From: Vicinamibacterales bacterium
GTDB lineage: Bacteria > Acidobacteriota > Vicinamibacteria > Vicinamibacterales > UBA2999
DNA: 64,000 bases
Assembly (NCBI GenBank): GCA_035711805.1
Contig: DASTBV010000155.1
Span: 68,659 to 132,658, forward strand
Direction: 5' to 3'
Shown here: one piece after another, positions 1 to 64,000 of the stretch
How positions within the stretch are numbered: the stretch's first letter is position 1
How the letters are laid out: every line of letters begins with the position of its first letter
Notes under the pieces: model-generated
What the model was told of the DNA's origin: nothing
Database searches by the model: none
The model's input: the letters and a program-made list of their open reading frames with translations, nothing else
Made by a program: the position numbers and the translations under genes

Positions 1-981
1 GCCTACGACCGCGACCTGTTCGCGGGGATCGTCGGCAATTTCGAGGTGCTGTTCTCGAATACGGTCAACGACGTCAACTACTCCAACCTGAATCTCGTGC
101 AGACCGGCACGCGGCCCGACGGCCGGCCTGTGTTCGGCCGCGTGAACAGCACGTTCAGCGACGTGATCCTGCTCCGCAACACGGACCAGGGCGACAACTG
201 GATGGTGACCGGGCAGCTCGAGCGGCGGTTCCGCGACGGCTGGTTCGCCCGTGGTGCCTACTCGTACGGGCGCTCGAACTCGATCAGCGACACGACGAAC
301 AGCACGGCGCGTTCGACGTGGCTCAACGTCTACACGCCTGGAAACATCAACGACGCGCCGCTGGCGGTCTCGAACTTCGACCTGCGGCACCGCCTCGTCC
401 TGAGCGGTTCGTATAACTTCGACGTGAAGGCCGCCAACATCCTGCTGTCGATGTTCTACAGTGGCCAGACCGGCCGTCCCTATTCGTACAACTTCGGTGT
501 CGACGTGAACGCGGACGGCTCGTCGACGAACGATCTGCTGTTCTACCCGACGCAGGACCAGGTCAATATCGTCACGTCCGGGTTCACCTATCAGGACCTG
601 GTGAACTTCGTCGAGGGCGGTGATTGCGACGGCCTCGCTCCGGGCAGCATCGTCGAGCGCAATTCGTGCCGGATGCCGTTCACCCACTCGCTCGACTTCC
701 GCGCCGCGGTGAATGTGGGAATCGGCCGCTTCCGGCCCGAGTTCACGGTTGACGTGATCAATCTTCTGAACCTCTTCGATTCCGAACTCGGGCAGGTCGA
801 ATACACCCCGTTCAGCGACATCCTGGTGACGACGACGAATCCAACCGGGGTGGCGGTCGAAACCGCGGGCAAGTACAACTACAACCTGAGCAACATCACG
901 CGCGGCGCGCAGACTCGCTTCAGCCGCGACGACCTGCGCTCCCGCTGGCAGGCGCAGATCGGAATGCGCGTGCGGTTCTAG
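1..981 (+). CDS. TonB-dependent receptor, C-terminal beta-barrel part (5' end outside window)
   Basis: Frame 1 is open from base 1. The Gly/Asn/Tyr/Ser/Asp-rich sequence looks like beta-strands and ends in ...IGMRVRF, a terminal aromatic typical of OM barrels. It lies next to a tonB-exbBD locus. Confidence 0.8.
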   Translation, partial: AYDRDLFAGIVGNFEVLFSNTVNDVNYSNLNLVQTGTRPDGRPVFGRVNSTFSDVILLRNTDQGDNWMVTGQLERRFRDGWFARGAYSYGRSNSISDTTNSTARSTWLNVYTPGNINDAPLAVSNFDLRHRLVLSGSYNFDVKAANILLSMFYSGQTGRPYSYNFGVDVNADGSSTNDLLFYPTQDQVNIVTSGFTYQDLVNFVEGGDCDGLAPGSIVERNSCRMPFTHSLDFRAAVNVGIGRFRPEFTVDVINLLNLFDSELGQVEYTPFSDILVTTTNPTGVAVETAGKYNYNLSNITRGAQTRFSRDDLRSRWQAQIGMRVRF

Positions 982-992
982 TCACGTTTCGT

Positions 993-1041
993 ACAAAACA
1001 AAAAAGCCGTCCCCCGAAAAAGGGGACGGCTTTTGTTTTGT
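993..1041. terminator. Bidirectional intrinsic terminator between convergent genes
   Basis: 13-bp GC stem AAAAGCCGTCCCC/GGGGACGGCTTTT, flanked by A-run and T-run on both sides. Confidence 0.75.
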
Positions 1042-1055
1042 GCGCTCGTAAGGCT

Positions 1056-1511
1056 TTAGTCCGCGCCGCCGCCCTTGCGCATGCCTTCGGTGACGATGCC
1101 GACCTTTTCGACGCCGGCGCCTTTGGCCGAGTCGATGACCCGGACGATCTCACCGTAGCGCAGCGTGCCGGCGCCGATGATGAACATCGTCTTTTCCTTG
1201 CGCTCCTCGAAGATCTCGCGCAGACGGTTGTCGAGGTCCTGGAGCGTGACCGGCTGGTTGTTGACGGAGATCTGCTTGTCGGCGGAGTAGCTCAACACGA
1301 TCTGCGTATTGACCGTCTCCGTCTGCGGCGTATTGGTCTCCGCCGGCAGATTGACGTCGAGACCGCGCTGCGACAGCGGCAGGGCGGCCATGAAGATGAC
1401 GAGGAGCACGAGCAGCACGTCGATCATCGGCGTGATGTTCATGTCCGCATTGGCCTGCGGAACTTCGGCTTTATAGACGCGTTCGGCGCCGTGATGCTGA
1501 TGGACAGACAT
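1056..1511 (-). CDS. exbD: Biopolymer transporter ExbD/TolR
   Basis: NITPMIDVLLVLLVIFM membrane anchor plus ExbD-like periplasmic domain. Last gene of the tonB-exbB-exbD-exbD operon. Confidence 0.85.
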   Translation of the reverse strand: MSVHQHHGAERVYKAEVPQANADMNITPMIDVLLVLLVIFMAALPLSQRGLDVNLPAETNTPQTETVNTQIVLSYSADKQISVNNQPVTLQDLDNRLREIFEERKEKTMFIIGAGTLRYGEIVRVIDSAKGAGVEKVGIVTEGMRKGGGAD

Positions 1512-1942
1512 TACTCGCCTCCCTGCTGCCCCTGCGTTCGCCGCTCCGTGATCAGGCCCATGTCCTCGATGCCGGCAGCCCGCAGCTCGTCCATCGTGTC
1601 CATCACCGCGCTGTAGGGAACTTCTTGATCAGCCTTGATGATGACGATTTTGTCCGACTTGTCCTCGAGGACAGTCGTAATTCGGCTCTGCAGCTGGCCA
1701 GCGGGAACCGGTACTGCGTTGAGATAGACCGCCTTGGACCTGTCGATCGTCACCACGGTCTGGTCCTGCGTTTCGGGCTTCTCGGAGCTGTTGTCCGCGC
1801 GCGGCAACTCTACCGGAACACCCTGCTGCAGCAGTGGGGCGACGATCATCATGATGATCAGCAGCACCAGCATGACGTCGACGAGCGGCGTCACGTTGAT
1901 GTCCGACTTGATGCCGCTACTGCCGCCAAGTTGCATTGCCAT
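1511..1942 (-). CDS. exbD: Biopolymer transporter ExbD/TolR (second paralog)
   Basis: INVTPLVDVMLVLLIIMMI anchor. Its stop overlaps the start of the downstream exbD. Confidence 0.85.
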   Translation of the reverse strand: MAMQLGGSSGIKSDINVTPLVDVMLVLLIIMMIVAPLLQQGVPVELPRADNSSEKPETQDQTVVTIDRSKAVYLNAVPVPAGQLQSRITTVLEDKSDKIVIIKADQEVPYSAVMDTMDELRAAGIEDMGLITERRTQGQQGGE

Positions 1943-1984
1943 GATTGAAACTCCGTTCGGATCGTTCGAGTCGTTCGAACCGTT

Positions 1985-2767
1985 CTACGCCGTCTTCTTG
2001 ATGAAATAGTCGACGAGCTCCGACGAGGAGTTGTCCATTTCGACGTTGAAGTATTCGAGGCGGCTGGTCAGGTAGTTGTAGAACCACACCGCCGGAATCG
2101 CGACGAAGAGACCAAGCGCCGTTTCGACGAGCGCTTCGGAAATACCGGCCGATACGGCGCCGATACCGCCCGACCCGGTCGAGGCGATGCCGACGAACGC
2201 GTTGATGACGCCGACGACGGTGCCGAGCAGTCCGACGAACGGCGCGGTCGAACCGATCGTGGCCAGCGTGCTGACGCCCTTCTTCAGGTCCGACGCCGTC
2301 AGCGCGGTGGCGCGCTGAATCGAGCGGCGCACGGTGTCCAGAACGTCGTCGCGGTTCAGGTTATGACCGGTTTCCTGCTGGAACTGGTATTCCTGCAGAC
2401 CCGCCAGCACGACCTTGGCGAGATGGCTGTAGCGGTAATCCTTCGACGCCGACAGCGCGATGGCCTCCTTCAGGCGGCCGTCCTTGAGGTGCTTGGCCAC
2501 CTGCGGCGCGTACATCTTGGACTGCTTGCGCGCCTGGCTGAAGGTGTAGATCCGCTCGATCGCCACGCCGACGGACAGAAACGACATGATGAGGAGCACG
2601 ATGGCAACGCCCCACGCCGTCGGACCCATCGTTCGGAACATCTCGATGACGTCCAGACCAGCGGCGGCTTCGGCCGCTTCCTCCTGCGCGAACGCTGACG
2701 CGCTGAACGCGACCAGCAGGAGGACGCCGAACGCGACCTGCCAAATACGACGCTTGTCTCCAACCAT
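1985..2767 (-). CDS. exbB: MotA/TolQ/ExbB proton channel protein
   Basis: Three TM segments and a TIGSTAPFVGLLGTVVGVINAF motif typical of ExbB/TolQ. Confidence 0.85.
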   Translation of the reverse strand: MVGDKRRIWQVAFGVLLLVAFSASAFAQEEAAEAAAGLDVIEMFRTMGPTAWGVAIVLLIMSFLSVGVAIERIYTFSQARKQSKMYAPQVAKHLKDGRLKEAIALSASKDYRYSHLAKVVLAGLQEYQFQQETGHNLNRDDVLDTVRRSIQRATALTASDLKKGVSTLATIGSTAPFVGLLGTVVGVINAFVGIASTGSGGIGAVSAGISEALVETALGLFVAIPAVWFYNYLTSRLEYFNVEMDNSSSELVDYFIKKTA

Positions 2768-2792
2768 TACTGCACTCCTCTACATTTCGTAA

Positions 2793-2822
2793 CGTGGCTT
2801 CCGCCGTAAGGCGGAAGCCACG
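2793..2822 (-). other. Intercistronic 13-bp perfect stem-loop between tonB and exbB
   Basis: CGTGGCTTCCGCC-GTAA-GGCGGAAGCCACG. No U-tract follows on the coding (minus) strand. Confidence 0.5.
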
Positions 2823-2867
2823 GGACCCGTAAAAAAATCGCTGCTATTCCGCGAGGTTTCGAACCAA

Positions 2868-3593
2868 TTAATTCAAAGTAAACGTCACCGTCACCGTCAT
2901 GATGACCGGCGTAGGCACGTTGTTCAGCATCGTGGGCGTGTACTCCCACTGCCGCACAGCGTCGACGGCCGCCTGGTCGAGCAGCGGAATCGACCGCAGC
3001 ACCTTCACGTCCTTGACCTTGCCGTCAACGCCGATCGTCGCTTCCAGGATGACGACGCCCGAGACGCGCGCCGACTGGGCGATCTGCGGGTAGGTCGGAT
3101 TCACCTTCTTGATCTGCGTTGGGGCTCTGATCTGGCCACCGACACGCACCGGCTGGGCCGGCGGCGGTGGAGGAGGCGGTGGCGGCGCGTCCGGAAGGCC
3201 ACCGACGACACCGCCGGGGACGCCGCCGGGTATGCCGCCTTCGACGCCAACGTTTCGCTCGAAGCTGGTGTCGACCGGAACCTCAGGCTTGATTTCCTTC
3301 GGAGGCTCGATCGGCGCCGCGTTCGGATTCACCTCGACGGGCCGTGGCGCCTGCGCTTGCGGCGGCGGCGGCGGCGGCGGCGGTGGGGGCGGCGGCGGCG
3401 GGGCCGCGACCGCAAAAGCCATCATGGTCGGAGGCGACGGGAGCACATCCGCCGCCATGAGCGGCACGATAACGATGAGCGCGACGACGATACCTTCAAT
3501 GAGCATCGTCATGGCGACCGAGGCGCCCTGCTTGCTACCCATCTTGATCGACGGGTCGACAATGTCGCCGAACATCCGTTCTTCGCGTGGCAC
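2868..3593 (-). CDS. tonB: Energy transducer TonB (Pro-rich spacer, TonB_C domain)
   Basis: N-terminal anchor, runs of 15 and 9 prolines, and C-terminal VNPTYPQIAQSARVSGVVILEATIGVDGKV. GTG start preceded by AGGAGGAAG. Confidence 0.85.
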   Translation of the reverse strand: MPREERMFGDIVDPSIKMGSKQGASVAMTMLIEGIVVALIVIVPLMAADVLPSPPTMMAFAVAAPPPPPPPPPPPPPPQAQAPRPVEVNPNAAPIEPPKEIKPEVPVDTSFERNVGVEGGIPGGVPGGVVGGLPDAPPPPPPPPPAQPVRVGGQIRAPTQIKKVNPTYPQIAQSARVSGVVILEATIGVDGKVKDVKVLRSIPLLDQAAVDAVRQWEYTPTMLNNVPTPVIMTVTVTFTLN

Positions 3594-3640
3594 CGGGTTC
3601 TTCCTCCTGCAGCCTTACGTACCCGCCGGCAGAGCGGCCG

Positions 3641-3670
3641 ATTATAGCTACCCCAAAAAAATAGTGTCAA
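3641..3670 (-). promoter_or_regulatory. Sigma70-type promoter for the tonB operon
   Basis: The minus strand reads TTGACA-N18-TATAAT, about 45 nt upstream of the tonB start. Confidence 0.6.
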
Positions 3671-3837
3671 CGAACGTCGGACTATTCCGCGCCGGAACTC
3701 CGACGTGGGTTTAGACCCCAGACGCCCGAAAAGGCTCCGGCGCCTGTTTACAGGCTGGTGACCCGCCAGCCGGACAGAAGGGCGATTCTATATGCACTTG
3801 CCCCTCGCGCAACCCTCTTAAGTGCCTGCCCCGGCCG

Positions 3838-6330
3838 TCAGTGCGCAACGGCCCCGATTCGCATCCCGTAAAACGACCGGTAGACGAAGAACAGCGAGAC
3901 GGCGAAGAAGGCGGCCGCCAGGCCGAGGCTGACCGTCGACCCCATGCTCGCGCTGAGATTGACAGCCAGCGACACCGCCAGCACGCCGAAAAGCGTCGTG
4001 AACTTGATGATCGGGTTGAGCGCCACGGACGAGGTGTCCTTGAACGGATCGCCCACCGTGTCGCCGACGACCGTCGCCGCATGCAGCGGCGTGTTCTTCA
4101 TCTTCAGCTCGGTCTCGACGATCTTCTTGGCATTATCCCAGGCGCCACCGGCGTTCGCCATGAACACCGCCTGATACAAGCCGAACAGGGCGATAGAGAT
4201 GAGGTAGCCGATGAAGAAGTAGGGCTCGACGAACGCAAACGCCAGCGTTGAAAAGAAGACGGTCAGGAAGATGTTGAACATCCCCTTCTGCGCATACTGC
4301 GTGCAGATCTCAACGACCTTCTTGCTGTCCGCGACCGATGCCTTCTCGACGCCGTCCAGCTTGATGTTCGCTTTGATGAACTCCACGGCGCGGTACGCCC
4401 CGGTCGTCACCGCCTGCGTCGATGCGCCGGTGAACCAGTAGATAATCGCGCCGCCCGTAATCAGCCCGAGCAGGAACGGCGCGTGGAGCAGCGACAAGTT
4501 CACCACCAGCTCCGGTTGGAGCCCCTCGGTCAGCGCGATGATGATCGAAAAGATCATCGTCGTCGCGCCGACCACGGCGGTCCCGATCAGCACCGGCTTG
4601 GCCGTCGCCTTGAACGTGTTGCCGGCGCCGTCGTTCTCCTCGAGCAGCGCCTTGGCCTTCTCGAACTGGACGTTGATGCCGAAGTCCTTCTTGATCTCCT
4701 GCTGGATCCCCGGAATCCCTTCGATGACCGACAACTCGTAGACCGACTGCGCGTTGTCGGTGACCGGGCCGTAGGAGTCGACGGCAATCGTCACCGGACC
4801 CATGCCGAGGAAGCCGAACGCCACCAGGCCGAACGCAAACACCGCCGGCGCGAGCATCAGATCCGACATCGACGTGCCCATCGTGCTGACCAGGAATGCG
4901 ATCGTCATCAGCGTGACGATGCTGAGGCCGATCCAATAGGCGCTGAAGTTACCGGCGACAAATCCGGAGAGGATGTTCAGCGATGGGCCGCCTTCACGCG
5001 ATGAGGTCACCACTTCCTTGACGTGGCTCGATTCGACCGACGTGAACACCTTGACCAGCTCCGGAATGATGGCGCCGGCCAGCGTGCCGCAGGTGATGAT
5101 CGACGACAGCTTCCACCACAGTGTGCCGTCGCCGAGGTCGGGGATCAGGAGGTACGAGACGATGTAGGTCGCGATGACGGACACGATCGACGTCAGCCAC
5201 ACCAGCGTGGTCAGCGGCGCCTCGAAGTTCATCCGGGCCACATTCCCGTATCGCGCCTTGGCCAGCGTCTCGTTGATCATGTAGGACAGGCCGCTGGCGA
5301 TGATCATCACCACGCGCATGGCGAACAGCCAGACCAGCAGCTTGACCTGGATCGGCTGGCTGGTGACGGCTTCCATGATGAACGTGATCAGCGCGACACC
5401 GGTCACGCCGTAGGTCTCGAACCCGTCGGCGCTCGGGCCAACCGAGTCGCCGGCGTTGTCACCTGTGCAGTCCGCGATCACGCCCGGGTTCCGCGCGTCG
5501 TCTTCCTTGATGTTGAACACTATCTTCATCAAGTCCGAGCCGATGTCGGCGATCTTGGTGAAAATGCCGCCGGCGATGCGCAGCGCCGCGGCGCCCAGCG
5601 ACTCGCCGATGGCGAAGCCGATGAAGCACGGGCCGGCGTAGTCGCCGGGGATGAAGAGCAGGATCGCCAGCATGATCAGCAGCTCGACGCTGATGAGCAG
5701 CATGCCGATGCTCATGCCGGCCTTGAGCGGAATGGCGTAAACCGGGAACGCCTTGCCCTCGAGGCTGGCAAACGCCGCGCGCGAGTTGGCGTAGGTGTTG
5801 ACCCGGATGCCGAACCACGCCACGGCGTAGCTGCCGAGGATACCGACGATGCTGAAGAGCAGGATGATGACGACGCGCATCGGCTCGAGATCCGTCAGCA
5901 CGCCGAAATAGAGCACGATGACCACGGCGATGAAGATCTCGAGAATGGCGATGAACTTGCCCTGCGTGATGAGATAGGTCTTACAGGTCTCGTAAATCAG
6001 CGCGGAGACCTCCGCCATCGATCGATGCACCGGCAGGTTCTTCAGCTGATTGAGGATGACCAGTCCGAACAGCACGCCCAGGAACGACACCAGCAGGCCG
6101 CCCATCAGCAGCGACCGCCCGCTGTAGCCGCCGACGTCGGTGAGATCGAGATCGGGAAGGACGATATTGACCTCGCCACCGGAATGGGTGGCCTCCGCCT
6201 CGCCCTGCGCCGCAACCTGCTCGGGCTGCTGCGCGAACACGGCCGCAGGCGCGCCGATGGCGATCAGCATCGCGAATACCATCGCGACCACCTGCAGGCG
6301 GCGGAATCCCTTCAACGAGAACCTCATCAC
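3838..6330 (-). CDS. hppA: Membrane-bound H+-translocating pyrophosphatase
   Basis: Polytopic 830-aa protein with GDNAGD and GDTVGDPFKDT motifs. It has an extra N-terminal signal-like segment. Confidence 0.93.
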   Translation of the reverse strand: MMRFSLKGFRRLQVVAMVFAMLIAIGAPAAVFAQQPEQVAAQGEAEATHSGGEVNIVLPDLDLTDVGGYSGRSLLMGGLLVSFLGVLFGLVILNQLKNLPVHRSMAEVSALIYETCKTYLITQGKFIAILEIFIAVVIVLYFGVLTDLEPMRVVIILLFSIVGILGSYAVAWFGIRVNTYANSRAAFASLEGKAFPVYAIPLKAGMSIGMLLISVELLIMLAILLFIPGDYAGPCFIGFAIGESLGAAALRIAGGIFTKIADIGSDLMKIVFNIKEDDARNPGVIADCTGDNAGDSVGPSADGFETYGVTGVALITFIMEAVTSQPIQVKLLVWLFAMRVVMIIASGLSYMINETLAKARYGNVARMNFEAPLTTLVWLTSIVSVIATYIVSYLLIPDLGDGTLWWKLSSIITCGTLAGAIIPELVKVFTSVESSHVKEVVTSSREGGPSLNILSGFVAGNFSAYWIGLSIVTLMTIAFLVSTMGTSMSDLMLAPAVFAFGLVAFGFLGMGPVTIAVDSYGPVTDNAQSVYELSVIEGIPGIQQEIKKDFGINVQFEKAKALLEENDGAGNTFKATAKPVLIGTAVVGATTMIFSIIIALTEGLQPELVVNLSLLHAPFLLGLITGGAIIYWFTGASTQAVTTGAYRAVEFIKANIKLDGVEKASVADSKKVVEICTQYAQKGMFNIFLTVFFSTLAFAFVEPYFFIGYLISIALFGLYQAVFMANAGGAWDNAKKIVETELKMKNTPLHAATVVGDTVGDPFKDTSSVALNPIIKFTTLFGVLAVSLAVNLSASMGSTVSLGLAAAFFAVSLFFVYRSFYGMRIGAVAH

Positions 6331-6348
6331 ACTTATGCTCCTTTGTCG

Positions 6349-6993
6349 CTATTTCCTGGGTGCTAGACGGCCCGGCAGTGACATCCCGCCGGTCAGAAAG
6401 ATGCGGATGCCCTCCTGCACCGAGAGGTCGGGGAAGAGCGCCCGCTCGCGCGGATACAGGACGATGTCTCCGAGATAGAGATGGTTCGTCGGCACGTACA
6501 CTGCCATCATCGATTCGGCGCCGGCGCCGCGATCCACGGTGAACTCCTTCGTCAGAAAACCCATCACCCAACCACGGTGCGGGTCTTCCACCATGACAAC
6601 ACGCTTGAACCCGGACTCGTTGTCCGGCGAGAACGCCACGACCAGCTGCTTGACCGGTGCGTAAATGGTCCGGAAGACCGGGATCTTCATCAGCCAGCGC
6701 TCGCCGCGGTTCAGCAGGCGCTGTCCGATGACGTTGGTGGCGACCACTCCCACCGCGAGCACCACAGCTACCGTTCCGAGAAAACCGACCGCGCTGACGA
6801 TCAGCCGCTCGGCTCCTTCGGGGTCATGTCCGAGTACCGTGGCGGCTACCCTGGCCACCAGCGGGGCCGTCAAACCGTCAATGATACCGAAGATCCACAC
6901 CAGGGCGAAGACACTGATGATCAGCGGAACGCTGACGAAGAATCCCGTCAGCAGGCGCCGCCGCAGCCACGGAATCAGAGCCACTGCGCCCAC
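6349..6993 (-). CDS. DUF502 family membrane protein
   Basis: N-terminal LTGFFVSVPLIISVFALVWIFGIIDG and the overall DUF502 layout. Confidence 0.75.
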   Translation of the reverse strand: MGAVALIPWLRRRLLTGFFVSVPLIISVFALVWIFGIIDGLTAPLVARVAATVLGHDPEGAERLIVSAVGFLGTVAVVLAVGVVATNVIGQRLLNRGERWLMKIPVFRTIYAPVKQLVVAFSPDNESGFKRVVMVEDPHRGWVMGFLTKEFTVDRGAGAESMMAVYVPTNHLYLGDIVLYPRERALFPDLSVQEGIRIFLTGGMSLPGRLAPRK

Positions 6994-7793
6994 ATCGCGA
7001 CGAGAATCAGCACGCCGGCCCCAATCCGGTACCAGGCAAACGGGGCGAAACCCGACCGGCTCACGTAACGCAGAAACGGCTTCACGACGAGCGCGGCGGC
7101 GATAAACGCCGCCACGAAACCGATGGCGATTTCCGCGGCGCGTTCAGGCGCAAGGTGGCCGCGGACTTCCCACAGGTCGTGCACGAACGCACCGGCCATC
7201 GTTGGCATGGCAAGGAAGAACGAGAATTCCGCCGCCGCCGCACGATCGAGGCGCATCAGCAGGCCGCCGACAATCGTCGCGCCCGACCGTGACACACCGG
7301 GAATCACCGCCACCGCCTGCGCCAGGCCGATGCCCAGCGCGCGCGACACCGGTGTCCGGTCCGCCTCGACGACGACGGGCAGGGGGCGAAAACGCTCGAC
7401 GATCAGCATCACGACGCCGCCGATGATAAAGGCCGCCGCTATCACCCCGAGTGCCGGGCTCCCGCTGCCGGTGTCGTAGAGGCGATTCTTCACGGCATCG
7501 GCGAACAACACACCCGCGGCGGCCGCGGGCAGAAACGCCACCACGATGGCAGCCGCGAACCGCCTCGCGGCGGGGTCGGATGGCAACCGCGAGAGGACCT
7601 GCGCGATCTTGCCGCGATACAGCCACATCACCGCCAGGACCGCTCCCAGCTGAATCATGACGGTGAACACGCCCCCGGGATCCTCGAAGCCGAGCCACTC
7701 CTCGGCGATCAGCAGATGCGCCGTCGAGGAGATCGGCAGAAACTCGGTCAGCCCTTGAATGACGCCCAGGATGGCGGCGGTGAGATACGTCAC
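6975..7793 (-). CDS. uppP: Undecaprenyl-diphosphate phosphatase
   Basis: GLTEFLPISSTAHL and PGVSRSG motifs in an 8-TM-like profile. Confidence 0.9.
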   Translation of the reverse strand: MTYLTAAILGVIQGLTEFLPISSTAHLLIAEEWLGFEDPGGVFTVMIQLGAVLAVMWLYRGKIAQVLSRLPSDPAARRFAAAIVVAFLPAAAAGVLFADAVKNRLYDTGSGSPALGVIAAAFIIGGVVMLIVERFRPLPVVVEADRTPVSRALGIGLAQAVAVIPGVSRSGATIVGGLLMRLDRAAAAEFSFFLAMPTMAGAFVHDLWEVRGHLAPERAAEIAIGFVAAFIAAALVVKPFLRYVSRSGFAPFAWYRIGAGVLILVAMWAQWL

Positions 7794-7808
7794 CGCCGCG
7801 TCCGGAGA

Positions 7809-8768
7809 CTACGACGCGCGCGCACGGCGGGGCTTGCGCCCCTTGTCCTGTGCGGGCGCCGACGGCGGCTCCGCCAACGCTGCAGTGCGTCGGCGTCCCC
7901 GGCTCAGGATGATGGCAATCGCCGAAGCGATGAAGACCGTCGAATAGGTGCCGCTGACGATCCCGACCAGCATCGTGAACGAGAAGCCGCGCAGCGCCTC
8001 GCCGCCGAACAGGAACAGCGCGAGCACGGACATAAACGTGGTGCCGGCGGTGATGATCGTGCGCGACAGCGTCTGGTTGACGCTGATATTGACGACCTCT
8101 TCGAGCGGCTGCCGCCGCATCGACCGCAAGTTCTCGCGGACGCGGTCGAAGATCACGATCGTGTCGTTGACGGAATAGCCGGTGATCGTCAGCAGCGCCG
8201 CGACGACGTTGAGCGACAGGTCGTAGCCGAAGAACGCGAGAAACGCCAGGGTGACGAAGACGTCGTGGAACGTCGCGGCAATGGCGCCGACGGCAAACGA
8301 TGGCCTGAACCGAATCGCGATGTAGACCGTGATGGCCAGAATCGAGGCCAGGGTCGCGTACAGGCCGCGGCGCTGCAGGTCCTCGCCGATCACCGCGCTG
8401 ACCAGATCGCGCCCCACGATCGTCGTCTTCAGACCCGCGGAGGCCAGCGTCTGCTCGACCTGCTGTGCCTGCGCTTCGACAGTCGTTCCTCCTTCGGGCC
8501 GAGGCAGTCGCACGAGGATTTGCCCCTTCGACGGATCGTCGTACTGCTGAATGACCTTGTCGCCGGGGATGGCATCGAGCGCGCGCCGGATCTCCGCTTC
8601 GGACGCCCCCTGAATGATGAACGCCGTCCCGCCGGAGAAGTCGATTCCGAGCGGAAGCCCCTTCGTGGCGATCATGTAGCCGCCGGCGGCGATGACGAGC
8701 AGCGACAGTGTGATGGCGTGCCAGCGCCAGCGCAGGAAATTGAAATTCGCGTTGGTAAAAATCTGCAT
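7809..8768 (-). CDS. secF: Protein translocase subunit SecF
   Basis: FDFLRWR-type N-terminus and an RND-like TM bundle. It follows secD. Confidence 0.92.
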   Translation of the reverse strand: MQIFTNANFNFLRWRWHAITLSLLVIAAGGYMIATKGLPLGIDFSGGTAFIIQGASEAEIRRALDAIPGDKVIQQYDDPSKGQILVRLPRPEGGTTVEAQAQQVEQTLASAGLKTTIVGRDLVSAVIGEDLQRRGLYATLASILAITVYIAIRFRPSFAVGAIAATFHDVFVTLAFLAFFGYDLSLNVVAALLTITGYSVNDTIVIFDRVRENLRSMRRQPLEEVVNISVNQTLSRTIITAGTTFMSVLALFLFGGEALRGFSFTMLVGIVSGTYSTVFIASAIAIILSRGRRRTAALAEPPSAPAQDKGRKPRRARAS

Positions 8769-8775
8769 ATGACGC

Positions 8776-10332
8776 CTAGATGCTGATGGTCTGAACCTGA
8801 CGGCGGCGCGACAGCACCAGCTCGAAAACCGTTCGCGACACGAAAACTGCGGTGAAGACGTTCGACAGCAGCCCGATGGTCAACGTCGTGGCAAAGCCAC
8901 GAATCGGGCCCGTGCCGAACTGGAAGAGGAAGGCCGCGGCGATCAGCGAGGCGACGTGCGTGTCGACGATCGTCCACCATACGCGGTCGAAGCCGGCGTT
9001 GACCGCGGCCCGCGCGGCTTTCCCCCCGGCCAGTTCCTCCTTGATGCGCTCGAAGATCAGGACGTTCGAGTCGACGCCCATACCGATCGTGAGGATGAAT
9101 CCCGCAATGCCCGGCAGCGTCATCGTCGCGCCGAGATACGCCATCATGCCGAGCAGGATCAGCAGGTTGACGACAATCGAGATGATGGCATTCAGCCCGG
9201 TGAGACGGTAGTAGACGAGCATGAACAGGACGACCATGCCGAGGCCGCCGAGCGACGCCAGCACGCCGGCCTCGATCGACTCGCGCCCGAGCGACGGGCC
9301 GACCGTCCGTTCCTCTTCGTAGGTCAGGCTCGCCGGCAGCGCACCGGATTTCAGCGTGATGACGAGATCGGCCATCTCCTCGCGGCTGATCCCGTAGATC
9401 TGACCGTTGTCCGTAATACGGCCCTGGATGTTCGCCACCGACATCACGCGCTCGTCGAGGACGACGCCGAGCGGCTTGCCCAGATTGGCCTGGGTGAAAT
9501 TGCCAAAGCGCTGAGCGGCGTCCTGCTTGAGGGTGAACTGCACCGCCGGACGGTTGAACTGATCGAGTCCCGGCGACGCGCTGCGGAGCTCGTTCCCCGA
9601 CACGACCGACACTTTCTTGACGGCGTAGTACACGGTTCCCGCAGTGCCCGCTGTGCCGGTTCCTTCGAGGCGGCCGGGCAGCACCTCGACGTCCGATGGC
9701 AGCGCGTTGTTGTAGGCCTGCATGGCGGCTTCGCGCGTCGGGAACGGTGTCGGATTGTCAACCAGCCGGAACTGCAGCTGCGCGGTCGCGCGGATGACCT
9801 GCTTCGCGCGCTGGACCTCGGTGACGCCGGGCAGCTGGACGAGGATCTGATCGCGACCGCTGTAGCGGGCGACGACCGGCTCGGCCACGCCAAGCTCGTT
9901 GACCCGGCGCTCGATCGTCTGCAGCGCCTGCGTCACCGCTTCGTCGCGGAGCTGATTCGCGATGTTCGGCTTGATTTTGAAGGTGTAAACCCCGCCCGTC
10001 GAGTCGCGATCGAACGTCGCTTCGGCGTCTGCCGTCGCCGTGCGGAGGCCGGCATCGTCGGTAACCCCCGAGATGCGGAACTGATCCGGGGCGGTCACGT
10101 CGATGCTGGTGAACGCGACGCCGTTGCGCGTCAACGTGTCGCGAAGCCGCTCGGACGTAATCTCGCTCTCGCTCCGGAGGGCGTCGTCCGTCTGCACCCG
10201 CAGGACCAGGTGCACGCCGCCTTTCAGATCGAGGCCCAGGTTGATTTTCTTGTCTGGCGGGTAGAAGGCCAGGACCGACAGGCCAACGACCAGCGCGGTC
10301 AGCGTCAGTCTCCACCGAACGTTCTTCATCAT
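8776..10332 (-). CDS. secD: Protein translocase subunit SecD
   Basis: LGLDLKGGVHLVL motif, a large periplasmic domain and a C-terminal 6-TM domain. Confidence 0.92.
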   Translation of the reverse strand: MMKNVRWRLTLTALVVGLSVLAFYPPDKKINLGLDLKGGVHLVLRVQTDDALRSESEITSERLRDTLTRNGVAFTSIDVTAPDQFRISGVTDDAGLRTATADAEATFDRDSTGGVYTFKIKPNIANQLRDEAVTQALQTIERRVNELGVAEPVVARYSGRDQILVQLPGVTEVQRAKQVIRATAQLQFRLVDNPTPFPTREAAMQAYNNALPSDVEVLPGRLEGTGTAGTAGTVYYAVKKVSVVSGNELRSASPGLDQFNRPAVQFTLKQDAAQRFGNFTQANLGKPLGVVLDERVMSVANIQGRITDNGQIYGISREEMADLVITLKSGALPASLTYEEERTVGPSLGRESIEAGVLASLGGLGMVVLFMLVYYRLTGLNAIISIVVNLLILLGMMAYLGATMTLPGIAGFILTIGMGVDSNVLIFERIKEELAGGKAARAAVNAGFDRVWWTIVDTHVASLIAAAFLFQFGTGPIRGFATTLTIGLLSNVFTAVFVSRTVFELVLSRRRQVQTISI

Positions 10333-10352
10333 GGGCGAACTACTCTGATTTC

Positions 10353-11956
<1,604 letters not shown>

Positions 11957-12005
11957 TTAGCCGGATTCGTACGTCCGCCTGTAGGCGGACCTATTATTAG
12001 TACGC

Positions 12006-13100
12006 GTGAGCAAACTGCGAGTGGGCGTGATCTTCGGCGGTCGATCGGGCGAGCATGAGGTGTCCATCGCATCCGCCGCCTCAATTTTCAAACATCTCGA
12101 TCGCACGCTCTACGAGCCCGTGCCTATCCGGATTGAAAAGGATGGGCGCTGGGCGCTGACCTCGAAGATGCCGACGGCGATTTCCGCGGCCGACGTCCTC
12201 AAACAGTCGGCAACCGAAGCGCTGCAGGTCGTCGAACCCACGGCCGCCGTCAGCCGATCCGGGATCGACGTCGTGTTCCCGGTGCTGCACGGCACCTACG
12301 GCGAAGACGGCACCGTCCAGGGGTTGCTGGAGCTGGCGAACGTGCCGTATGTCGGGTGCGGCGTGCTGGCGTCCGCAGCCGGGATGGACAAAGCGGTGAT
12401 GAAGAAGCTCTTCATTCACCACGGCCTGCCGGTCGGTCCGTTCATCGCCACTCTGCGTCACGAGTGGGAGCGGGATGGGGCAGCCATCACCAGACGCGTC
12501 CGCGAAGAGCTGACGTACCCGGTCTTCGTAAAACCCGCCAATCTCGGTTCGAGCGTCGGCATCTCCAAAGCGAAATCGGATGGCGACTTCGAGAAAGCGA
12601 TGACGATGGCGCTGCAGTTCGACCGCAAGGTGGTCATCGAGGCGGCGGTGCCAAACGCCAGGGAGCTCGAGTGTGCCGTGCTCGGAAACGACGACCCCGA
12701 GGCCTCGCTCCCTGGCGAGGTGATTACCTCGCGCGAGTTCTACGACTACGAAGCGAAGTACCTCGACGACAGCTCGCAGACGCTGATTCCGGCGCCGCTC
12801 GACGAGCGGCAGACCGCCGAAATCAGACGACTCTCCATCGAGGCCTTCAAGGCCGTCGAGTGCGCCGGCATGGCGCGGGTCGACTTCCTCTTGTCGCGCG
12901 ATACCGGGCAGCTGTTCGTCAACGAGGTCAACACGATCCCCGGCTTCACGACCATCAGCATGTATCCGAAGATGTGGGAAGCCACGGGGCTGCCGTATCC
13001 GCGGCTGCTCGAACGGCTCATCAAGCTCGCCATCGAGCGGCACGACGAGAAGCAGCGGCTGCGCACCAGCGTGACCGAAGACCACGTCGATGACCGATGA
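12006..13100 (+). CDS. ddl: D-alanine--D-alanine ligase
   Basis: VGVIFGGRSGEHEVS N-terminus, an ATP-grasp core and a C-terminal NEVNTIPGFT motif. GTG start. Confidence 0.92.
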   Translation: MSKLRVGVIFGGRSGEHEVSIASAASIFKHLDRTLYEPVPIRIEKDGRWALTSKMPTAISAADVLKQSATEALQVVEPTAAVSRSGIDVVFPVLHGTYGEDGTVQGLLELANVPYVGCGVLASAAGMDKAVMKKLFIHHGLPVGPFIATLRHEWERDGAAITRRVREELTYPVFVKPANLGSSVGISKAKSDGDFEKAMTMALQFDRKVVIEAAVPNARELECAVLGNDDPEASLPGEVITSREFYDYEAKYLDDSSQTLIPAPLDERQTAEIRRLSIEAFKAVECAGMARVDFLLSRDTGQLFVNEVNTIPGFTTISMYPKMWEATGLPYPRLLERLIKLAIERHDEKQRLRTSVTEDHVDDR

Positions 13101-14374
13101 TGGTAGAGGCCGACCTTTCCGCCTCCGCCGGTCGCGAGCGACCCGACGCAAGCCGCGTTGTCTGCGCGGTCCGGGTTGCGGACCGGGCTACGGCGGACCT
13201 CGCCGAAGCGCGAAGGCGGGCAGGTCGGCCTTTCATCGTGTTGGTCACGGCGGCGACGGCCGTCGCGATTGCCGCCAGCATCCCGCGCGTTACAGCACAA
13301 TCCCCAGGCCTGACCGGCGGCGAGCAGGTCGCCCGCACCTACGACACCATCCTGGATGCCCGGTTCGAAGAGGTGACTCCTCTTCTGACGGGCACATGTC
13401 CTCCAGCGCCCGCCGAAGTCTGCCAGCTCCTGGCGGTGGTCTCGATGTGGTGGCAGATTCAGCAGGATCCGCTGCAGCGTGGTCTCGATCCGACATTCCA
13501 GCAGCAGGCGGACGCGGCCATCGACCAGATGGAGCGATGGACCATGCGGGAACCCGGGCGTGCCGAAGCGTGGTTCTACCTGGGAGGCGCTGTCGGCGCG
13601 CGCGCGCAGTGGCGCGTACTGCGCGGGCAGACCGTCGCCGCGGCCCGCGACGGCAAACGCATCAAGAGCTCCCTCGAGCGGGCGCTCATGCTCGACCCTG
13701 GCCTCCTGGATGCCTACTTCGGCATCGGCCTTTACCACTATTACGCCGGGGTGGCGCCGGCCTTCGCGAAGATCCTCCGGTGGCTTCTGCTGCTGCCGGG
13801 CGGGGACCGCGAGCGCGGGCTCGACGAGATGCTGCGCGCCAGGAACGGCGGTCAACTACTCCGCAGCGAGGCCGATTACCAGCTCTATCAGATCTACCGG
13901 TGGTACGAAAAGCAGCCGTCGAGGGCGATCGAGCTGCTCACCGCTCTGGCTGCGCGCTACCCGCATAACCCGCATTTTTCTCAGCAAATCGCCGAAATCG
14001 AGGACCACACCGAGAACCACGCCGGCAGCCTCCGCGTGTGGGAAGAGCTCCGCGAGCGCGCGCGGTCCGGGCGCGTCGCAAATGCGCCAGCAGTCCTCGC
14101 GCGGGCCGAACTCGGGACGGCCCTCGAGCTCGATCACCTTGGGCGGCCCGAAGCCGCGCTCCCGCACCTGCGCGCGGTCATCGACGCGAAGCCGCGCTCA
14201 CCCGTCGGCGCCGAGGCGCTCGCGCAGCTGCAGCTGGGCAACGCCTACGACCGGCTCGCGCGCCGCGAACAGGCGATCGCGGCCTACCGCGCCGCGCTGG
14301 CGATGAACCCGGCGGGCGATCCGCTGAAGATCGAATCACGCGCGCGCACCGGACTCCGCACGCCGGCTCGATAG
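13097..14374 (+). CDS. TPR-repeat protein, probably secreted (start uncertain)
   Basis: TPR-like helical repeats. The ATGA overlap with the ddl stop favours 13097. However, 13102-13234 matches an intergenic palindromic repeat family, and a signal-like segment begins near 13238. Confidence 0.6.
   Translation: MMVEADLSASAGRERPDASRVVCAVRVADRATADLAEARRRAGRPFIVLVTAATAVAIAASIPRVTAQSPGLTGGEQVARTYDTILDARFEEVTPLLTGTCPPAPAEVCQLLAVVSMWWQIQQDPLQRGLDPTFQQQADAAIDQMERWTMREPGRAEAWFYLGGAVGARAQWRVLRGQTVAAARDGKRIKSSLERALMLDPGLLDAYFGIGLYHYYAGVAPAFAKILRWLLLLPGGDRERGLDEMLRARNGGQLLRSEADYQLYQIYRWYEKQPSRAIELLTALAARYPHNPHFSQQIAEIEDHTENHAGSLRVWEELRERARSGRVANAPAVLARAELGTALELDHLGRPEAALPHLRAVIDAKPRSPVGAEALAQLQLGNAYDRLARREQAIAAYRAALAMNPAGDPLKIESRARTGLRTPAR
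13102..13234. repeat. REP-like palindromic element, copy A
   Basis: Arms GGTAGAGGCCGACCTTTCCGCCTCCGCC and GGCGGGCAGGTCGGCCTTTC. The same arms occur in inverted order at 27692-27769. Confidence 0.6.
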
Positions 14375-14469
14375 CACGAAGGCACGAAGAGGTCGAAGGG
14401 CACGAAGAGGTCGTGGCCGCGTTAAGGGAACGGAGTCTTCGTAGCTTCGATCGCTTCGCGCCTTCGTGC
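14374..14469. repeat. Imperfect long hairpin built from CACGAAG-type repeats (likely terminator of the TPR gene)
   Basis: GGCACGAAGAGGTCG occurs twice in tandem (14381-14395 and 14398-14412). It is mirrored by CTTCGTAGCTTCGATCGCTTCGCGCCTTCGTGC. Confidence 0.5.
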
Positions 14470-14576
14470 TAATGGAGTTGATCGCTCGCGCCGACACTTG
14501 ACAGAGTGGGTGCGATTGGACGTGGCTTTCGCACGATGAAGACCGCGATCTTTTGACAAGCCGATCGATTTTGTGC

Positions 14577-14604
14577 TTGACAGTAAGAAAATCTCACCCA
14601 TAAT
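14577..14604 (+). promoter_or_regulatory. Near-consensus sigma70 promoter upstream of micro-ORF 1
   Basis: TTGACA (14577-14582), a 16-nt spacer, then CATAAT (14599-14604). Confidence 0.55.
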
Positions 14605-14698
14605 CTACATCTGGTATGAGGGTGGATGGCTCAGCCCACCCGTTGTGACGGCCAAGCGGTTCGTCGGAGGCTGAGTCGCTAACTCTAAGGAGAGCACA

Positions 14699-14749
14699 AT
14701 GGCGAAGAAGGCCAAGGGCGCGAAGAAGAAGGCCGCGAAGAAGCGGTAG
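14699..14749 (+). CDS. 16-aa Lys/Ala-rich micro-protein MAKKAKGAKKKAAKKR (copy 1)
   Basis: AAGGAG lies 6 nt before the ATG, with a promoter upstream and a strong terminator downstream. A second copy at 14990 differs only at synonymous positions. Confidence 0.55.
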   Translation: MAKKAKGAKKKAAKKR

Positions 14750-14768
14750 TTCTTCGACAAGGCTTCAA

Positions 14769-14800
14769 GGGGTGCTCGCCAAGGGCACCCCATTTTTTTT
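14769..14800 (+). terminator. Rho-independent terminator after micro-ORF 1
   Basis: GGGGTGC...GCACCCC stem followed by an 8-T run. Confidence 0.8.
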
Positions 14801-14989
14801 ATCTCTCGATTCACAGCACCTAGTTGACGCGCTCCCGATGACACGCACGCCACACCGCGTGTCGAAGTTCTGCGGGAGTGTCCCACGAAGCGAGAACGCC
14901 GGTATCCGGCCCGACGTGCCAGGCGGCAGGGTGCGCCGGGTACCGTGGCGCACATCTCGCGAATAGTTCACGTGAAGGGGGGGATTCAG

Positions 14990-15040
14990 ATGGCGAAGAA
15001 GGCAAAGGGCGCGAAGAAGAAGGCCGCGAAGAAGCGCTAA
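14990..15040 (+). CDS. 16-aa Lys/Ala-rich micro-protein MAKKAKGAKKKAAKKR (copy 2)
   Basis: Identical peptide, with a GAAGGGGGGG purine-rich RBS. The 3 nt differences from copy 1 are GCC/GCA, CGG/CGC and the stop TAG/TAA. Confidence 0.5.
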   Translation: MAKKAKGAKKKAAKKR

Positions 15041-15062
15041 CTTCGAAAGCCAGAGGGCGGGG

Positions 15063-17234
15063 TTACTGCGATGCGGTGACCCCGTCCCAAATCCGCACGC
15101 TGCGCACGATATCCCACTGCGCAATCCGATCGACAACCTCCATCCCGCTGACTACGTGCCCGAACACGGTGTACCGCGCATCCAGGTGCGGCTGCGGTGA
15201 GTGCGTGATGAAGAACTGGCTCCCGCCCGTATCCTTCCCCGCGAGCGCCATTCCCACCGTCCCACGCAGATACGGACGCTGATTGATTTCATCGCGGATG
15301 GTGTAGCCGGGACCGCCCTCCCCGTCGCCGCGCGGGTCGCCGTCCTGGACCACGAAGTCCGGCACGACGCGATGAATGGCGAGGCCGTTGAAGTATCCCT
15401 TCCGGGCGAGCGTCACGAAGTTGTCCACGGTCAGCGGAGCATCCAGTACCGCCAGCTCGATCTCAATCGTGCCCTTGTCGGTTTCGATGAACGCGTGCGG
15501 GGAATACTTCGGATTCACCAACGTGAGGATCCGCTGCTCGTCGGCGGCGACGTCCGACGGCGCGGGGCGCATCGCCGCGTCCACGTCGGCGGCGCCGCCC
15601 GGTCGCAGGACCGCCGCTGCCCGCAAGCGCAGCGCCCAGTCCTTGTCCGTCAGTGCCTGTTGGAGCATCTGCCGCCCGGTTGCGGGTTCGATGGCAGTAA
15701 TCGCGGTGAGTATCGCGTCCCTGGCGCCATAAGTGACGTCGCCGAGCGCGATCTTGTACGCCTCGAGGAGCGCCGGAATCATCGCCGCGGACTTGAGCTC
15801 GCCGAGCGCCGTCGCCGCAGCCGCACGGACGGCAAAATCGTCGGCCTGCAGCTTCTCGAGCAGGATCTTCTCGAAACCCTGGGGCTTGCTCGCCGCCAGC
15901 GCCTCGAGCGCCGCGGGCACCACGCGCTGATCGCGGTCCTCCAGCAGCGCCCGGAGCCGTGGGAGGCTGCGCTCGCCCGGAAGCGTTCCAAGCGCCGCCG
16001 CTTCAGCCACGCGGACGCTCCAGTCCCGGTCCGGTTCCAGACCCGCAAGCGTGGCAATGAAAACGTCGGGATCCACCCGCGCCAGCGCCCGGAGCGCTGT
16101 GCCACGGATTCCGGGCAGCGGATCCATCATCAGGTCGATGAGCAGATCTGCGTGTTCAGCGGCCGCGAGCGCGCCGATGCTGGTCGCCGCCTCCAGCCGT
16201 AACCCGGGATCGGCGGATCGATCCGCCACGATCTTGACCAGCAGTGCGATCGCGGCTGGCTCCGCGAGCGCTCCCAGACCGCGCACCGCCTGAATCACGA
16301 CCGCCGGATGGGCTTTCCGCGCCTCGACGATCTGCCGCAAAGCGGCCGCCGCCTGCGGCGCTTTGAGGCCGGCCAGACCGCGGGCGGAAAACGCCGCCGT
16401 GTAACGCCCCGGCGTAGTGAGCAGCGCGAGGAGGGCCGGGGCGGCGCGTGGATCATTGATGCGCCCGAGCGCGTACGCCACCGGCCACCAGCGCGAGACA
16501 GGCTGGCCGGAAGCGTCGAGCACCGCGGCCGCAAGCGCGTCGTATGACCCGAGCCGCACGAGGGCGTAGATCGCCAGTCTCGCCGCGTCCGCCGCGGGCG
16601 CCAGCGGATACGTCAGATCGTCGGGCTCGATGCCGTTGAGCGCACCCGCCGCAATCTGCCGGCGAACGATGCCGCTGACCGCGTCCGCATCGGCGCGATT
16701 GCCGATCGAGCCGAGGGCTTCAGCCGCCCGGCCCTGGACGATCGGCTCGGGATCATCGAGCGACTTGAGCAGCGCCGCACGCGCCGACTGGTGCCCAATG
16801 AGGCCGAGCGCAAAGGCCGCCATCTGCCGCACCTCGACGTCTGCGTCCGCCAGCAGCGGAAGCAGCGGTTCGACTCCTTCGACCAGCCCGACGCGCCCGA
16901 CGGCAAGAGCGGCCCGCCGTCTGACGCGTCCTTCTCCGTCGCCGAGCATCGGAATCAGATCCGACGGTGCGGGACGCGCATAGACCGCCGGCGTCTTCAG
17001 CGTCGCCGGCTGCAGGATTGCCGGTGGCGGCGGAGAGGGGTCCTTGAGGATCCGCTGGTCCTCGAGCCTGATCACCCACGCGAGCTTCTCTTCCGGCGTG
17101 ATGTCGGGGGGCGGCGCTGGGGCGGAGGGAACGACCGTGGCAACCGGGACGGAGGCACACGACGCGGCCGCAAGCGCAAGGCAGAATGAAAGGAGCCGCC
17201 ATGCGTGCATTCGCGGCGATGATAGCATCCTCAT
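15063..17234 (-). CDS. HEAT-repeat protein fused to a C-terminal cyclophilin-type peptidylprolyl isomerase (lipoprotein-like signal)
   Basis: Many HEAT/PBS-lyase-like repeats (VR.RAA.ALG). The C-terminal cyclophilin motifs are [31 protein letters not shown] lipobox. The start is 17234 (MRML) or 17210 (MHAW). Confidence 0.85.
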
Positions 17235-17244
17235 CTCACCAGTC

Positions 17245-17880
17245 ATGCACCGGTACATCGCGATCGAGGGGCCGATCGGCGTCGGCAAGACCGCGCTCGC
17301 CACGCGTCTCGCCAGCCGGCTGGATGCAACGACGGTGCTCGAAGAAACCGAGAACCCCTTCCTTGCGGATTTCTACGCCGGACGGCCGGGCGCCGCGCTG
17401 CAGGCACAGCTCTTCTACCTGCTCAACCGGCATCGGCAGCAGATGTCGCTCCGCCAGGGAAATCTTTTTGCGCAGGCCACGGTTTCAGACTATCTGTTCG
17501 ACCGCGACAAGGTCTTCGCCTACCTGAACCTCGACGACAACGAGCTGTTCATTTACCAGCGCCTCTACGATCTGCTCTCCAAGGACGTGTCTCCACCTGA
17601 CCTCGTCGTTTACCTCCAGGCACCGACGGACGTCCTGCTCCGCCGTCAACGGGATCGGGAGAAGGAGATCGAGGATGACATTCCGGAGCCCGCGGCGGAC
17701 TATCTGCGCGAGCTGAACGAGGCGTATCAGCATTTCTTTTTTCATTACACGGCGACGCCGCTACTGGTGGTGGAAACGTCCCAATTCGACCTGGCCGGCA
17801 GCGACACCGCGCTCGACGACCTGATCAGGCAGATCCGCGGAATGGGCCGTGGAACGCAGTACTACGTGCCCAGAGGCTGA
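17245..17880 (+). CDS. Deoxynucleoside kinase family protein
   Basis: [13 protein letters not shown]-loop and the dNK-like layout. An internal ATG was chosen over the long ORF-track start. Confidence 0.85.
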
Positions 17881-17950
17881 GTTCGCGGACTGCGCGGTTT
17901 TTCTGCCGCGGCTTTGACTTTTCAGTATCGACTTGTCTTAATACCCCCTG

Positions 17951-18856
17951 ATGGCGTGGTTCAAGAAGGCGCGCAAGCCCATTGCATCCTCCACCGCCGA
18001 AAAGCCAAGCCGGGTTCCAGAAGGTCTCTGGATCAAGTGCCCTGGCTGCGCACAGCTCATCTACAAGAAGGACCTGGAAGAGAGCCTCAACGTCTGCCCG
18101 AAATGCGCGCATCATTTCCGCATCAACGCGACCGAGCGGCTCCGCGCCCTGTTTGACGGCGGTCGCTACACCGAACATTTTCCGAACCTGATTTCAGTTG
18201 ATCCGCTCCGCTTCACCGACACCAAGCCGTACCGGCAGCGGCTGCAGAACACCATTTCCGCCACCGGCCTGAACGACGCGATCATCGTCGCCACGGGTCG
18301 GCTCGACAGCCTCGACGTCGTCGTGGCCGCGATGGAGTACTCCTTCATCGGCGGCAGCATGGGGGTGGTCGTCGGCGAAAAGATCGCCAGGGCCGTCGAG
18401 ATGGGGCTCGAGCAGCGGCAGCCGGTCATCGTCATCTCGTGTTCGGGCGGCGCCCGCATGATGGAGGGAGCGCTGTCGCTGATGCAGATGGCCAAGGTCT
18501 CGGCGGCGCTGGCACGGCTCGACCGGGCGCGGCTGCCGTTCATTTCAGTCCTGACCGATCCCACGACCGGCGGCGTGACGGCGAGCTTTGCGATGCTCGG
18601 CGATTTGAACATCGCCGAGCCGAAGGCGCTGATTGGGTTCGCGGGGCCGCGCGTGATCGAGCAGACGATCCGGCAGAAGCTGCCGGATGGGTTCCAGCGC
18701 AGCGAGTTCCTGGTGGAGCACGGCATGCTCGACCTGGTCGTCGATCGCCGCGAGATGAAGGCGACGCTTTCGCGCGCGCTGCGCTTCATGCGCGCGGAGC
18801 CGGCTGCAGTGGAGCGCGTTCCGGTGGGTGTCGGAATACTCTCGCGGGAGTCCTGA
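17951..18856 (+). CDS. accD: Acetyl-CoA carboxylase carboxyltransferase beta subunit
   Basis: N-terminal zinc ribbon CPGC...CPKC and a GGSMG carboxyltransferase core. Confidence 0.93.
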   Translation: MAWFKKARKPIASSTAEKPSRVPEGLWIKCPGCAQLIYKKDLEESLNVCPKCAHHFRINATERLRALFDGGRYTEHFPNLISVDPLRFTDTKPYRQRLQNTISATGLNDAIIVATGRLDSLDVVVAAMEYSFIGGSMGVVVGEKIARAVEMGLEQRQPVIVISCSGGARMMEGALSLMQMAKVSAALARLDRARLPFISVLTDPTTGGVTASFAMLGDLNIAEPKALIGFAGPRVIEQTIRQKLPDGFQRSEFLVEHGMLDLVVDRREMKATLSRALRFMRAEPAAVERVPVGVGILSRES

Positions 18857-20177
18857 CCCCGGCCACCCCTTGTCATTAGAACGTCTGTTCGCGCTCGAGA
18901 ACTTCGGGATCAAGCTGGGTCTGCAGAACATGCAGACCCTGTGCGACGCGCTCGGCCACCCGGAACGGAGCTTTGCCTCGCTGCACGTTGCCGGCACGAA
19001 CGGCAAAGGGTCGGTCACCGCATTCGCCCATCGTGCCCTGCTTTTGCAGGGCCTGCGGGCGGCGCGCTACGCCTCGCCGCACCTCGTCGATTTGTCGGAG
19101 CGGTTCGTCATCGGTGCGTCACCGGTCGATCAGCGCACCCTTCAGCAAACCGCCGACGACGTGCTCGCGTGCGTCGATCGTCTGCAGTCCGACGGCACCC
19201 TGACCGTCACGCCGACCTTCTTCGAGGTGACCACAGCCATGGCCTTCGAGATGTTCCGGCGCGCCGGCGTCGAGGCGGCGGTGATCGAGGTCGGGCTCGG
19301 CGGCCGGTTCGACGCAACGAACGTCATAACGCCAGCCGTGGCCGCCATCACCACCATCGGGATGGATCATCAGCAGCACCTGGGATCCACCATCGCCGCC
19401 ATTGCACGCGAAAAGGCGGGCATCATCAAGAAGGGAGTGCCGGTCGTCATCGGGGATCTGCCGCAGGACGCAGTCGACGTCGTTCGAGCGGTCGCCGAAA
19501 CGCACGGCTCGGAAGTCATTCCCGCACACGCGGGTGCGGACGTCGGCGTCACTCTGGAAGACGGGCGGGCGCGGCTGACGCTGGAGACACCGGAGGACCG
19601 TTACGGTCCGCTCACGCTGTCGCTCCGTGGATCGCATCAGGTCGGCAACGCGCTCGTGGCCACCAGGCTCCTTGAAATAGCTCGCGGGCACGGCATGATC
19701 GTGTCGCGCGACGCGATCGCGCAGGCGTTGACGACGACGGAGTGGCCGGCGCGCCTGGAGCTGCTGACGGTCGACAAGGGACGCCGCGTATTGATCGACG
19801 CGGCACACAACCCGGATGGCGCCGAAGCGCTGGCGGCCTATCTGCGCCAGCAGCATCCGGAGAAGCCGCCGCTCGTCATCAGCGTGATGCGCGACAAGGA
19901 CATCGGTGAAATCCTCGAGACGCTCGTGCCGGTCGTGTCGCAGGTGATCGCCACCCGCGCTCCTTCACCACGCGCGATCCCCGAAGCGGAGCTCGCGCGA
20001 AGAGTCGCTGACGTCCAGATCCGGTTGGGCCGCAGCCCGGCGGTCTCGACCATCGCCGATCCAGCCGCAGCGGTCGCCGCGGCGCTCGAGCACGCGAGCC
20101 TCGTGTGCGTGGCCGGATCGATCTTCCTTGCCGGCGCCGTTCGCGATTCCCTGCATGCGCGGGCGATTCTGCGCTGA
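18828..20177 (+). CDS. folC: Folylpolyglutamate synthase / dihydrofolate synthase
   Basis: HVAGTNGKGS P-loop and a Mur-ligase fold. The accD-folC synteny is conserved. Confidence 0.9.
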   Translation: MSEYSRGSPDPGHPLSLERLFALENFGIKLGLQNMQTLCDALGHPERSFASLHVAGTNGKGSVTAFAHRALLLQGLRAARYASPHLVDLSERFVIGASPVDQRTLQQTADDVLACVDRLQSDGTLTVTPTFFEVTTAMAFEMFRRAGVEAAVIEVGLGGRFDATNVITPAVAAITTIGMDHQQHLGSTIAAIAREKAGIIKKGVPVVIGDLPQDAVDVVRAVAETHGSEVIPAHAGADVGVTLEDGRARLTLETPEDRYGPLTLSLRGSHQVGNALVATRLLEIARGHGMIVSRDAIAQALTTTEWPARLELLTVDKGRRVLIDAAHNPDGAEALAAYLRQQHPEKPPLVISVMRDKDIGEILETLVPVVSQVIATRAPSPRAIPEAELARRVADVQIRLGRSPAVSTIADPAAAVAAALEHASLVCVAGSIFLAGAVRDSLHARAILR

Positions 20178-20190
20178 TGCGGACGACACG

Positions 20191-22503
20191 ATGGTGCGCG
20201 TGATCGTTTTTCTGTGGTTCGTTGGTGCATCCGCGGTGTCTCCGGCGTTCGCCGGGCAGGCCGGCGCGCAGGGCGCGCCAGCGAATCAACCGGCCCCGGC
20301 TCCCGCGCCGCAGTCCGACCTGTTCGAGCTACTCGAAACTTTTCAGGGCGCGATCGAAATCGAGGGCGATCTGTGGCGCCTCAGAGAACGCGTGAACTTC
20401 CCGATCCCGCGTCATATGGGCTTCCGGATCTTTGCCGATCGGATCGAGATCAACCTCAAGACGGAACACATGATGGCGACCGGCAACGTGACATTCGAGG
20501 GACCAACCAGCCGGATCAGCGCGGAGCAGATCGAATTCAACATCAAAGACGGCACGGCGACGTTCATGAACGCGATCGGCACGCTGACCATTCCCGACGC
20601 CGATAAGGCCGTCTTTGGCAATCAGGATCCCGACGTGTACTTCTGGGGAGACCTCATTGAAAAGGTCGGTCCGAAGAAGTACGTGATTTCGAACGGGCGC
20701 TTCACGACCTGCGTGCAGCCGACGCCGCGTTGGGCCATGGGGAGCAACAAGATCACCATCGACCTCGACGACCACGTGCTGGCGCACCACACGGTGTTCC
20801 GCGTCAAGGGCGTCCCGATGATGTATCTGCCGGTGATGTATTACCCGTTGCACGACGACGAGCGCTCAACCGGTTTCCTGATGCCCAGCTTCGGAACGTC
20901 CACGTTCCGCGGGACGGCCTTGAGCAACGGCTTCTTCTGGGCAATGGGACGAAGCCAGGACGCCACGTTGTTCCACGATTGGTTCACGCGCACGGGTCAG
21001 GGTGCCGGTCTCGAGTATCGCTATCTCAGCGGCGTCGGGTCGAGCGGACTGTTTCGGTTCTACCGGCTCAGCCAGCGCGAAACCGTGTTCGACGAGGACG
21101 ATTCGACCGCAACGCTGCCGGCGCAAACGAGCTATCAAGTGGACGCGGCGGTGAATCAAAGCCTGGGCCGCCGCCTGCGTGCACAGGGCAATGTGGAGTA
21201 CTTCAGCGACGTATCGACGCAGCAGCTGTATCACCAGAATACCTATCAGCGGTCGATGAGCCGCCGGCTGGTGTCGGGCGGAATCACGGGCGTCTATGGG
21301 CCGGCGACGATCGGGGGCTACTACTCCCGCTCGGAGCAGTTCACCGACACGCGCAGTTCGACGGTGTACGGTTCCACCCCGCGGGCGACGGCGAACATCG
21401 CGCCATCGAAGCTCTTCGGCTCGCCGGTCTACGCGTCACTGAGCACCGAATACGTGTTTCAACCGAACCGCCGGCTCGAGGACGGCATCGTGATCGCGGA
21501 CGAGAGCCTGGCGCGCTTCGATGTGGCACCGACGCTTCGCGTTCCGCTGTCGAGGCTGACCTATCTGTCGGTCACCGCAAATGCGGCGTACCGCAGCACC
21601 TACTTCTCGCGCAGCGTCGATGCATCGGGCGCGTTCGTCGACGAGGGCGTCAGCCGCCAGTACCTGTCGCTGCAGACAAACGTCATCGGGCCCGTGCTGT
21701 CGAAGATCTGGGATACGCCCGACAGCGGATATTCCGATCGCATGAAGCACGTCATCGAGCCGGCCTTCAACGTCGAATACATCACCGAGATGGCCAACGA
21801 GGCGCGTGTCCCGCTGAGCGACTCCACCGTGGTTGCCGTTGGGGGCGCCGCGAAGGTCACCTACGGATTGACGAATCGTCTGATCGCCCGGACTCGGGGA
21901 GCCGGCGAAGGGCGCGGCTCCACCCGCGAGTTCCTCACCGTCGGCGTGCAGCAGTCGTATTACACGAATCCGGAAACGAGCCTCTTCGACACTCAGTACG
22001 TGAGCTATTCCGGGCGGTTGAAGCCCGTCGATCTGTCGCCGATCGCCCTGACGGCGCGCCTCTCACCGACGCCGGGGCTCGACGCCAACGCGCGCCTCGA
22101 ATACGACGTCACCGGCAACGGAATGCAGATTCTGACAGCCGGCGGAACTCTGACGACAGGAGCGAGCTCGTCAAACGTAGGCTTCAGCCGTCAGCGCTTT
22201 ACGCCCGAATCGGACGCGAGCAGCTATCTCACCGCGTCCTCCTCGTGGCGATTTGCGGAGGGACGAACCACCGCCTTCTACGCACTGAACTGGGACATCG
22301 ACGCGAAGTACATCTACAGCCAGAGCCTCGGCGGCACCTACATGGCGCAATGCTGCGGCGTGCGCGCTGACTTCCAGGTCGTCAACTTCCTCCCATCCGT
22401 CAGCTCGCCGATCCCGAGCGATCGACGGTTGAACTTCGCCTTCGTGCTGGCGGGCCTTGGAACCTTTTCCAACTTCTTCGGCCTGTTTGGCGGTCAGCCA
22501 TAA
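20191..22503 (+). CDS. lptD: LPS-assembly protein LptD-like outer membrane protein
   Basis: Signal peptide, an OstA-like N-domain (ATGNVTFEGPTSRISAEQIEFNIKDGTATF) and a large barrel. Confidence 0.8.
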   Translation: MVRVIVFLWFVGASAVSPAFAGQAGAQGAPANQPAPAPAPQSDLFELLETFQGAIEIEGDLWRLRERVNFPIPRHMGFRIFADRIEINLKTEHMMATGNVTFEGPTSRISAEQIEFNIKDGTATFMNAIGTLTIPDADKAVFGNQDPDVYFWGDLIEKVGPKKYVISNGRFTTCVQPTPRWAMGSNKITIDLDDHVLAHHTVFRVKGVPMMYLPVMYYPLHDDERSTGFLMPSFGTSTFRGTALSNGFFWAMGRSQDATLFHDWFTRTGQGAGLEYRYLSGVGSSGLFRFYRLSQRETVFDEDDSTATLPAQTSYQVDAAVNQSLGRRLRAQGNVEYFSDVSTQQLYHQNTYQRSMSRRLVSGGITGVYGPATIGGYYSRSEQFTDTRSSTVYGSTPRATANIAPSKLFGSPVYASLSTEYVFQPNRRLEDGIVIADESLARFDVAPTLRVPLSRLTYLSVTANAAYRSTYFSRSVDASGAFVDEGVSRQYLSLQTNVIGPVLSKIWDTPDSGYSDRMKHVIEPAFNVEYITEMANEARVPLSDSTVVAVGGAAKVTYGLTNRLIARTRGAGEGRGSTREFLTVGVQQSYYTNPETSLFDTQYVSYSGRLKPVDLSPIALTARLSPTPGLDANARLEYDVTGNGMQILTAGGTLTTGASSSNVGFSRQRFTPESDASSYLTASSSWRFAEGRTTAFYALNWDIDAKYIYSQSLGGTYMAQCCGVRADFQVVNFLPSVSSPIPSDRRLNFAFVLAGLGTFSNFFGLFGGQP

Positions 22504-22506
22504 CGC

Positions 22507-23445
22507 GTGAGCGGCACGGTCGTCCTCGTCACCGGTGCAGCCGGATTCGCCGGCGGTCACCTTCTCGAGCAGCTCGCCGGCTCGACCGACCTCGTCGGCT
22601 GGTCGCGATCCGATCCGCCATCGCATCTCGCACCGCTTGCCCGGTGGCAGCGCGTCGACATTCTCGACGGCGGGAAGGTCTACGACGCGCTGCTGGCCCT
22701 GCGGCCGCACGCGATATTCCATCTCGCCGGCCAGGCGCACGTCGGGGAATCGTGGAACGACACCGCCGGTCCCCTCGCGGCGAACGTTCTCGGAACACAC
22801 CGCATCCTCGACGCGGTCGATCGACTCGGCTACCAGTGCCGGATCCTGGTCACCGGCTCAGCGCAGGTGTACGCCTCATCAACCGAACCAATCAGTGAAG
22901 ACGGTGCCGTTGCGCCATCGAGCCCGTATGCGCTCAGCAAGCTGGCTCAGGAACAGCTCGCGCTGCGGGCCGGCACGGGGCAAATGGAGGTCATCGTCAC
23001 CCGTCCGTTCAATCACACCGGTCCGCGCCAGAAGCCATCCTTTCTGGCGCCAGCTGTAGCGCGCCAGGTTGCGCAGATCGAACGCGGCGAGCTCGATCCG
23101 GTTATCAAGGTCGGCAATCTGGATCCGATCCGCGACGTCTTCGATGTACGCGATGTGGTGCGGGCATACGCCGCGCTCATGAAGCACGGCGTGCCCGGAA
23201 CCGTCTACAACATCGCGTCTGGTGTCCCGCGGCCCGTCCGCACGATCGTCGAAGCGCTCGCCGCTCGCGCCCGCGTACCGATTCGCATCGAACAGGATCC
23301 GTCACGGTTCCGGCCGAACGACGTCCCGGTTCTGGTTGGAAACGCCAGCCGGCTGGAGCACGCGACGGGCTGGCGGCCGGAGATTCCGTTCGAGCGGATG
23401 ATCGACGATCTGCTGGATTTCTGGCGCAAAACGCGGTCGGCTTGA
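22507..23445 (+). CDS. NAD-dependent epimerase/dehydratase (GDP-4-keto-6-deoxymannose reductase-like)
   Basis: VLVTGAAGFAGGHL Rossmann motif and a YALSK catalytic YxxxK. GTG start. Confidence 0.8.
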   Translation: MSGTVVLVTGAAGFAGGHLLEQLAGSTDLVGWSRSDPPSHLAPLARWQRVDILDGGKVYDALLALRPHAIFHLAGQAHVGESWNDTAGPLAANVLGTHRILDAVDRLGYQCRILVTGSAQVYASSTEPISEDGAVAPSSPYALSKLAQEQLALRAGTGQMEVIVTRPFNHTGPRQKPSFLAPAVARQVAQIERGELDPVIKVGNLDPIRDVFDVRDVVRAYAALMKHGVPGTVYNIASGVPRPVRTIVEALAARARVPIRIEQDPSRFRPNDVPVLVGNASRLEHATGWRPEIPFERMIDDLLDFWRKTRSA

Positions 23446-23476
23446 AGGCGAACATAAGACGAAACTAGACTGGGAC

Positions 23477-24532
23477 ATGGAAAGCCGTCCCCGTTCGCGC
23501 GCCGGCAACGTCGCGCCGCTGCTGTTCGACTTGGGCACGCCGAAACCGACCACACGCGACATTGCCGATCTGATACGCGTCGGGGGTGGCGCCGCTGCCC
23601 TGACCGAAGCCGTCCGGCGCGCCGACGCCGCGCGGTATCAGGAGATCCGCTGCCGGTCGGCGCTGAATCCCGTGAAGGGAATGCCGTTCGAGTGGACGTT
23701 GAATCCCTATCGCGGGTGCACCCACGGCTGTCATTACTGCTACGCGCGCCGCTACCACACGCAGTTCGAGCTCGGCGCGGACGACGAATTCGCGTCGGTC
23801 ATTTTCGTGAAGACGAACTTCGTGGACGTCCTTCGCCGCGAGCTGCAGAAGCCATCATGGCAGGGCGATTACGTTGCGGTAGGAACGGCGACCGACTGCT
23901 ATCAACCGATCGAGGGTCATTACAAGCTCACGCGCGGCGCGCTCGCCGCGCTGTGCGAGCGGCGAAACCCGGCCGGCGTGGTGACCAAGGGGCCGATGGT
24001 GGTGCGCGACAAGGACATCCTGGCGGATCTCTCCGCCCGCGCCGGCTGCAGCGTCTACATCAGCGTGCCGTGCGTGGACGAGGATGTCTGGCGGCAGCTC
24101 GAGCCGGGCACGGCGCCGCCGCTGCAGCGTCTGCGGGCGGTCAGGGAGCTGGTCGATGCCGGCGTCCGCACGGGCGTCCTGATGAACCCGATCGTCCCCG
24201 GTATCTCGTCGCGCACGGCGCTGATGGAGCAGACGATGAAGGCGATCGCGGACCACGGCGCGCGATTCGTCGGCTGCAACGTGATGTTTCTGGAGGGCGG
24301 GACGCGCGATCATTTCATGCGCTGGCTCGACGCCGAGCGCCCGCAGCTCGTCGGCGGATATCGGAACCTCTATGCACGGAAGTACGCGTCCGCCTCATAC
24401 CGCAAGGACGTTCATGCCGTATTCAATGCGCTGCGGGACAAATACGGGCTGAATCGCCGTGACGACCGCCACCGGCCCGAGGACGAGCCGGTGAAGGTCG
24501 CGGAACAGCAGATGCTGCGGTGGCGAGACTAA
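23477..24532 (+). CDS. Radical SAM protein (SplB/Rv2578c-like)
   Basis: CTHGCHYC CxxxCxxC cluster motif near the N-terminus. Confidence 0.85.
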   Translation: MESRPRSRAGNVAPLLFDLGTPKPTTRDIADLIRVGGGAAALTEAVRRADAARYQEIRCRSALNPVKGMPFEWTLNPYRGCTHGCHYCYARRYHTQFELGADDEFASVIFVKTNFVDVLRRELQKPSWQGDYVAVGTATDCYQPIEGHYKLTRGALAALCERRNPAGVVTKGPMVVRDKDILADLSARAGCSVYISVPCVDEDVWRQLEPGTAPPLQRLRAVRELVDAGVRTGVLMNPIVPGISSRTALMEQTMKAIADHGARFVGCNVMFLEGGTRDHFMRWLDAERPQLVGGYRNLYARKYASASYRKDVHAVFNALRDKYGLNRRDDRHRPEDEPVKVAEQQMLRWRD

Positions 24533-24628
24533 TTCAGAATTCAGAATTCAGAATTCAGAATGCAGAATGCAGAATGCAGGCAGAACTCAGGTCGTGCCTG
24601 AATTCAGAATTCTGCATTCTGCATTGCC
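24531..24628. repeat. AT-rich heptamer tandem repeats forming a long imperfect hairpin between convergent genes
   Basis: (AATTCAG)x4 then (AATGCAG)x3, then the inverted ...CCTGAATTCAGAATTCTGCATTCTGCATTGC. Confidence 0.8.
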
Positions 24629-24637
24629 AGGATCCAG

Positions 24638-26935
24638 CTAGACCGCCATCGCGTCCGGGTCTGCCGAAGCCACCAGACGCGGGCTGGCAGCCTCCACCAC
24701 GACCTGACCGTCGCGGACGGTCGCACGGAAGGCGGTCGCTTCCTTCCAGTGCTGGCTGAGCGGCAGCTTGATCCGATCGTCGATCACCCGCTTCAGGAAA
24801 CGGGCGCCGTACGCCAGGCTGTAACCGTCGGTCACGATCTTCTCGAGCGCGTCGGGCTCGATGGTGATCGTCTTGTTCCAGCGCTTCAACGTGCCGGTCA
24901 CCTCGTCGATGTACTTGATCGCGATCTGCCGCACCTCGTCCTTCGTCAGCGGCTCGAACACGACGACCTGGTCGATGCGGTTGCGGAACTCCGGCGGGAA
25001 GCGCCGCTCGAGATCCCGGTTGATCTCCGACTGCACTTCCTCCATTCGCATCTGGCCCGATCGGAACCCCATCGGGCTCTGCAGCTTCCGGAAGTGCTCC
25101 GATCCGGCGTTCGACGTCATGATCACGATGGCGTCCGACAGGTAGACCCGCTTGCCGCGTCCATCCGTCAACCAGCCTTCGTCGAACGCCTGCAGGAACA
25201 GATTGAGGAGGCTCGGACTCGCCTTCTCGACCTCGTCGAGCAGGACTACCGAACACGGATTGTCCTTGAGCTGATTGGTCAGGAAGCCGCCGCGCTCGCT
25301 GCCGACGATCCCGCGGGGCATGCCGATCAGTTTGTCGACGGAGACGCCGCCGTCCTGGTACTCGGACATGTCGACGCGGATCATCTTCTTCTCGTCGCCG
25401 AACAGGAACTCGGCGATCGCCTTCGCCAGCTCGGTCTTGCCAACGCCGGTCGGGCCGAGGAACAGCAGGACGCCATCCGGACGATCGAACCCGTCCTTGA
25501 GCGGCCCCTTGTTGAGCACGAGCCGGTGCGCAAGGGCCGACACGGCCTTCTTCTGCCCGACGACACGGCGGCCAAGCCGGTGCTCGATGTCCTTGAAGCG
25601 CTCGCCGACGTCGCGGAAGACCATGTCGCGCGGGATCTGCGCCGCGTGCGAGATCACGCCGATGACTTCTTCGGCGCGCACTTCCCACCGGCGATCGATT
25701 TCGGCGCGGACGGCCGCGGTGTCGAGCCAGCCGATCACCTTGTCGGGAAGATGCAGATGCCGCTGGTAGCGCGGCGACATCTCCAGCGCGGTTTCAATGG
25801 CTTCGTCGAGAAGACGGACCGAATAATTGCGTTCCAGACGCGGCCGCAGGTTGTAGAGAATGCGCCGTGTTTCCTCCAGCGACGGCTCGGCCACCTGCAC
25901 GGTGCGGAATCGCCGCGCCAGGGCCTCGTCCTCCTGGATGTATTCCTTGTATTCGCTGAAGGTGGTCGCGCCGATCATCCGCACCTCGCCGCGCGCGAGG
26001 ACCGACTTGAACACGTTGGCCGCGTCGGACGGTGCGCCGAGCGCCGAGCCGGCGCCCACCATCGTGTGCGCTTCGTCGACGAACAGAATCAGGTTCGGCC
26101 GCTCCTTGATCTCGCGAATGACGTTCTGGATCCGGTCCTCGAACATGCCGCGGAGCATGGTGCCGGCAACCATCGTGTTCATCTGCAGGTTGACCACCTG
26201 GCAGTCGCGCAGGCGGACCGGCACCGATTCGGGCTCGAACTCGATCCTTCGGGCCAGACCTTCGACGATGGCCGTCTTGCCGACGCCGGGTTCACCGATC
26301 AGCATCACCGAGTTCGATCGCTCCCGGTGGCAGAGGATCTCCAGAACCTGCTGAATCTCGGGATCGCGGCCATACACCGGCGCGATCTTGTCCTGGCGCG
26401 CAAGGAGATTGAGGTTGGTGGCAAAGTGCTTGAGAAAGGGCGGCAGCTCGAAGCGCTTCCGCAGCCTCTCCTCCCTCACCTCGTTGTCGCGCATCCGGGT
26501 CGCAATCCGTGAGACGAGCACTTCCGGCTCGACGCCGTGGCGCCGGATGATCGAGACCGGCACGCCCTGGCTTTCCTCGAAGATGGCCGAGAACAGGTCG
26601 GACGATTCAATCGTCTGCCGGCCGGCACGGCTCGCCTGATGGAACGCGAGCTTGAAGACGAGCTTCGTCGCCGGAGCAACGCGCAGCTCGCGATCGGCGA
26701 ACGTCGGCAGCACCTGCAGGTGCTCTTCCAGGCCCTGCAGGATCTCGTGCGGGTTCAGCTCGAGATCGCGCATGACCTGTGAGAACGTGTCCCACTCGAC
26801 TTGCGCGAACGCGAGAAAGATGTGCTCATTGGTGAGGAGCGCATGATCCCGCCGCCGCGATTCTTCAATCGCGCGATCGACCACACGCTGGGCGGATTCA
26901 CCAATCTTGCTTTGTGCGATGTCGAAGTCGTCCAC
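24638..26935 (-). CDS. ClpA/ClpC-family AAA+ ATPase (two NBDs, Clp_N, no M-domain)
   Basis: GEPGVGKT and GPTGVGKT Walker A motifs and an N-terminal Clp_N repeat. An MGF tripeptide sits at the ClpP-loop position. GTG start. Confidence 0.85.
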   Translation of the reverse strand: MDDFDIAQSKIGESAQRVVDRAIEESRRRDHALLTNEHIFLAFAQVEWDTFSQVMRDLELNPHEILQGLEEHLQVLPTFADRELRVAPATKLVFKLAFHQASRAGRQTIESSDLFSAIFEESQGVPVSIIRRHGVEPEVLVSRIATRMRDNEVREERLRKRFELPPFLKHFATNLNLLARQDKIAPVYGRDPEIQQVLEILCHRERSNSVMLIGEPGVGKTAIVEGLARRIEFEPESVPVRLRDCQVVNLQMNTMVAGTMLRGMFEDRIQNVIREIKERPNLILFVDEAHTMVGAGSALGAPSDAANVFKSVLARGEVRMIGATTFSEYKEYIQEDEALARRFRTVQVAEPSLEETRRILYNLRPRLERNYSVRLLDEAIETALEMSPRYQRHLHLPDKVIGWLDTAAVRAEIDRRWEVRAEEVIGVISHAAQIPRDMVFRDVGERFKDIEHRLGRRVVGQKKAVSALAHRLVLNKGPLKDGFDRPDGVLLFLGPTGVGKTELAKAIAEFLFGDEKKMIRVDMSEYQDGGVSVDKLIGMPRGIVGSERGGFLTNQLKDNPCSVVLLDEVEKASPSLLNLFLQAFDEGWLTDGRGKRVYLSDAIVIMTSNAGSEHFRKLQSPMGFRSGQMRMEEVQSEINRDLERRFPPEFRNRIDQVVVFEPLTKDEVRQIAIKYIDEVTGTLKRWNKTITIEPDALEKIVTDGYSLAYGARFLKRVIDDRIKLPLSQHWKEATAFRATVRDGQVVVEAASPRLVASADPDAMAV

Positions 26936-27131
26936 GAGTCGGTCCTCCTGCCCACGCGGCCGTCAACGACGACCCGTGGTCGCCGATCCCAGTGGCAAGA
27001 TGCAGGCCATCGAGGATGCCTGCGTTTGCTGGATCAATCGGGCGGGCAAAAGGAGCGGAGACAACGACTTACGTTCCTGCCGTCTCAACCGAGGACGAAC
27101 GGCCGTGGGTTACCACTTCTATAATGCGGTG

Positions 27132-27686
27132 ATGGTGCGCTTGATCCTTTCCTGTGTCCTCGTTGCGGGGCTGACCGCCGCCGCTCGCGCACAGACCCCT
27201 CAACCATTCCCGCGAGCGGGCACCGCGCAGCCGCAGAAGTCGGCAACCACTCCGCCGCCGGCCGTGCCGACGCCACAGGCGCCGGCCGCGCCGGTCGATC
27301 CGAACGCGCCTCCGGGCGCCGCGCTCGGCGTGACCGTGTACCCGGGAGCTCAGTTCCTGGGGTCGTACGACGCCGGCCGCGGCCAGCGCTACTACCTGTT
27401 TGGGGCGACGGCGAGCTTTGCCGAGCTGGTCGGCTATTACAGAACCCAGATCGGCGAGAGGGGCGACCTCGTTTTCAAAGACCCGCAGACGCACATGTTC
27501 ACTGGCGGGACGCTTGCGCGCTACCGCGAGGAAACGATGGCGTTCCCGCCCAGCGTCACGGTGAAGGACTGGACGGGTGGTGGATCGGCCGGCTACCCGA
27601 ATCCGAAGATCGGCGCGCAGCCGCAGCGCTTCCCGACGGTGATCATGATCGTCCCGCCGCCGCCCGGCACACCGGCCGCCCGTTAG
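27132..27686 (+). CDS. Hypothetical secreted Pro-rich protein
   Basis: MVRLILSCVLVAGLTAAARAQ signal peptide. A TATAAT sits 6 nt upstream of the ATG. No recognisable domain. Confidence 0.55.
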   Translation: MVRLILSCVLVAGLTAAARAQTPQPFPRAGTAQPQKSATTPPPAVPTPQAPAAPVDPNAPPGAALGVTVYPGAQFLGSYDAGRGQRYYLFGATASFAELVGYYRTQIGERGDLVFKDPQTHMFTGGTLARYREETMAFPPSVTVKDWTGGGSAGYPNPKIGAQPQRFPTVIMIVPPPPGTPAAR

Positions 27687-27691
27687 ACGGT

Positions 27692-27769
27692 GAAAGGCCG
27701 ACCTGCCCGCTGGTGAAGCTATGGCGGGGCCGCCGTAGCCTTGGCGGAGGCGGAAGGCCGGCCTCTACC
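27692..27769. repeat. REP-like palindromic element, copy B (inverted relative to copy A)
   Basis: GAAAGGCCGACCTGCCCGC ... GGCGGAGGCGGAAGGCCGGCCTCTACC, between convergent genes. Confidence 0.6.
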
Positions 27770-27774
27770 GATTT

Positions 27775-29268
27775 TCAACGTGCGGCATATTTCTCTTCCA
27801 GGTACCGCAGATACGGTTCGGGGCTGACAGGAGAGCCGGTCACGCGCTCCACCAGCACCTGCGGCTCGAATTTCCGGCCGTGCCGATGAAGCTCGCTTCT
27901 CAACCACGACAGCAGTGCCGAGAAGTCGCCGCGGCCGATCTCCGCATCGCGCGCCGGGTGAAGCTGGCCAAACCGCTCCCACAGCTGCGCCGCAATGAGG
28001 TTTCCGAGCGTGTAGGTGGCGAAATAGCCGAACAGGCCAGCCGACCAGTGAATGTCCTGCAGCACCCCGCTGGCATCGTCCGGAGGGGTGAGCCCGAGAT
28101 ATTCCTGCATTCGCGCGTTCCACGCGTCGGGAAGATCGGACACGCGCAGCGAACCCTCGATCAGCGCGAGCTCGAGCTCGACGCGCAGCATGATGTGCAG
28201 GTTGTAGGTCGCCTCGTCGGCCTCGACGCGAATCAAGGTCGGCCGGACACGATTGATCGCGGCGTAGAACGCCGCAGCGGAGACGCTCGCCAGCTGGTCC
28301 GGACACGCCGCCTGCAGCCGCGGGAAGAAATGGTTCCAGAAGGCGCGCGAGCGCCCGACCATATTTTCCCAGAGCCGGCTCTGCGACTCGTGGACGCCAA
28401 GCGACGCTCCCCCTTCGAGCAGCGTCCGCTGGTGCTCGTCGCCGACACCCTGTTCGTACATCGCGTGCCCCGCTTCGTGCATCGTTCCGAACAGAAGGGC
28501 CAGCGGCTGCCCTTCCACCCAGCGCGTCGTAATGCGCACGTCGCTGGCGCCAATGCCGGTGGCAAACGGATGTACTGACTTGTCCTGCCGGCCGCGCGTC
28601 CAGTCGAAACCAAATGCCGTCACCACATCGACGGCGAAACGCCAGATGTCGCTCTCTGCATATCGCGCGCTGAGGAATTCAGCCGCCGGCGCAGGCCGGT
28701 CTGCAACCGACTTGATGATGGCGACCTGACGCTGACGCAGTGAATCGAAGAGCCGTTTTACGGCGGCCGTCTTCATCCCCGGCTCGTAATCGTCGAGCAG
28801 CACGTCGTACGGGTGTTCCTCCGGGGGGAAGAACGAGACATACCGTCTCTTCAGATCGATGACCGTCTGCAGGTGAGGGGCGAACGCGGCAAAATCGGAT
28901 TTGCTGCGCGCTTCCGCCCATACGTGCTGGGCCGCAGAGATCGCCGCGGCATGCTCCGCCACGAAATCAGCCGGAACCCGGGTGGCGCGCGCGTAGTCGC
29001 GCGCGACGACGGCGACCATACGGGCGGCGGTGGAGTCGGGATCGTCACCCGCCACATCGGCGCGGGCGGCGTCGAGCGCTGTGCCGACGCCGTCGGACGT
29101 GAACTTCTCGTGCGCCAGCCGGCGAAGCGCCGCGCTCATCTCGCCGTGAACGGTGACGCCGCCGGGCGGCATGTAGACCCGCTCGTCCCACTCGATCAGG
29201 TCGGCCGAGTGCCGAAGGTCCATGACTTCGGCGATCAGCGTGCGGAGTTTTTCGACGGAAGCGTGCAC
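27775..29268 (-). CDS. Carboxypeptidase M32 (Taq-type metallocarboxypeptidase)
   Basis: HEAGHAMYEQG zinc motif plus HPF and DVRITTR motifs. Confidence 0.9.
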   Translation of the reverse strand: MHASVEKLRTLIAEVMDLRHSADLIEWDERVYMPPGGVTVHGEMSAALRRLAHEKFTSDGVGTALDAARADVAGDDPDSTAARMVAVVARDYARATRVPADFVAEHAAAISAAQHVWAEARSKSDFAAFAPHLQTVIDLKRRYVSFFPPEEHPYDVLLDDYEPGMKTAAVKRLFDSLRQRQVAIIKSVADRPAPAAEFLSARYAESDIWRFAVDVVTAFGFDWTRGRQDKSVHPFATGIGASDVRITTRWVEGQPLALLFGTMHEAGHAMYEQGVGDEHQRTLLEGGASLGVHESQSRLWENMVGRSRAFWNHFFPRLQAACPDQLASVSAAAFYAAINRVRPTLIRVEADEATYNLHIMLRVELELALIEGSLRVSDLPDAWNARMQEYLGLTPPDDASGVLQDIHWSAGLFGYFATYTLGNLIAAQLWERFGQLHPARDAEIGRGDFSALLSWLRSELHRHGRKFEPQVLVERVTGSPVSPEPYLRYLEEKYAAR

Positions 29269-29271
29269 GAA

Positions 29272-30891
<1,620 letters not shown>

Positions 30892-30896
30892 TCAGG

Positions 30897-30985
30897 ATCG
30901 CCGCGCTCCCTCCGCCGGTCTGAACCGGGTCAGGTTCCAAGGGTCTGTCTCAATCCCGGTACTCCGGGATACCCCTGGCGGCCTT
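30897..30985 (-). promoter_or_regulatory. TPP (THI-box) riboswitch upstream of thiC
   Basis: The minus-strand RNA reads GGGGUAUCCCGGAGUACCGGGAUUGAGACAGACCCUUGGAACCUGACCCGGUUCAGACCGGCGGAGGGA, matching the conserved UGAGA and ACCUGA...GGGA cores. The aptamer's GGGAGC can pair with GCUCCC abutting the AUG. A TATAAT lies at 30990-30995 on the minus strand. Confidence 0.85.
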
Positions 30986-31035
30986 TGCGATTATACGTCG
31001 CTGTCCGCGACCACTCCTGACCATACAATTCCAGT

Positions 31036-31848
31036 ATGGTTATCGCATTGCTGCTCAGCTTGCTGCTGGCGCAGGCCACGACGCCTCAGAAACCGCAGCC
31101 CACGACGCCTCCGAAACCACAGCCCACGACGCCCCCGAAGGCTGCGCCTGCGCAGCCACGAACAACCCCGCGGCAGCCCGCGGGAACTCTCGCCGGGATG
31201 GCGATTACCGTGAGCGACGGCAGGGGCAATCCGTTCTCCGATGTCACCGTCGAAATGACCGGTACCGTCGAACGCAACGGGAAGACGGATGCCGCCGGAC
31301 AACTCAGCTTGCCTGGGCTGCGAGCCGGAACGTATCGACTTCGCTTCTCCGGTGACGCGGTGACCGCATTCGAACGGGAGGTCACGCTCAAAGGCGGTGA
31401 GATCGCCAAGCTGGCGATCACGCTGTCGCCCGCAGCGCCGGTCAAGGTTGCGCCGGCGCCGCCGCCCCCGGCGCCGGTGGCGCCGCCAGCACCCGCCGCC
31501 GGACCAGTGGGCCAACCGCAGCTCGGATCGTTGTCCAAGGTTGCAGATCAGTATCGGAACACGAAGGAGCGCCGCGAGGTGATCCTGTCCTGCAGCGGCA
31601 ACACGCGGAATATGCTGCTCGCACTCACCGACGAACAGCCGCAGCGGATCTACGACACCGCCGAATCGACGTTCTACGTCCTCTCCGGCCAGGGGGCGGC
31701 AATCGTCGGCAAGATCCAGAGCGTCATCTCGACCGGTTCCTTCATCGCCGTCCCGCGCGGCACCCCATTCGTCCTCGCGCGCCAGGGCAATCGCCCGCTC
31801 ATCATGCTGTGGACGTTGAGCGGCGAGCCGTGCGAGGCGTCGAAATAA
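31036..31848 (+). CDS. Secreted protein with a carboxypeptidase-regulatory-like domain and a C-terminal cupin-like domain
   Basis: Signal peptide, PQPTTPPK repeats, the GTVERNGKTDAAGQLSLPGLRAGTYRLRF motif and a cupin-like C-terminus. Confidence 0.6.
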   Translation: MVIALLLSLLLAQATTPQKPQPTTPPKPQPTTPPKAAPAQPRTTPRQPAGTLAGMAITVSDGRGNPFSDVTVEMTGTVERNGKTDAAGQLSLPGLRAGTYRLRFSGDAVTAFEREVTLKGGEIAKLAITLSPAAPVKVAPAPPPPAPVAPPAPAAGPVGQPQLGSLSKVADQYRNTKERREVILSCSGNTRNMLLALTDEQPQRIYDTAESTFYVLSGQGAAIVGKIQSVISTGSFIAVPRGTPFVLARQGNRPLIMLWTLSGEPCEASK

Positions 31849-31851
31849 GGA

Positions 31852-32331
31852 ATGGGAGCGACGGCCGATCGGCAGGGCGTGATCGTCAGCTGCCCGTCGT
31901 GCGGCCGGTCGAACCGCCTGCGCTACGACACGCTTGGCAAGACGGTGCGCTGCGGCAATTGCCGCGCGAACCTGCCGCCACTGTCGGCGCCGATTGAAAT
32001 AGCCGATTCCGCCACCTTCGATGCGGCGGCCGCGGGCAGTTCGCTGCCGCTGCTGGTCGATTTCTGGGCGCCGTGGTGCGGCCCATGTCGCATGGTCGCG
32101 CCGGAACTGGAACGCGTGGCGCGAACCAGTGCCGGCCGCTATCTGGTCGTCAAGGTCAACACGGACGTCGTCACGGACGTGGCGGCGCGATTCACCATCC
32201 GCTCCATCCCCACACTGGCGCTCGTGTTCAACGGCCGCGAGATCGATCGGGTGACCGGCGTGCGGCCGGCGTCAGAGATCGAAGCGTTCGCCGCACGCGC
32301 GCTCGCCGCCGCCACACCGCGCGCTTCCTAA
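31852..32331 (+). CDS. trxC: Thioredoxin 2 (zinc-finger N-extension)
   Basis: CPSC...CGNC zinc finger plus the WAPWCGPC active site. Confidence 0.88.
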   Translation: MGATADRQGVIVSCPSCGRSNRLRYDTLGKTVRCGNCRANLPPLSAPIEIADSATFDAAAAGSSLPLLVDFWAPWCGPCRMVAPELERVARTSAGRYLVVKVNTDVVTDVAARFTIRSIPTLALVFNGREIDRVTGVRPASEIEAFAARALAAATPRAS

Positions 32332-32351
32332 GTCCCTGGTCCTTGGGGACC

Positions 32352-32753
32352 TTACTGGAGCCGCACAACCAGCGTGGCGCGATAGTCGTCCGGCTCGATC
32401 GGCGTCGAGCTGAAGGGATACGGCTGCAGTTCCACGAGCGAAATCAGATAGCGCCCGTGTGCCACGGTCGCGCGTGACGCGTCGCCGGTGTGCAGCTCGT
32501 ACGAGGCGGTGCCGTTTCCGGCCACTCGAATCCGTACGATGGCGTCGCCTCCCTGGATACAGAGCGCGTCAGCAGGACAGCGTGAGTCACCGCTCACCCC
32601 GAGGAACTCGATCACCAGGCCGGCGCCGGAAATGCTCGTGGCTTCGCCAACGCCGATGGTGAAGGGCCTGTCGATCGGATTTATTGGACCGGCCACGGAC
32701 GCACCGCAGCCGGTCGCGATCACGAGGCAAAACAGAAAGAGAAGCGTCCGCAC
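32352..32753 (-). CDS. Small lipoprotein of unknown function
   Basis: LVIATGC lipobox. Last gene of the co-oriented envelope cluster. Confidence 0.6.
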   Translation of the reverse strand: MRTLLFLFCLVIATGCGASVAGPINPIDRPFTIGVGEATSISGAGLVIEFLGVSGDSRCPADALCIQGGDAIVRIRVAGNGTASYELHTGDASRATVAHGRYLISLVELQPYPFSSTPIEPDDYRATLVVRLQ

Positions 32754-32786
32754 GTGGACGGATAAAGCAGAGGTCGTACCACCAGG

Positions 32787-35753
32787 CTACCAGCCGGGGC
32801 GCAGCAGGAAACCGACGCGCCATCCGTTCGGCGTCCGATCCATTGGACGTGCGGCCGTCACTTCGATGACGAATCCGCCGAGGTTCGCGCGGCCGCCGAA
32901 GCCGACGCTGCGGAACCTGGCCCGGTCCGACGCGCCCGCGGGGGTCTTCGTCCACAGAGCGCCCCCGTCCGCGAACGCAATCAGCTCGATCGGTACCTGC
33001 CGTCCGTAGTCCAGCTCCCCTGTCAGGAGGCCGACGAGCGGCGCGCGCAGCTCGAGATTCATCAGCGCCAACCTGCTGCCGGCAAGCTCGTCGAGCACTG
33101 CACACGCGGTTGCTGTCCGCCCGCACGCGTCGGCGGCAAACGTCCGCAGGTCGTAGCCGCGAACGAGCGTCTGCAGTCCGACCACCAGCGGCGCGAGGCG
33201 CGGGTCCGAGGCCCCCGAACCGTAGCGGCCGACATGTTCGACGCGTGCGGCAATCGTCAGCGGACGGATCGGCATCCAATAGCGGCGGGCGTCTACCCGG
33301 ACGTCCGTGAACGGCACGCGGCCGAACGCCGGCTCGAGTTCAAGGCGAAGACGTTGACCGAGTACGGGACCCAGCGGGCCCGACACCGCGGTGTCGTAGA
33401 CGAACGCGAGCTGCGCCTCCGCCTGGTAGAGCGCCGCGTGCGCCGGCGACTCCGCGAACGTCTGATTGACGATCTCTCCGGCCGGGTCCGTGACGCGCGT
33501 CGCCGTCTGCCACGCGAATCCGGTCCTGCGCACGCCAACTCGTGCATCCAGGCGGCGCACGGCGTTGAAGTGGTAGCGCATGGCCAGGCCGCCCCATTGA
33601 TGGTCGTAGCGCAGGCTGGTTGTTTCTCTCGTCGTCGCCTCTGCGCCGCGCTCGATTGCGCGGCGCGCACCGTAGAAACGGGCAGGCGCAAAGCCGGCGG
33701 TCACGCCCCAGTTCCACCGCCCACGGCGCGTGGTGTAGGCAAACTGCGCCGCGAAGTCGTCCAGATCCGTCCCGACGCGGAACAGCGTCTGCAGCTGCCG
33801 ATCGCGCAGCAGATCTCCAAACGACGCTCCGAAGCTCGCGCGCACGAGCCCGCCAAAGGCGTTGCCCGTACCGCCGCCGATGAAGGGTTGCGCCACCGTT
33901 TCCAGACGCAGTCGATCGTCGTACGGACGCTGTGTGAACGTGTCGGCCTGCGGCAGCCCTGAGGCCGAATCCCGCAGGGCGTCCGCCACCGTCATCGGGT
34001 GCGGTGTCGCGGCGGTGACCGGCGAGACGCTGTCCGTGACAGGCGCGCATTCACCGCAGCCTTCGACGATCCGAATGCGGTACGCGCCGTTCGCGAAAGC
34101 CGTGAAGGCGACGGTTCCGCTGTCCGCCGCAACCGCCAGCGCGGGACTGGTCGCCGTGATGCCACTCACTCCCGCCTGTTCGTTCGTTACCCGCATCAGC
34201 TCACCGGTGGCCAGCGTCCGCCGGTACACGTTGCTCGTCCGCTCGTGGTCCGCGATGTAGTAGAGCGCGCTGCCATCCGGCGACCACTGCGGGTTGATCT
34301 CCTTGTCGGACAGGATCGGTGTGGCTGCCGACCGCTCGTGGAGTGGACGAACGAGTCCCGATTCCAGATTCAACAAACCGATTCGCAATGGGCCGAAGCG
34401 CAGCTCGTCGACCGACGAAGTAAAGCGATCGGTTGCGAACGCCACGGTCGCGCCGTCCGGCGACCAGGCCGGTTGCACATCCGCGTACGGGTCCGCGGTC
34501 AATTGGCGCAACGTGCGAGTTTCTACGGTGTAGATAAAGAGGTCAGAAAGCCCGCCCTTCAGTCCGGAGACGACGATCTGCGAACCATCCGGCGACCAGC
34601 TCGGGTTGAAGAGTTGGCTGACGTCCGGCAGGCGTGTCTCGTCGCGGCTGCCGTCCGCAACGTCGATGAGGACGAGCACCGCTTCTCCATCCTGAACCGC
34701 GGCCATGGCGAACCGCGCTCCCGTCGGGTCCCAGGCGCCCGCCGAGTTGATGTATTGCAGGCTGTCGAAGTGCGGATCGGCCGCCGTGCTGACGACCTTG
34801 CGTCCCTCCGCGTGGTTCGCCGTATCCGCAACGAACAGATCAATCGACAGGCGATCGCGCTCGGAGAGAAACATCACGCGGCTGCCATCCGGACTGATCG
34901 CCGGGGCGAGCTGCATGCGGCTGCGGCGTTCGCCGCCGATATCGCGCCCGGCCTCCGCGTCGGGCACCGCCTCGTCAATCGAGCCGTGCCACGCCGCCGT
35001 GATCTGCGCGGACGTTTCGCCGGTGACCTCCTCAATCCGTTTGATCGCGTCCTTCCCGCGCGTCCGCAGCACCTTGCCGAACACGCCGTCGCCGAACCGC
35101 TCCGCCAGGTGCGACCACAGCGCGTGACCGTACCGATAGGGGAAGTAGCGCGGATCGTTCAACTGTTTCAACGTGGGCAGACGGTCGTGGCCGGCGGCAT
35201 CGCGGACCCACATCGACGTGTGGGCGTTTGCCGGGCCGAGCGACAGATACTCCGCCATGCCCTCGATGAACCAGCCGGGAAAGGCAAACGCGTCCTGCTT
35301 GACGCTGCGGGCGATGTCGATCTGAAACGCGTGCGCGATCTCGTGGCCGAGCACGTGGTCCGTGTCACCCAGCCCGGGTGCGAACGGCATGGCGATCCGC
35401 GATTTGATGCGCTCGGTGAAGCCGCCCGTCCCTTCACCGATGAATCCGCCGGTCAGGTTCGTCTGCGCGAAGTGCGAATGACTGGCGTAGAGGATCAGCG
35501 GCTGACGCCGTGCGAATTTGTGCCCGAGAATTCGCGACAGCCGCGCATACCAGCGCTCCGCCATGCGCGCGGCGTGGACCGTCGCGGCCTCTTCCTCGGC
35601 GTAGTAATGGATGTCGAAATGTTCGGTCTGCAGCAGCCGGAATTCGAGACGATCGTACCGAACCTTGTTCCGACCGAAGTACTGCGCGTCGGCGTTCGTG
35701 GACGAAAGCATCGCCACGACCGCGAGAGTGATCACCGCGGACGTCCGGACCAT
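32787..35753 (-). CDS. HExxH peptidase-like domain + TolB-like beta-propeller repeats + C-terminal Omp85/surface-antigen barrel
   Basis: Signal peptide, the HEIAHAF motif with GWFIEGMAEY and repeated PD40-like SPDGS motifs. The C-terminal barrel ends in ...LLRPGW. Confidence 0.75.
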   Translation of the reverse strand: MVRTSAVITLAVVAMLSSTNADAQYFGRNKVRYDRLEFRLLQTEHFDIHYYAEEEAATVHAARMAERWYARLSRILGHKFARRQPLILYASHSHFAQTNLTGGFIGEGTGGFTERIKSRIAMPFAPGLGDTDHVLGHEIAHAFQIDIARSVKQDAFAFPGWFIEGMAEYLSLGPANAHTSMWVRDAAGHDRLPTLKQLNDPRYFPYRYGHALWSHLAERFGDGVFGKVLRTRGKDAIKRIEEVTGETSAQITAAWHGSIDEAVPDAEAGRDIGGERRSRMQLAPAISPDGSRVMFLSERDRLSIDLFVADTANHAEGRKVVSTAADPHFDSLQYINSAGAWDPTGARFAMAAVQDGEAVLVLIDVADGSRDETRLPDVSQLFNPSWSPDGSQIVVSGLKGGLSDLFIYTVETRTLRQLTADPYADVQPAWSPDGATVAFATDRFTSSVDELRFGPLRIGLLNLESGLVRPLHERSAATPILSDKEINPQWSPDGSALYYIADHERTSNVYRRTLATGELMRVTNEQAGVSGITATSPALAVAADSGTVAFTAFANGAYRIRIVEGCGECAPVTDSVSPVTAATPHPMTVADALRDSASGLPQADTFTQRPYDDRLRLETVAQPFIGGGTGNAFGGLVRASFGASFGDLLRDRQLQTLFRVGTDLDDFAAQFAYTTRRGRWNWGVTAGFAPARFYGARRAIERGAEATTRETTSLRYDHQWGGLAMRYHFNAVRRLDARVGVRRTGFAWQTATRVTDPAGEIVNQTFAESPAHAALYQAEAQLAFVYDTAVSGPLGPVLGQRLRLELEPAFGRVPFTDVRVDARRYWMPIRPLTIAARVEHVGRYGSGASDPRLAPLVVGLQTLVRGYDLRTFAADACGRTATACAVLDELAGSRLALMNLELRAPLVGLLTGELDYGRQVPIELIAFADGGALWTKTPAGASDRARFRSVGFGGRANLGGFVIEVTAARPMDRTPNGWRVGFLLRPGW

Positions 35754-35791
35754 GGCACCCCTGCAACTCGGACTGGAGGGGCGTTACTCTA

Positions 35792-37762
35792 TCAGCGTTG
35801 CGGGTCGTACACAAACGACCAGCGTGTTCCGCCGTGACGCAGCCCGGTGGCGACATCGGCACGGAAGGTTCCAGGCGCGCCCGGCAGCGCCAGACGAACG
35901 CCGACTCCCGCATCGACATCACCGCGCGCGTCATCATCGGCGCGGTCTCCAACCCGCGCCGCATCAACGAACACGGCGGCACCAGTGCGAACGATTCCGG
36001 CCGACCACCATTGCTGCGCTTCGACGGATGCGTGCCAGAACCGCCGCCCCATCTGCTCGATGCGAAGGCGGCCGTCATCCACCAGCGGGTGCGCGCGAAG
36101 CAGCGTCTCGCGCGTCTGCCCGGTGTCTCCGCCGAACCAGAGGAGCGGCGGCAGATTCGCGCTGCCGGCGGCGGCGCCGCCGCGGGCGAGATAGACGCGG
36201 CCGGTACGCGCCGCAGACGAGGCAGCGGCAATATTCACGCTGACGCGTGAAAACGACGCTGCACCAGCCCACATCTCGCCATCAGCACGGACGTTGACGC
36301 GGCTTCCGCGTGTCAGCATCTGCACCTGCGCGCCGGATCGACCGAGAGTGCCGAGGCGATCCCAATCCTCCACGCCGGCTCCGGCCGTGATCTTCACGAC
36401 CGCATTGGTCCAGGTGGACCACTCGACGAATCCGCCCGCGCGCTCCTCGTCGGGCGGTCCGGCGTCGCCGAACCGCTCGTGTTCGCCGAACCCGCCGACG
36501 CTCCAGACACCTCCCCATGGCGCTGGCGCGTCAACGGCGACGCCGAGGCGCGGCCGGCCGGGCCAGAACCGCCATTCGGCCTTCAGGCGTTCGCCTCCGC
36601 CCGTGAGCGACCCGGTCCCGGCAGCGAGCTCGCGCCGCGAGGCGGCCACCGCGCCGAGAGCAACGTAACTCCAGACATCCGCGGGAAACACCGGTCGCTC
36701 GTTCACCGTCGCGCGGAGTTCCGCCAGGCCGCCTGCCGCCGGCCGCAGCTCGAGACTGGTCGAAACCGCCGCGGGAAGCTCACCTAACCGTCGCTCGCTT
36801 CGCAGCAACAGGTTCGGCGTCACCACCGAGCCCGCCTTCACATCGACAAGCCGTTCAACCACCCGCTGGCGCGTACGGTCCAGTCCCGCCACGCTCAGCA
36901 AATCAAGCCTGGGCTCGGAAACGCGGTTCCATGCCGCCAGCGCTCCGTCGCGGTTGTTCTGAACGAACCGGCTCGTTCCCAACAACCGCCAGCCGTATGC
37001 GTCGCCGGGGTCTGTGGCAGTGGCTGCGCTGCTGAGCGCCTCGACGTCGGCCCACCGGCGCTGGAGCACCCTGACGCCGGCCAGCTCGCGCATCGCCGCC
37101 GCGCCGCTGCAGGAAAGCGCGGTCGTGAGGTGCTGTTCCGCCGCGGCGAGATCGCCCGCCTGCGCCCGCGCGACACCGGCAGCAATCAGCGCATCGCATG
37201 GTTCAGCCGACGGCAACGCGCTGACGGGCGCAGCGGTCTCGCGCTCGCGCTCACCCGGGACGACGACGGCCATCCATCGCTTCGCCGGCTGCCAGCGCCG
37301 CTCGAATTCCTCGCGGCCGACGACACGCAAGGGTGCCCGTGCGGGATCGTGAAAAACCACGGCGTCCGGTGTTCTGGCGACGATGACGATGTAGTGAAAT
37401 CGCCCGGGCCGATCCTCGATCAACGTGAGCACCGGCCGGCCGCGGCGCAATTCGGCGTCGATCGCCTCGCCGCTGCCGGCCAGTGCGGCCGCCATCCACC
37501 CGCGCGACCGCAGCTCGCTCACGAGTGCGTCGGTGCGGATGCCCGCGGCGCTGCGATCGACGAGATGGCTGAAGGACTCGGCGCTCAGCCCGCGCTCGCC
37601 CCAGTAGCGCAGCACCATCGCCGCGGCGGCGCCGCCGCAGAGCGCCTCGGATTGTGAAATGAAGGGAACGTCGAGGATGGTAAGGGGCGCTGGCTGCGCA
37701 TCCACGTGCCCAGCCAGCGCCGCAACCAGAAAGAGCGCGCGCGCCCTGTCAGTCCACTGCAA
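35792..37762 (-). CDS. C39-like (PA2778-type) cysteine peptidase domain + TPR + POTRA-like + beta-barrel fusion
   Basis: VPFISQSEALCGGAAAAMVLRYWG (Cys), FHYIVIV (His) and HDP motifs, then a TPR region. The C-terminal half looks like an Omp85/ShlB barrel. Confidence 0.7.
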   Translation of the reverse strand: MQWTDRARALFLVAALAGHVDAQPAPLTILDVPFISQSEALCGGAAAAMVLRYWGERGLSAESFSHLVDRSAAGIRTDALVSELRSRGWMAAALAGSGEAIDAELRRGRPVLTLIEDRPGRFHYIVIVARTPDAVVFHDPARAPLRVVGREEFERRWQPAKRWMAVVVPGERERETAAPVSALPSAEPCDALIAAGVARAQAGDLAAAEQHLTTALSCSGAAAMRELAGVRVLQRRWADVEALSSAATATDPGDAYGWRLLGTSRFVQNNRDGALAAWNRVSEPRLDLLSVAGLDRTRQRVVERLVDVKAGSVVTPNLLLRSERRLGELPAAVSTSLELRPAAGGLAELRATVNERPVFPADVWSYVALGAVAASRRELAAGTGSLTGGGERLKAEWRFWPGRPRLGVAVDAPAPWGGVWSVGGFGEHERFGDAGPPDEERAGGFVEWSTWTNAVVKITAGAGVEDWDRLGTLGRSGAQVQMLTRGSRVNVRADGEMWAGAASFSRVSVNIAAASSAARTGRVYLARGGAAAGSANLPPLLWFGGDTGQTRETLLRAHPLVDDGRLRIEQMGRRFWHASVEAQQWWSAGIVRTGAAVFVDAARVGDRADDDARGDVDAGVGVRLALPGAPGTFRADVATGLRHGGTRWSFVYDPQR

Positions 37763-38141
37763 CGATGATCAGGATGAGCACCAGCAGCGCGATGATGATC
37801 AGCGTCGTCGAGATGACGATGCGCGACTGGCCGCCGGCCAGCGCACCCTCAACCTGCTGCGCCTGTGCCGCCACTCGCGCCAGATCCTCGCCCTGCAGGG
37901 TCGACACCGCGCCCGTCGCCCGGCGCAGATCGATGCCGGCCCGTTCGGCGACAGCTTTAACTTCGGAGCGACCCAGCACACGCAGCACGGCCTCCCGATC
38001 GGCCGCGGTCGTGTCTACGTGCTGCCGCACGGCGGCGTCGAGCGCCGATTGCGGTGCGGCATGAGTGGTTTGCGCCTGCAGCCGGGGCGCGGCGGCAGTC
38101 ACCATCAGCAGAATTGCAACAAGTGAAACGAACAGTCGCAT
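37749..38141 (-). CDS. PA2779-like small protein with a signal peptide and a C-terminal membrane anchor
   Basis: Signal peptide, a helical Ala/Arg-rich region, ...ALAGGQSRIV, then STTLIIIALLVLILIIVAVD. It overlaps the peptidase gene by 14 nt. The family assignment is from memory. Confidence 0.55.
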   Translation of the reverse strand: MRLFVSLVAILLMVTAAAPRLQAQTTHAAPQSALDAAVRQHVDTTAADREAVLRVLGRSEVKAVAERAGIDLRRATGAVSTLQGEDLARVAAQAQQVEGALAGGQSRIVISTTLIIIALLVLILIIVAVD

Positions 38142-38195
38142 GCGTGCCCTCCTGAAATCGCATTGTAGCGGAGCCGCCGCCGTTGAGTCGCCAAT

Positions 38196-38654
38196 TTAAC
38201 GCGGCTGCGGTGCAACGTCGAACGACCGCGCCTCCTCGTTGACGGCCACTGTGAACAGACGGTCGAACCCCTCCTCGTACGCCGGTCGCTCGAGCCGTTT
38301 CCGCGCGGCGAAGATCGCGACCGCGGGAACGCGGTTCCGACCTTCGCGCGCCCGGTTGCGCCGAAGCGCGTCGGCCGCTTCCGTCGGGAAGAAATAGCCT
38401 GCAACCTCTGCGCCGTGGCGCCGCGCGATGGCGATGATCGCAGCGCGATCGGCGGCGGTGGGATTCGTGTTGTCGACCGCGACGGAACGGCCGGCGGCGA
38501 GCGCCGCGTCGATCAGCTCGTTCTGGCGGCGCTGCGGCTGCCGGTTGTGGCGCATGGCATCCTTGCTGACGTGCTCGTGTGTGCCGGCAAACCGCTCCAG
38601 ATAGAACGTCGTCTTGCCGGACGCCGGTAAGCCGATCAGGATCACGCATTCCAT
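38196..38654 (-). CDS. P-loop kinase (AAA_33 / polynucleotide-kinase-like ATP-binding protein)
   Basis: LIGLPASGKTT Walker A in a 152-aa single-domain protein. Confidence 0.7.
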   Translation of the reverse strand: MECVILIGLPASGKTTFYLERFAGTHEHVSKDAMRHNRQPQRRQNELIDAALAAGRSVAVDNTNPTAADRAAIIAIARRHGAEVAGYFFPTEAADALRRNRAREGRNRVPAVAIFAARKRLERPAYEEGFDRLFTVAVNEEARSFDVAPQPR

Positions 38655-39414
38655 GTGTATCTCAGCGCAGGACGAACGCTTTACCCGGTGGCTGGCGTCG
38701 CTCGAAACGCGTCATCTTGCCGACTTCCGGGTGGCCGAAGTCACGCGCGCCCTCCGGGCATTGTCGTCCGCATATGTACAACGCCGTCAGAAACTTGCTG
38801 CCGGCGCGGCCCTCTCCTCTGCCGGCAAGCGGGCGGCATTCGCGCTGTTTTACGGTCCGCTTCACCTGCTGACCGTCGCGCACATCGTCCGCGCCGTCGG
38901 CGGCGGCAGTCCGGCCCCGACCCAGATTGTCGATCTTGGGTGCGGTACCGGAGTCGCGGCGGCCGCCTGGGCGCTCTGTGCGGGTACGGGTCCTTCGATC
39001 CTCGGCATCGATCGTCATCCGTGGGCAGTGGAAGAAAGCCGGCGCACCTATCGGGATCTGAACCTGCGCGGGCATGCGCGTGTCGGCGATCTGAAACGCC
39101 TTCCCGCGCTCGGCTCGTCCGGCGCAGTTATCGCGGCCTATACCCTCAATGAGCTGGACGACCGTCAACGACACGGCGTGGAGATGCATCTGCTCGAGGC
39201 GGCGACTCGCGGGACGCGGCTGCTCATCGTGGAGCCGATTGCACGGGCGGTCACGCCGTGGTGGGACGAGACCGCCGCGCGCATCAAAGGCCTTGGGGGT
39301 CGGGAGGACGACTGGCGCTTTCCTGTTGACCTGCCGCCGCTGTTGCGCCTGCTCGACAAGTCGGCTGGACTCAACCATCAGGAACTGACAGCGCGAAGCC
39401 TCTATGTGGGGTGA
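38653..39414 (+). CDS. Class I SAM-dependent methyltransferase (Rsm22-like)
   Basis: IVDLGCGTGVAAAAWA motif I. An alternative start lies at 38614. Confidence 0.7.
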   Translation: MCISAQDERFTRWLASLETRHLADFRVAEVTRALRALSSAYVQRRQKLAAGAALSSAGKRAAFALFYGPLHLLTVAHIVRAVGGGSPAPTQIVDLGCGTGVAAAAWALCAGTGPSILGIDRHPWAVEESRRTYRDLNLRGHARVGDLKRLPALGSSGAVIAAYTLNELDDRQRHGVEMHLLEAATRGTRLLIVEPIARAVTPWWDETAARIKGLGGREDDWRFPVDLPPLLRLLDKSAGLNHQELTARSLYVG

Positions 39415-39441
39415 AAGGCCGGCCTGAAGGTCGGCCTTTCA
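39412..39441. repeat. REP-like palindromic element, minimal copy C (terminator between convergent genes)
   Basis: TGAAAGGCCGGCCT-GA-AGGTCGGCCTTTCA. Confidence 0.6.
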
Positions 39442-39451
39442 GGAGATCCGT

Positions 39452-40012
39452 CTATTTCATTCGGCCGCTGATCTGTTCAGCCCTTTCGAGATGCTTGGTT
39501 ACGGTCGGCAGGGTCTTGGTGGCCCACTGATTCACGGCGTTGTCCAGCCGTGAGTCGTCCGAGACACGGCCGCTCGTCCCGGTCGTCGTTGGTGTCCGGT
39601 TGGCGCGCGTCTCGACCATGCTCTTCACCTCGCGGTGACCGTCGACCATCGCTTTCATGTACTCACGATCGAACTCGGCACCGCTCAGTTTGCTGAGACG
39701 GTCGTGGAGAGCCTGATGCTTCGCATCGAGCTGTGCCGGCTCTTCCACGCCCTGACCCTTCACGGCCTCCTTCAGCGTGTTCAAGCCATTCGTGTGCTCT
39801 TTCACCATCATCTGCGCGAATGCCTTGACGTCGGCGCTCTGCGCTTTCTGACCCGCCAGCTCACCAAGCTTGACCTCGGCCTTGTTGGCGAGCATCGCCT
39901 GTTTCGCGAAGCTTTCCGCGCTGACGGCGTCGCCGGCCGGCGCCTGCCCGCTTGGCCCCGCTGCCAGCACCGCGACGCACGCGGCGGTCGCACCCCATAC
40001 ACACAATCTCAT
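39452..40012 (-). CDS. DUF4142 domain protein (secreted)
   Basis: Signal peptide and FAKQAMLANKAEVKLGELA...DVKAFAQMMVKEH repeats. GGGAGGTGA RBS before an internal ATG. Confidence 0.7.
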   Translation of the reverse strand: MRLCVWGATAACVAVLAAGPSGQAPAGDAVSAESFAKQAMLANKAEVKLGELAGQKAQSADVKAFAQMMVKEHTNGLNTLKEAVKGQGVEEPAQLDAKHQALHDRLSKLSGAEFDREYMKAMVDGHREVKSMVETRANRTPTTTGTSGRVSDDSRLDNAVNQWATKTLPTVTKHLERAEQISGRMK

Positions 40013-40085
40013 CGTCACCTCCCGGAACACATGCGGAGTCCAGGTGCAAGTGAGGTGACGTGACGACGAATCGGGATGGCGGGAA

Positions 40086-40739
40086 TCAGGCGTGAATGGC
40101 AGCGACAGCGCGGGCGTATTCGTCGGCGACACCCGGAATCGTCGAGGCCACGAAGCCGAGATCGCGAAGCAGCCCGTCCCGCAGCGAGTAGATCCAGCTG
40201 TGGACCGACAGTTCCTGGCCCCGGGTCCACGCATCGCGGACAACCGTGGTCTGGCAGACGTTGCGTGCCTGCTCGATGACGTTGAGCTCGCAGAGGCGAT
40301 CCATCGCGCGTTCGTCCGGAGTCTCCCGGCCGATGAGGTCGCCGTGCCGGTCGTGCACGTCCTGGACGTGGCGCAGCCAGTTATCGATCAATCCGAGCGA
40401 GTCGCGACGGTAGGCGGCCTGAATCCCGCCGCACCCGTAATGGCCGCAGACGATCACGTGACGCACGCGCAGCACGTCGATCGCGAACTGCAGCACGGAC
40501 AGGCAGTTCAGATCGGTGTGCACGACGACATTCGCCACGTTGCGGTGGACGAACAGCTCGCCGGGTGCGAGGCCGACGATCTCGTTGGCGGGCACACGGC
40601 TGTCCGAACAGCCGATCCACAGATACCGGGGCGTCTGTTGCTGGGACAGCTTGAGGAAGAACTCGGGCTCGCGCGACGTGATGTCGCGTGCCCAGGCGCG
40701 GTTCTGCGCAAAGAGCTCGTGAAGCGGTTGTGTGCTCAC
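40086..40739 (-). CDS. Beta-class carbonic anhydrase
   Basis: CSDSRVP and VCGHYGCGG zinc-ligand motifs. Confidence 0.9.
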   Translation of the reverse strand: MSTQPLHELFAQNRAWARDITSREPEFFLKLSQQQTPRYLWIGCSDSRVPANEIVGLAPGELFVHRNVANVVVHTDLNCLSVLQFAIDVLRVRHVIVCGHYGCGGIQAAYRRDSLGLIDNWLRHVQDVHDRHGDLIGRETPDERAMDRLCELNVIEQARNVCQTTVVRDAWTRGQELSVHSWIYSLRDGLLRDLGFVASTIPGVADEYARAVAAIHA

Positions 40740-41194
40740 GGTTTCAACAGGCTGCGGAGTTGTTCGAGATGGTGGCGAAGGTGCCTGACGTAGTCTTCCA
40801 TCAGAAAGCCCAGAGTCACTACATTGCCGTCAGGACCCTGGCCGGAGCTGGAAAGCGCTTCCACAGGCGTCGTCGCGATGACGTGGGCCAGGTGCCGGTT
40901 ATACGCCGACCAGAGCGCGACGATGTCCCGGAATGGAACCTGCGCGTAGCGCTGCCGCCCGACCCAGTCGTCCTGGTTGTATCCCTGAAAAACCACTGGG
41001 GACGCGTCCCGCCCGATGACGAAGCGCCGGTGGTTGTTGCAGGCGGAGTCGACGAGGTGGCCGAGAACTTCCCGGGCACACCAGCCGCCCTCCCGAGGCC
41101 GCTCCGATGTCCTCGTTTCGTCCGCACGCTGAAACAATTCGAGGCCGTCTCGTATGGCGGCGTGCAGATCGGCGGCGATGGCTGCGGGCGTCAT
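40736..41194 (-). CDS. DinB-family protein
   Basis: Four-helix DinB_2-like pattern with conserved His residues (EVLGHL, YVRHLRHH). Confidence 0.75.
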   Translation of the reverse strand: MTPAAIAADLHAAIRDGLELFQRADETRTSERPREGGWCAREVLGHLVDSACNNHRRFVIGRDASPVVFQGYNQDDWVGRQRYAQVPFRDIVALWSAYNRHLAHVIATTPVEALSSSGQGPDGNVVTLGFLMEDYVRHLRHHLEQLRSLLKP

Positions 41195-41335
41195 GGCGGT
41201 AGAAACAGGCCGGAAACTTGCGTTCGAGCCGTCACATGATACAAATTGCCGGTATTCGGTAGTTCTTTTGTAGTATCTGATCGTTTCGGGTCTGCCCGCG
41301 GGGGGCCTCAGGTTGCGCTTCGGAAAGGAGCCACG

Positions 41336-41791
41336 ATGCGGATTGTGTCCAGTTCAATAGTTTTGGCGGCGTTTGTTCTCGCCAGTGCCAGCACCGTCGT
41401 CATCGCGCAGGGCGGCAAGCCGGTGACGGTCGAGCAGCACGCCGCCACGATGAAGATCGTTCAACAGAACATGGGGGCGGCGAACAAGGCGCTGAAGGGC
41501 GGCGATGCAGCAGCCGCGGCGCCGGCCGCCGAGGCGCTTGTCGCGGCGTTCACGACGATCGAAATGTTTTATACCCAGCGGAACAAGCCCGATGCCATCA
41601 AACTGGCGCAGACCGCAAAGACCGGCGCCCAGGACGTTGTCGCGGCGCTCAAGGCCGGCGACACGATGAAGGCGCAGATGTCGCTCGGAAACACCCAGGG
41701 CACCTGCAAGCAGTGCCACGGGATGTATCGCGAAGGCGACGCACAGACCGGCTACAAGTTCAACGCCGCGTCCGGCATCACCCCTCCGTAA
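41336..41791 (+). CDS. Class II cytochrome c (cytochrome c'/c556-like)
   Basis: Signal peptide, helical body and a C-terminal CKQCH haem motif. AAAGGAG RBS. Confidence 0.75.
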   Translation: MRIVSSSIVLAAFVLASASTVVIAQGGKPVTVEQHAATMKIVQQNMGAANKALKGGDAAAAAPAAEALVAAFTTIEMFYTQRNKPDAIKLAQTAKTGAQDVVAALKAGDTMKAQMSLGNTQGTCKQCHGMYREGDAQTGYKFNAASGITPP

Positions 41792-41810
41792 GCGTTCACC
41801 CGGGTCACCG

Positions 41811-43262
41811 GTGGCGGATGTACGTCCGCTACCGGTGCTCCATTCTTGCCGTCCGGACGAGTGGGCCGTGCCGGAGTTTCACGCCGAACCGTATCTCCAC
41901 CTTGCCAGCCTCTCCGACACCTCCGCGCTGATCGCCTGGGGCGCGTTCTATTTCAAGACGCGTTCGAACGGCGAGTGGAAGCTCGTCGACGATCACGATC
42001 TCCGCTACGTTCATCCGCCACGGCGCGACAGCATCGGCGCGCGCTCGGCGCCGTACGGCCCGGCCCAGGTCAATGTCTACGCGCTCGACGGAACGCTTGC
42101 CGCAACCGCGAGCACCGACACCACGAACTTCTGCTGGATCACCGGTCTTCAACCTGACACCCGTTACCGATACGAAGTCATCGTCAAAGGCGAGCGCTGG
42201 GGACACGAGGAACGGTGGGACTGGTCGCACACCGACGTCGAAGGCCTGGTGCAGCGCGGCGGACGTTACGTCAACGAATTCCGCACCTTTCCCGATTCGA
42301 AACAGCCGCTCGACGCGCCAGTGACGTTCATCGTGCTCGGCGACTACGGCACCGGCATCCGGCGATCGACGCCGAAGCGGCGTCAGCGCGAAATCGCGCT
42401 TGCCATGCAGGCCGTGTTCGACCGGCACGACGTTCGCTTCATCATCACCGCGGGCGACAACATCTACGCCGGGACGCGCATCCTCGGGCTGCCGCTCGGG
42501 ACGAGCACGGGCGACGAGGACGACGACTGGTTCTTCACGTTCTTCCAGCCCTACCGCTACCTCGTGAACCGGGTTCCCGTCTATCCCTGCATCGGCAACC
42601 ACGATACGGCGGAAACAGAAGATCGCGATGACCGCGAGCAGGTGCTCGACAACCTCTACCTGCGCGAGCGGTTCGCGGCTGATGCACAGTCGGGCCGGGC
42701 CTCGCTCGATCCGGGACTCTTCTACCGGTTCCACTATGGGCGCGACCTCGAGTTCCTGTGCCTGGACACGTCCAAGGAGCACTTCTTCCGCGGCAAGCGT
42801 CTCTTCGAATATCCGAAACATCGCGAGTGGCTCGAACGGGCGATGGCATCCGACGAAAGAACGCGTTGGCGCATCGCGTTCTGCCATCACCCGCCTTATT
42901 GCGCCGGGCCGAAACACGGAAATACCGACCGCATGGATCAGTTGATTCCCCTGTTTGCCAGCGGCGGTGTGCGGGCGGTCTTCAGCGGGCACGAGCACAA
43001 TTTCCAGCACTCCTCTCACGGCGGCATCGACTACTTCGTGACGGGCGCCGGAAGCAAAGTCCGCAAAGGCTCACCAGACAAGTTCGAGGAAGCGCATACG
43101 CGAAGCTGGTCGGACCATGCGCATTTCCTTCTCGTCACCGTCGACTACTCCATGCTGCGTGTCGATCCGATCGGCGAGCTCATCGACGGCAACATCCAGC
43201 CGCTGCCACGATTCGATCGCCATGGCTTGCCGGTCACGGATGGAATCGTCGTCGAACGATGA
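41811..43262 (+). CDS. Metallophosphoesterase (purple-acid-phosphatase-like)
   Basis: GDYGTG, GDNIY, GNHD and GHEHNFQH motifs. Confidence 0.8.
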   Translation: MADVRPLPVLHSCRPDEWAVPEFHAEPYLHLASLSDTSALIAWGAFYFKTRSNGEWKLVDDHDLRYVHPPRRDSIGARSAPYGPAQVNVYALDGTLAATASTDTTNFCWITGLQPDTRYRYEVIVKGERWGHEERWDWSHTDVEGLVQRGGRYVNEFRTFPDSKQPLDAPVTFIVLGDYGTGIRRSTPKRRQREIALAMQAVFDRHDVRFIITAGDNIYAGTRILGLPLGTSTGDEDDDWFFTFFQPYRYLVNRVPVYPCIGNHDTAETEDRDDREQVLDNLYLRERFAADAQSGRASLDPGLFYRFHYGRDLEFLCLDTSKEHFFRGKRLFEYPKHREWLERAMASDERTRWRIAFCHHPPYCAGPKHGNTDRMDQLIPLFASGGVRAVFSGHEHNFQHSSHGGIDYFVTGAGSKVRKGSPDKFEEAHTRSWSDHAHFLLVTVDYSMLRVDPIGELIDGNIQPLPRFDRHGLPVTDGIVVER

Positions 43263-43319
43263 GTGCTATCCGCTTCGGCACCCTCGTTGCAACGTCCCGG
43301 GCGGGGGAGTACGTGCGAT

Positions 43320-43883
43320 ATGGCAGAAGTTCTGGTGTCATTCGACCAACCGGTTCGTGACGAGCTTGGCGAGTACCACGCGCGCGCCATCGGGAGGCCG
43401 GCGGACGATGGCATGTGGGAAGGGTGGATCGAGTTCACGCCGATCGACGGCAGCACCGAAGTGCTCGTTACAGGCACTGAATCGCGCCAGCCGGAACGCG
43501 AACACCTTGTGTATTGGGCGACCGGACTGACGCCGATCTTCCTCGAAGGCGCCCTCGAGCGGGCTCGCCGTCCGGTGACGGTTCGCGTGCGGCCGGTGGA
43601 GATTCCGAACTCGACGGAGCCAAAGCCCCGCGACCCGGTGCTCCCGCGCGTCATGCCGCCGGGACCGGAGCCTGTATTGGATCCGTTCGAGGTGGGTGGA
43701 AAAAACCTCGATATCCTGCGCCAGGAGCTCGGCGCGCTGAACCGCCCACGCCTCCTGAACATCATCGCCGCCTACGATCTGAACCCCGCCGGGGAGGACG
43801 TGTCCTGGATGTCGGATCGGCAGCTCATCCAGTTCATCGTCACCGCCGTCGAGGCACAAATCACGCTTCGCAGCCGCATCTGA
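43320..43883 (+). CDS. Hypothetical protein
   Basis: GGGGGAG RBS before the ATG and coding-like composition. No recognisable domain. Confidence 0.5.
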   Translation: MAEVLVSFDQPVRDELGEYHARAIGRPADDGMWEGWIEFTPIDGSTEVLVTGTESRQPEREHLVYWATGLTPIFLEGALERARRPVTVRVRPVEIPNSTEPKPRDPVLPRVMPPGPEPVLDPFEVGGKNLDILRQELGALNRPRLLNIIAAYDLNPAGEDVSWMSDRQLIQFIVTAVEAQITLRSRI

Positions 43884-43960
43884 AGCGCGGCGGGTATAAT
43901 TCGCGCCTCTGCCATGGGTCCGCCTGAAGCGGACGCTACCGATGGCAGAGGTCCGCCACT

Positions 43961-45340
43961 ATGAGCCCCCAGAATCTCGAACAACTGCTCCGGACCGTCA
44001 AGAGTCCGGTCGACATGCTCCGCAACTCGCAGATCGGCCCGTATGCGTTTCCGGTCGTGCGCCACGAGTTCACCAACTGGCGCGACGAGCAGCGCTCGTG
44101 GCGTCATACGTGCGCGCTGTTCGACCAGTCGCACCACATGACCGACCTGTATGTTGAGGGCCCGGACGCGCTTCAGCTGCTCTCTTCGCTGGCCGTCAAC
44201 AGCTTCAAGGGTTTCAAGGTCAATCAGGCCAAGCAGCTCATCGCCTGCAACGACGATGGATATGTAATTGGCGACGCCATCTTGTTTTATCTCGACGAGA
44301 ACCGTTTCAGCCTCGTCGGCAGGCCGCCGGTGGCCAATTGGGTCGAGTACCACGTGCAGACCGGCCGCCTCAACGTAAAAGCTGAGCGCGACGAGCGTTC
44401 AGCGGTGAATCAGGGGCGGCGCAGGACGTTCCGTTTTCAGGTCCAGGGGCCGAACGCCGCAAAAGTGATGGAGGCGGTAACGGGTCAGCCGACGCCGGAT
44501 ATCCGCTTCTTCCACATGGGCGTCTTCACCATCGCCGGCCGCCAGGTGCGCGCTCTGCGGCATGGGATGGTCGGTCAGCCCGGATGGGAACTGTTCGGGC
44601 CGTGGGATGACGGCGATGCGGTACGCGACGCCATCGTTGCGGCGGGCCAGCCACACGGGATCCGTCAGGTCGGCGCGCGAACCTACCCGACGAGCTGTCT
44701 CGAGTCGGGCTGGATTCCCTCTCCGCTGCCGGCCGTCTACACCGGCGAATCGATGAGGCCGTATCGAGAGTGGCTGAAGCCGAATAGCTATGAGGCCATG
44801 GCGTCGCTCGGCGGAAGCTTCCGTTCCGACAACATCTCCGACTACTACCTGACGCCCTGGGACCTCGGCTACGGCCCGTTCGTCCGGTTCGACCACGACT
44901 TCGTCGGCCGCGCGGCGCTCGAACAGATGGCGGCTCGCCCGTCACGCACGAAGGTGACGCTCGTCTGGAACGGCGCTGACGTCGAGCACGCGCTGGGGAC
45001 GCTTTTCGCCGATGGCAGCAACGCGAAGTTCATCGACCTGCCGCTTTCGAACTACGCCACGCTGCCCTACGATGCGGTGCTGAGCGGCGGCCGCATGGTT
45101 GGCCTCTCCACCTACACGGGCTACAACTTCAACGAGCGCGCGATGCTGTCGCTCGGCATCGTGGACAACGAGCTGAGCGAGCCGGGAACGGAAGTGACCG
45201 TCGTGTGGGGAGAGGAAAACGGCGGGACCACGAAACCGACCGTCGAGCGGCATGCGCAGATAGAGATCCGCGTCACTGTGCAGCCTGTGCCTATTTCTGA
45301 AGTTGCCAGGGTCGCATATCGCCCCAAGGCGTTGGCATGA
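43961..45340 (+). CDS. Tetrahydrofolate-dependent aromatic O-demethylase (LigM/DesA-like aminomethyltransferase family)
   Basis: End-to-end resemblance to LigM as I recall it (MLRNSQIGPYAFPVV, LFDQSHHM, ESGWIPSPLPAVYTG, YGPFVRFDHDF, WGEENGGT). Confidence 0.85.
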   Translation: MSPQNLEQLLRTVKSPVDMLRNSQIGPYAFPVVRHEFTNWRDEQRSWRHTCALFDQSHHMTDLYVEGPDALQLLSSLAVNSFKGFKVNQAKQLIACNDDGYVIGDAILFYLDENRFSLVGRPPVANWVEYHVQTGRLNVKAERDERSAVNQGRRRTFRFQVQGPNAAKVMEAVTGQPTPDIRFFHMGVFTIAGRQVRALRHGMVGQPGWELFGPWDDGDAVRDAIVAAGQPHGIRQVGARTYPTSCLESGWIPSPLPAVYTGESMRPYREWLKPNSYEAMASLGGSFRSDNISDYYLTPWDLGYGPFVRFDHDFVGRAALEQMAARPSRTKVTLVWNGADVEHALGTLFADGSNAKFIDLPLSNYATLPYDAVLSGGRMVGLSTYTGYNFNERAMLSLGIVDNELSEPGTEVTVVWGEENGGTTKPTVERHAQIEIRVTVQPVPISEVARVAYRPKALA

Positions 45341-46164
45341 TCACCGTCATCAACATCCCGTCGCGAACCAGCACCTCTATCCCGGCAGGGCGTGTGAGAA
45401 CCGTCCTCGCTCCCAGCGAACACGCCACGCGCGCCGAGGTCGCCGTCATCGACATCGAGCCCGGCAGAACGTACCAGCTCGGCCGAAGCGACAAGACGCG
45501 CGTCGCGTACGTGCTCGAAGGAGAGGCGTCGCTGACGCACGCGAGCGTCGGCGCGACAGCCACACACCACGCGCCGCGGCGGACCGGAATCTACCTGGAG
45601 CCGGGTGAGGAAGCGACCATCACCGCTTCCGGATCAGCCGTCAATCTGCTGCTCGTGACTGTACCCAAGCACGCGGGCAAAGCCGGCGGCGACCAATCGC
45701 CTGCTGGTTATTTCTTCGAGGAAGCACGCCTGAGAACGCTGATCGACGAGAAGGGCTTCCGCAGGCGCACGTTCTGGGTCAATAAGGAAACCGGACTCTC
45801 GGGCGCGTGGGACCTGCAGCTCGGCCGGATGAACTACGCGGCGCACGCCCATTCGCCGCGGCACGTTCACCACGCGTCGAAGACCAGCCCGGTCGTGCCG
45901 GAGCATTTCTACCTGATTGAGAAGGGCACGGGCGAAGTGAAGCACGACACCGGGAGCCTCCCCGTCGGACCCGGAAGCCTCGTGCTGATCCCAGCCGGCG
46001 AATGGCATCAGCTGATCGCCTCCGACACGGGATTCGACTACATCGAATTCCAGGCGCCCTTCGACTTCGTCACGACGATGGACCACGACCCGCTCGGAAA
46101 AAACTGGTACATCAGCGGGACTGACGACGGCACGGGGAAGCCTAAGCTGTGGGTGCAAAGCTGA
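45337..46164 (+). CDS. Bicupin protein (possible ring-cleaving dioxygenase-like)
   Basis: Two cupin modules, the second with the HAHSPRHVHH...E...PAGEWHQ metal motif. ATGA overlap with the O-demethylase gene. Confidence 0.7.
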   Translation: MITVINIPSRTSTSIPAGRVRTVLAPSEHATRAEVAVIDIEPGRTYQLGRSDKTRVAYVLEGEASLTHASVGATATHHAPRRTGIYLEPGEEATITASGSAVNLLLVTVPKHAGKAGGDQSPAGYFFEEARLRTLIDEKGFRRRTFWVNKETGLSGAWDLQLGRMNYAAHAHSPRHVHHASKTSPVVPEHFYLIEKGTGEVKHDTGSLPVGPGSLVLIPAGEWHQLIASDTGFDYIEFQAPFDFVTTMDHDPLGKNWYISGTDDGTGKPKLWVQS

Positions 46165-46190
46165 ACTCGAACACCACCTTCTGCACCCAT

Positions 46191-46253
46191 TGAACCGTCT
46201 GAACCTCCTGAACCGTCTGAACCTCCTGAACCTCCTGAACCTCCTGAACCACT
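46191..46253. repeat. Seven tandem 9-bp repeats TGAACC(G/T)(T/C)C between convergent genes
   Basis: TGAACCGTC TGAACCTCC TGAACCGTC TGAACCTCC TGAACCTCC TGAACCTCC TGAACCACT. Confidence 0.85.
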
Positions 46254-48809
46254 CTACCTAGCCGCGCGGAATAGTTCGTCGGCGGAGCTCAGAATCGTCC
46301 ACCGCAGCCGTTCCGGATACCGCGGACTCTCCGCAAGAAACGCCCGCACCGTAGCCGCCGCCTCGGGCGAGCGGTGGCCAGTCAACGTTGCGTCCATCCA
46401 TCGCCCCGGGAAAAAGATGTCACCGGTGCGCCTGATCTCCGACAGCAGTTCGAGTGCGGGCCGGACGAAACGCTGCGCGTGCGACGCGCGCAGCGGGTGA
46501 TTGAGATAAGCCACAGAGTCGAGCACCCACGGCTCGCGCCGTCTGTTGTCCACGCTGCTGAAGCGCGCGAAGGCCTGCTCCCGCACCGCCGGATCGGCAG
46601 ACAGAGCCGGCATCACGAACGCGAATCGCGCCTTGCGGTCGGGATTCTGCGTGCGGGCCAGCTGCGTGTCCAGAATCTCCTTCCAGTCAGGCACTTGGCG
46701 GACGGCAAGCTCCATCGCCATCGTGATCTCATCCGGCTCGGCAAACATCAGGCCCGGAATCCGCTCGTCGCGCCGCCACACGCGCTCCAGCCAGGCAACA
46801 CCGTCGCGCGAGAGAACGGTGTCCCGATACGCGTTGAACCAGGCCGCCTTCTGGCTTTGCGTCGCGGCGCGCTGCAGGCCCTGACGCAAGGCCGCTTCGA
46901 GCACGGGCGAGCGCGCCGCCCGTTCCGCCTCCGGCAGATACTTCCAGAACGTCCGGACGACATACGTCAGCACGCGCTGAGCGTTCTGCTCGTCGGATTC
47001 GCGCGGAAGCGCCCGGAGCGCGGCATCGACGAAGACACCGGGGCGAACTCGTCCCTCCAGCAGGTTGTCCCACAACGTCACCCATGCGCTCCCACGCGTC
47101 AGCGCGTCCGGAATCTCCTCGATGTGTTCGAGCAGATACACGCGGCTGGCATCGTCGAGAACAAACAGTCCGTAGCCGATCCCGCCTCCGTTCGGCAGCA
47201 CGTAGCGTGGACGTTCGAGGCCGGCGGCAGCGCGAACCACGGTCACGCGTCCGCTGATCGTGACCGGCAGCAGGCGCACCTCATCCCGATAGCCGAGCGC
47301 GACGCGTATCCGCTGCGGCCACAGCAGCCCGCGGTTCAGCGGATCCGTCATCGTCAGGGTCAACGATGAAACCCGTCCCCGCCCGTCCGTGTCGACCGCG
47401 GTCGTGAACTCGGGCCGGCCCCGCTCCTCGACCCACGCTCGACTCCACGCAGCCACGTTCTCGGGCGTACGCGCATCGAGGATGCGCACCAGATCCAGCC
47501 ACGTTGCGTTTCCGAAGGCGTAGCGCTCGAGATATTCGCGCAGTCCCTCCCGGAACGGCTGCTCGCCGAGCGTCTCTTCGAGCTGACGCATCACAATCGG
47601 CGCCTTCTGATAAATGATCGCGCCGTACAGCTGGCCCGCCTCGTTCAGGTTTGCCAGCTGCTGGCGAATCGGGTTCGTGCCGGCCGTGCGATCGACCTGG
47701 TATGCCACCGGGTAGTGCGCGAGCAGGAAACGAAGGTCGTGGTTCACCTGCGGGAACGACGGATTCACGATCTTCGCCGCCATGAAATTGGCGAACACCT
47801 CCTTCATCCAGACGTCGTTGAACCATTTCATCGTCACGAGATCGCCGAACCACATATGGGCCGTCTCGTGCGCAATCGTGCTGGCTCGATCGAGCAGCTG
47901 ATTCTGCGTTGCCGACTCGTCGAGCAGCTGGCGCTCCTGGTTATAGAGAATCGCCCCGGGGTGCTCCATTCCACTGAACTGGAACGAGGGGATCATGACG
48001 ACGTCGAACTTTCCGAACGGGTAGGGGATGCCTGTGTACTCCTCCAGCCACGCCAGCGCGCGGCCATGCAGGTCGAAGATCACGTCGCGGTTCCGGGCAA
48101 CCTTCGCCGCGTCCGTCTCGCGGTGAAACATTCGCATCGGGCGGCCATCGCGAGTGGCCGCCTCGACGAAGAACCGGCCGGCGACGAATGCGAAGAGGTA
48201 CGTCGGCAACGGCTCGGTCTCGGCGAACCGTACGCGCCTGCGGCCCGCCGGTGGGGCACCTTGCCCGCCGTCGCCGACTTCGCGGCCATTGGCAACGGCC
48301 TGCCATGATTCAGGCACTTCGAGGGACAGCGTGTAGCGCGCTTTCAGGTCGGGCTGATCGAAGCACGGGAACGCCAGCTGGGCGCGCGACGGGACGAACA
48401 GCGTGTACAGGAACTCGTCGTCACGGTTGAGCGCCTCGTCGCCGCTGATGAATTCGATGGTGATCTCGTTGGCGCCGGCTCTGGTCTGCTCCGCCGCGAC
48501 CACGAGATGTCCATCGGCAATTCGCGGGCGTGCCTCCCTGCCGTTGACGGTGACTCGGGCAACCCGATCGGGCGGCTGCGCGAAGTCGAACACCACCCGA
48601 TGCGGTGCCTCGAGGGTGAGACGTACGGCGACCCGTCCCCGGACCGGCTCCTTCCGGTCCGACGGGACGATGACACGCAGGTCGTAGCGGACGTCCTGAA
48701 ACGCGGCACGGCGTTCCGACGCGAGCGCTTCCGACACACCAGGACCGATCGGAGCCGTCGTCGCCGCCTGCATCGTCGTCAGCAGCGTTCCAAGAAACAG
48801 AGTAATCAT
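46254..48809 (-). CDS. M1-family aminopeptidase
   Basis: GAMEHPG-like (GMEHPG) and HETAHMWFGDLV...E zinc motifs. Signal-like N-terminus. Confidence 0.9.
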   Translation of the reverse strand: MITLFLGTLLTTMQAATTAPIGPGVSEALASERRAAFQDVRYDLRVIVPSDRKEPVRGRVAVRLTLEAPHRVVFDFAQPPDRVARVTVNGREARPRIADGHLVVAAEQTRAGANEITIEFISGDEALNRDDEFLYTLFVPSRAQLAFPCFDQPDLKARYTLSLEVPESWQAVANGREVGDGGQGAPPAGRRRVRFAETEPLPTYLFAFVAGRFFVEAATRDGRPMRMFHRETDAAKVARNRDVIFDLHGRALAWLEEYTGIPYPFGKFDVVMIPSFQFSGMEHPGAILYNQERQLLDESATQNQLLDRASTIAHETAHMWFGDLVTMKWFNDVWMKEVFANFMAAKIVNPSFPQVNHDLRFLLAHYPVAYQVDRTAGTNPIRQQLANLNEAGQLYGAIIYQKAPIVMRQLEETLGEQPFREGLREYLERYAFGNATWLDLVRILDARTPENVAAWSRAWVEERGRPEFTTAVDTDGRGRVSSLTLTMTDPLNRGLLWPQRIRVALGYRDEVRLLPVTISGRVTVVRAAAGLERPRYVLPNGGGIGYGLFVLDDASRVYLLEHIEEIPDALTRGSAWVTLWDNLLEGRVRPGVFVDAALRALPRESDEQNAQRVLTYVVRTFWKYLPEAERAARSPVLEAALRQGLQRAATQSQKAAWFNAYRDTVLSRDGVAWLERVWRRDERIPGLMFAEPDEITMAMELAVRQVPDWKEILDTQLARTQNPDRKARFAFVMPALSADPAVREQAFARFSSVDNRRREPWVLDSVAYLNHPLRASHAQRFVRPALELLSEIRRTGDIFFPGRWMDATLTGHRSPEAAATVRAFLAESPRYPERLRWTILSSADELFRAAR

Positions 48810-49870
48810 TACGCCGGGAAGAACACGCGCTCGACGAACCAGTAGGTTCCTGCCGCGATCACGACGATCGAGCCGGCAAATACCACACGCTGCCGCAGCG
48901 TTGCGCTCTGGCGCCGGATCGCCTCGAGCAGTGCCGCCACGAGCAGGACGATCGCCAGCTGACCGATCTCGACTCCGACGTTGAACGAAAATAGCGACCA
49001 GCCCAGCGCCTCGCGCGGCAGACCGAATTCGCGCAGCACGTTGGCAAACCCGAATCCATGCACCAGGCCGAACACGAGCGCCACCCAGCCGCGCAGATCC
49101 CGCCCATCGCCGCGCACGAGGTTGTCCGCGCCGACGAACACGATGCTCAGCGCAATCGCCGGCTCGATCACGCTCGCCGGTGGAGTGACGACGTTCAACG
49201 CCGCCAGCGTCAGCGTCACGCTATGGCCGATCGTGAACGCGGTCACGATCTTCACCAGCGCCATCGCCGATCCGCCGAGGAGCAACAGCCCGACAAGAAA
49301 GAGAATGTGGTCGGGGCCGATCATGATGTGATGAATTCCTGACTTGACGAACGTTTTCATCACTTCGATTGCGCCCTGCGTCGTACCCAGATAGTAGGTG
49401 CGCGGTTCGGCGCTGGCGTTGAAGATGAATTGCTGCCGCAGTTCGCGGTCCTCGTAGACGTTGATGAACGTCTGGTGATTGGGATCGTACGGGAAGAGAT
49501 TCGTGTCGATGGCCAGGGCGCCGGGCGCGGCGCCGGGAATCCGATAGGTCAGCTTGAGTGCCTGATCGTCCCTGAGCAGTTCGATGCCGGTCCATGTTGG
49601 GGAAAGCCGACCGTCAGCCTGCAGGAGAATCCGCGGCCGGAGCAGCTCGCCGATTCGCTGCTCGTTCGTCCTGACAACGTCGGCGTCCATCAGGTCGGCA
49701 GGGGGTCTGCCGAGCTCGTGCGCGACGTCGATGACGTGGACGACCAGCGTTCCGTCGATGCTTCCGTCCCTGAAGACGATATCGAGATAACTGAACGGAG
49801 CAGGGTGCGCCGATACACGCGGAGCCAACAGGAAAAGGACGGCTGCTGTCGCCAGGAACCTGAGGGACAT
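48809..49870 (-). CDS. HupE/UreJ-family membrane protein with an N-terminal periplasmic domain
   Basis: Signal peptide, then a soluble domain, then HupE-like TM helices (GIHHIMIGPDHILFL). It overlaps the M1 peptidase gene by 1 nt. Confidence 0.75.
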   Translation of the reverse strand: MSLRFLATAAVLFLLAPRVSAHPAPFSYLDIVFRDGSIDGTLVVHVIDVAHELGRPPADLMDADVVRTNEQRIGELLRPRILLQADGRLSPTWTGIELLRDDQALKLTYRIPGAAPGALAIDTNLFPYDPNHQTFINVYEDRELRQQFIFNASAEPRTYYLGTTQGAIEVMKTFVKSGIHHIMIGPDHILFLVGLLLLGGSAMALVKIVTAFTIGHSVTLTLAALNVVTPPASVIEPAIALSIVFVGADNLVRGDGRDLRGWVALVFGLVHGFGFANVLREFGLPREALGWSLFSFNVGVEIGQLAIVLLVAALLEAIRRQSATLRQRVVFAGSIVVIAAGTYWFVERVFFPA

Positions 49871-49893
49871 GAACTACCGGATTTTATTCCGGT

Positions 49894-50904
49894 TCAACTC
49901 CAACCCTCCCTGAACGGATCGTCGTCGTCGAGCAGAAAGGTGTGCTCGCCCGTCAGCCACGCCGTGCCTTCGACTTCAGCGATCAGCGCGGGCGACTCAC
50001 CGGCCAGCGTGCGGCGGACCGCGCGGCCACGGAAGAGGGCCCCTGTGGCGCTTTCGTGCACGAAGTGCCGATCGTCGGCGAGCAGACCCATCGCATCGAG
50101 AACCGCCATCACCGCAGCCGTTGCCGTTCCTCCCGGCGAGCGATCGACCACAGCTCCGGTCACAACAACGCTGCGGAGATGCGCTTCCGGATCCGTGGGA
50201 GGGCCGGTGAAGATGACGCCGGAAATACCCGACGTTTCCGCGTCGGCGGAATGAACGAAGTCGGCCGCCGCGTTGAGGGCCGTCTGCAGCTGTACGCCGA
50301 GCAACCGCAGGTCATTCAGGCGTTCCGGACGAAGTGGAATGCCAACCGCCTCGGTGTCGACGATGGCGTAGAACAGTCCGCCGAAGGCGACGTCGACGCG
50401 CATCTCCCGCGTGCCGAGGCGCACTGTGTGCGCCGCCGTATGCACGAACGACGGCACGTTCGTGAAGACCACGGAGTGAATGCGCCGGTCCGACCCCTGC
50501 GTCTCGGAATGGACGACGGTGCGGACGACGCCCGCCGGTGTATCGAACGCAAGGCGGACGTCGTGATCGCTCGAGATGCCGGTGAAGACGAGGCCCCGGG
50601 CAACGGCGATGGTGGCGGCAGCAATGATTCCGTGTCCGCTGATTTCCGGATAGCCGCGACCGTCCATGAAGAGGATGCCCGCGTGCGCGTCGGGAGAGAC
50701 CGCTTCGGTCAGGACGCCGGCGACCATGTCGGCGTGTCCGCGCGGTTCCAGCACCACAGCGCGCCGCACACCGTCGGCGCGTTTTCGCAGCCAGGCACGC
50801 TTATCGCGCATCGTGCGCCCCGAAGGGTGCGGCAGTCCCTCGACAACCAGGCGGAGTGTCTGGCCGCCAACGTGTGCGTCCACGGTCCTGACGCGGTTCG
50901 TCAC
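49894..50904 (-). CDS. Proline racemase / hydroxyproline epimerase family protein (non-canonical catalytic pair)
   Basis: Family-wide similarity (VDAHVGGQ, DRSPGGTATAA). The positions of the two catalytic Cys read Ser (EISGHG) and Gly (SPGGT). GTG start. Confidence 0.85.
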   Translation of the reverse strand: MTNRVRTVDAHVGGQTLRLVVEGLPHPSGRTMRDKRAWLRKRADGVRRAVVLEPRGHADMVAGVLTEAVSPDAHAGILFMDGRGYPEISGHGIIAAATIAVARGLVFTGISSDHDVRLAFDTPAGVVRTVVHSETQGSDRRIHSVVFTNVPSFVHTAAHTVRLGTREMRVDVAFGGLFYAIVDTEAVGIPLRPERLNDLRLLGVQLQTALNAAADFVHSADAETSGISGVIFTGPPTDPEAHLRSVVVTGAVVDRSPGGTATAAVMAVLDAMGLLADDRHFVHESATGALFRGRAVRRTLAGESPALIAEVEGTAWLTGEHTFLLDDDDPFREGWS

Positions 50905-50924
50905 GCGCGGAACGCTAGCATGAC

Positions 50925-50953
50925 GGTTGGTGGTTGGTGGTTGGTGGTGGTTG
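50925..50953. repeat. GGTTGGT tandem repeat upstream of the proline-racemase-like gene
   Basis: GGTTGGTGGTTGGTGGTTGGTGGTGGTTG, about 20 nt upstream of the GTG start of the minus-strand gene. Confidence 0.6.
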
Positions 50954-51107
50954 CAAAACGCCGCCCGCAGGGGACGTGTGGTCAGGTCATCCGCAGCGGG
51001 CGCCGGCGCCTCAGCCCGGCAAAATGGGCCGTTTCCACTGATTGAGGGTTATTTTCCGTGGCTCATCGTTTGCACCATCCGAGGGTGCCAGCCTGGGAGC
51101 CCATGTC

Positions 51108-51518
51108 ATGCGGAAACGAATCTGGAGCGCGCTGATGGCGCTCACACTGGCGTGCGCGGCGGTCGCGACCCCTCTCGCAAGCGACGCCGGGCAGGGCCGC
51201 GGCAGGAAACGCGGCGCTGAGGAGCCGACAGCGATTACCCGGCAACAGGAAAACCCCACACGCGGCCGTGGCAATTCCTCACGTGTTTACAAAGACGCGG
51301 CAAGCCTGAAGGGGTATGAATCCGGATGGGATCTCGGGCTCGTCGACGGACGTGACGGCCAGCGCTATGACCCCGTCCGCCATCGCGATTACCGGGACGG
51401 AGACCGCGGGTATGCATCGTCGTACGGCTCCCGCGACGGATACCAGACGAAATTCCGCGCCGGATTCCGCCAGGGATACGAGGACGGCTACCGTGAGGGC
51501 ACGCGCTCGCGGAAATAG
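51108..51518 (+). CDS. Hypothetical secreted Arg/Gly/Asp/Tyr-rich protein
   Basis: MRKRIWSALMALTLACAAVATPLA signal peptide. No recognisable domain. Confidence 0.5.
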   Translation: MRKRIWSALMALTLACAAVATPLASDAGQGRGRKRGAEEPTAITRQQENPTRGRGNSSRVYKDAASLKGYESGWDLGLVDGRDGQRYDPVRHRDYRDGDRGYASSYGSRDGYQTKFRAGFRQGYEDGYREGTRSRK

Positions 51519-51635
51519 GCCCTCCTTCGCCCGTTGGGCTACGGCGCGACAAGCCTTTACTCCGCCGGAAGCGTTGTTTAGCATTACAGGGTTACCCGCC
51601 TTCGCGCTGCGCGCTTCGGCGGGACAAGCCCCAGT

Positions 51636-51710
51636 GCCGGTATCGTCTAGGGGTTAGGACGGGTGGTTCTCAGCCATCAAACCGGGGTTCGAATCCCCGT
51701 ACCGGTACCA
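51636..51710 (+). tRNA. tRNA-Glu: tRNA-Glu (anticodon CUC), CCA encoded
   Basis: Hand-folded cloverleaf with a 7-bp acceptor (GCCGGTA/TACCGGT), a D stem GTCT/GGAC and an anticodon stem GGTGG/CCATC. The anticodon loop is TTCTCAG and the T arm is CGGGG-TTCGAAT-CCCCG, followed by A-CCA. Confidence 0.9.
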
Positions 51711-51812
51711 CAAACTCCGCCACACGTTTCAGGAATCCCTGCGGCGCTCTTCCTGACGCTCAGACTGAAGTCAGGTATCTCAGCCTACCCTCGTCTGCAA
51801 TGCGCGAAATGG

Positions 51813-52838
51813 TCAGAGCTTCAGAAACGGTGACGCGGAAAGGAATTCCCGAACGGTCAGGTTTCGCTGGGCCACGAACGCGGCGGCGTTCGTCGAGCCA
51901 CTGGCACGCAGGTAGCGCAAGACCGGCAGCAACGCGGCCGCGTCGTGATAGTTCAGATGAGTGGTGCCAACGGGAGCGACGCGCTGCGCGTGATCAGGCA
52001 GGAGTCTATCGTTGATGCCCTCGTTCGCTGCGCTGTACATCATCAAATACGGCACGTGGATTTCGCGGGCGTTGCGGCTCCCGTACATGCCTCCATCGAG
52101 ATTCGCGACACTGCGTGCACGCGAATCCCGCTCTGCCGTCACCGTCGCGACCGCACCGCCCAGCGAGAGGCCGACGAGGTGCGGGGCCGATGTATCGACG
52201 GAATCCGGCCGCAGGCCGGGAATCGCAGCAAGCGCCGCACTCGCATTGTCCATAACGAAGGACGTATCCGCGGACCTCGCGATCACGATGCGATTCGTGG
52301 TGTCGGCACCGGCGAAGTACTGCGGTGCCAGCTTAGCCCTCTCGTGTGCCGACGCGACTCTGAGCTTGCGCTCTAGCTCTTCTCGAGCCGGTCGTTTGCC
52401 GCCACTCCCACCACGAGCTAGCGCGCGACGCTCCGCCAACTGATCGGCGTGCTCTATCGCAAGCACGGTGTAGCCATGACTCGCCAGCTCCTCCATCAGT
52501 GACGTGTTCTCCGCCCTGAAGGAGATCAGACCGTGGTTGTAGATAACCAGTTGTGATGCCGTCACGAGCGGGCTGATCGCCGCACACGGCACGGTTGCCG
52601 TGCGCACTCGCAAGCATCGGAGCAGCAGCCGTATCGGCAGCGGCGTTCGAGCATCGCGGCGCAGCTCGGCCCAGAGCAGCTCTGGCCGAGTCGTAGTACT
52701 CGCAGCGGGATACCAGACCTTGAGGAGGAGGCGCCTTCCCAACGCCTCGCTCGCCAGATGCACGACGCGTCCCGCATCGACGAGCTCGTGCGTGATCGAG
52801 CCGACGCAGTATGGACCGCCGGGCTTAGGAATCGCCAA
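51813..52838 (-). CDS. Alpha/beta hydrolase (PAF-acetylhydrolase/dienelactone-hydrolase-like)
   Basis: GLSLGG nucleophile elbow and an alpha/beta-fold pattern. It overlaps the TetR gene by 14 nt. Confidence 0.7.
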   Translation of the reverse strand: MAIPKPGGPYCVGSITHELVDAGRVVHLASEALGRRLLLKVWYPAASTTTRPELLWAELRRDARTPLPIRLLLRCLRVRTATVPCAAISPLVTASQLVIYNHGLISFRAENTSLMEELASHGYTVLAIEHADQLAERRALARGGSGGKRPAREELERKLRVASAHERAKLAPQYFAGADTTNRIVIARSADTSFVMDNASAALAAIPGLRPDSVDTSAPHLVGLSLGGAVATVTAERDSRARSVANLDGGMYGSRNAREIHVPYLMMYSAANEGINDRLLPDHAQRVAPVGTTHLNYHDAAALLPVLRYLRASGSTNAAAFVAQRNLTVREFLSASPFLKL

Positions 52839-53481
52839 CGGCTCTGGTTCCGGCGGCGTGCTCGCCGCACGTCAGGTAGCGATGCGCGAGCGAGGCGAGC
52901 GCTTCCGCGAACTGTTTGCGACTGCCCAATCGTGAACGCCGCATCTCCTCGCCGTGCAGCAAAGGCCCAAGCAGCATGAAGTTGAACAAATAACAGATCA
53001 GCGCGGCGGCGTGATCGATATCGCCAACCCTAATCTGCGCCGACCATTGGTGTAGAAACGTCTTGAAGCCGTCCAGCGCCACCTGCTCGAGGCGCGCCCA
53101 CTCCTTGCCTGCACGGTCGGGCCGGTGGCGCGAGTACAGGTACGCCGGGCGCATGACGTAACCCAGCGCGGCCACTTGGTCATGAGCGTCGCCGGCAATG
53201 GTCACCAGGGCCTCGAAAAGCGACTCGGCGCGCGGTGACTGACGCTTGCGCCGTGCCCATGCCTCGACATGCCGGAAGTAGAGCTCCATGAGGACCGAAG
53301 CCGTCGCGTCTGCGTTGCTGAAGCGCTGATAGATCGTTGCCTGAGCCACCTTCGCCTTCGCGGCGAGATCGGCCACGCTAATCTCAGCGAATGACTTGCG
53401 CAGCAATAGCGCATCCATCGCGGTGAGGATGCGATCCCGCTTTTGTTGCGATCGTTGCTGGCTCGTGGGCTTGGCGCGCAT
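52825..53481 (-). CDS. TetR-family transcriptional regulator
   Basis: N-terminal HTH region RDRILTAMDALLLRKSFAEISVADLAAKAKVAQATIYQRF. Confidence 0.88.
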   Translation of the reverse strand: MRAKPTSQQRSQQKRDRILTAMDALLLRKSFAEISVADLAAKAKVAQATIYQRFSNADATASVLMELYFRHVEAWARRKRQSPRAESLFEALVTIAGDAHDQVAALGYVMRPAYLYSRHRPDRAGKEWARLEQVALDGFKTFLHQWSAQIRVGDIDHAAALICYLFNFMLLGPLLHGEEMRRSRLGSRKQFAEALASLAHRYLTCGEHAAGTRAVGDS

Positions 53482-53522
53482 CGAATAATATGAATATTAT
53501 TTATATTCGTGATTAATGTCAA
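53482..53522 (-). promoter_or_regulatory. Consensus promoter plus palindromic AT-rich operator of the TetR-hydrolase operon
   Basis: The minus strand reads TTGACA-N17-TAATAT, 12 nt before the ATG. The palindromes AATAATAT/ATATTATT and GAATAT/ATATTC overlap the -10 element. Confidence 0.7.
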
Positions 53523-53609
53523 CGACACGTCGCGACCCTCGATTCGCACGGCGAAGCATGGTGGGCGCCGCGGGTTACGTGAGAGCGGCACTCGGACTTC
53601 GGACTTCGG

Positions 53610-54219
53610 ATAGCTCGCCGTCATTTCCAGCGGACGGAGAATGTTGTCGAGCATGAAGCGCTCGAACGACTTGCCGGTGATCTCTTCAACGACTGACTGC
53701 AGGTAGCTGAAACCTTCTCCCGGGTATTGATATCGAGAGCCCGGCGCGAACTGAATCGGGAGTTCCGCCCCCTGTCGCCAATTGGGAAACCCCGTCGTGT
53801 GATTCAGCACATGTCGCGCGGTGATCAGCTCGATGCGCGGATCCGTGGTGATGCGCCGCTTCGTGTACTGCGTCAGTGGCGTATCGAGATCAAGCAGACC
53901 ACGCTCGACCAGCTTCATGACACCGTAGGCGAAGACCGGCTTGGTGTTGGAACACGCGGCGAACACAGAGTCGCCGTCCACCGGCTCGTTCGTCCCGGTG
54001 TCCTTGACTCCAAACGCGCGCCGCCAGGCGAGACGGCCGTCGCGGACGATGGCGATTGAGGCAGCGGGCAATTTCGCTTCCTGGAGCCATTTTGGGATTC
54101 CGGCGGTCCACCCCTCGATCAGTGAGTCGAGAGAGGGGTCTCTGGCCCCTATCGACGTCCTGCATCGACAGGCCTACTGCGGCGAGACTCGTTTCGATCA
54201 GGAAGTCACGGCGTAGCAT
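53610..54219 (-). pseudogene. Serine hydrolase / beta-lactamase-family gene remnant (frameshifted, 3'-truncated)
   Basis: The Tat-like start MLRRDFLIETSLAAVGLS (frame A) is separated by a frameshift near 54150 from ...WLQEAKLPAASIAIVRDG...CSNTK...YQYPGEGFSYL. Similarity stops near 53610, only about half the expected length. Confidence 0.65.
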
Positions 54220-54315
54220 GATGCTCGATTATTACGTGAGAGCGGCACTCTTAGGTCAGGCCGCTGTCCTCGGTGTCCGGCCTTGCAGCGGATAACACAA
54301 CCGCCCGAATCCCCG

Positions 54316-54335
54316 TACGGTACCAAATCCATCAA
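54316..54335 (+). repeat. Direct copy of the tRNA-Glu 3' end (att-like), 20 nt
   Basis: CGAATCCCCGTACGGTACCA compared with tRNA 51690-51710 CGAATCCCCGTACCGGTACCA (one C missing). Confidence 0.75.
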
Positions 54336-54470
54336 CAAATTGCCGTGTCGTATCGCGACTAGTTCTGCGAACGACTCCGTAAAATCGAGTCCTACGAACG
54401 CGGTTTCCTGGCGGCGATGACGTGGGCTACGATCTGCGCTTCAAACCGACGACCCGAAAGGAAGTGCTCC

Positions 54471-54983
54471 ATGCACAAGGCGGCCTGGCCTGTGATTCTT
54501 CTGTTGGCCCCCCTCGCCTGCGCACGGTCTCAAGATGGCCCTCCTGCGGCAGGCGATCCCAGCGTGCAAGAATTCTTGCCTCGCTGGGAGAACGCCCAGG
54601 CTCGATTCATCAATGGTGATCCCAGTCTGTGGAAAGAGAATGCTTCGCAGAGCGAGGAGGCCACCGTGTTCGGTGCGTTCGGCGGCTACGAGAAGGGCTG
54701 GAAGGAAGTCGGCCCGCGCTATGACTGGGCGTCATCGCAGTTCAAAGAAAGCGGGGCCACACAAAGGATCGAATACGTCAACACGGGCAGCAGTGGTGAT
54801 CTGGCGTTCACGGTCAGCATCGAACGCCAGCAGGCACGGGTCGGCGGCCAGGGCAGCCTCACGCCGCGGGCGTTGCGGGTTACCCAGGTGTTCCGACGGG
54901 AAGCTGGCGGCTGGAAGCTCCTGCATCGGCACGCCGACCCGCTTATGGAAAGGAGCGCACCATCGGCGGCTGCCCAGAAATAG
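54471..54983 (+). CDS. SnoaL-like / DUF4440 (NTF2-fold) secreted protein
   Basis: Signal/lipobox-like N-terminus and a C-terminal LRVTQVFRREAGGWKLLHRHADP motif typical of DUF4440. Confidence 0.65.
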   Translation: MHKAAWPVILLLAPLACARSQDGPPAAGDPSVQEFLPRWENAQARFINGDPSLWKENASQSEEATVFGAFGGYEKGWKEVGPRYDWASSQFKESGATQRIEYVNTGSSGDLAFTVSIERQQARVGGQGSLTPRALRVTQVFRREAGGWKLLHRHADPLMERSAPSAAAQK

Positions 54984-55063
54984 GACATGGACCAGGCTCG
55001 ATCAAACTCGGTTGAGCAGTACGCGGTTCGTGATTCCATGCGACGTCGCCGGGACCGGTGTCC

Positions 55064-55129
55064 GGAGTCAGGCGGCAATTCCGCCGAACTCCACGCTCCA
55101 ACTTTTGTCATGACCCCGTACCGGTACCA
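55064..55129 (+). repeat. 66-nt element ending in a 16-nt copy of the tRNA-Glu 3' end (att-like)
   Basis: It ends in CCCCGTACCGGTACCA (16/16 to the tRNA). It matches 59544-59609 at 53/66 positions without gaps. Confidence 0.75.
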
Positions 55130-55334
55130 ACCTTCGATCATGACTCGCGCGAAGGTTGCCCACCATAGCTCGCAATGAATTCGACGCGAGCGACGGTGGG
55201 CTTACTCCGCTCGGACTGAGCTACGGTTGGCAAGCCGAGCGAGCTCACCCCACAGGCGCAGCAGTCCATCGTAGCGCGCGCTGACAAAGCGCCGGGCCAC
55301 GGACAGAGGTGCCGCCCATGGCTTCCGACTCAAC

Positions 55335-55826
55335 TCAATCGCGCGGAACGAAGCTGTACGTCCCGTCCCAGTGCCAATTTACTCCGTCCCCAGGCGGCGA
55401 GACATGGGCAGTGGCACTGAATCCCGTGAACTTTCCGGTCCCGCCCGAGAACGTGCACAATCCGAGACCGGTCGCGAGATTGGCGGCGCAATGGCCGAAC
55501 GCCTTGTTGTTGCCGGAGCCCGGCGGGTCGAGGAGGACGTCACTATCCAGCGAGGTCCCAACAGGGGGCTGGGCATAGACGACCCTCGAGCCGACCTCGA
55601 TCGCCTTGACGTTCGAGGACGTGATCGTGCAGAAGGAACCGGCGAGGCCGGTATACTCCGTGCACTCTTTCGTCACATGGAGATCTCCGCTTCGCGGGGC
55701 CGCCGACAAACCAGACACAGCCGCGGTTGAAGTAGCGCTTGGACTTGTCGGAATCCTCGTTCCGTCGGCGCACCCGACCGCGACGAGCGCCCCACCACTG
55801 AGACACAGAATTGCCACGAATTTCAT
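55335..55826 (-). CDS. Cys-containing lipoprotein of unknown function, divergent from the ECF sigma gene
   Basis: LVAVGC lipobox, GAAGGAGG RBS and 4 further Cys residues. Confidence 0.6.
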   Translation of the reverse strand: MKFVAILCLSGGALVAVGCADGTRIPTSPSATSTAAVSGLSAAPRSGDLHVTKECTEYTGLAGSFCTITSSNVKAIEVGSRVVYAQPPVGTSLDSDVLLDPPGSGNNKAFGHCAANLATGLGLCTFSGGTGKFTGFSATAHVSPPGDGVNWHWDGTYSFVPRD

Positions 55827-56004
55827 AGACCCTCCTTCGGCGTTGCCGCCCGTTTCGTAATGCGCCGATGCCCGACGCACCGACGATCTCGAGGCGTCGT
55901 CGATAGGAGATCGCGTAAGGGGCATCCGCAGTGGGTCAACGGGCCGAAAGGCAGGTCTCGCGGTGCTATGCTCTGGGTCAATCCAACGATTGAAGAAGGC
56001 TCCG

Positions 56005-56577
56005 ATGGTCTCGCCTCGCGACGTCACGGCACTGCTCGGCGACTGGAGTCGCGGCAACCGGACGGCGCTCAACCAGTTGCTGCCGCTCGTCTATGCGGAG
56101 CTCCGCCGCGTCGCCGCGCGCCAGTTGCGGAAGGAGCGGGCCGACCACACTCTGCAGCCAACGGCCCTCGTGCACGAGGTGTTCATCCGCCTCGTCGATC
56201 AACGGCAGGGAGACTGGCAGAACCGGGCACATTTCTTTGGTGTCGCCGCGAACGTCATGCGCCGCATCCTGGTCGATCACGCCCGTCGTCACAACGCGAG
56301 CAAACGGGGCGAGGGCGTGCGCTGCGTGTCAATCGATGAAGCCAACGACGTCGCCGCGTCGAACGAGATGCCCGTTCTCGCGCTGGATCGCGCGCTCGAT
56401 CGCCTGGAAACGGTCGACGCCGACCTCGCCAGGATCGTCGAGCTTCGCGCGTTTGGCGGACTCACGATCGAGGAAGCGGCCCACGTCCTCAGCGTGTCGC
56501 CATCGACCGCCAAGCGCGACTGGCGCACCGCGAAAGCGTGGCTCACTCGCGAGCTCGGCGCCGAGGTTCGCCCGTGA
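56005..56577 (+). CDS. ECF-type sigma factor (Sigma70_ECF / PF07638-like, kinase-associated)
   Basis: VTALLGDWSRGNRTALNQLLPLVYAELRRVAARQL N-terminus and a region-4 HTH at the C-terminus. Its stop overlaps the kinase GTG (GTGA). Confidence 0.88.
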   Translation: MVSPRDVTALLGDWSRGNRTALNQLLPLVYAELRRVAARQLRKERADHTLQPTALVHEVFIRLVDQRQGDWQNRAHFFGVAANVMRRILVDHARRHNASKRGEGVRCVSIDEANDVAASNEMPVLALDRALDRLETVDADLARIVELRAFGGLTIEEAAHVLSVSPSTAKRDWRTAKAWLTRELGAEVRP

Positions 56578-59513
56578 CGGACGAACGATGGCGGCGCGTA
56601 AAGGCACTGTTTCAGGCCGCGGTGGAACGGCCGGCCGACGAGCGCGCCGCCTTTCTGGCCGCGGCAACCGGTGACGACGCGGCGCTCGGTCGTGAAGTCG
56701 AGTCGTTGCTGGCGTCGGACGCCTCGGACGCCAGCTTCCTCGACCGGCTGCCCGTCGCCAGTCCGTCCGTGCTGGCTGACCCGCTCGGCGCACTCCCGGC
56801 GTCGATGGACAGGGCGCTGTCTCACGCAGTCCTCGCCCCTGGCCTTCGCGTCGGTTCCTATGAGATCGTCGCACCGCTCGGGGCGGGCGCCATGGGAGAG
56901 GTGTACCGTGCGCGCGACACGAAGCTGCATCGCGACGTCGCGCTGAAGGTGCTGCCCGAGCGGTTCGCCTTCGATCCGGACCGCGCGGCGCGGCTCACGC
57001 GCGAAGCGCATCTGCTCGCAACGCTCAATCACCGGAACATTGCCGCGATCTACGGCCTGGAAGAGTCGCTCGGCGCGCAGGCGCTGGTGTTAGAGCTGAT
57101 CGATGGACCGACGCTCGCCGAGCGAATCGGGTCGATTTCGGTCAAGGAGGCGTTGACCGTCGCGCGGCAGATTGCCGAAGCCCTGGAAGCGGCTCACGAG
57201 AAGGGAATCATCCACCGCGATCTCAAGCCAGCGAATATCAAGATCGCCGGCAACGGGGTGGTCAAGGTGCTCGACTTCGGGCTGGCGAAGGTATGGGATG
57301 GCGCCGCACAGCCTGACGTCTCCGCGTCACCGACGCTGACCGCAACAGATCTCGGGAAGCGGCCGGTCCTGGGCACTCCGGCCTACATGAGCCCGGAACA
57401 GGCGCGGGGCCAGGCGCTGGACAGACGGACGGACATCTGGGCGTTCGGCTGCGTGCTCTACGAAATGCTCACGGGCCGTGCGCCGTTTGCCGGCGAGACC
57501 ATCTCCGACACCGTCGCCGCGATCCTCGACCGCGAGCCTGACTGGGCCGCGCTGCCCGCCACCGTGCCCGCCGCGGTGCGTACGCTGATCCATCGATGTC
57601 TGGAGAAGGACGCCCGGCAGCGGATCGCGGACATCTCGGCCGCGCAGTTCGTCCTCAACGACCTCGCGGATGTTGCGCGAGCCACTGAGTCCGGCAAGCC
57701 CGCGGCGATCGTTCCGCGACCACCGCTGTGGCGCCGCCTGGCGATACTTTCCGGCGCGTCGCTCGTCGGCGTGGCGATGGCCGGCAGCGCCGGCTGGTTC
57801 GTGTTGCGCTCCACCACACCGCCCCGCGTGTCGCGCCTCCTCATCACCCCGCCGAGCGCGGCAACGCTGTCCGACAGACCCGGACTGGCCCTCACGCCCG
57901 ATGGCACGCGCGTCGTCTACGCCGGCGCCAATAACACGGCTCTCTTCGTGCGCCCGCTCGATCAGCTCGATGCCACGCCGCTCGCCCGGGTCGGCGAAGC
58001 GTATGGGACGTTCGTCTCGCCGGACGGCCAGTGGGTCGGATTCTTCGAGGGAGTCTCCTCGCTGAACAAGGTCGCCATCACCGGCGGGCCGGTGGTCACG
58101 CTCGGTCGCCCCGGCGGCACAGGGTTCGGTGCGAGCTGGGGCGCTGACGGTACGATCATCTTCGCGACCAACGATCGGACGACGGGCCTGCAGCGAATTG
58201 CCGCCGCAGGCGGCGAGCCGACCGGGCTGACGCGGCCGGATCGCGCGCGCGGCGAAGACGACCATCTGTGGCCGGAGATCCTGCCGGGCGGCCAAGCCGT
58301 GCTCTTCACAATCACCGCCACGACCGGCGGACTCGACCGGGCGCAGATCGCAGTCCTCGATCTGCGGACCGGCGCGCAGACGGTGTTGATTCGAGGCGGC
58401 CGCGCCGCACGCTACGTGTCGAGCGGGCATGTGGTCTACGCCGCGGCGGGGAGGCTGCACGCCGTCGCCTTCGACCTCGCCCGGCTCGTTGTCGCCGGCA
58501 CGCCGGTGATTGTCCAGCCCGAGGTGCCGGTGCCTGCGAACGGAGGTTGGGCAGTGACGGCCGATGGGACACTGGTCTACGTCTCGGGTGGTGTACCGAT
58601 AGTCGAACGGAGTCTGGTGTGGGTAGACCGGCAGGGCAGGGAAACACCGATACCCGCCGCACCGCCGCGTAACTATGCTTTTCCACGGCTCTCGCCGGAC
58701 GGAACACGCCTCGCGCTTTACATTCCCGATCAGGAAGTAGACATCTGGCTGTGGGATCTGGCCCGCGCAACGCTCAGGCGCGCGACCTTCGACCCGACGG
58801 TCGACATCTTCCCGGTCTGGCGGCGACCAGATGGCCGCCAGCTCCTCTTCAGCTCGAACAGGGCGGGCGCGGTGAATCTCTTCGCGCAAGCCGCCGACGG
58901 AAGCGGCGACGTCACGCGGCTGACCACGAGTCCCAATATCCAGCACGCCACATCCGTCTCCCCCGATGGCACGCGGCTCGTGTTCACGGAGACCGCGCGG
59001 ACAACGGCTCAGGACGTCATGGAGCTCCGACTGGACGGCACGGGTGCGGTGAGAACGCTCGTGCAGACGCCCGACAGCGAGCGCAACGCCGAGGTATCGC
59101 CCGATGGCCGGTGGCTCGCCTACGAGGCGAATTACTCGGGGCGATACGACATCTACGTGCGGCCATTTCCGGACACGCGGAGCGGCGGCTACTGGCAGGT
59201 GTCAACGGACGGCGGCACGCGGCCGCTGTGGGCGCGGAACAGTGCAGAGCTGTTTTATCTGAGCCCGACGGGCGCCCTCATGCGCGTCGGCGTGGCGCTT
59301 GGGCCCATCTGGGCGCCGACCGCGCCGACCAGGCTGTTCGAGGGACGCTACGGGGTCGCAGCCAGCCAAGCAGGCCGGACGTACGACATCGCGCCCGACG
59401 GCAAGCGGTTTCTGATGATCAAACCGATCGACTCCGCGGACCAGACGCCCGCGAGCCTCGTCGTCGTCCAGAACTGGCATCAGGATCTGAAGCGCCTCGT
59501 GCCCACCGACTGA
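56574..59513 (+). CDS. Ser/Thr protein kinase with an N-terminal sigma-linked helical motif, one TM and a TolB-like beta-propeller
   Basis: HRDLKPANI, DFGLAK and SPEQ kinase motifs. TM segment LAILSGASLVGVAMAG. Repeated SPDG/PD40-like blades. Confidence 0.9.
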   Translation: MTDERWRRVKALFQAAVERPADERAAFLAAATGDDAALGREVESLLASDASDASFLDRLPVASPSVLADPLGALPASMDRALSHAVLAPGLRVGSYEIVAPLGAGAMGEVYRARDTKLHRDVALKVLPERFAFDPDRAARLTREAHLLATLNHRNIAAIYGLEESLGAQALVLELIDGPTLAERIGSISVKEALTVARQIAEALEAAHEKGIIHRDLKPANIKIAGNGVVKVLDFGLAKVWDGAAQPDVSASPTLTATDLGKRPVLGTPAYMSPEQARGQALDRRTDIWAFGCVLYEMLTGRAPFAGETISDTVAAILDREPDWAALPATVPAAVRTLIHRCLEKDARQRIADISAAQFVLNDLADVARATESGKPAAIVPRPPLWRRLAILSGASLVGVAMAGSAGWFVLRSTTPPRVSRLLITPPSAATLSDRPGLALTPDGTRVVYAGANNTALFVRPLDQLDATPLARVGEAYGTFVSPDGQWVGFFEGVSSLNKVAITGGPVVTLGRPGGTGFGASWGADGTIIFATNDRTTGLQRIAAAGGEPTGLTRPDRARGEDDHLWPEILPGGQAVLFTITATTGGLDRAQIAVLDLRTGAQTVLIRGGRAARYVSSGHVVYAAAGRLHAVAFDLARLVVAGTPVIVQPEVPVPANGGWAVTADGTLVYVSGGVPIVERSLVWVDRQGRETPIPAAPPRNYAFPRLSPDGTRLALYIPDQEVDIWLWDLARATLRRATFDPTVDIFPVWRRPDGRQLLFSSNRAGAVNLFAQAADGSGDVTRLTTSPNIQHATSVSPDGTRLVFTETARTTAQDVMELRLDGTGAVRTLVQTPDSERNAEVSPDGRWLAYEANYSGRYDIYVRPFPDTRSGGYWQVSTDGGTRPLWARNSAELFYLSPTGALMRVGVALGPIWAPTAPTRLFEGRYGVAASQAGRTYDIAPDGKRFLMIKPIDSADQTPASLVVVQNWHQDLKRLVPTD

Positions 59514-59543
59514 CAGTCTCTGAGGTTGGACGGTGACCGGCGG

Positions 59544-59609
59544 GGAGTCAGGCGGCAATGCCTTCGAATGTCACGCACCAACCTCTCGCATAACCCCGTA
59601 CCGGCACCA
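59544..59609 (+). repeat. 66-nt element ending in a copy of the tRNA-Glu 3' end (att-like)
   Basis: It ends in CCCCGTACCGGCACCA (15/16 to the tRNA) and is homologous to 55064-55129. Confidence 0.75.
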
Positions 59610-59761
59610 AGAAATTCTTTTCGAATCGCCGAGGCCTACGGCAGACGATTCGGTGGGCCGGGATATCGTGTCTTGATGAGCTGGGATCGGTAGGTTCTGT
59701 GTGCACTTATGAACTGCTGGCGGGAACATCGGCGGATACGCTTGCTCAGAGGAGCATCAGC

Positions 59762-59947
59762 ATGAGTGCAAGCCATCGCCGCACCGACATACATTTGCGT
59801 CAACATCGGGCGAAAAAGCGGGGCAAGCTGCGCGCGCGGATTGCGGCAGCACCGGCGACCGGAGCTGCGCTCGAAGTAAAGGTGCAGCGAACTTATTCAC
59901 CATTCCACTCGATGATGAAAGAGAAACTGCCTCCAGCAGTCGTCTAG
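59762..59947 (+). CDS. Hypothetical small basic protein (61 aa)
   Basis: AGAGGAG RBS 8 nt before the ATG. MSASHRRTDIHLRQHRAKKRGKLRARIAAA... No recognised family. Confidence 0.35.
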   Translation: MSASHRRTDIHLRQHRAKKRGKLRARIAAAPATGAALEVKVQRTYSPFHSMMKEKLPPAVV

Positions 59948-60054
59948 CCCCGTGGATCGAGGTCGTGGAGCACGTTAGCGCCGATCGCGGCGGCCGTCGC
60001 GATCATCCTTCTCGTGATCTGCCTGGGCAGCAGACTTAGGCCGCTTGGAATGAC

Positions 60055-62685
60055 GTGACGTTTCGACCAGGCCAGACCGTCGGCAGATACGAAATCGTGG
60101 GGCTTCTCGGTGCCGGAGGCATGGGGGAGGTGTATCGCGCCCGCGATTTGACGCTGAAACGCGACATCGCGATCAAGATATTGCCCGACGCTTTTTCGAG
60201 GGATGCTGAACGCCTCTCACGATTTCGGCGCGAAGCCGAAGTGCTCGCAGCACTGAGCCATCCACACATCGCCACCATCTACGACTTTGGAGAGTTTGGC
60301 GATGGCCGTTTCCTGGCGCTCGAACTGGTCGAGGGCGAGACACTCGCGGATCGCCTGGTGCGAGGCCCGCTGACCCTCGATGAATCTCTACGAACGGGCA
60401 TCCAAATCGCACACGCGTTGGAAGCCGCTCACGGGAGAGGGATCACGCACCGGGATCTCAAACCTGCAAACATCCAACTGACGCCGGCCGGCGACGTGAA
60501 GGTTCTCGATTTCGGACTGGCCAAGGTCGCGACTGACACCGCCAACGTGTCCGACTCTCCCACGACGATGGCGGCAACTGCGCAAGGCATGATCGTGGGC
60601 ACGGTGCCATACATGTCGCCCGAGCACGTCAACGGAAAGGATGGGGGCAACGCCGCAGACATCTGGGCATTCGGATGTGTTCTCTTCGAGATGCTATCCG
60701 CGCGCCGCGCATTCGACGGCGATTCGGCCAGCGAGATCCTCGCGAGTGTGCTCAAGAGCGAGCCGGACTGGCGGCAGCTGCCGCCGATCCCTGACGGAAT
60801 CGCGAGGCTGATGCGACGGTGCTTGCGCAAGGATCGTACGCACAGGCTGCAATCCATCGGTGACGTGCGCATCGAACTTGAAGACGCACTCAGCGAGCCC
60901 AGCGTGGATACCAATCCGGTTTCACGCGGAACTCCCAAATGGGTCCATGCCGTAGCCGCCGTGCTCGCCTTGGCTGCGTTGATTACTGCGGTATCCGCTC
61001 TCACGGCCGCCCGACCGCCGACGGCTCCCGAAATGCGTCTCGAAATCAGCGGGCCCGCGACCACCAGTCCCGCCTCATTGGCCATCTCGCCCGATGGGCT
61101 TCAAGTCGTGTATCTGGCCGAGCTGGATCAGCGCCCGCAACTCTGGATCCGTCGATTGGACTCTGATGCGGCACGGCCGCTGCCTGGAACCGACTATGCG
61201 CAATTGCCATTCTGGTCGCCGGATAGCAAGTCCCTGGGATTTTTCGGGGGCGGCAAACTCAAACGACTCGAAATTGCCGGCGGATTTCCGAAAGACCTCG
61301 CGGACGCGCCTCAGGGTTATGGCGGTGCATGGAACGAGGGCGGCACCATCATCTTCTCTGCGGACAACCGTGACCTGTTTCGCATCTCTGCCGAGGGCGG
61401 CGAACCGACACAACTGACGCACCTCCAGCGTCCCCAGCAAACGTCCCATCGTCACCCTTGGTTCCTGCCGGATGGGCGTCACTTCCTGTACTTTGCGACC
61501 GGCCCTGAGGGTCGAGGCATCTATGTCGATTCGCTGGATGAATCCACGCCGAAGCGCTTACTCGGCACCGACACGGACGGGGGGCCGGCGCTCACATCCT
61601 CGGGGCAACTGCTCTTCGTCCGTAAGCGAGCACTCTTTGCTCAAGATCTGGATCCCAAATCACTCGTGTTGAAGGGGACTGCACTCCTGCTGGCTGAACC
61701 GGTGATTGCCGAGGGGACGACGGCGGCGTTCTCCGCATCGAGTGCCGGTCCCATCGTTTATCGCATGGGTTCGGAAGAGGCCGGCAAGCAGCTCATTTGG
61801 TTCGATCGATCCGGCAAGGAGATGGAGCGTGTCGGTAGCCACGACAGCGCCAATCTATGGATGTGGTCACTCTCACCCGATGGCCGCCGGGTCGCGATCA
61901 ATAGAACGGTCAAGGGCGATTTCGACGTCTGGTTGCTCGAAGCGAGACGCGGACTGTTGACGAGGTTTACTGTCGATCCAGGCTTCGACTGGGCCGGGGT
62001 CTGGTCGCCAGACAGCACACGGATCGCATATCGCCACGACGATCGGCTCTACGAAAGGTCCGTCGCGGGTGCTCCAGGAACTGAAACGCCTTTGTTGTCA
62101 TCGACGACAGTCGATACGCCAACGGACTGGTCGATCGACGGGCGCTACCTGGTGTTTCAGAGGGCCGGTCCGAAGACGGGTCTGGATCTCTGGGCCTTGC
62201 CGTTTGATCGCGATGGAAGACCGGGCACGCCCATCGTCGTGGCGCAGACTGACGCCGCTGAACAGCACGGCCAACTCTCGGCCGATGGAAAGTGGATCGC
62301 CTACCAGTCGAACGAGTCAGGCCAGGCCGAGATTTACGTCCAGCCATTCCCGGGCCCCGGACCGAAGTCGAGAGTCTCGACCAATGGCGGTATTCAGGTG
62401 CGATGGAGACTGGATGGTCGGGAGTTGTTCTACCTTGCCGCCGACGGCCGACTCATGGCCGTTCCGATTCGAGCTGGTTCGAGTGGTTCGACCATCGAAC
62501 CAGGTGCAGCCATCCCCCTCTTCTGGACCCATATGTCGGGGGCGGCACAATCCGATACCGTCTTGTTTCCGCAGTACAGCGTTTCACCTGATGGACAGCG
62601 GTTCCTCATGAACACCCTCTCTCAAGTGAACGCCGGTCCAATCACCGTCGTTCTCAATGGACGATTTCAGCCGTCGGCGCGATAA
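60055..62685 (+). CDS. Ser/Thr protein kinase + TM + TolB-like beta-propeller (paralog 2)
   Basis: GAGGMGEVYRARD, HRDLKPANI and DFGLAK motifs plus PD40-like repeats. GTG start. The kinase domain begins at the N-terminus. Confidence 0.9.
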   Translation: MTFRPGQTVGRYEIVGLLGAGGMGEVYRARDLTLKRDIAIKILPDAFSRDAERLSRFRREAEVLAALSHPHIATIYDFGEFGDGRFLALELVEGETLADRLVRGPLTLDESLRTGIQIAHALEAAHGRGITHRDLKPANIQLTPAGDVKVLDFGLAKVATDTANVSDSPTTMAATAQGMIVGTVPYMSPEHVNGKDGGNAADIWAFGCVLFEMLSARRAFDGDSASEILASVLKSEPDWRQLPPIPDGIARLMRRCLRKDRTHRLQSIGDVRIELEDALSEPSVDTNPVSRGTPKWVHAVAAVLALAALITAVSALTAARPPTAPEMRLEISGPATTSPASLAISPDGLQVVYLAELDQRPQLWIRRLDSDAARPLPGTDYAQLPFWSPDSKSLGFFGGGKLKRLEIAGGFPKDLADAPQGYGGAWNEGGTIIFSADNRDLFRISAEGGEPTQLTHLQRPQQTSHRHPWFLPDGRHFLYFATGPEGRGIYVDSLDESTPKRLLGTDTDGGPALTSSGQLLFVRKRALFAQDLDPKSLVLKGTALLLAEPVIAEGTTAAFSASSAGPIVYRMGSEEAGKQLIWFDRSGKEMERVGSHDSANLWMWSLSPDGRRVAINRTVKGDFDVWLLEARRGLLTRFTVDPGFDWAGVWSPDSTRIAYRHDDRLYERSVAGAPGTETPLLSSTTVDTPTDWSIDGRYLVFQRAGPKTGLDLWALPFDRDGRPGTPIVVAQTDAAEQHGQLSADGKWIAYQSNESGQAEIYVQPFPGPGPKSRVSTNGGIQVRWRLDGRELFYLAADGRLMAVPIRAGSSGSTIEPGAAIPLFWTHMSGAAQSDTVLFPQYSVSPDGQRFLMNTLSQVNAGPITVVLNGRFQPSAR

Positions 62686-62697
62686 CGACGACTGCGA

Positions 62698-62709
62698 GTA
62701 CCGGTACCA
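62698..62709 (+). repeat. 12-nt copy of the tRNA-Glu 3' end (att-like)
   Basis: GTACCGGTACCA lies 12 nt after the kinase stop. It is short, so weak alone but consistent with the series. Confidence 0.5.
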
Positions 62710-62751
62710 GAATTTCACTGCGCCGGCTGCTCTTATAATCGCGCCACGCCG

Positions 62752-64000
62752 ATGCCGCTCAGCCCCGGCGCCCCATTTGGACCATACGAGATCCTGGCAC
62801 CGCTCGGGGCGGGCGGGATGGGCCAGGTCTATCGCGCCCGCGACCTGACGCTGCAGCGGGACGTGGCTCTCAAGGTCCTGCCGGACGCGGTCGCGCGCGA
62901 CTCCGGCCGGCGTGCGCGTTTCGAGCGCGAGGCGCACGTTCTCGCGGCCCTCAATCATCCGCACATTGCCGCGATCTACGGCGTCGCCGAGAACCAAGGC
63001 GTCACGGCTCTCGTCCTGGAGCTGGTGGAAGGCCCCACCCTCGAACAGCGCCTGGCAGCCGGGGCGCTTCCGCTCGAGGAGACGGCGGCCATCGCACGTC
63101 AGGTTGCCGAGGCCCTCGAAGCCGCCCACGAAGCCGGCATCGTCCATCGCGACCTCAAACCCGCCAACATCAAGCTGCGGCCCGACGGCGCGGTGAAGGT
63201 GCTCGATTTCGGACTGGCGAAGGCGATCGAGGGCCACTCGGCCATTGCCGCCGAACGCTCGCACTTGCCGACAGCAGTCGCCGACGCCACTGCGGCGGGT
63301 CTGATTCTCGGCACCGCGGCCTACATGGCGCCCGAGCAAGCGCGCGGCCGGACGGTGGACAAGCGCGCGGATATCTGGGCGTTCGGTGTGGTGTTGTGGG
63401 AGATGCTGACCGGCCGCCCGCTCTTCCACGGCGAAACACTGACCGACACGCTTGCCGCCGTGCTCACGCGAGAAATCGATTGGAGCCTGTTGCCGGGTTC
63501 GACGCCGCCGGCTCTCGTGGACCTGCTGCGGCGCTGCCTCGAGCGCGATCCGAAGAAGCGGCTGCGTGACATCGGCGACGTCAGGCTCGACGCAGGCGCG
63601 CTGGCGCCGGTGTCAGCCGTCGGTCCGGCATCGTCAACCGCGCGGCGCTGGTGGCTGTGGGGACTGGCGATTGCTGCGGCACTCGTCGCCGGTGTCGCGA
63701 TCGGCCGGATCAGTCCGGGGGTGGAGACAGGTGCCCCGGCGCGGGAAGTGCGGTTCACGTTTCCGGCGGACAACCCGAGCTTCGCGGCGATCTCGCCGGA
63801 CGGGTCGATGGCCGTCGTGGCGTCGGGCGGCCCGCTGCGTGTGCGCGACCTCGCCGGTGTGTCGTTGCGAGAGCTGAGTGGCACGGACGGCGCGATCAAG
63901 CCGTTCTGGTCTCCCGACAGTCGAACGATCGGGTTTGGCCGGGCGGGCCGACTGTGGCGCGTGAGTACGACCGGAGACGCGCCGGTCGTCATCTGTGACC
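62752..64000 (+). CDS. Ser/Thr protein kinase + TM + TolB-like repeats (paralog 3; 3' end outside window)
   Basis: Not in the ORF track because it has no stop in the window. Hand translation gives MPLSPGAPFGPYEILAPLGAGGMGQVYRARD...HRDLKPANI...DFGLAK...FWSPDSRTIGF. A TATAAT lies at 62734-62739. Confidence 0.85.
   Translation, partial: MPLSPGAPFGPYEILAPLGAGGMGQVYRARDLTLQRDVALKVLPDAVARDSGRRARFEREAHVLAALNHPHIAAIYGVAENQGVTALVLELVEGPTLEQRLAAGALPLEETAAIARQVAEALEAAHEAGIVHRDLKPANIKLRPDGAVKVLDFGLAKAIEGHSAIAAERSHLPTAVADATAAGLILGTAAYMAPEQARGRTVDKRADIWAFGVVLWEMLTGRPLFHGETLTDTLAAVLTREIDWSLLPGSTPPALVDLLRRCLERDPKKRLRDIGDVRLDAGALAPVSAVGPASSTARRWWLWGLAIAAALVAGVAIGRISPGVETGAPAREVRFTFPADNPSFAAISPDGSMAVVASGGPLRVRDLAGVSLRELSGTDGAIKPFWSPDSRTIGFGRAGRLWRVSTTGDAPVVICD

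Follow-up and report, generated by a model that had tools for sequence, protein, structure and literature searches.

The question raised by this locus is whether two minute, Lys-rich open reading frames, lying in tandem within the window (the whole 64-kb stretch of DNA that was analysed), are genes for a basic peptide in their own right, appendages of some other gene, or passengers in a region whose main product is RNA. Micro-ORF 1 (ORF1; 14699-14749, plus strand; DNA ATGGCGAAGAAGGCCAAGGGCGCGAAGAAGAAGGCCGCGAAGAAGCGGTAG; stop codon TAG) and micro-ORF 2 (ORF2; 14990-15040, plus strand; stop codon TAA) both encode the peptide MAKKAKGAKKKAAKKR and differ by three silent changes only, namely GCC/GCA in codon 5, CGG/CGC in codon 16, and TAG/TAA at the stop. 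The identity of the two products and the silence of the differences, as claimed by the initial annotation, are borne out both by direct reading of the sequence and by a pattern scan, in which a 47-nt pattern with up to three mismatches matched ORF1 and ORF2 alone in the 64 kb, with 0.00 matches expected from shuffled sequences. Of the 16 residues of the peptide, 9 (56%) are Lys or Arg, 8 of them Lys and 1 Arg, and the remainder are 5 Ala, 1 Gly, and the initiator Met. It has neither a hydrophobic core nor a signal sequence, and Ala and the initiator Met are its sole hydrophobic residues; the hydrophobic transmembrane helix expected of a type I toxin or small membrane protein is absent. The near-pure Lys/Ala composition, with Arg at the terminal position only, is found in a genome with 66% G+C.

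The sequences on either side of the two ORFs have a different character. A repeat finder returned a 50-nt direct repeat with 96% identity that covers the ORF unit alone, and beyond this unit it detected no sequence shared between the flanks of ORF1 and those of ORF2. The earlier description of the flanks as unrelated thus holds as far as mutual similarity is concerned, but neither flank is neutral sequence. Each is a leader with conserved structure, hereafter leader A (14604-14698, ahead of ORF1) and leader B (14801-14989, ahead of ORF2).

Relatives of the unit were collected by two scans. The genome scan, run on one genome per species with a degenerate pattern that fixed the first 10 codons only, returned 18 loci in 18 genomes, all from Acidobacteriota and mostly labelled Vicinamibacterales, with 21 ORFs; as it catches only peptides starting with MAKKAKGAKK, this genome count is a lower bound. 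The metagenome scan, with a looser pattern, added at least 120 further loci on contigs that carry no taxonomy. The matches listed comprise at least 206 micro-ORFs of 13-20 codons in 139 sources, with peptides of 13-18 residues in Vicinamibacterales-type loci and one 20-residue variant (L006). The consensus is MAKKA(A)KG[AG]KKK[AG][AG]KKR, with 16-17 residues, and in most relatives the ORF1 orthologue has 17 residues, MAKKAAKG[AG]KKKAAKKR, by way of an in-frame 3-nt indel. Short Lys-rich ORFs with a different leader were also met in four loci (L041, L046, L063, and L108), and these may be homologous or convergent.

The unit keeps both its layout and its position. Tandem pairs, with the ORFs 208-371 nt apart, are present in at least 67 sources in the order leader A, ORF1, terminator, leader B, ORF2; among the matches listed, 59 of these 67 pairs have the leader A motif ahead of the first ORF and 65 have the G-rich Shine-Dalgarno site of leader B ahead of the second, and the reverse order of leaders (B before A) was seen in none of the 67. 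The neighbours in the window are ddl, a gene for a TPR protein, a HEAT-repeat/cyclophilin fusion gene (15063-17303, minus strand), a dNK-like ORF (named by likeness, no Pfam run having been made), and accD. Among the matches listed, the gene order ddl-(TPR)-micro-ORFs-convergent HEAT/cyclophilin-(dNK-like ORF)-accD is recognisable in most loci, and the HEAT-cyclophilin gene lies beside the unit, in convergent orientation, in 113 of 138 loci, with identity down to about 45-50%. Since synteny persists at such a level of divergence of the neighbour, the unit is old and positionally stable in the lineage. The neighbouring genes (ddl, TPR, HEAT-cyclophilin, dNK-like, accD) give no hint to its function.

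Whether the ORFs are translated has to be judged with the design of the scans in mind. Both started from the peptide itself, so that a restriction to silent changes in the codons matched by the patterns arises in part by design, and the unbiased evidence is confined to codons that the patterns left free, partner ORFs outside the patterns, gap lengths, and counts anchored on the leaders. The pattern of the genome scan placed no constraint on the last six codons or on the stop, and 19 of the 21 ORFs nevertheless end in KAAKKR followed by a stop codon. Twenty ORFs yielded 12 distinct DNA versions of this free tail, 11 of which encode KAAKKR plus stop; nine of 11 alternative codons are silent, compared with 22% by chance (P about 5e-5), the silent variants including CGG, CGC, CGA, CGT, and AGA for Arg and both TAG and TAA as stops. 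The inner gap, which was allowed any length from 3 to 12 nt, measures 3, 6, 9, or 12 nt in all 155 of the 155 matches listed. Partner ORFs outside the scan patterns, 12 from genomes and 16 from metagenomes among the matches listed, are intact without exception and differ by in-frame indels or single residues. When the search was anchored on the core of leader B, independently of any ORF, an intact Lys-rich ORF came next in 89 of 92 cases among the matches listed, and of the three exceptions two are artefacts of the anchoring, while the third is an ORF that begins with GTG. Arg never replaces Lys inside the peptide among the matches listed, free codons included, and in the alignment conservation collapses right after the ORF2 stop codon. 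The initial annotation had looked to related genomes for a decision on its reading, and there the frame is kept intact, with silent substitution in the free codons and indels in frame. We regard it as very probable, from these comparisons, that both ORFs are real, translated genes whose peptide sequence is under purifying selection.

The same comparisons bear on the possibility that the conservation belongs to a protein on the opposite strand, where ORFs span 14605-14955 and 14765-15136 (minus strand), or to a non-coding low-complexity or mobile repeat. In many loci long antisense frames do stay open across the unit, a common property of G+C-rich DNA, but the distance between ORF1 and ORF2 (208-371 nt) shows no preference for multiples of three (26/21/19 among the matches listed), so that no frame is kept across it; moreover, variation follows the sense codons, and the intervening sequence shows compensatory changes of RNA pairs. 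A mobile repeat is hard to reconcile with a unit that occupies one fixed syntenic site, once per locus. Antisense coding and a non-coding repeat are hence essentially excluded, with scarcely any weight left to either.

The expression signals of the first copy look like those of an autonomous gene. A sigma-70-type promoter, TTGACA-16 nt-CATAAT (14577-14604, plus strand; 11/12 matches), is the sole promoter-like site in 14000-15600, and both of its hexamers are conserved in all relatives; transcription is predicted to start at about 14610-14612. Just upstream lies a conserved block (14548-14576, plus strand; TCTTTTGACAAG...GATTTTGTGC) with a second TTGACA (14553-14558) and a T-rich stretch, kept across 15 genome loci in the alignment, which could represent an UP element, a binding site for an activator, or an additional promoter. 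The Shine-Dalgarno sequence AAGGAG of ORF1 (14687-14692, plus strand) stands 6 nt before the ATG, and its AGGAG is invariant in 62 distinct leader A sequences among the matches listed. Downstream, starting 20 nt after the ORF1 stop, is the intrinsic terminator T1 (14769-14800, plus strand), made up of a 9-bp G+C-rich stem (14769-14791) followed by T8, with a z-score of -2.9; it is the sole terminator-like site in 14000-15600, and among the matches listed the arrangement GGGGTG...CACCCC plus a T run is kept after every leader A ORF. Promoter, ribosome-binding site, and terminator of copy 1, as described in the initial annotation, are thus all present.

The second copy is different, and the view of the ORFs as autonomous mini-genes stands for copy 1 but not for copy 2, which lies behind the terminator of copy 1 and lacks a sigma-70-like promoter of its own: none was found for ORF2 in the window (14000-15600), nor in the leader B sequences of 64 two-copy relatives. 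ORF2 therefore probably needs read-through of T1, and the tandem pair is more likely to be a single transcription unit with an internal terminator, as judged from the arrangement of these signals. After ORF2 a hairpin of 15 bp without a T run (15055-15087, plus strand; -28.8 kcal/mol, z-score -4.0) extends over the final codons and stop codon of the convergent HEAT-cyclophilin gene; it is probably, on the strength of the predicted fold, the 3' end of the unit or a bidirectional terminator; relatives have other hairpins, or terminators of the A-run/hairpin/T-run kind, at this position.

A short ORF that is enriched for a single amino acid and has an intrinsic terminator behind it also calls to mind the leader peptides of the his, trp, and thr attenuators, and ORF1 might accordingly act as a lysine sensor, with the speed of the ribosome over its eight Lys codons deciding whether T1 forms. 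Lys does fill 8 of the 16 codons, T1 starts 20 nt after the stop, and a TTCTTC after the stop can pair with GAAGAA inside the ORF. Attenuators of this kind, however, control a gene downstream, and here only the second ORF copy follows, and then a convergent gene (in 113 of the 138 loci listed); the earlier observation that no co-oriented gene follows is correct, the next gene being the HEAT-cyclophilin gene on the minus strand. In single-copy relatives the ORF runs directly into a terminator and then meets the same convergent gene, which supports the annotation's view that the micro-ORFs do not serve as leaders of a downstream gene. Leader peptides, besides, tolerate change outside their regulatory codons, whereas here the whole peptide, Ala, Gly, and the terminal Arg included, is conserved, and no antiterminator alternative was found. 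Lysine-dependent attenuation is accordingly very unlikely, and the reading of the ORFs as peptide genes is retained in what follows.

Leader A begins with an 18-nt motif, TCTACATCTGGTATGAGG (14604-14621, plus strand), which is invariant across 62 distinct leader A sequences among the matches listed; the window has a single occurrence of the motif, and 108 of the 138 loci listed likewise contain it exactly once. Behind it, hairpin P1 (14620-14641, plus strand) is formed by GGGTGG (14620-14625) and CCACCC (14636-14641), with a loop that contains GCTCAGC. The P1 helix is almost invariant in leader A, with 95.7% of cells paired, and in single-copy relatives 90.9% of cells are paired, compared with 40-60% when the pairing is slid, mainly via G-U intermediates; on these alignments the support for P1 may be called moderate. 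The loop sequence GCTCAGC (14629-14635) would in turn pair with GCTGAGT (14670-14676) in a long-range helix (14629-14676, plus strand), which was predicted independently by RNAalifold, has 95.9% of cells paired, and shows one compensatory change from C-G to G-C along with several G-C/G-U changes. Between its two strands lies hairpin P2 (14647-14665, plus strand; GACGG 14647-14651 with TCGTC 14661-14665), whose sequence varies among relatives, with compensatory changes on both sides in four of the five pairs. P1 and the long-range helix, with P2 between them, make up a candidate H-type pseudoknot, which is plausible on moderate evidence from the modelled pairing; since the helices are mostly invariant, the fold of leader A is weakly proven.

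Two further frames within leader A were considered and set aside. A 33-residue ORF (14573-14674) starts upstream of the -35 box, is frameshifted in L008, and fuses with ORF1 in L010 and others only through a single change from TGA to TGG. A 10-codon upstream ORF with its ATG at 14616 varies at first and second codon positions, and the conserved GTWGTRA is out of frame with it in some single-copy leaders.

The invariant 5' end brings up the most serious rival to the favoured reading, in which the main product is an RNA that is about 190 nt long and extends from the promoter to T1, that is, a regulatory or dual-function small RNA in which the ORF is a passenger (cf. SgrS/SgrT and RNAIII/hld), and the invariant 5' end serves as a base-pairing seed or protein-binding site. 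The short transcript with a strong promoter and an intrinsic terminator fits such an RNA, as does the conserved structure in both leaders, and the conservation of the first 18 transcribed bases in 108 of the 138 loci listed exceeds that of the third codon positions of the ORF. Against it weighs the strong purifying selection on the peptide, which implies that translation and the identity of the peptide matter, and no target or partner has been identified. We consider a mainly RNA product quite unlikely, and a dual-function small RNA is in any case compatible both with the coding evidence and with the preferred explanation, namely that the ORFs are translated peptide genes under the control of their leaders.

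Leader B (plus strand; fold z-score -2.0) is organised as a variable hairpin (14829-14881, plus strand), a core hairpin (14888-14966, plus strand), and a G-rich Shine-Dalgarno site, GAAGGGGGGGAT (14974-14985, plus strand), which ends 4 nt before the ATG, or 6 nt when counted from the last G of the run, and is nearly invariant in 87 sequences among the matches listed. The core is long and irregular; besides an outer stem (GCGAGA 14890-14895 with TCTCGC 14955-14960, plus strand) it has middle stems that covary, an internal loop that is conserved, and, at its apex, a hairpin (TGCC-AGGC-GGCA, 14917-14928, plus strand). In the minimum-energy fold, AUCUCUC (14801-14807), just past the terminator, pairs with GGGGGAU (14979-14985), a pairing that, if the model holds, would hide the Shine-Dalgarno site of ORF2; the AUCUCUC partner is kept in only part of the relatives.

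The architecture of the core recurs in independent minimum-energy folds of about 40 relatives. RNAalifold, when applied to a broad MAFFT alignment, recovered the apical hairpin only, because the variable stems were misaligned, and that approach was replaced by a clade seed and a covariance model built from it (R1). In the plain MAFFT alignment of the seed, 85% of the cells of the core are paired, compared with 27-49% when the pairing is slid, and eight pairs show compensatory changes; in the model-based alignment compensatory changes appear in 23 of 26 pairs, with 193 cells against 56 in shuffles, figures that are inflated because this alignment was fitted to R1. In the 64-kb window, R1 matches at 14888-14966 with 92.9 bits and nowhere else at E<=1, and in the first 100 sources all of its matches with E<0.05 lie just upstream of ORF2 or of a single ORF, while four weak matches elsewhere (E 0.05-0.6) are noise-like. 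Leader B is thus probably a functional structured element. The features expected in general of a cis-regulatory leader, namely compensatory changes and a fixed place upstream of one type of gene, are present in both leaders, in leader A more weakly than in leader B; each leader is specific to this locus and occurs once in it.

How the pair may have arisen is suggested by relatives with one copy. At least 44 distinct loci have a single ORF, mostly MAKKAKGGKKKAGKKR, and the copy type of ORF2 is also present among single-copy relatives. The single-copy leader carries the promoter and 5' motif of leader A and the P1 hairpin, followed by the leader B core with its G-rich Shine-Dalgarno site; since it holds both modules, leaders A and B of the window correspond to the two parts of a leader that is undivided in these relatives. 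Compared in this way, the form with two genes seems to go back to an old event in which an ORF and its terminator were duplicated or inserted within a composite leader. Paralogues within one genome share their variable residues (GA or GG, AA or GG), a pattern which suggests gene conversion or common selection, and either of these would account for copies that are near-identical despite dissimilar flanks. In our assessment, the copies are held near-identical by purifying selection and probably also by gene conversion.

Comparisons with described families returned no counterpart. Rfam 15, searched over the whole window at gathering thresholds, gave nothing relevant; a permissive search of 14300-15200 gave only noise (E>=0.05, far below gathering scores), and neither the surroundings of the micro-ORFs in 13 related loci nor one single-copy leader gave a match, be it to ribosomal-protein leaders or to any other family. 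A known structured ncRNA with an incidental ORF, which had been named as the alternative, thus finds no Rfam match in the region. The extended read-through versions of the ORFs are absent, by exact look-ups, from a collection of 15 billion proteins, and a profile of 18 peptide variants gave no match at E<=10 against all PDB chains, a search of low power, as the profile has 17 positions only. A literature search with the peptide strings and for small basic proteins of Acidobacteria found nothing. The peptide family, the two RNA motifs, and the tandem layout with a split leader are undescribed, whereas micro-protein genes with structured leaders as such are already known.

In composition, the nearest likenesses are segments of larger nucleic-acid binders. 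The C-terminal domain of histone H1, the tails of mycobacterial HupB, and Chlamydia Hc1 are Lys/Ala-rich and bind DNA or RNA electrostatically, and the peptide has the same composition and the same AKK/KKA periodicity; those segments, however, are tails or domains of larger proteins, whereas here the peptide is the whole protein, with its own promoter, leaders, and terminators. In gene layout, the autoregulatory leaders of ribosomal protein genes of the rpsO/S15 type offer a parallel, in which a pseudoknot or structured leader adjoins the Shine-Dalgarno site of a gene whose product is small, basic, and RNA-binding, much as a structured leader or pseudoknot candidate adjoins that of a small basic peptide gene here. 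Mimicry of rRNA would have favoured autoregulation in the manner of ribosomal proteins, but the leader blocks, when compared with the 16S, 23S, and 5S rRNA of E. coli as a proxy for those of the host, show only matches of 8-9 nt at chance level, in which respect they differ from leaders of the rpsO/S15 type; these matches include ATGGCTCAG, equal to 16S positions 19-27, and TGCCAGGC, equal to the 3' end of 5S, with p values of 0.03-0.4 over about 30 tests.

Among the architectures already described, the nearest is that of the Downstream-peptide motif (glutamine-II riboswitch), a conserved, pseudoknotted 5' leader before a very short conserved ORF, which occurs in cyanobacteria and marine metagenomes and for which coding was deduced from silent changes and indels of 3n (PMC2864571). 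The leaders of the window differ from that motif in sequence, fold, and phylum, and the motif has no Rfam match here. As for the peptide, the bS22 and bL37 class consists of tiny basic ribosomal proteins that had gone unannotated, and its authors expect further finds (PMC10618245). Like bS22, bL37, bTHX, and eL41, which are very short, very basic, usually unannotated, lineage-restricted, and encoded by free-standing mini-genes (PMC10618245), the product of the unit is short and basic and has a gene that stands free, properties that are necessary but not specific; its 56% Lys/Arg compares with 61% in Borrelia bS22 (PMC10618245). Unlike it, those proteins have 24-45 residues, are Arg-rich, and include some hydrophobic or aromatic residues, whereas here only Lys, Ala, and Gly are used, apart from a terminal Arg, and no sequence similarity to the family emerged from the PDB profile search with its 17 positions and low power. 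A bS22/eL41-like ribosomal peptide is, on this analogy, possible but rather doubtful, and for the broader role of nucleic-acid binding, suggested by composition, we see the chances as about evenly balanced.

Taken together, the features of the unit can be arranged into a tentative scheme. One strong sigma-70-type promoter would drive the whole unit, giving a transcript in which leader A, with its invariant 5' end and pseudoknot-like fold, leads to a good Shine-Dalgarno site, ORF1, and the intrinsic terminator. Transcripts that read through T1 would continue into the hairpin of leader B, a G-rich Shine-Dalgarno site that base pairing can mask, ORF2, and the final hairpin. The leaders would control translation, most likely through feedback by the peptide or another RNA-binding factor, or else through ligand sensing, and such elaborate leaders argue for tight post-transcriptional control. 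The peptide itself would bind nucleic acid electrostatically, either in a pocket of the ribosome or rRNA or in the nucleoid. Composition and architecture alone lead us to these proposals on peptide function and regulator, and the likeliest is, as a guess, a polycationic peptide that binds nucleic acid and whose translation is controlled through the leaders. The combination of translated polycationic peptide genes, a duplicated unit, and control by the leaders is, as a whole, the best explanation of the data and moderately probable.

A bolder extension of this scheme, in which the ribosome (or nucleoid) of Vicinamibacteria contains the peptide as a new structural component and the peptide represses its own synthesis by binding the leader hairpin or pseudoknot, is unlikely on present indications. 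If it were true, the locus would combine a peptide-sensing RNA operator with a minimal nucleic-acid binder, present in two differently controlled copies, and a peptide of 16-17 residues would be shorter than the tiny ribosomal proteins of 24-45 residues with which it was compared.

Proteins of 16 residues escape gene callers, and the comparative evidence for this one is unusually strong, being class-wide in abundant, poorly cultured soil bacteria, at one syntenic site and often in two copies, and accompanied by two conserved RNA structures that Rfam lacks. The preference for Lys over Arg in a genome with such a high G+C content would provide a natural test of selection for Lys in nucleic-acid binders, and the duplication of a gene together with its leader, followed by splitting of the leader, appears as a clean case of its kind. 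For the biology of Acidobacteria, the locus is a concrete candidate for a missing ribosomal or nucleoid component, and its two RNA motifs are new candidates for regulatory elements whose effect could be read out clearly by genetics.

Where two tandem copies of the Lys/Ala-rich micro-ORF are present, the variable residues are in the same state in both paralogues of one genome, both at residues 7-8 (GA or GG) and at residues 12-13, where AA or GG is likewise common to the two copies. This sharing points to concerted evolution of two-copy loci across a tract of only ~50 nt.

In the main clade, the alignment of relatives contains a conserved TTCTTC 3′ of the stop codon of ORF1, the first of the two micro-ORFs (window 14745-14765). 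This motif can pair either with GAAGAA in the final Lys codons or with the ORF start (inverted repeat I5), and the predicted small hairpin would hold the stop codon in its loop. Beyond ORF2, the second micro-ORF, lies a hairpin built partly from the last codons of a conserved, convergent gene (15063-17303, (-) strand), whose 746-aa product carries an N-terminal hydrophobic stretch and HEAT repeats fused to a C-terminal cyclophilin-type prolyl isomerase. On the upstream side, a long inverted repeat (14372-14471) immediately follows the stop codon of the TPR gene, with 27-nt arms of 89% complementarity spaced 46 nt apart and two tandem copies of GGCACGAAGAGGTCG within it; it may represent a terminator or a REP-like element, and a weak Rfam microRNA match at this position is spurious, being produced by the repeat. 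The Rfam matches across the 64-kb window comprise only a TPP riboswitch (30889-30986, (-) strand; 63 bits, above the gathering score) and a tRNA gene (51636-51707, (+) strand).

Where the TGA of leader A, the RNA leader of ORF1, is replaced by TGG, as in L010 and loci like it, a 97-codon frame (L010 5307-5600, (+) strand) starts upstream of the promoter and runs through leader A, in frame, into ORF1. Gene callers could annotate this frame as a spurious hypothetical protein; its exact product had no match in a collection of 15 billion proteins. ORF2 of L075 (~3140-3200, (+) strand) starts with GTG rather than ATG (…GATAACAGCA GTG GCC AAG AAA…) and is otherwise intact. L092, a 4-kb metagenome contig, carries two mutually inverted single-copy units (3013-3063, (+) strand; 981-1031, (-) strand), whose near-identity extends to promoter and leader; either the unit was duplicated in inverted orientation or the contig was misassembled.

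A second type of mini-gene, with the product MAKKAKKKKAKKKK or MAKKAKKATKKKAKKKK, was found on four contigs of 55-60% G+C, namely L041 (946-999, (-) strand), L046 (677-721, (+) strand), L063 (382-426, (+) strand), and L108 (7558-7602, (-) strand), where it adjoins kdpA. It is preceded by a separate conserved leader of its own (GTTTTTGTGCGAATCGG...CAACAAAGGAGCTCCACC) and followed by two conserved hairpins, and it may constitute either a homologous family of another lineage or a convergent family.

Follow-up and report, generated by a model that had tools for sequence, protein, structure and literature searches.

What does a cysteine peptidase carried on an outer-membrane barrel act upon, and how many of the genes packed around it belong to the same system? 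These questions are raised by a stretch of 64,000 nt (the window) of contig DASTBV010000155.1, assembly GCA_035711805.1, from the soil acidobacterium Vicinamibacterales bacterium. Five co-oriented open reading frames lie on its minus strand, as do all features located below. They encode a 152-aa cytoplasmic P-loop kinase (38196-38654), a 130-aa protein of the PA2779 family, DUF6627-like (37749-38141), a 656-aa C39-TPR-POTRA-Omp85 fusion with a TTG start (35792-37762), a 988-aa WD40-like Omp85 protein (32787-35753) and a 133-aa putative lipoprotein (32352-32753). A preliminary description had placed them at exactly these coordinates, which the ORF listing bears out. Given the longest-ORF start, the genes of the 130-aa and 656-aa proteins overlap by 14 nt (37749-37762), and the remaining gaps are 54, 38 and 33 nt. 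None of the five is a chance ORF, since each of the three proteins searched has more than 1000 homologues, and the remaining two are encoded again at related loci.

The 656-aa protein includes, in order, a signal peptide, a C39 peptidase, a TPR region, one POTRA and an Omp85 barrel, and the papain-like, TPR, POTRA and barrel parts are all visible in its AF2 model (pLDDT 82, pTM 0.71). The papain-like cysteine peptidase, of the double-glycine C39 type, covers residues ~30-170 (37253-37675). Pfam Peptidase_C70, C39_2 and C39 all score above gathering, and the family profile matches the peptidase domains of ComA (7.6e-9), LahT150 (9.6e-6) and PCAT1 (1.2e-5). In an alignment of 103 sequences with a mean identity of 36%, the catalytic residues Q37, H123 and D139 are kept in all 103 and C42 in 102; the catalytic His and Asp are spaced by 16 residues in the sequence. 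The TPR region, residues ~187-283 (36914-37204), is indicated by weak Pfam TPR_2/TPR_19 matches, matches of the family profile to consensus TPR proteins and AF2 helices over residues 189-281, and includes a Cys pair, C189/C218, that is at least 90% conserved.

The single POTRA-like domain, residues ~284-356 (36695-36913), appears in the AF2 secondary structure as a beta-alpha-alpha-beta-beta unit (strand 285-292, helices 299-306 and 316-327, strands 332-342 and 346-355). The family profile matches the POTRA region of Fusobacterium BamA (2.2e-4), and Foldseek alignments to TamA and BamA, 420-480 columns long, span POTRA plus barrel. The Omp85-type barrel itself occupies residues ~377-656 (35795-36634). 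Foldseek relates the model to TamA, its top match, BamA and FhaC (E 2.7e-13 to 1e-10, probability 1.0), and the barrel of TamA is also matched by the family profile (4.1e-5). Two residues are invariant in the 103 sequences: R556, which lies in the long loop, and D600, in a late strand. The canonical VRG[F/Y] loop motif is absent from this barrel, which has LLRAHP instead, and a transport function is therefore uncertain. The C39 part probably lies in the periplasm, as judged from three observations: in PlpD, another Omp85 fusion, the N-terminal enzyme domain is located there (PMC11116518); FapD, a C39 peptidase exported by Sec, is periplasmic too, and secretion via an outer-membrane barrel depends on its catalytic Cys (PMC5557850); and the C189/C218 pair is conserved.

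The gene directly upstream encodes a small protein whose first 24 residues are a signal peptide; there follow ~80 residues in the periplasm, a Gly-Gly and a C-terminal transmembrane helix with one terminal Asp behind it. The copy in the window matches NCBIfam PA2779_fam at 1.4e-7, but with 31.7 bits it misses the cut-off of 40, which 9 of 10 diverse orthologues exceed (40.7-46.6 bits); Pfam DUF6627 is borderline in the orthologues. The Gly-Gly, G103-G104 (codons at 37830-37835), is kept in 82 of 82 partner sequences, a conservation matched only by R49 and G69. It is preceded by Leu at -4 (94%) and Ala at -3 (87%) and by a hydrophobic face at positions -8, -11, -15 and -18. The hydrophobic helix (37755-37820) lies directly after the Gly-Gly stretch. 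In the family, 0-7 residues separate the Gly-Gly from a tail of 17-25 residues that ends with 0-1 polar residue, and the helix is unusually conserved (T113 94%, I116 95%, L119 96%). When the window is translated in all six frames, a Gly-Gly plus transmembrane tail of this kind is unique to this protein.

C39 peptidases cut behind a Gly-Gly that follows an amphipathic leader whose position -4 is hydrophobic. This rule is restated in work on the Fap system, whose own proteins are suspected to carry GG/GA sites (PMC5557850). Compared with the canonical leader, E(-8) L(-7), the acidic and hydrophobic residues of the partner are swapped at -7/-8, so that the match to the consensus is approximate. 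The invariant Gly-Gly nevertheless marks the partner as a likely substrate of the adjoining double-glycine-type peptidase.

How far the association of these genes extends was addressed by comparing 81 related loci, down to 38% identity. In all 81, the PA2779-like gene immediately precedes the peptidase-barrel gene, and in the 40 most distant loci no other neighbour is universally conserved. As a set, the five genes are not a conserved module: only the PA2779-like and C39-barrel genes are co-conserved.

This pair resembles the uncharacterised PA2778/PA2779 pair (NF033920/NF033919; DUF6627). The PA2778 model, which comprises C39 and TPR, is covered almost completely by residues 29-265 of the fusion; the PA2779 model is matched by the small neighbour, hydrophobic C-terminus included, and the genes are adjacent in both. 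In contrast to PA2778, the 656-aa protein has ~370 extra residues, which form the POTRA and Omp85 barrel, and since the peptidase reaches 37-81 bits where the cut-off is 150, it represents a separate branch. The proposed relationship to PA2778/PA2779 is thus supported by profile alignments and adjacency. The domain assignments of the preliminary description all hold in Pfam/NCBIfam, AF2 and Foldseek analyses: the C39-like peptidase, TPR, POTRA-like and barrel fusion (Pfam, AF2, Foldseek), with its peptidase fold matched and its catalytic residues conserved; the small PA2779-like protein with signal peptide and C-terminal anchor (PA2779_fam in orthologues, conserved tail); and the HExxH peptidase-like, TolB propeller and Omp85 barrel fusion (profiles, AF2, invariant HExxH).

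Our literature search returned no description of the C39-TPR-POTRA-Omp85 architecture, but parts of it have parallels elsewhere. In peptidase-containing transporters (PCATs: ComA, PCAT1, LahT), a homologous C39 domain, identical in its catalytic set, is fused to a membrane transporter, and the adjacent gene encodes a substrate with a GG site. There the transporter is an inner-membrane ABC exporter and the GG follows a short N-terminal leader, whereas here the barrel is an outer-membrane Omp85, the putative substrate uses Sec and the GG is close to the C-terminus, in front of a transmembrane helix. In the Fap system, an outer-membrane barrel depends for its function on the catalytic Cys of the C39 peptidase (PMC5557850). 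In contrast to the fusion, peptidase and barrel are separate proteins there, and the barrel, FapF, is trimeric and 12-stranded instead of Omp85-type; amyloid subunit genes were not found at the present locus. PlpD, of type Vd, shares the order of enzyme, single POTRA and Omp85 barrel, and has its periplasmic enzyme anchored by the Omp85 scaffold (PMC11116518; PMC4104836). That enzyme is a patatin lipase, whereas the present protein, which comes from a different lineage (Vicinamibacterales), carries a C39 cysteine peptidase with TPR and has a dedicated small partner.

With roughly even confidence, we infer that the two genes form a module in which a periplasmic double-glycine peptidase, anchored in the outer membrane, cuts its dedicated partner at the Gly-Gly. 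The partner would be exported through its Sec signal peptide and stay fixed in the inner membrane through its C-terminal helix, exposing ~80 residues in the periplasm, while the barrel and single POTRA would hold the 656-aa protein in the outer membrane with TPR and C39 facing the periplasm. The TPR/peptidase part would bind the amphipathic helix of the partner ending L-A-G-G, and Cys42/His123 would cut after the Gly-Gly, directly before the membrane anchor. This would free the periplasmic domain from its hydrophobic tail, and one product may be handed to the POTRA/barrel. Several points weigh against this model: a conserved Gly-Gly at a helix/transmembrane junction could be a purely structural hinge, a peptidase tethered to the outer membrane would need to act at the surface of the inner membrane, and both the partner and the peptidase of the window fall below NCBIfam cut-offs.

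The partner could instead be a regulator, an inhibitor or an inner-membrane tether, the two proteins forming a trans-envelope pair like TamA-TamB and the peptidase acting on other envelope proteins, such as stalled or misfolded outer-membrane proteins, as BepA does at BAM. That TamA is the top structural match would fit this, as would the conservation of the partner helix, which suggests specific helix contacts and not a disposable anchor. Strict pairing suits any obligate partner, substrate or otherwise. A TPR-bearing periplasmic protease at an Omp85 machine also resembles BepA at BAM, although BepA is a soluble M48 zinc protease docking on BamA and not a cysteine peptidase fused to its own barrel. 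We consider a regulator or tether unlikely, if a serious contender: it leaves the most conserved feature of the partner, a GG with Leu at -4 beside a double-glycine-family enzyme, unexplained, and the ~80 periplasmic residues are far fewer than those of TamB-type bridges.

The preliminary description had instead proposed that all five genes belong to a single module for proteolysis, processing or export at the outer membrane, with two cooperating protease-barrels. The tight co-oriented packing is consistent with this, and terminator-like matches (7 against 4.3, sd 2.1, in shuffled sequence, not clearly above expectation) neither show nor exclude an internal terminator. The proposal failed the co-conservation test. 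The 988-aa gene is next to the pair in 16 of 37 loci of one syntenic block and missing in the other 21, and outside the block it is adjacent in 1 of 35 loci, a lone case (L021) whose contig is too short to show the marker genes of the block. At another locus (L083) the pair is deleted to a 96-aa remnant and the 988-aa gene is intact. Viewed from the 988-aa side, the pair is directly upstream in 2 of 3 sampled orthologue loci; a functional link specific to this lineage is possible.

The 988-aa protein includes a gluzincin HExxH domain (~36-262), a TolB-type propeller (~270-565) and an Omp85 barrel (~636-988). PD40 (2.8e-20) and TolB (3.4e-31) are matched clearly and MA-clan peptidases weakly; the barrel is visible in the AF2 model, Foldseek relates the protein to TolB (~6e-11), and orthologues of ~60% identity pass Pfam Omp85 (25-29 bits, gathering score 24). 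Invariant residues are H137-E138-x-x-H141, E164, VRGY (864-867) and D929/G931; the canonical VRGY and FxDxG barrel motifs are present here and absent from the C39 fusion. WD40-like Omp85 proteins of the 2014 survey reportedly span several phyla. The 988-aa protein is a member of this subfamily, independent of the pair and adjacent to it in this lineage. The architecture is not undescribed: Heinz & Lithgow (2014) catalogued the subfamily, including the M1-aminopeptidase-like N-terminal domain, from several other genera, and nothing essential differs (PMC4104836).

The kinase (Pfam AAA_33, 3.6e-17, with polynucleotide-kinase-like matches) has no signal peptide visible in its sequence and is found in 15 of 40 loci of the block and 0 of 34 others. 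The lipoprotein, recognised by a signal peptide and an ATGC lipobox in its translation and without any match in family profile searches including Pfam and NCBIfam, is found in 21 of 37 and 0 of 35. Both are lineage-restricted bystanders, which we assign to no module, and a single five-gene system appears improbable.

Somewhat more doubtful again is a type Vd-like autotransporter, in which the POTRA-barrel would move the C39-TPR passenger to the surface to cleave external or neighbour-cell proteins. The order of passenger, one POTRA and Omp85 barrel is that of PlpD-type proteins, but the PlpD passenger has itself been shown to remain periplasmic (PMC11116518). The obligatory partner faces the periplasm from an inner-membrane anchor, and a barrel could not easily translocate a folded passenger of ~250 residues that contains a conserved Cys pair. 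A toxin/immunity-type pair is very improbable: a TraDIS T6SS screen listed Pseudomonas PA2778 as an unvalidated candidate toxin beside a small protective ORF (bioRxiv 10.1101/733030), but delivery as a T6SS effector is incompatible with Sec signal peptides on both proteins and a peptidase fixed to an integral outer-membrane barrel, and T6SS genes were not found among the conserved neighbours in the 40 most distant loci.

The novelty of this locus is the pair itself, a PA2778/PA2779-type system in which a POTRA and an Omp85 barrel have been added to the peptidase.

The 656-aa product of a minus-strand gene at 35792-37762 is very probably an outer-membrane Omp85 protein that carries an active-looking C39 peptidase and is obligately paired with a small anchored protein of the PA2779 family. 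The ORF listing recovered five minus-strand ORFs at exactly the coordinates given in the preliminary description: a kinase (152 aa, 38196-38654), the small anchored protein, here called the partner (130 aa, 37749-38141), the C39 fusion (656 aa, with a TTG start), an HExxH fusion (988 aa, 32787-35753) and a lipoprotein (133 aa, 32352-32753) which is without a relative in Pfam, NCBIfam or PDB sequences. The 14-nt overlap described between the partner and C39 fusion genes is also borne out by the ORF coordinates, and the remaining intergenic gaps are 54, 38 and 33 nt. The G+C content of the region (66–70%) is similar to that of the remainder of the window, and a near-identical locus (94–99% protein identity) occurs in a Vicinamibacterales metagenome-assembled genome, which places the organism in the Acidobacteriota. 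A promoter scan returned zero sigma-70-like sites, and terminator-like matches were not clearly in excess (7 vs 4.3 expected, sd 2.1, from shuffled sequence). Elsewhere in the window, a TPP riboswitch (Rfam RF00059, 30889-30986 (-), 63 bits, gathering score 54.3) lies immediately ahead of thiC (29272-30852, minus strand), the usual arrangement for this gene, and a tRNA gene is found at 51636-51707 (+) (Rfam RF00005, 55.7 bits).

Pfam places residues 30-158 of the 656-aa protein in the papain-like C39/C70 group, with scores above gathering for Peptidase_C39 (31.1 bits, cut-off 22), C39_2 (33.1, cut-off 24) and C70 (32.5, cut-off 19), and TPR repeats follow. A family profile constructed from 103 diverse members (mean identity 36%) matches the double-glycine peptidase domains of ComA (7.6e-9), LahT150 (9.6e-6) and PCAT1 (1.2e-5). 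In the alignment of these 103 sequences, the oxyanion glutamine Q37, the catalytic H123 and the orienting D139 are present in every member and the catalytic C42 in 102. The His-to-Asp spacing read from the sequence is 16 residues, the same as in PCAT-type peptidases. Family models and catalytic residues both point to membership of peptidase family C39. The NCBIfam PA2778 model (NF033920, an equivalog) aligned almost whole to residues 29-265 at 54.8 bits; this score and the 37–81 bits of ten diverse relatives all lie below the cut-off of 150. The 656-aa gene shares with the PA2778 family an adjoining PA2779-family gene, which we take to be the defining trait of that family. Two cysteines of the TPR region, C189 and C218 (window 36914-37204 (-)), are kept in at least 90% of the 103 members and may form a disulfide; their conservation fits an oxidising, extracytoplasmic (periplasmic) location of this region.

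The C-terminal 370 residues are not covered by any Pfam or NCBIfam family model. An AlphaFold2 model that drew on 78 homologues (pLDDT 82, pTM 0.71) begins with a signal peptide and a papain-like domain (39-169). Six TPR helices come next (189-281), then a beta-alpha-alpha-beta-beta unit in the POTRA topology (285-355) and finally a barrel of about 15–16 strands (378-653). Foldseek searches of the PDB with this model gave TamA, BamA and FhaC as best matches (E 2.7e-13 to 1e-10, probability 1.0, 420–480 columns aligned), and the best 50 matches listed are all Omp85 proteins. The family profile also matches the TamA barrel (4.1e-5) and the POTRA region of F. nucleatum BamA (2.2e-4). The predicted barrel fold and POTRA unit thus argue for inclusion in the Omp85 superfamily. 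A Pfam search found no match to PF01103 in the window's 656-aa protein, and 2 of 10 relatives gave weak matches to NCBIfam Omp85_fam (19–23 bits vs 200). The canonical loop-6 VRG[F/Y] is missing from the barrel; LLRAHP, which includes the invariant R556, occupies the corresponding long loop, in a part of the model where pLDDT is low (residues 546-559). A late strand reads FVDAA, with F598 kept in at least 90% of members and D600 invariant, in place of the strand-13 [F/G]xDxG. R556 and D600 stand at the positions of the two Omp85 motifs; the Arg/Asp pair is kept, but the motifs themselves are divergent.

In the partner, a signal peptide precedes some 80 soluble residues and the C-terminal sequence LAGG-QSRIVISTTLIIIALLVLILIIVAV-D, followed directly by the stop codon. 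Its family match is borderline: it scores 31.7 bits on NCBIfam PA2779_fam (NF033919, subfamily; cut-off 40) and 12.2 bits on Pfam DUF6627 (cut-off 27), the latter cut-off being reached by only one of seven orthologues. Since nine of ten diverse orthologues from related loci score 40.7–46.6 bits on PA2779_fam, above its cut-off of 40, the orthologous group lies inside the PA2779/DUF6627 family, members of which are also present in Pseudomonas aeruginosa. A homologue search with the 130-aa sequence returned close relatives only and zero named PA2779 proteins. Across 79 aligned sequences out of 82 partner proteins (motif counts refer to all 82), the only positions conserved at 100% are R49, G69 and the adjacent G103 and G104. 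The Gly-Gly is preceded by Ala at -3 (87%) and Leu at -4 (94%), and the hydrophobic face made up of positions -8, -11, -15 and -18 points to an amphipathic helix. Downstream, 0–7 residues separate it from a stretch of 17–25 hydrophobic residues, after which comes at most one polar residue, and no second Gly-Gly-plus-hydrophobic tail of this kind occurs in any of the six reading frames of the window. It is established that the leader bound by C39 peptidases is an amphipathic helix, hydrophobic at position -4, and that cleavage takes place after Gly-Gly (restated in PMC5557850). An invariant Gly-Gly in the obligatory neighbour of a C39 enzyme whose catalytic set is intact is most simply read as a cleavage site. 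We infer the mechanism of the pair from this Gly-Gly and from C39 family membership: the peptidase would cleave the partner after G104 and so free it from its membrane anchor, a reading to which we give slightly less than even odds. The partner could instead be a regulator or tether of a peptidase with other substrates, as in BepA-BAM or TamA-TamB; obligatory pairing would suit this arrangement too, and the invariant Gly-Gly speaks for a cleavage site, so that we regard it as rather unlikely.

Relatives of the 656-aa protein occur in 386 genomes in a scan of species-representative genomes, and the best 80 of these 386 are Vicinamibacterales or Acidobacteriota bins except for three bins with other labels. 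The family is common in Vicinamibacterales, which are sampled here almost wholly as metagenome-assembled genomes from environmental samples. An exhaustive search of 50%-identity representatives gave 1879 matching clusters (E <= 1e-3), at least 430 of them at E <= 1e-30; of the best 150, the majority align near full length at 34–55% identity, about one fifth being shorter fragments. A search of 150 representatives gave no Rosetta-stone fusion of partner and peptidase. A tblastn search of plasmids with the C39-TPR part gave no match.

Gene neighbourhoods were compared by searching 81 loci with twelve window proteins (tblastn), with neighbour counts limited to loci having sufficient flanking DNA. 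A PA2779-like gene lies directly upstream of the 656-aa gene at all 81 loci, both within the syntenic block (loci sharing the surrounding gene order, thiC to DinB) and at all others, and is the only universal neighbour. The 988-aa gene is adjacent at 16 of 37 block loci and 1 of 35 others (L021, whose contig is short and probably belongs to the same block), the kinase is present at 15/40 and 0/34, and the lipoprotein at 21/37 and 0/35, respectively. By content, 11 block loci carry the 988-aa gene only, 14 the lipoprotein only, 4 both and 4 neither. Unsupervised ORF clustering of the 40 most distant loci (L042-L081) revealed no further universally conserved neighbour of the pair. At 14 of these 40, a PilT/T2SSE-type ATPase gene (~380 aa, Pfam T2SSE 7.9e-45; for example L054:7192-8340 (+), identified by Pfam T2SSE) is found on the same strand, starting at a median of ~1.2 kb (range ~0.5–4 kb) upstream of the PA2779-like gene, and the pair may have a lineage-specific link to a pilus or secretion ATPase.

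Of three orthologues sampled from the 988-aa side, two have the pair directly upstream. The third locus, L083, has lost the partner and most of the peptidase-barrel gene, of which 96 aa from the C-terminal end of the barrel are left (L083:7584-7952 (+), 57% identical to residues 534-654), and the WD40-Omp85 (988-aa) gene directly downstream is intact. The neighbourhood counts and this deletion together identify the two-gene pair as the conserved unit; the 988-aa gene is a lineage-specific, separable neighbour, and the kinase and the lipoprotein are bystanders. The preliminary description had proposed that all five genes constitute one envelope module, a proposal which has their common strand and close spacing in its favour; it fails on co-conservation, and we consider it improbable. 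Comparison of window positions 28000-43000 with L001-L041 and L082-L083 showed the long-range order DinB, carbonic anhydrase, DUF4142, methyltransferase, [kinase], pair, [WD40-Omp85], [lipoprotein], [thioredoxin], CarboxypepD_reg/cupin, thiC in one Vicinamibacterales subclade. Because synteny there is long-range, gene adjacency inside this subclade is weak evidence for functional linkage.

The 988-aa protein includes a propeller (PD40 2.8e-20, TolB TIGR02800 3.4e-31) N-terminal to its barrel, and in an AlphaFold2 model (pLDDT 79.5) a helical domain spans residues 38-257, the propeller 270-563 and the barrel 638-986. The whole model matched TolB in Foldseek (~6e-11), the best 50 matches listed covering the propeller only; since Foldseek gave propeller matches alone, the barrel and HExxH domain are supported through the Pfam matches of orthologues, motifs and the literature. 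The N-terminal domain carries the invariant motifs H137-E138-x-x-H141 and W-F-I-E164-G-M-A-E-Y (from W161), which follow the gluzincin pattern of M1 aminopeptidases, HExxH followed by WLxEGxA. It gives weak but consistent MA-clan matches in Pfam and NCBIfam, including BSP (2.2e-4) and flagellinolysin (3.3e-4), and a PDB sequence search gave no match over the HExxH domain. A Pfam search found no PF01103 match in the window's own 988-aa protein; six orthologues (~60% identity) exceed the gathering score (25.2–28.7 bits vs 24), and the Omp85 motifs VRGY (864-867) and F-A-D-G-G (927-931; F927/D929/G931) are conserved in the family. This architecture has been described before: "WD40-like Omp85" is one of the ten Omp85/TpsB subfamilies defined by Heinz and Lithgow in 2014, with structural matches to BamA/TamA, TolB and M1 aminopeptidase in the supplementary table (PMC4104836). 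With its propeller, its barrel and Omp85 motifs and its gluzincin-like domain, the 988-aa protein joins this known, functionally uncharacterised subfamily as a new member. Members of the 2014 Heinz and Lithgow subfamily reportedly come from several phyla. Close paralogy of the 656-aa and 988-aa barrels was considered and is not supported (profile-profile probability 5%, for a single alignment of 74 C-terminal columns). Further PD40/TolB-repeat coding regions at ~58683-59288 and 61531-62040 (+) weakly match the 988-aa propeller (23–33% identity).

The N-terminal domains of Omp85 proteins, POTRA included, are periplasmic. Among enzyme-Omp85 fusions, PlpD is, to our knowledge, the only one to have been characterised in depth. 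Its enzyme domain was shown to remain in the periplasm (PMC11116518), and FapD provides an example of a Sec-exported C39 peptidase which can act in this compartment and whose catalytic Cys is needed for the function of an outer-membrane barrel (PMC5557850). The C39 enzyme and the proposed Gly-Gly site would share a compartment, as the enzyme and the mature N-terminal region of the partner are both predicted to face the periplasm. A surface-exposed C39-TPR passenger, as the PlpD-like domain order might suggest, is unlikely beside this periplasmic placement, and a toxin/immunity pair, hinted at for PA2778 in a T6SS screen without validation there, is more unlikely still. Following cleavage of the partner after G104, the POTRA/barrel part might export or insert a cleavage product, although we hold this further step to be doubtful.

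Several known systems resemble the pair in part. Type Vd (PlpD-like) proteins have a patatin-like passenger, whereas C39 and TPR domains are found here, with no patatin match in Pfam or NCBIfam. In PCAT, C39 is fused to an ABC transporter; the 656-aa protein is without the ABC transmembrane and ATPase domains and has an Omp85 barrel instead. The Fap system has a FapF-type barrel and amyloid subunit genes beside the peptidase, neither of which was found here, where the barrel is of the Omp85 type and the pair has no other conserved neighbour. A PA2779-family neighbour is common to the 656-aa gene and the PA2778 family, but the score is below the equivalog level. The ten Omp85 subfamilies of 2014 include no C39 or TPR fusion (PMC4104836). 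We found no description in the literature of a C39-TPR-POTRA-Omp85 fusion with a Gly-Gly-bearing partner, nor any functional study of PA2778/PA2779, DUF6627 or C39 with Omp85.

Outer-membrane biogenesis and two-partner secretion depend on Omp85 proteins as their central machinery. Fusions of enzymes to Omp85 are by now no surprise in themselves, and in PlpD the scaffold has been reused as an anchor for a periplasmic enzyme (PMC11116518). The new element is the C39-TPR-POTRA-Omp85 fusion with its Gly-Gly partner, built on a known Omp85 scaffold and the PA2778/PA2779 pair. The most conserved feature of the partner, its Gly-Gly, offers a concrete candidate substrate and cleavage site, and this obligatory partner makes two uncharacterised families, the PA2778-type peptidases and PA2779/DUF6627, directly testable, which is of relevance to the fields of Omp85 and envelope proteolysis. 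It is conceivable, if unlikely, that the pair is an unrecognised outer-membrane processing/export device following a "PCAT logic", in which the Gly-Gly-plus-TM tail would hold the Sec-exported partner at the inner membrane and the peptidase-bearing Omp85 transporter would cleave after Gly-Gly and translocate or insert one of the products through its POTRA/barrel. If true, such a device would represent a new type V-like secretion branch, a new Omp85 subfamily and a new class of C-terminal sorting signal.
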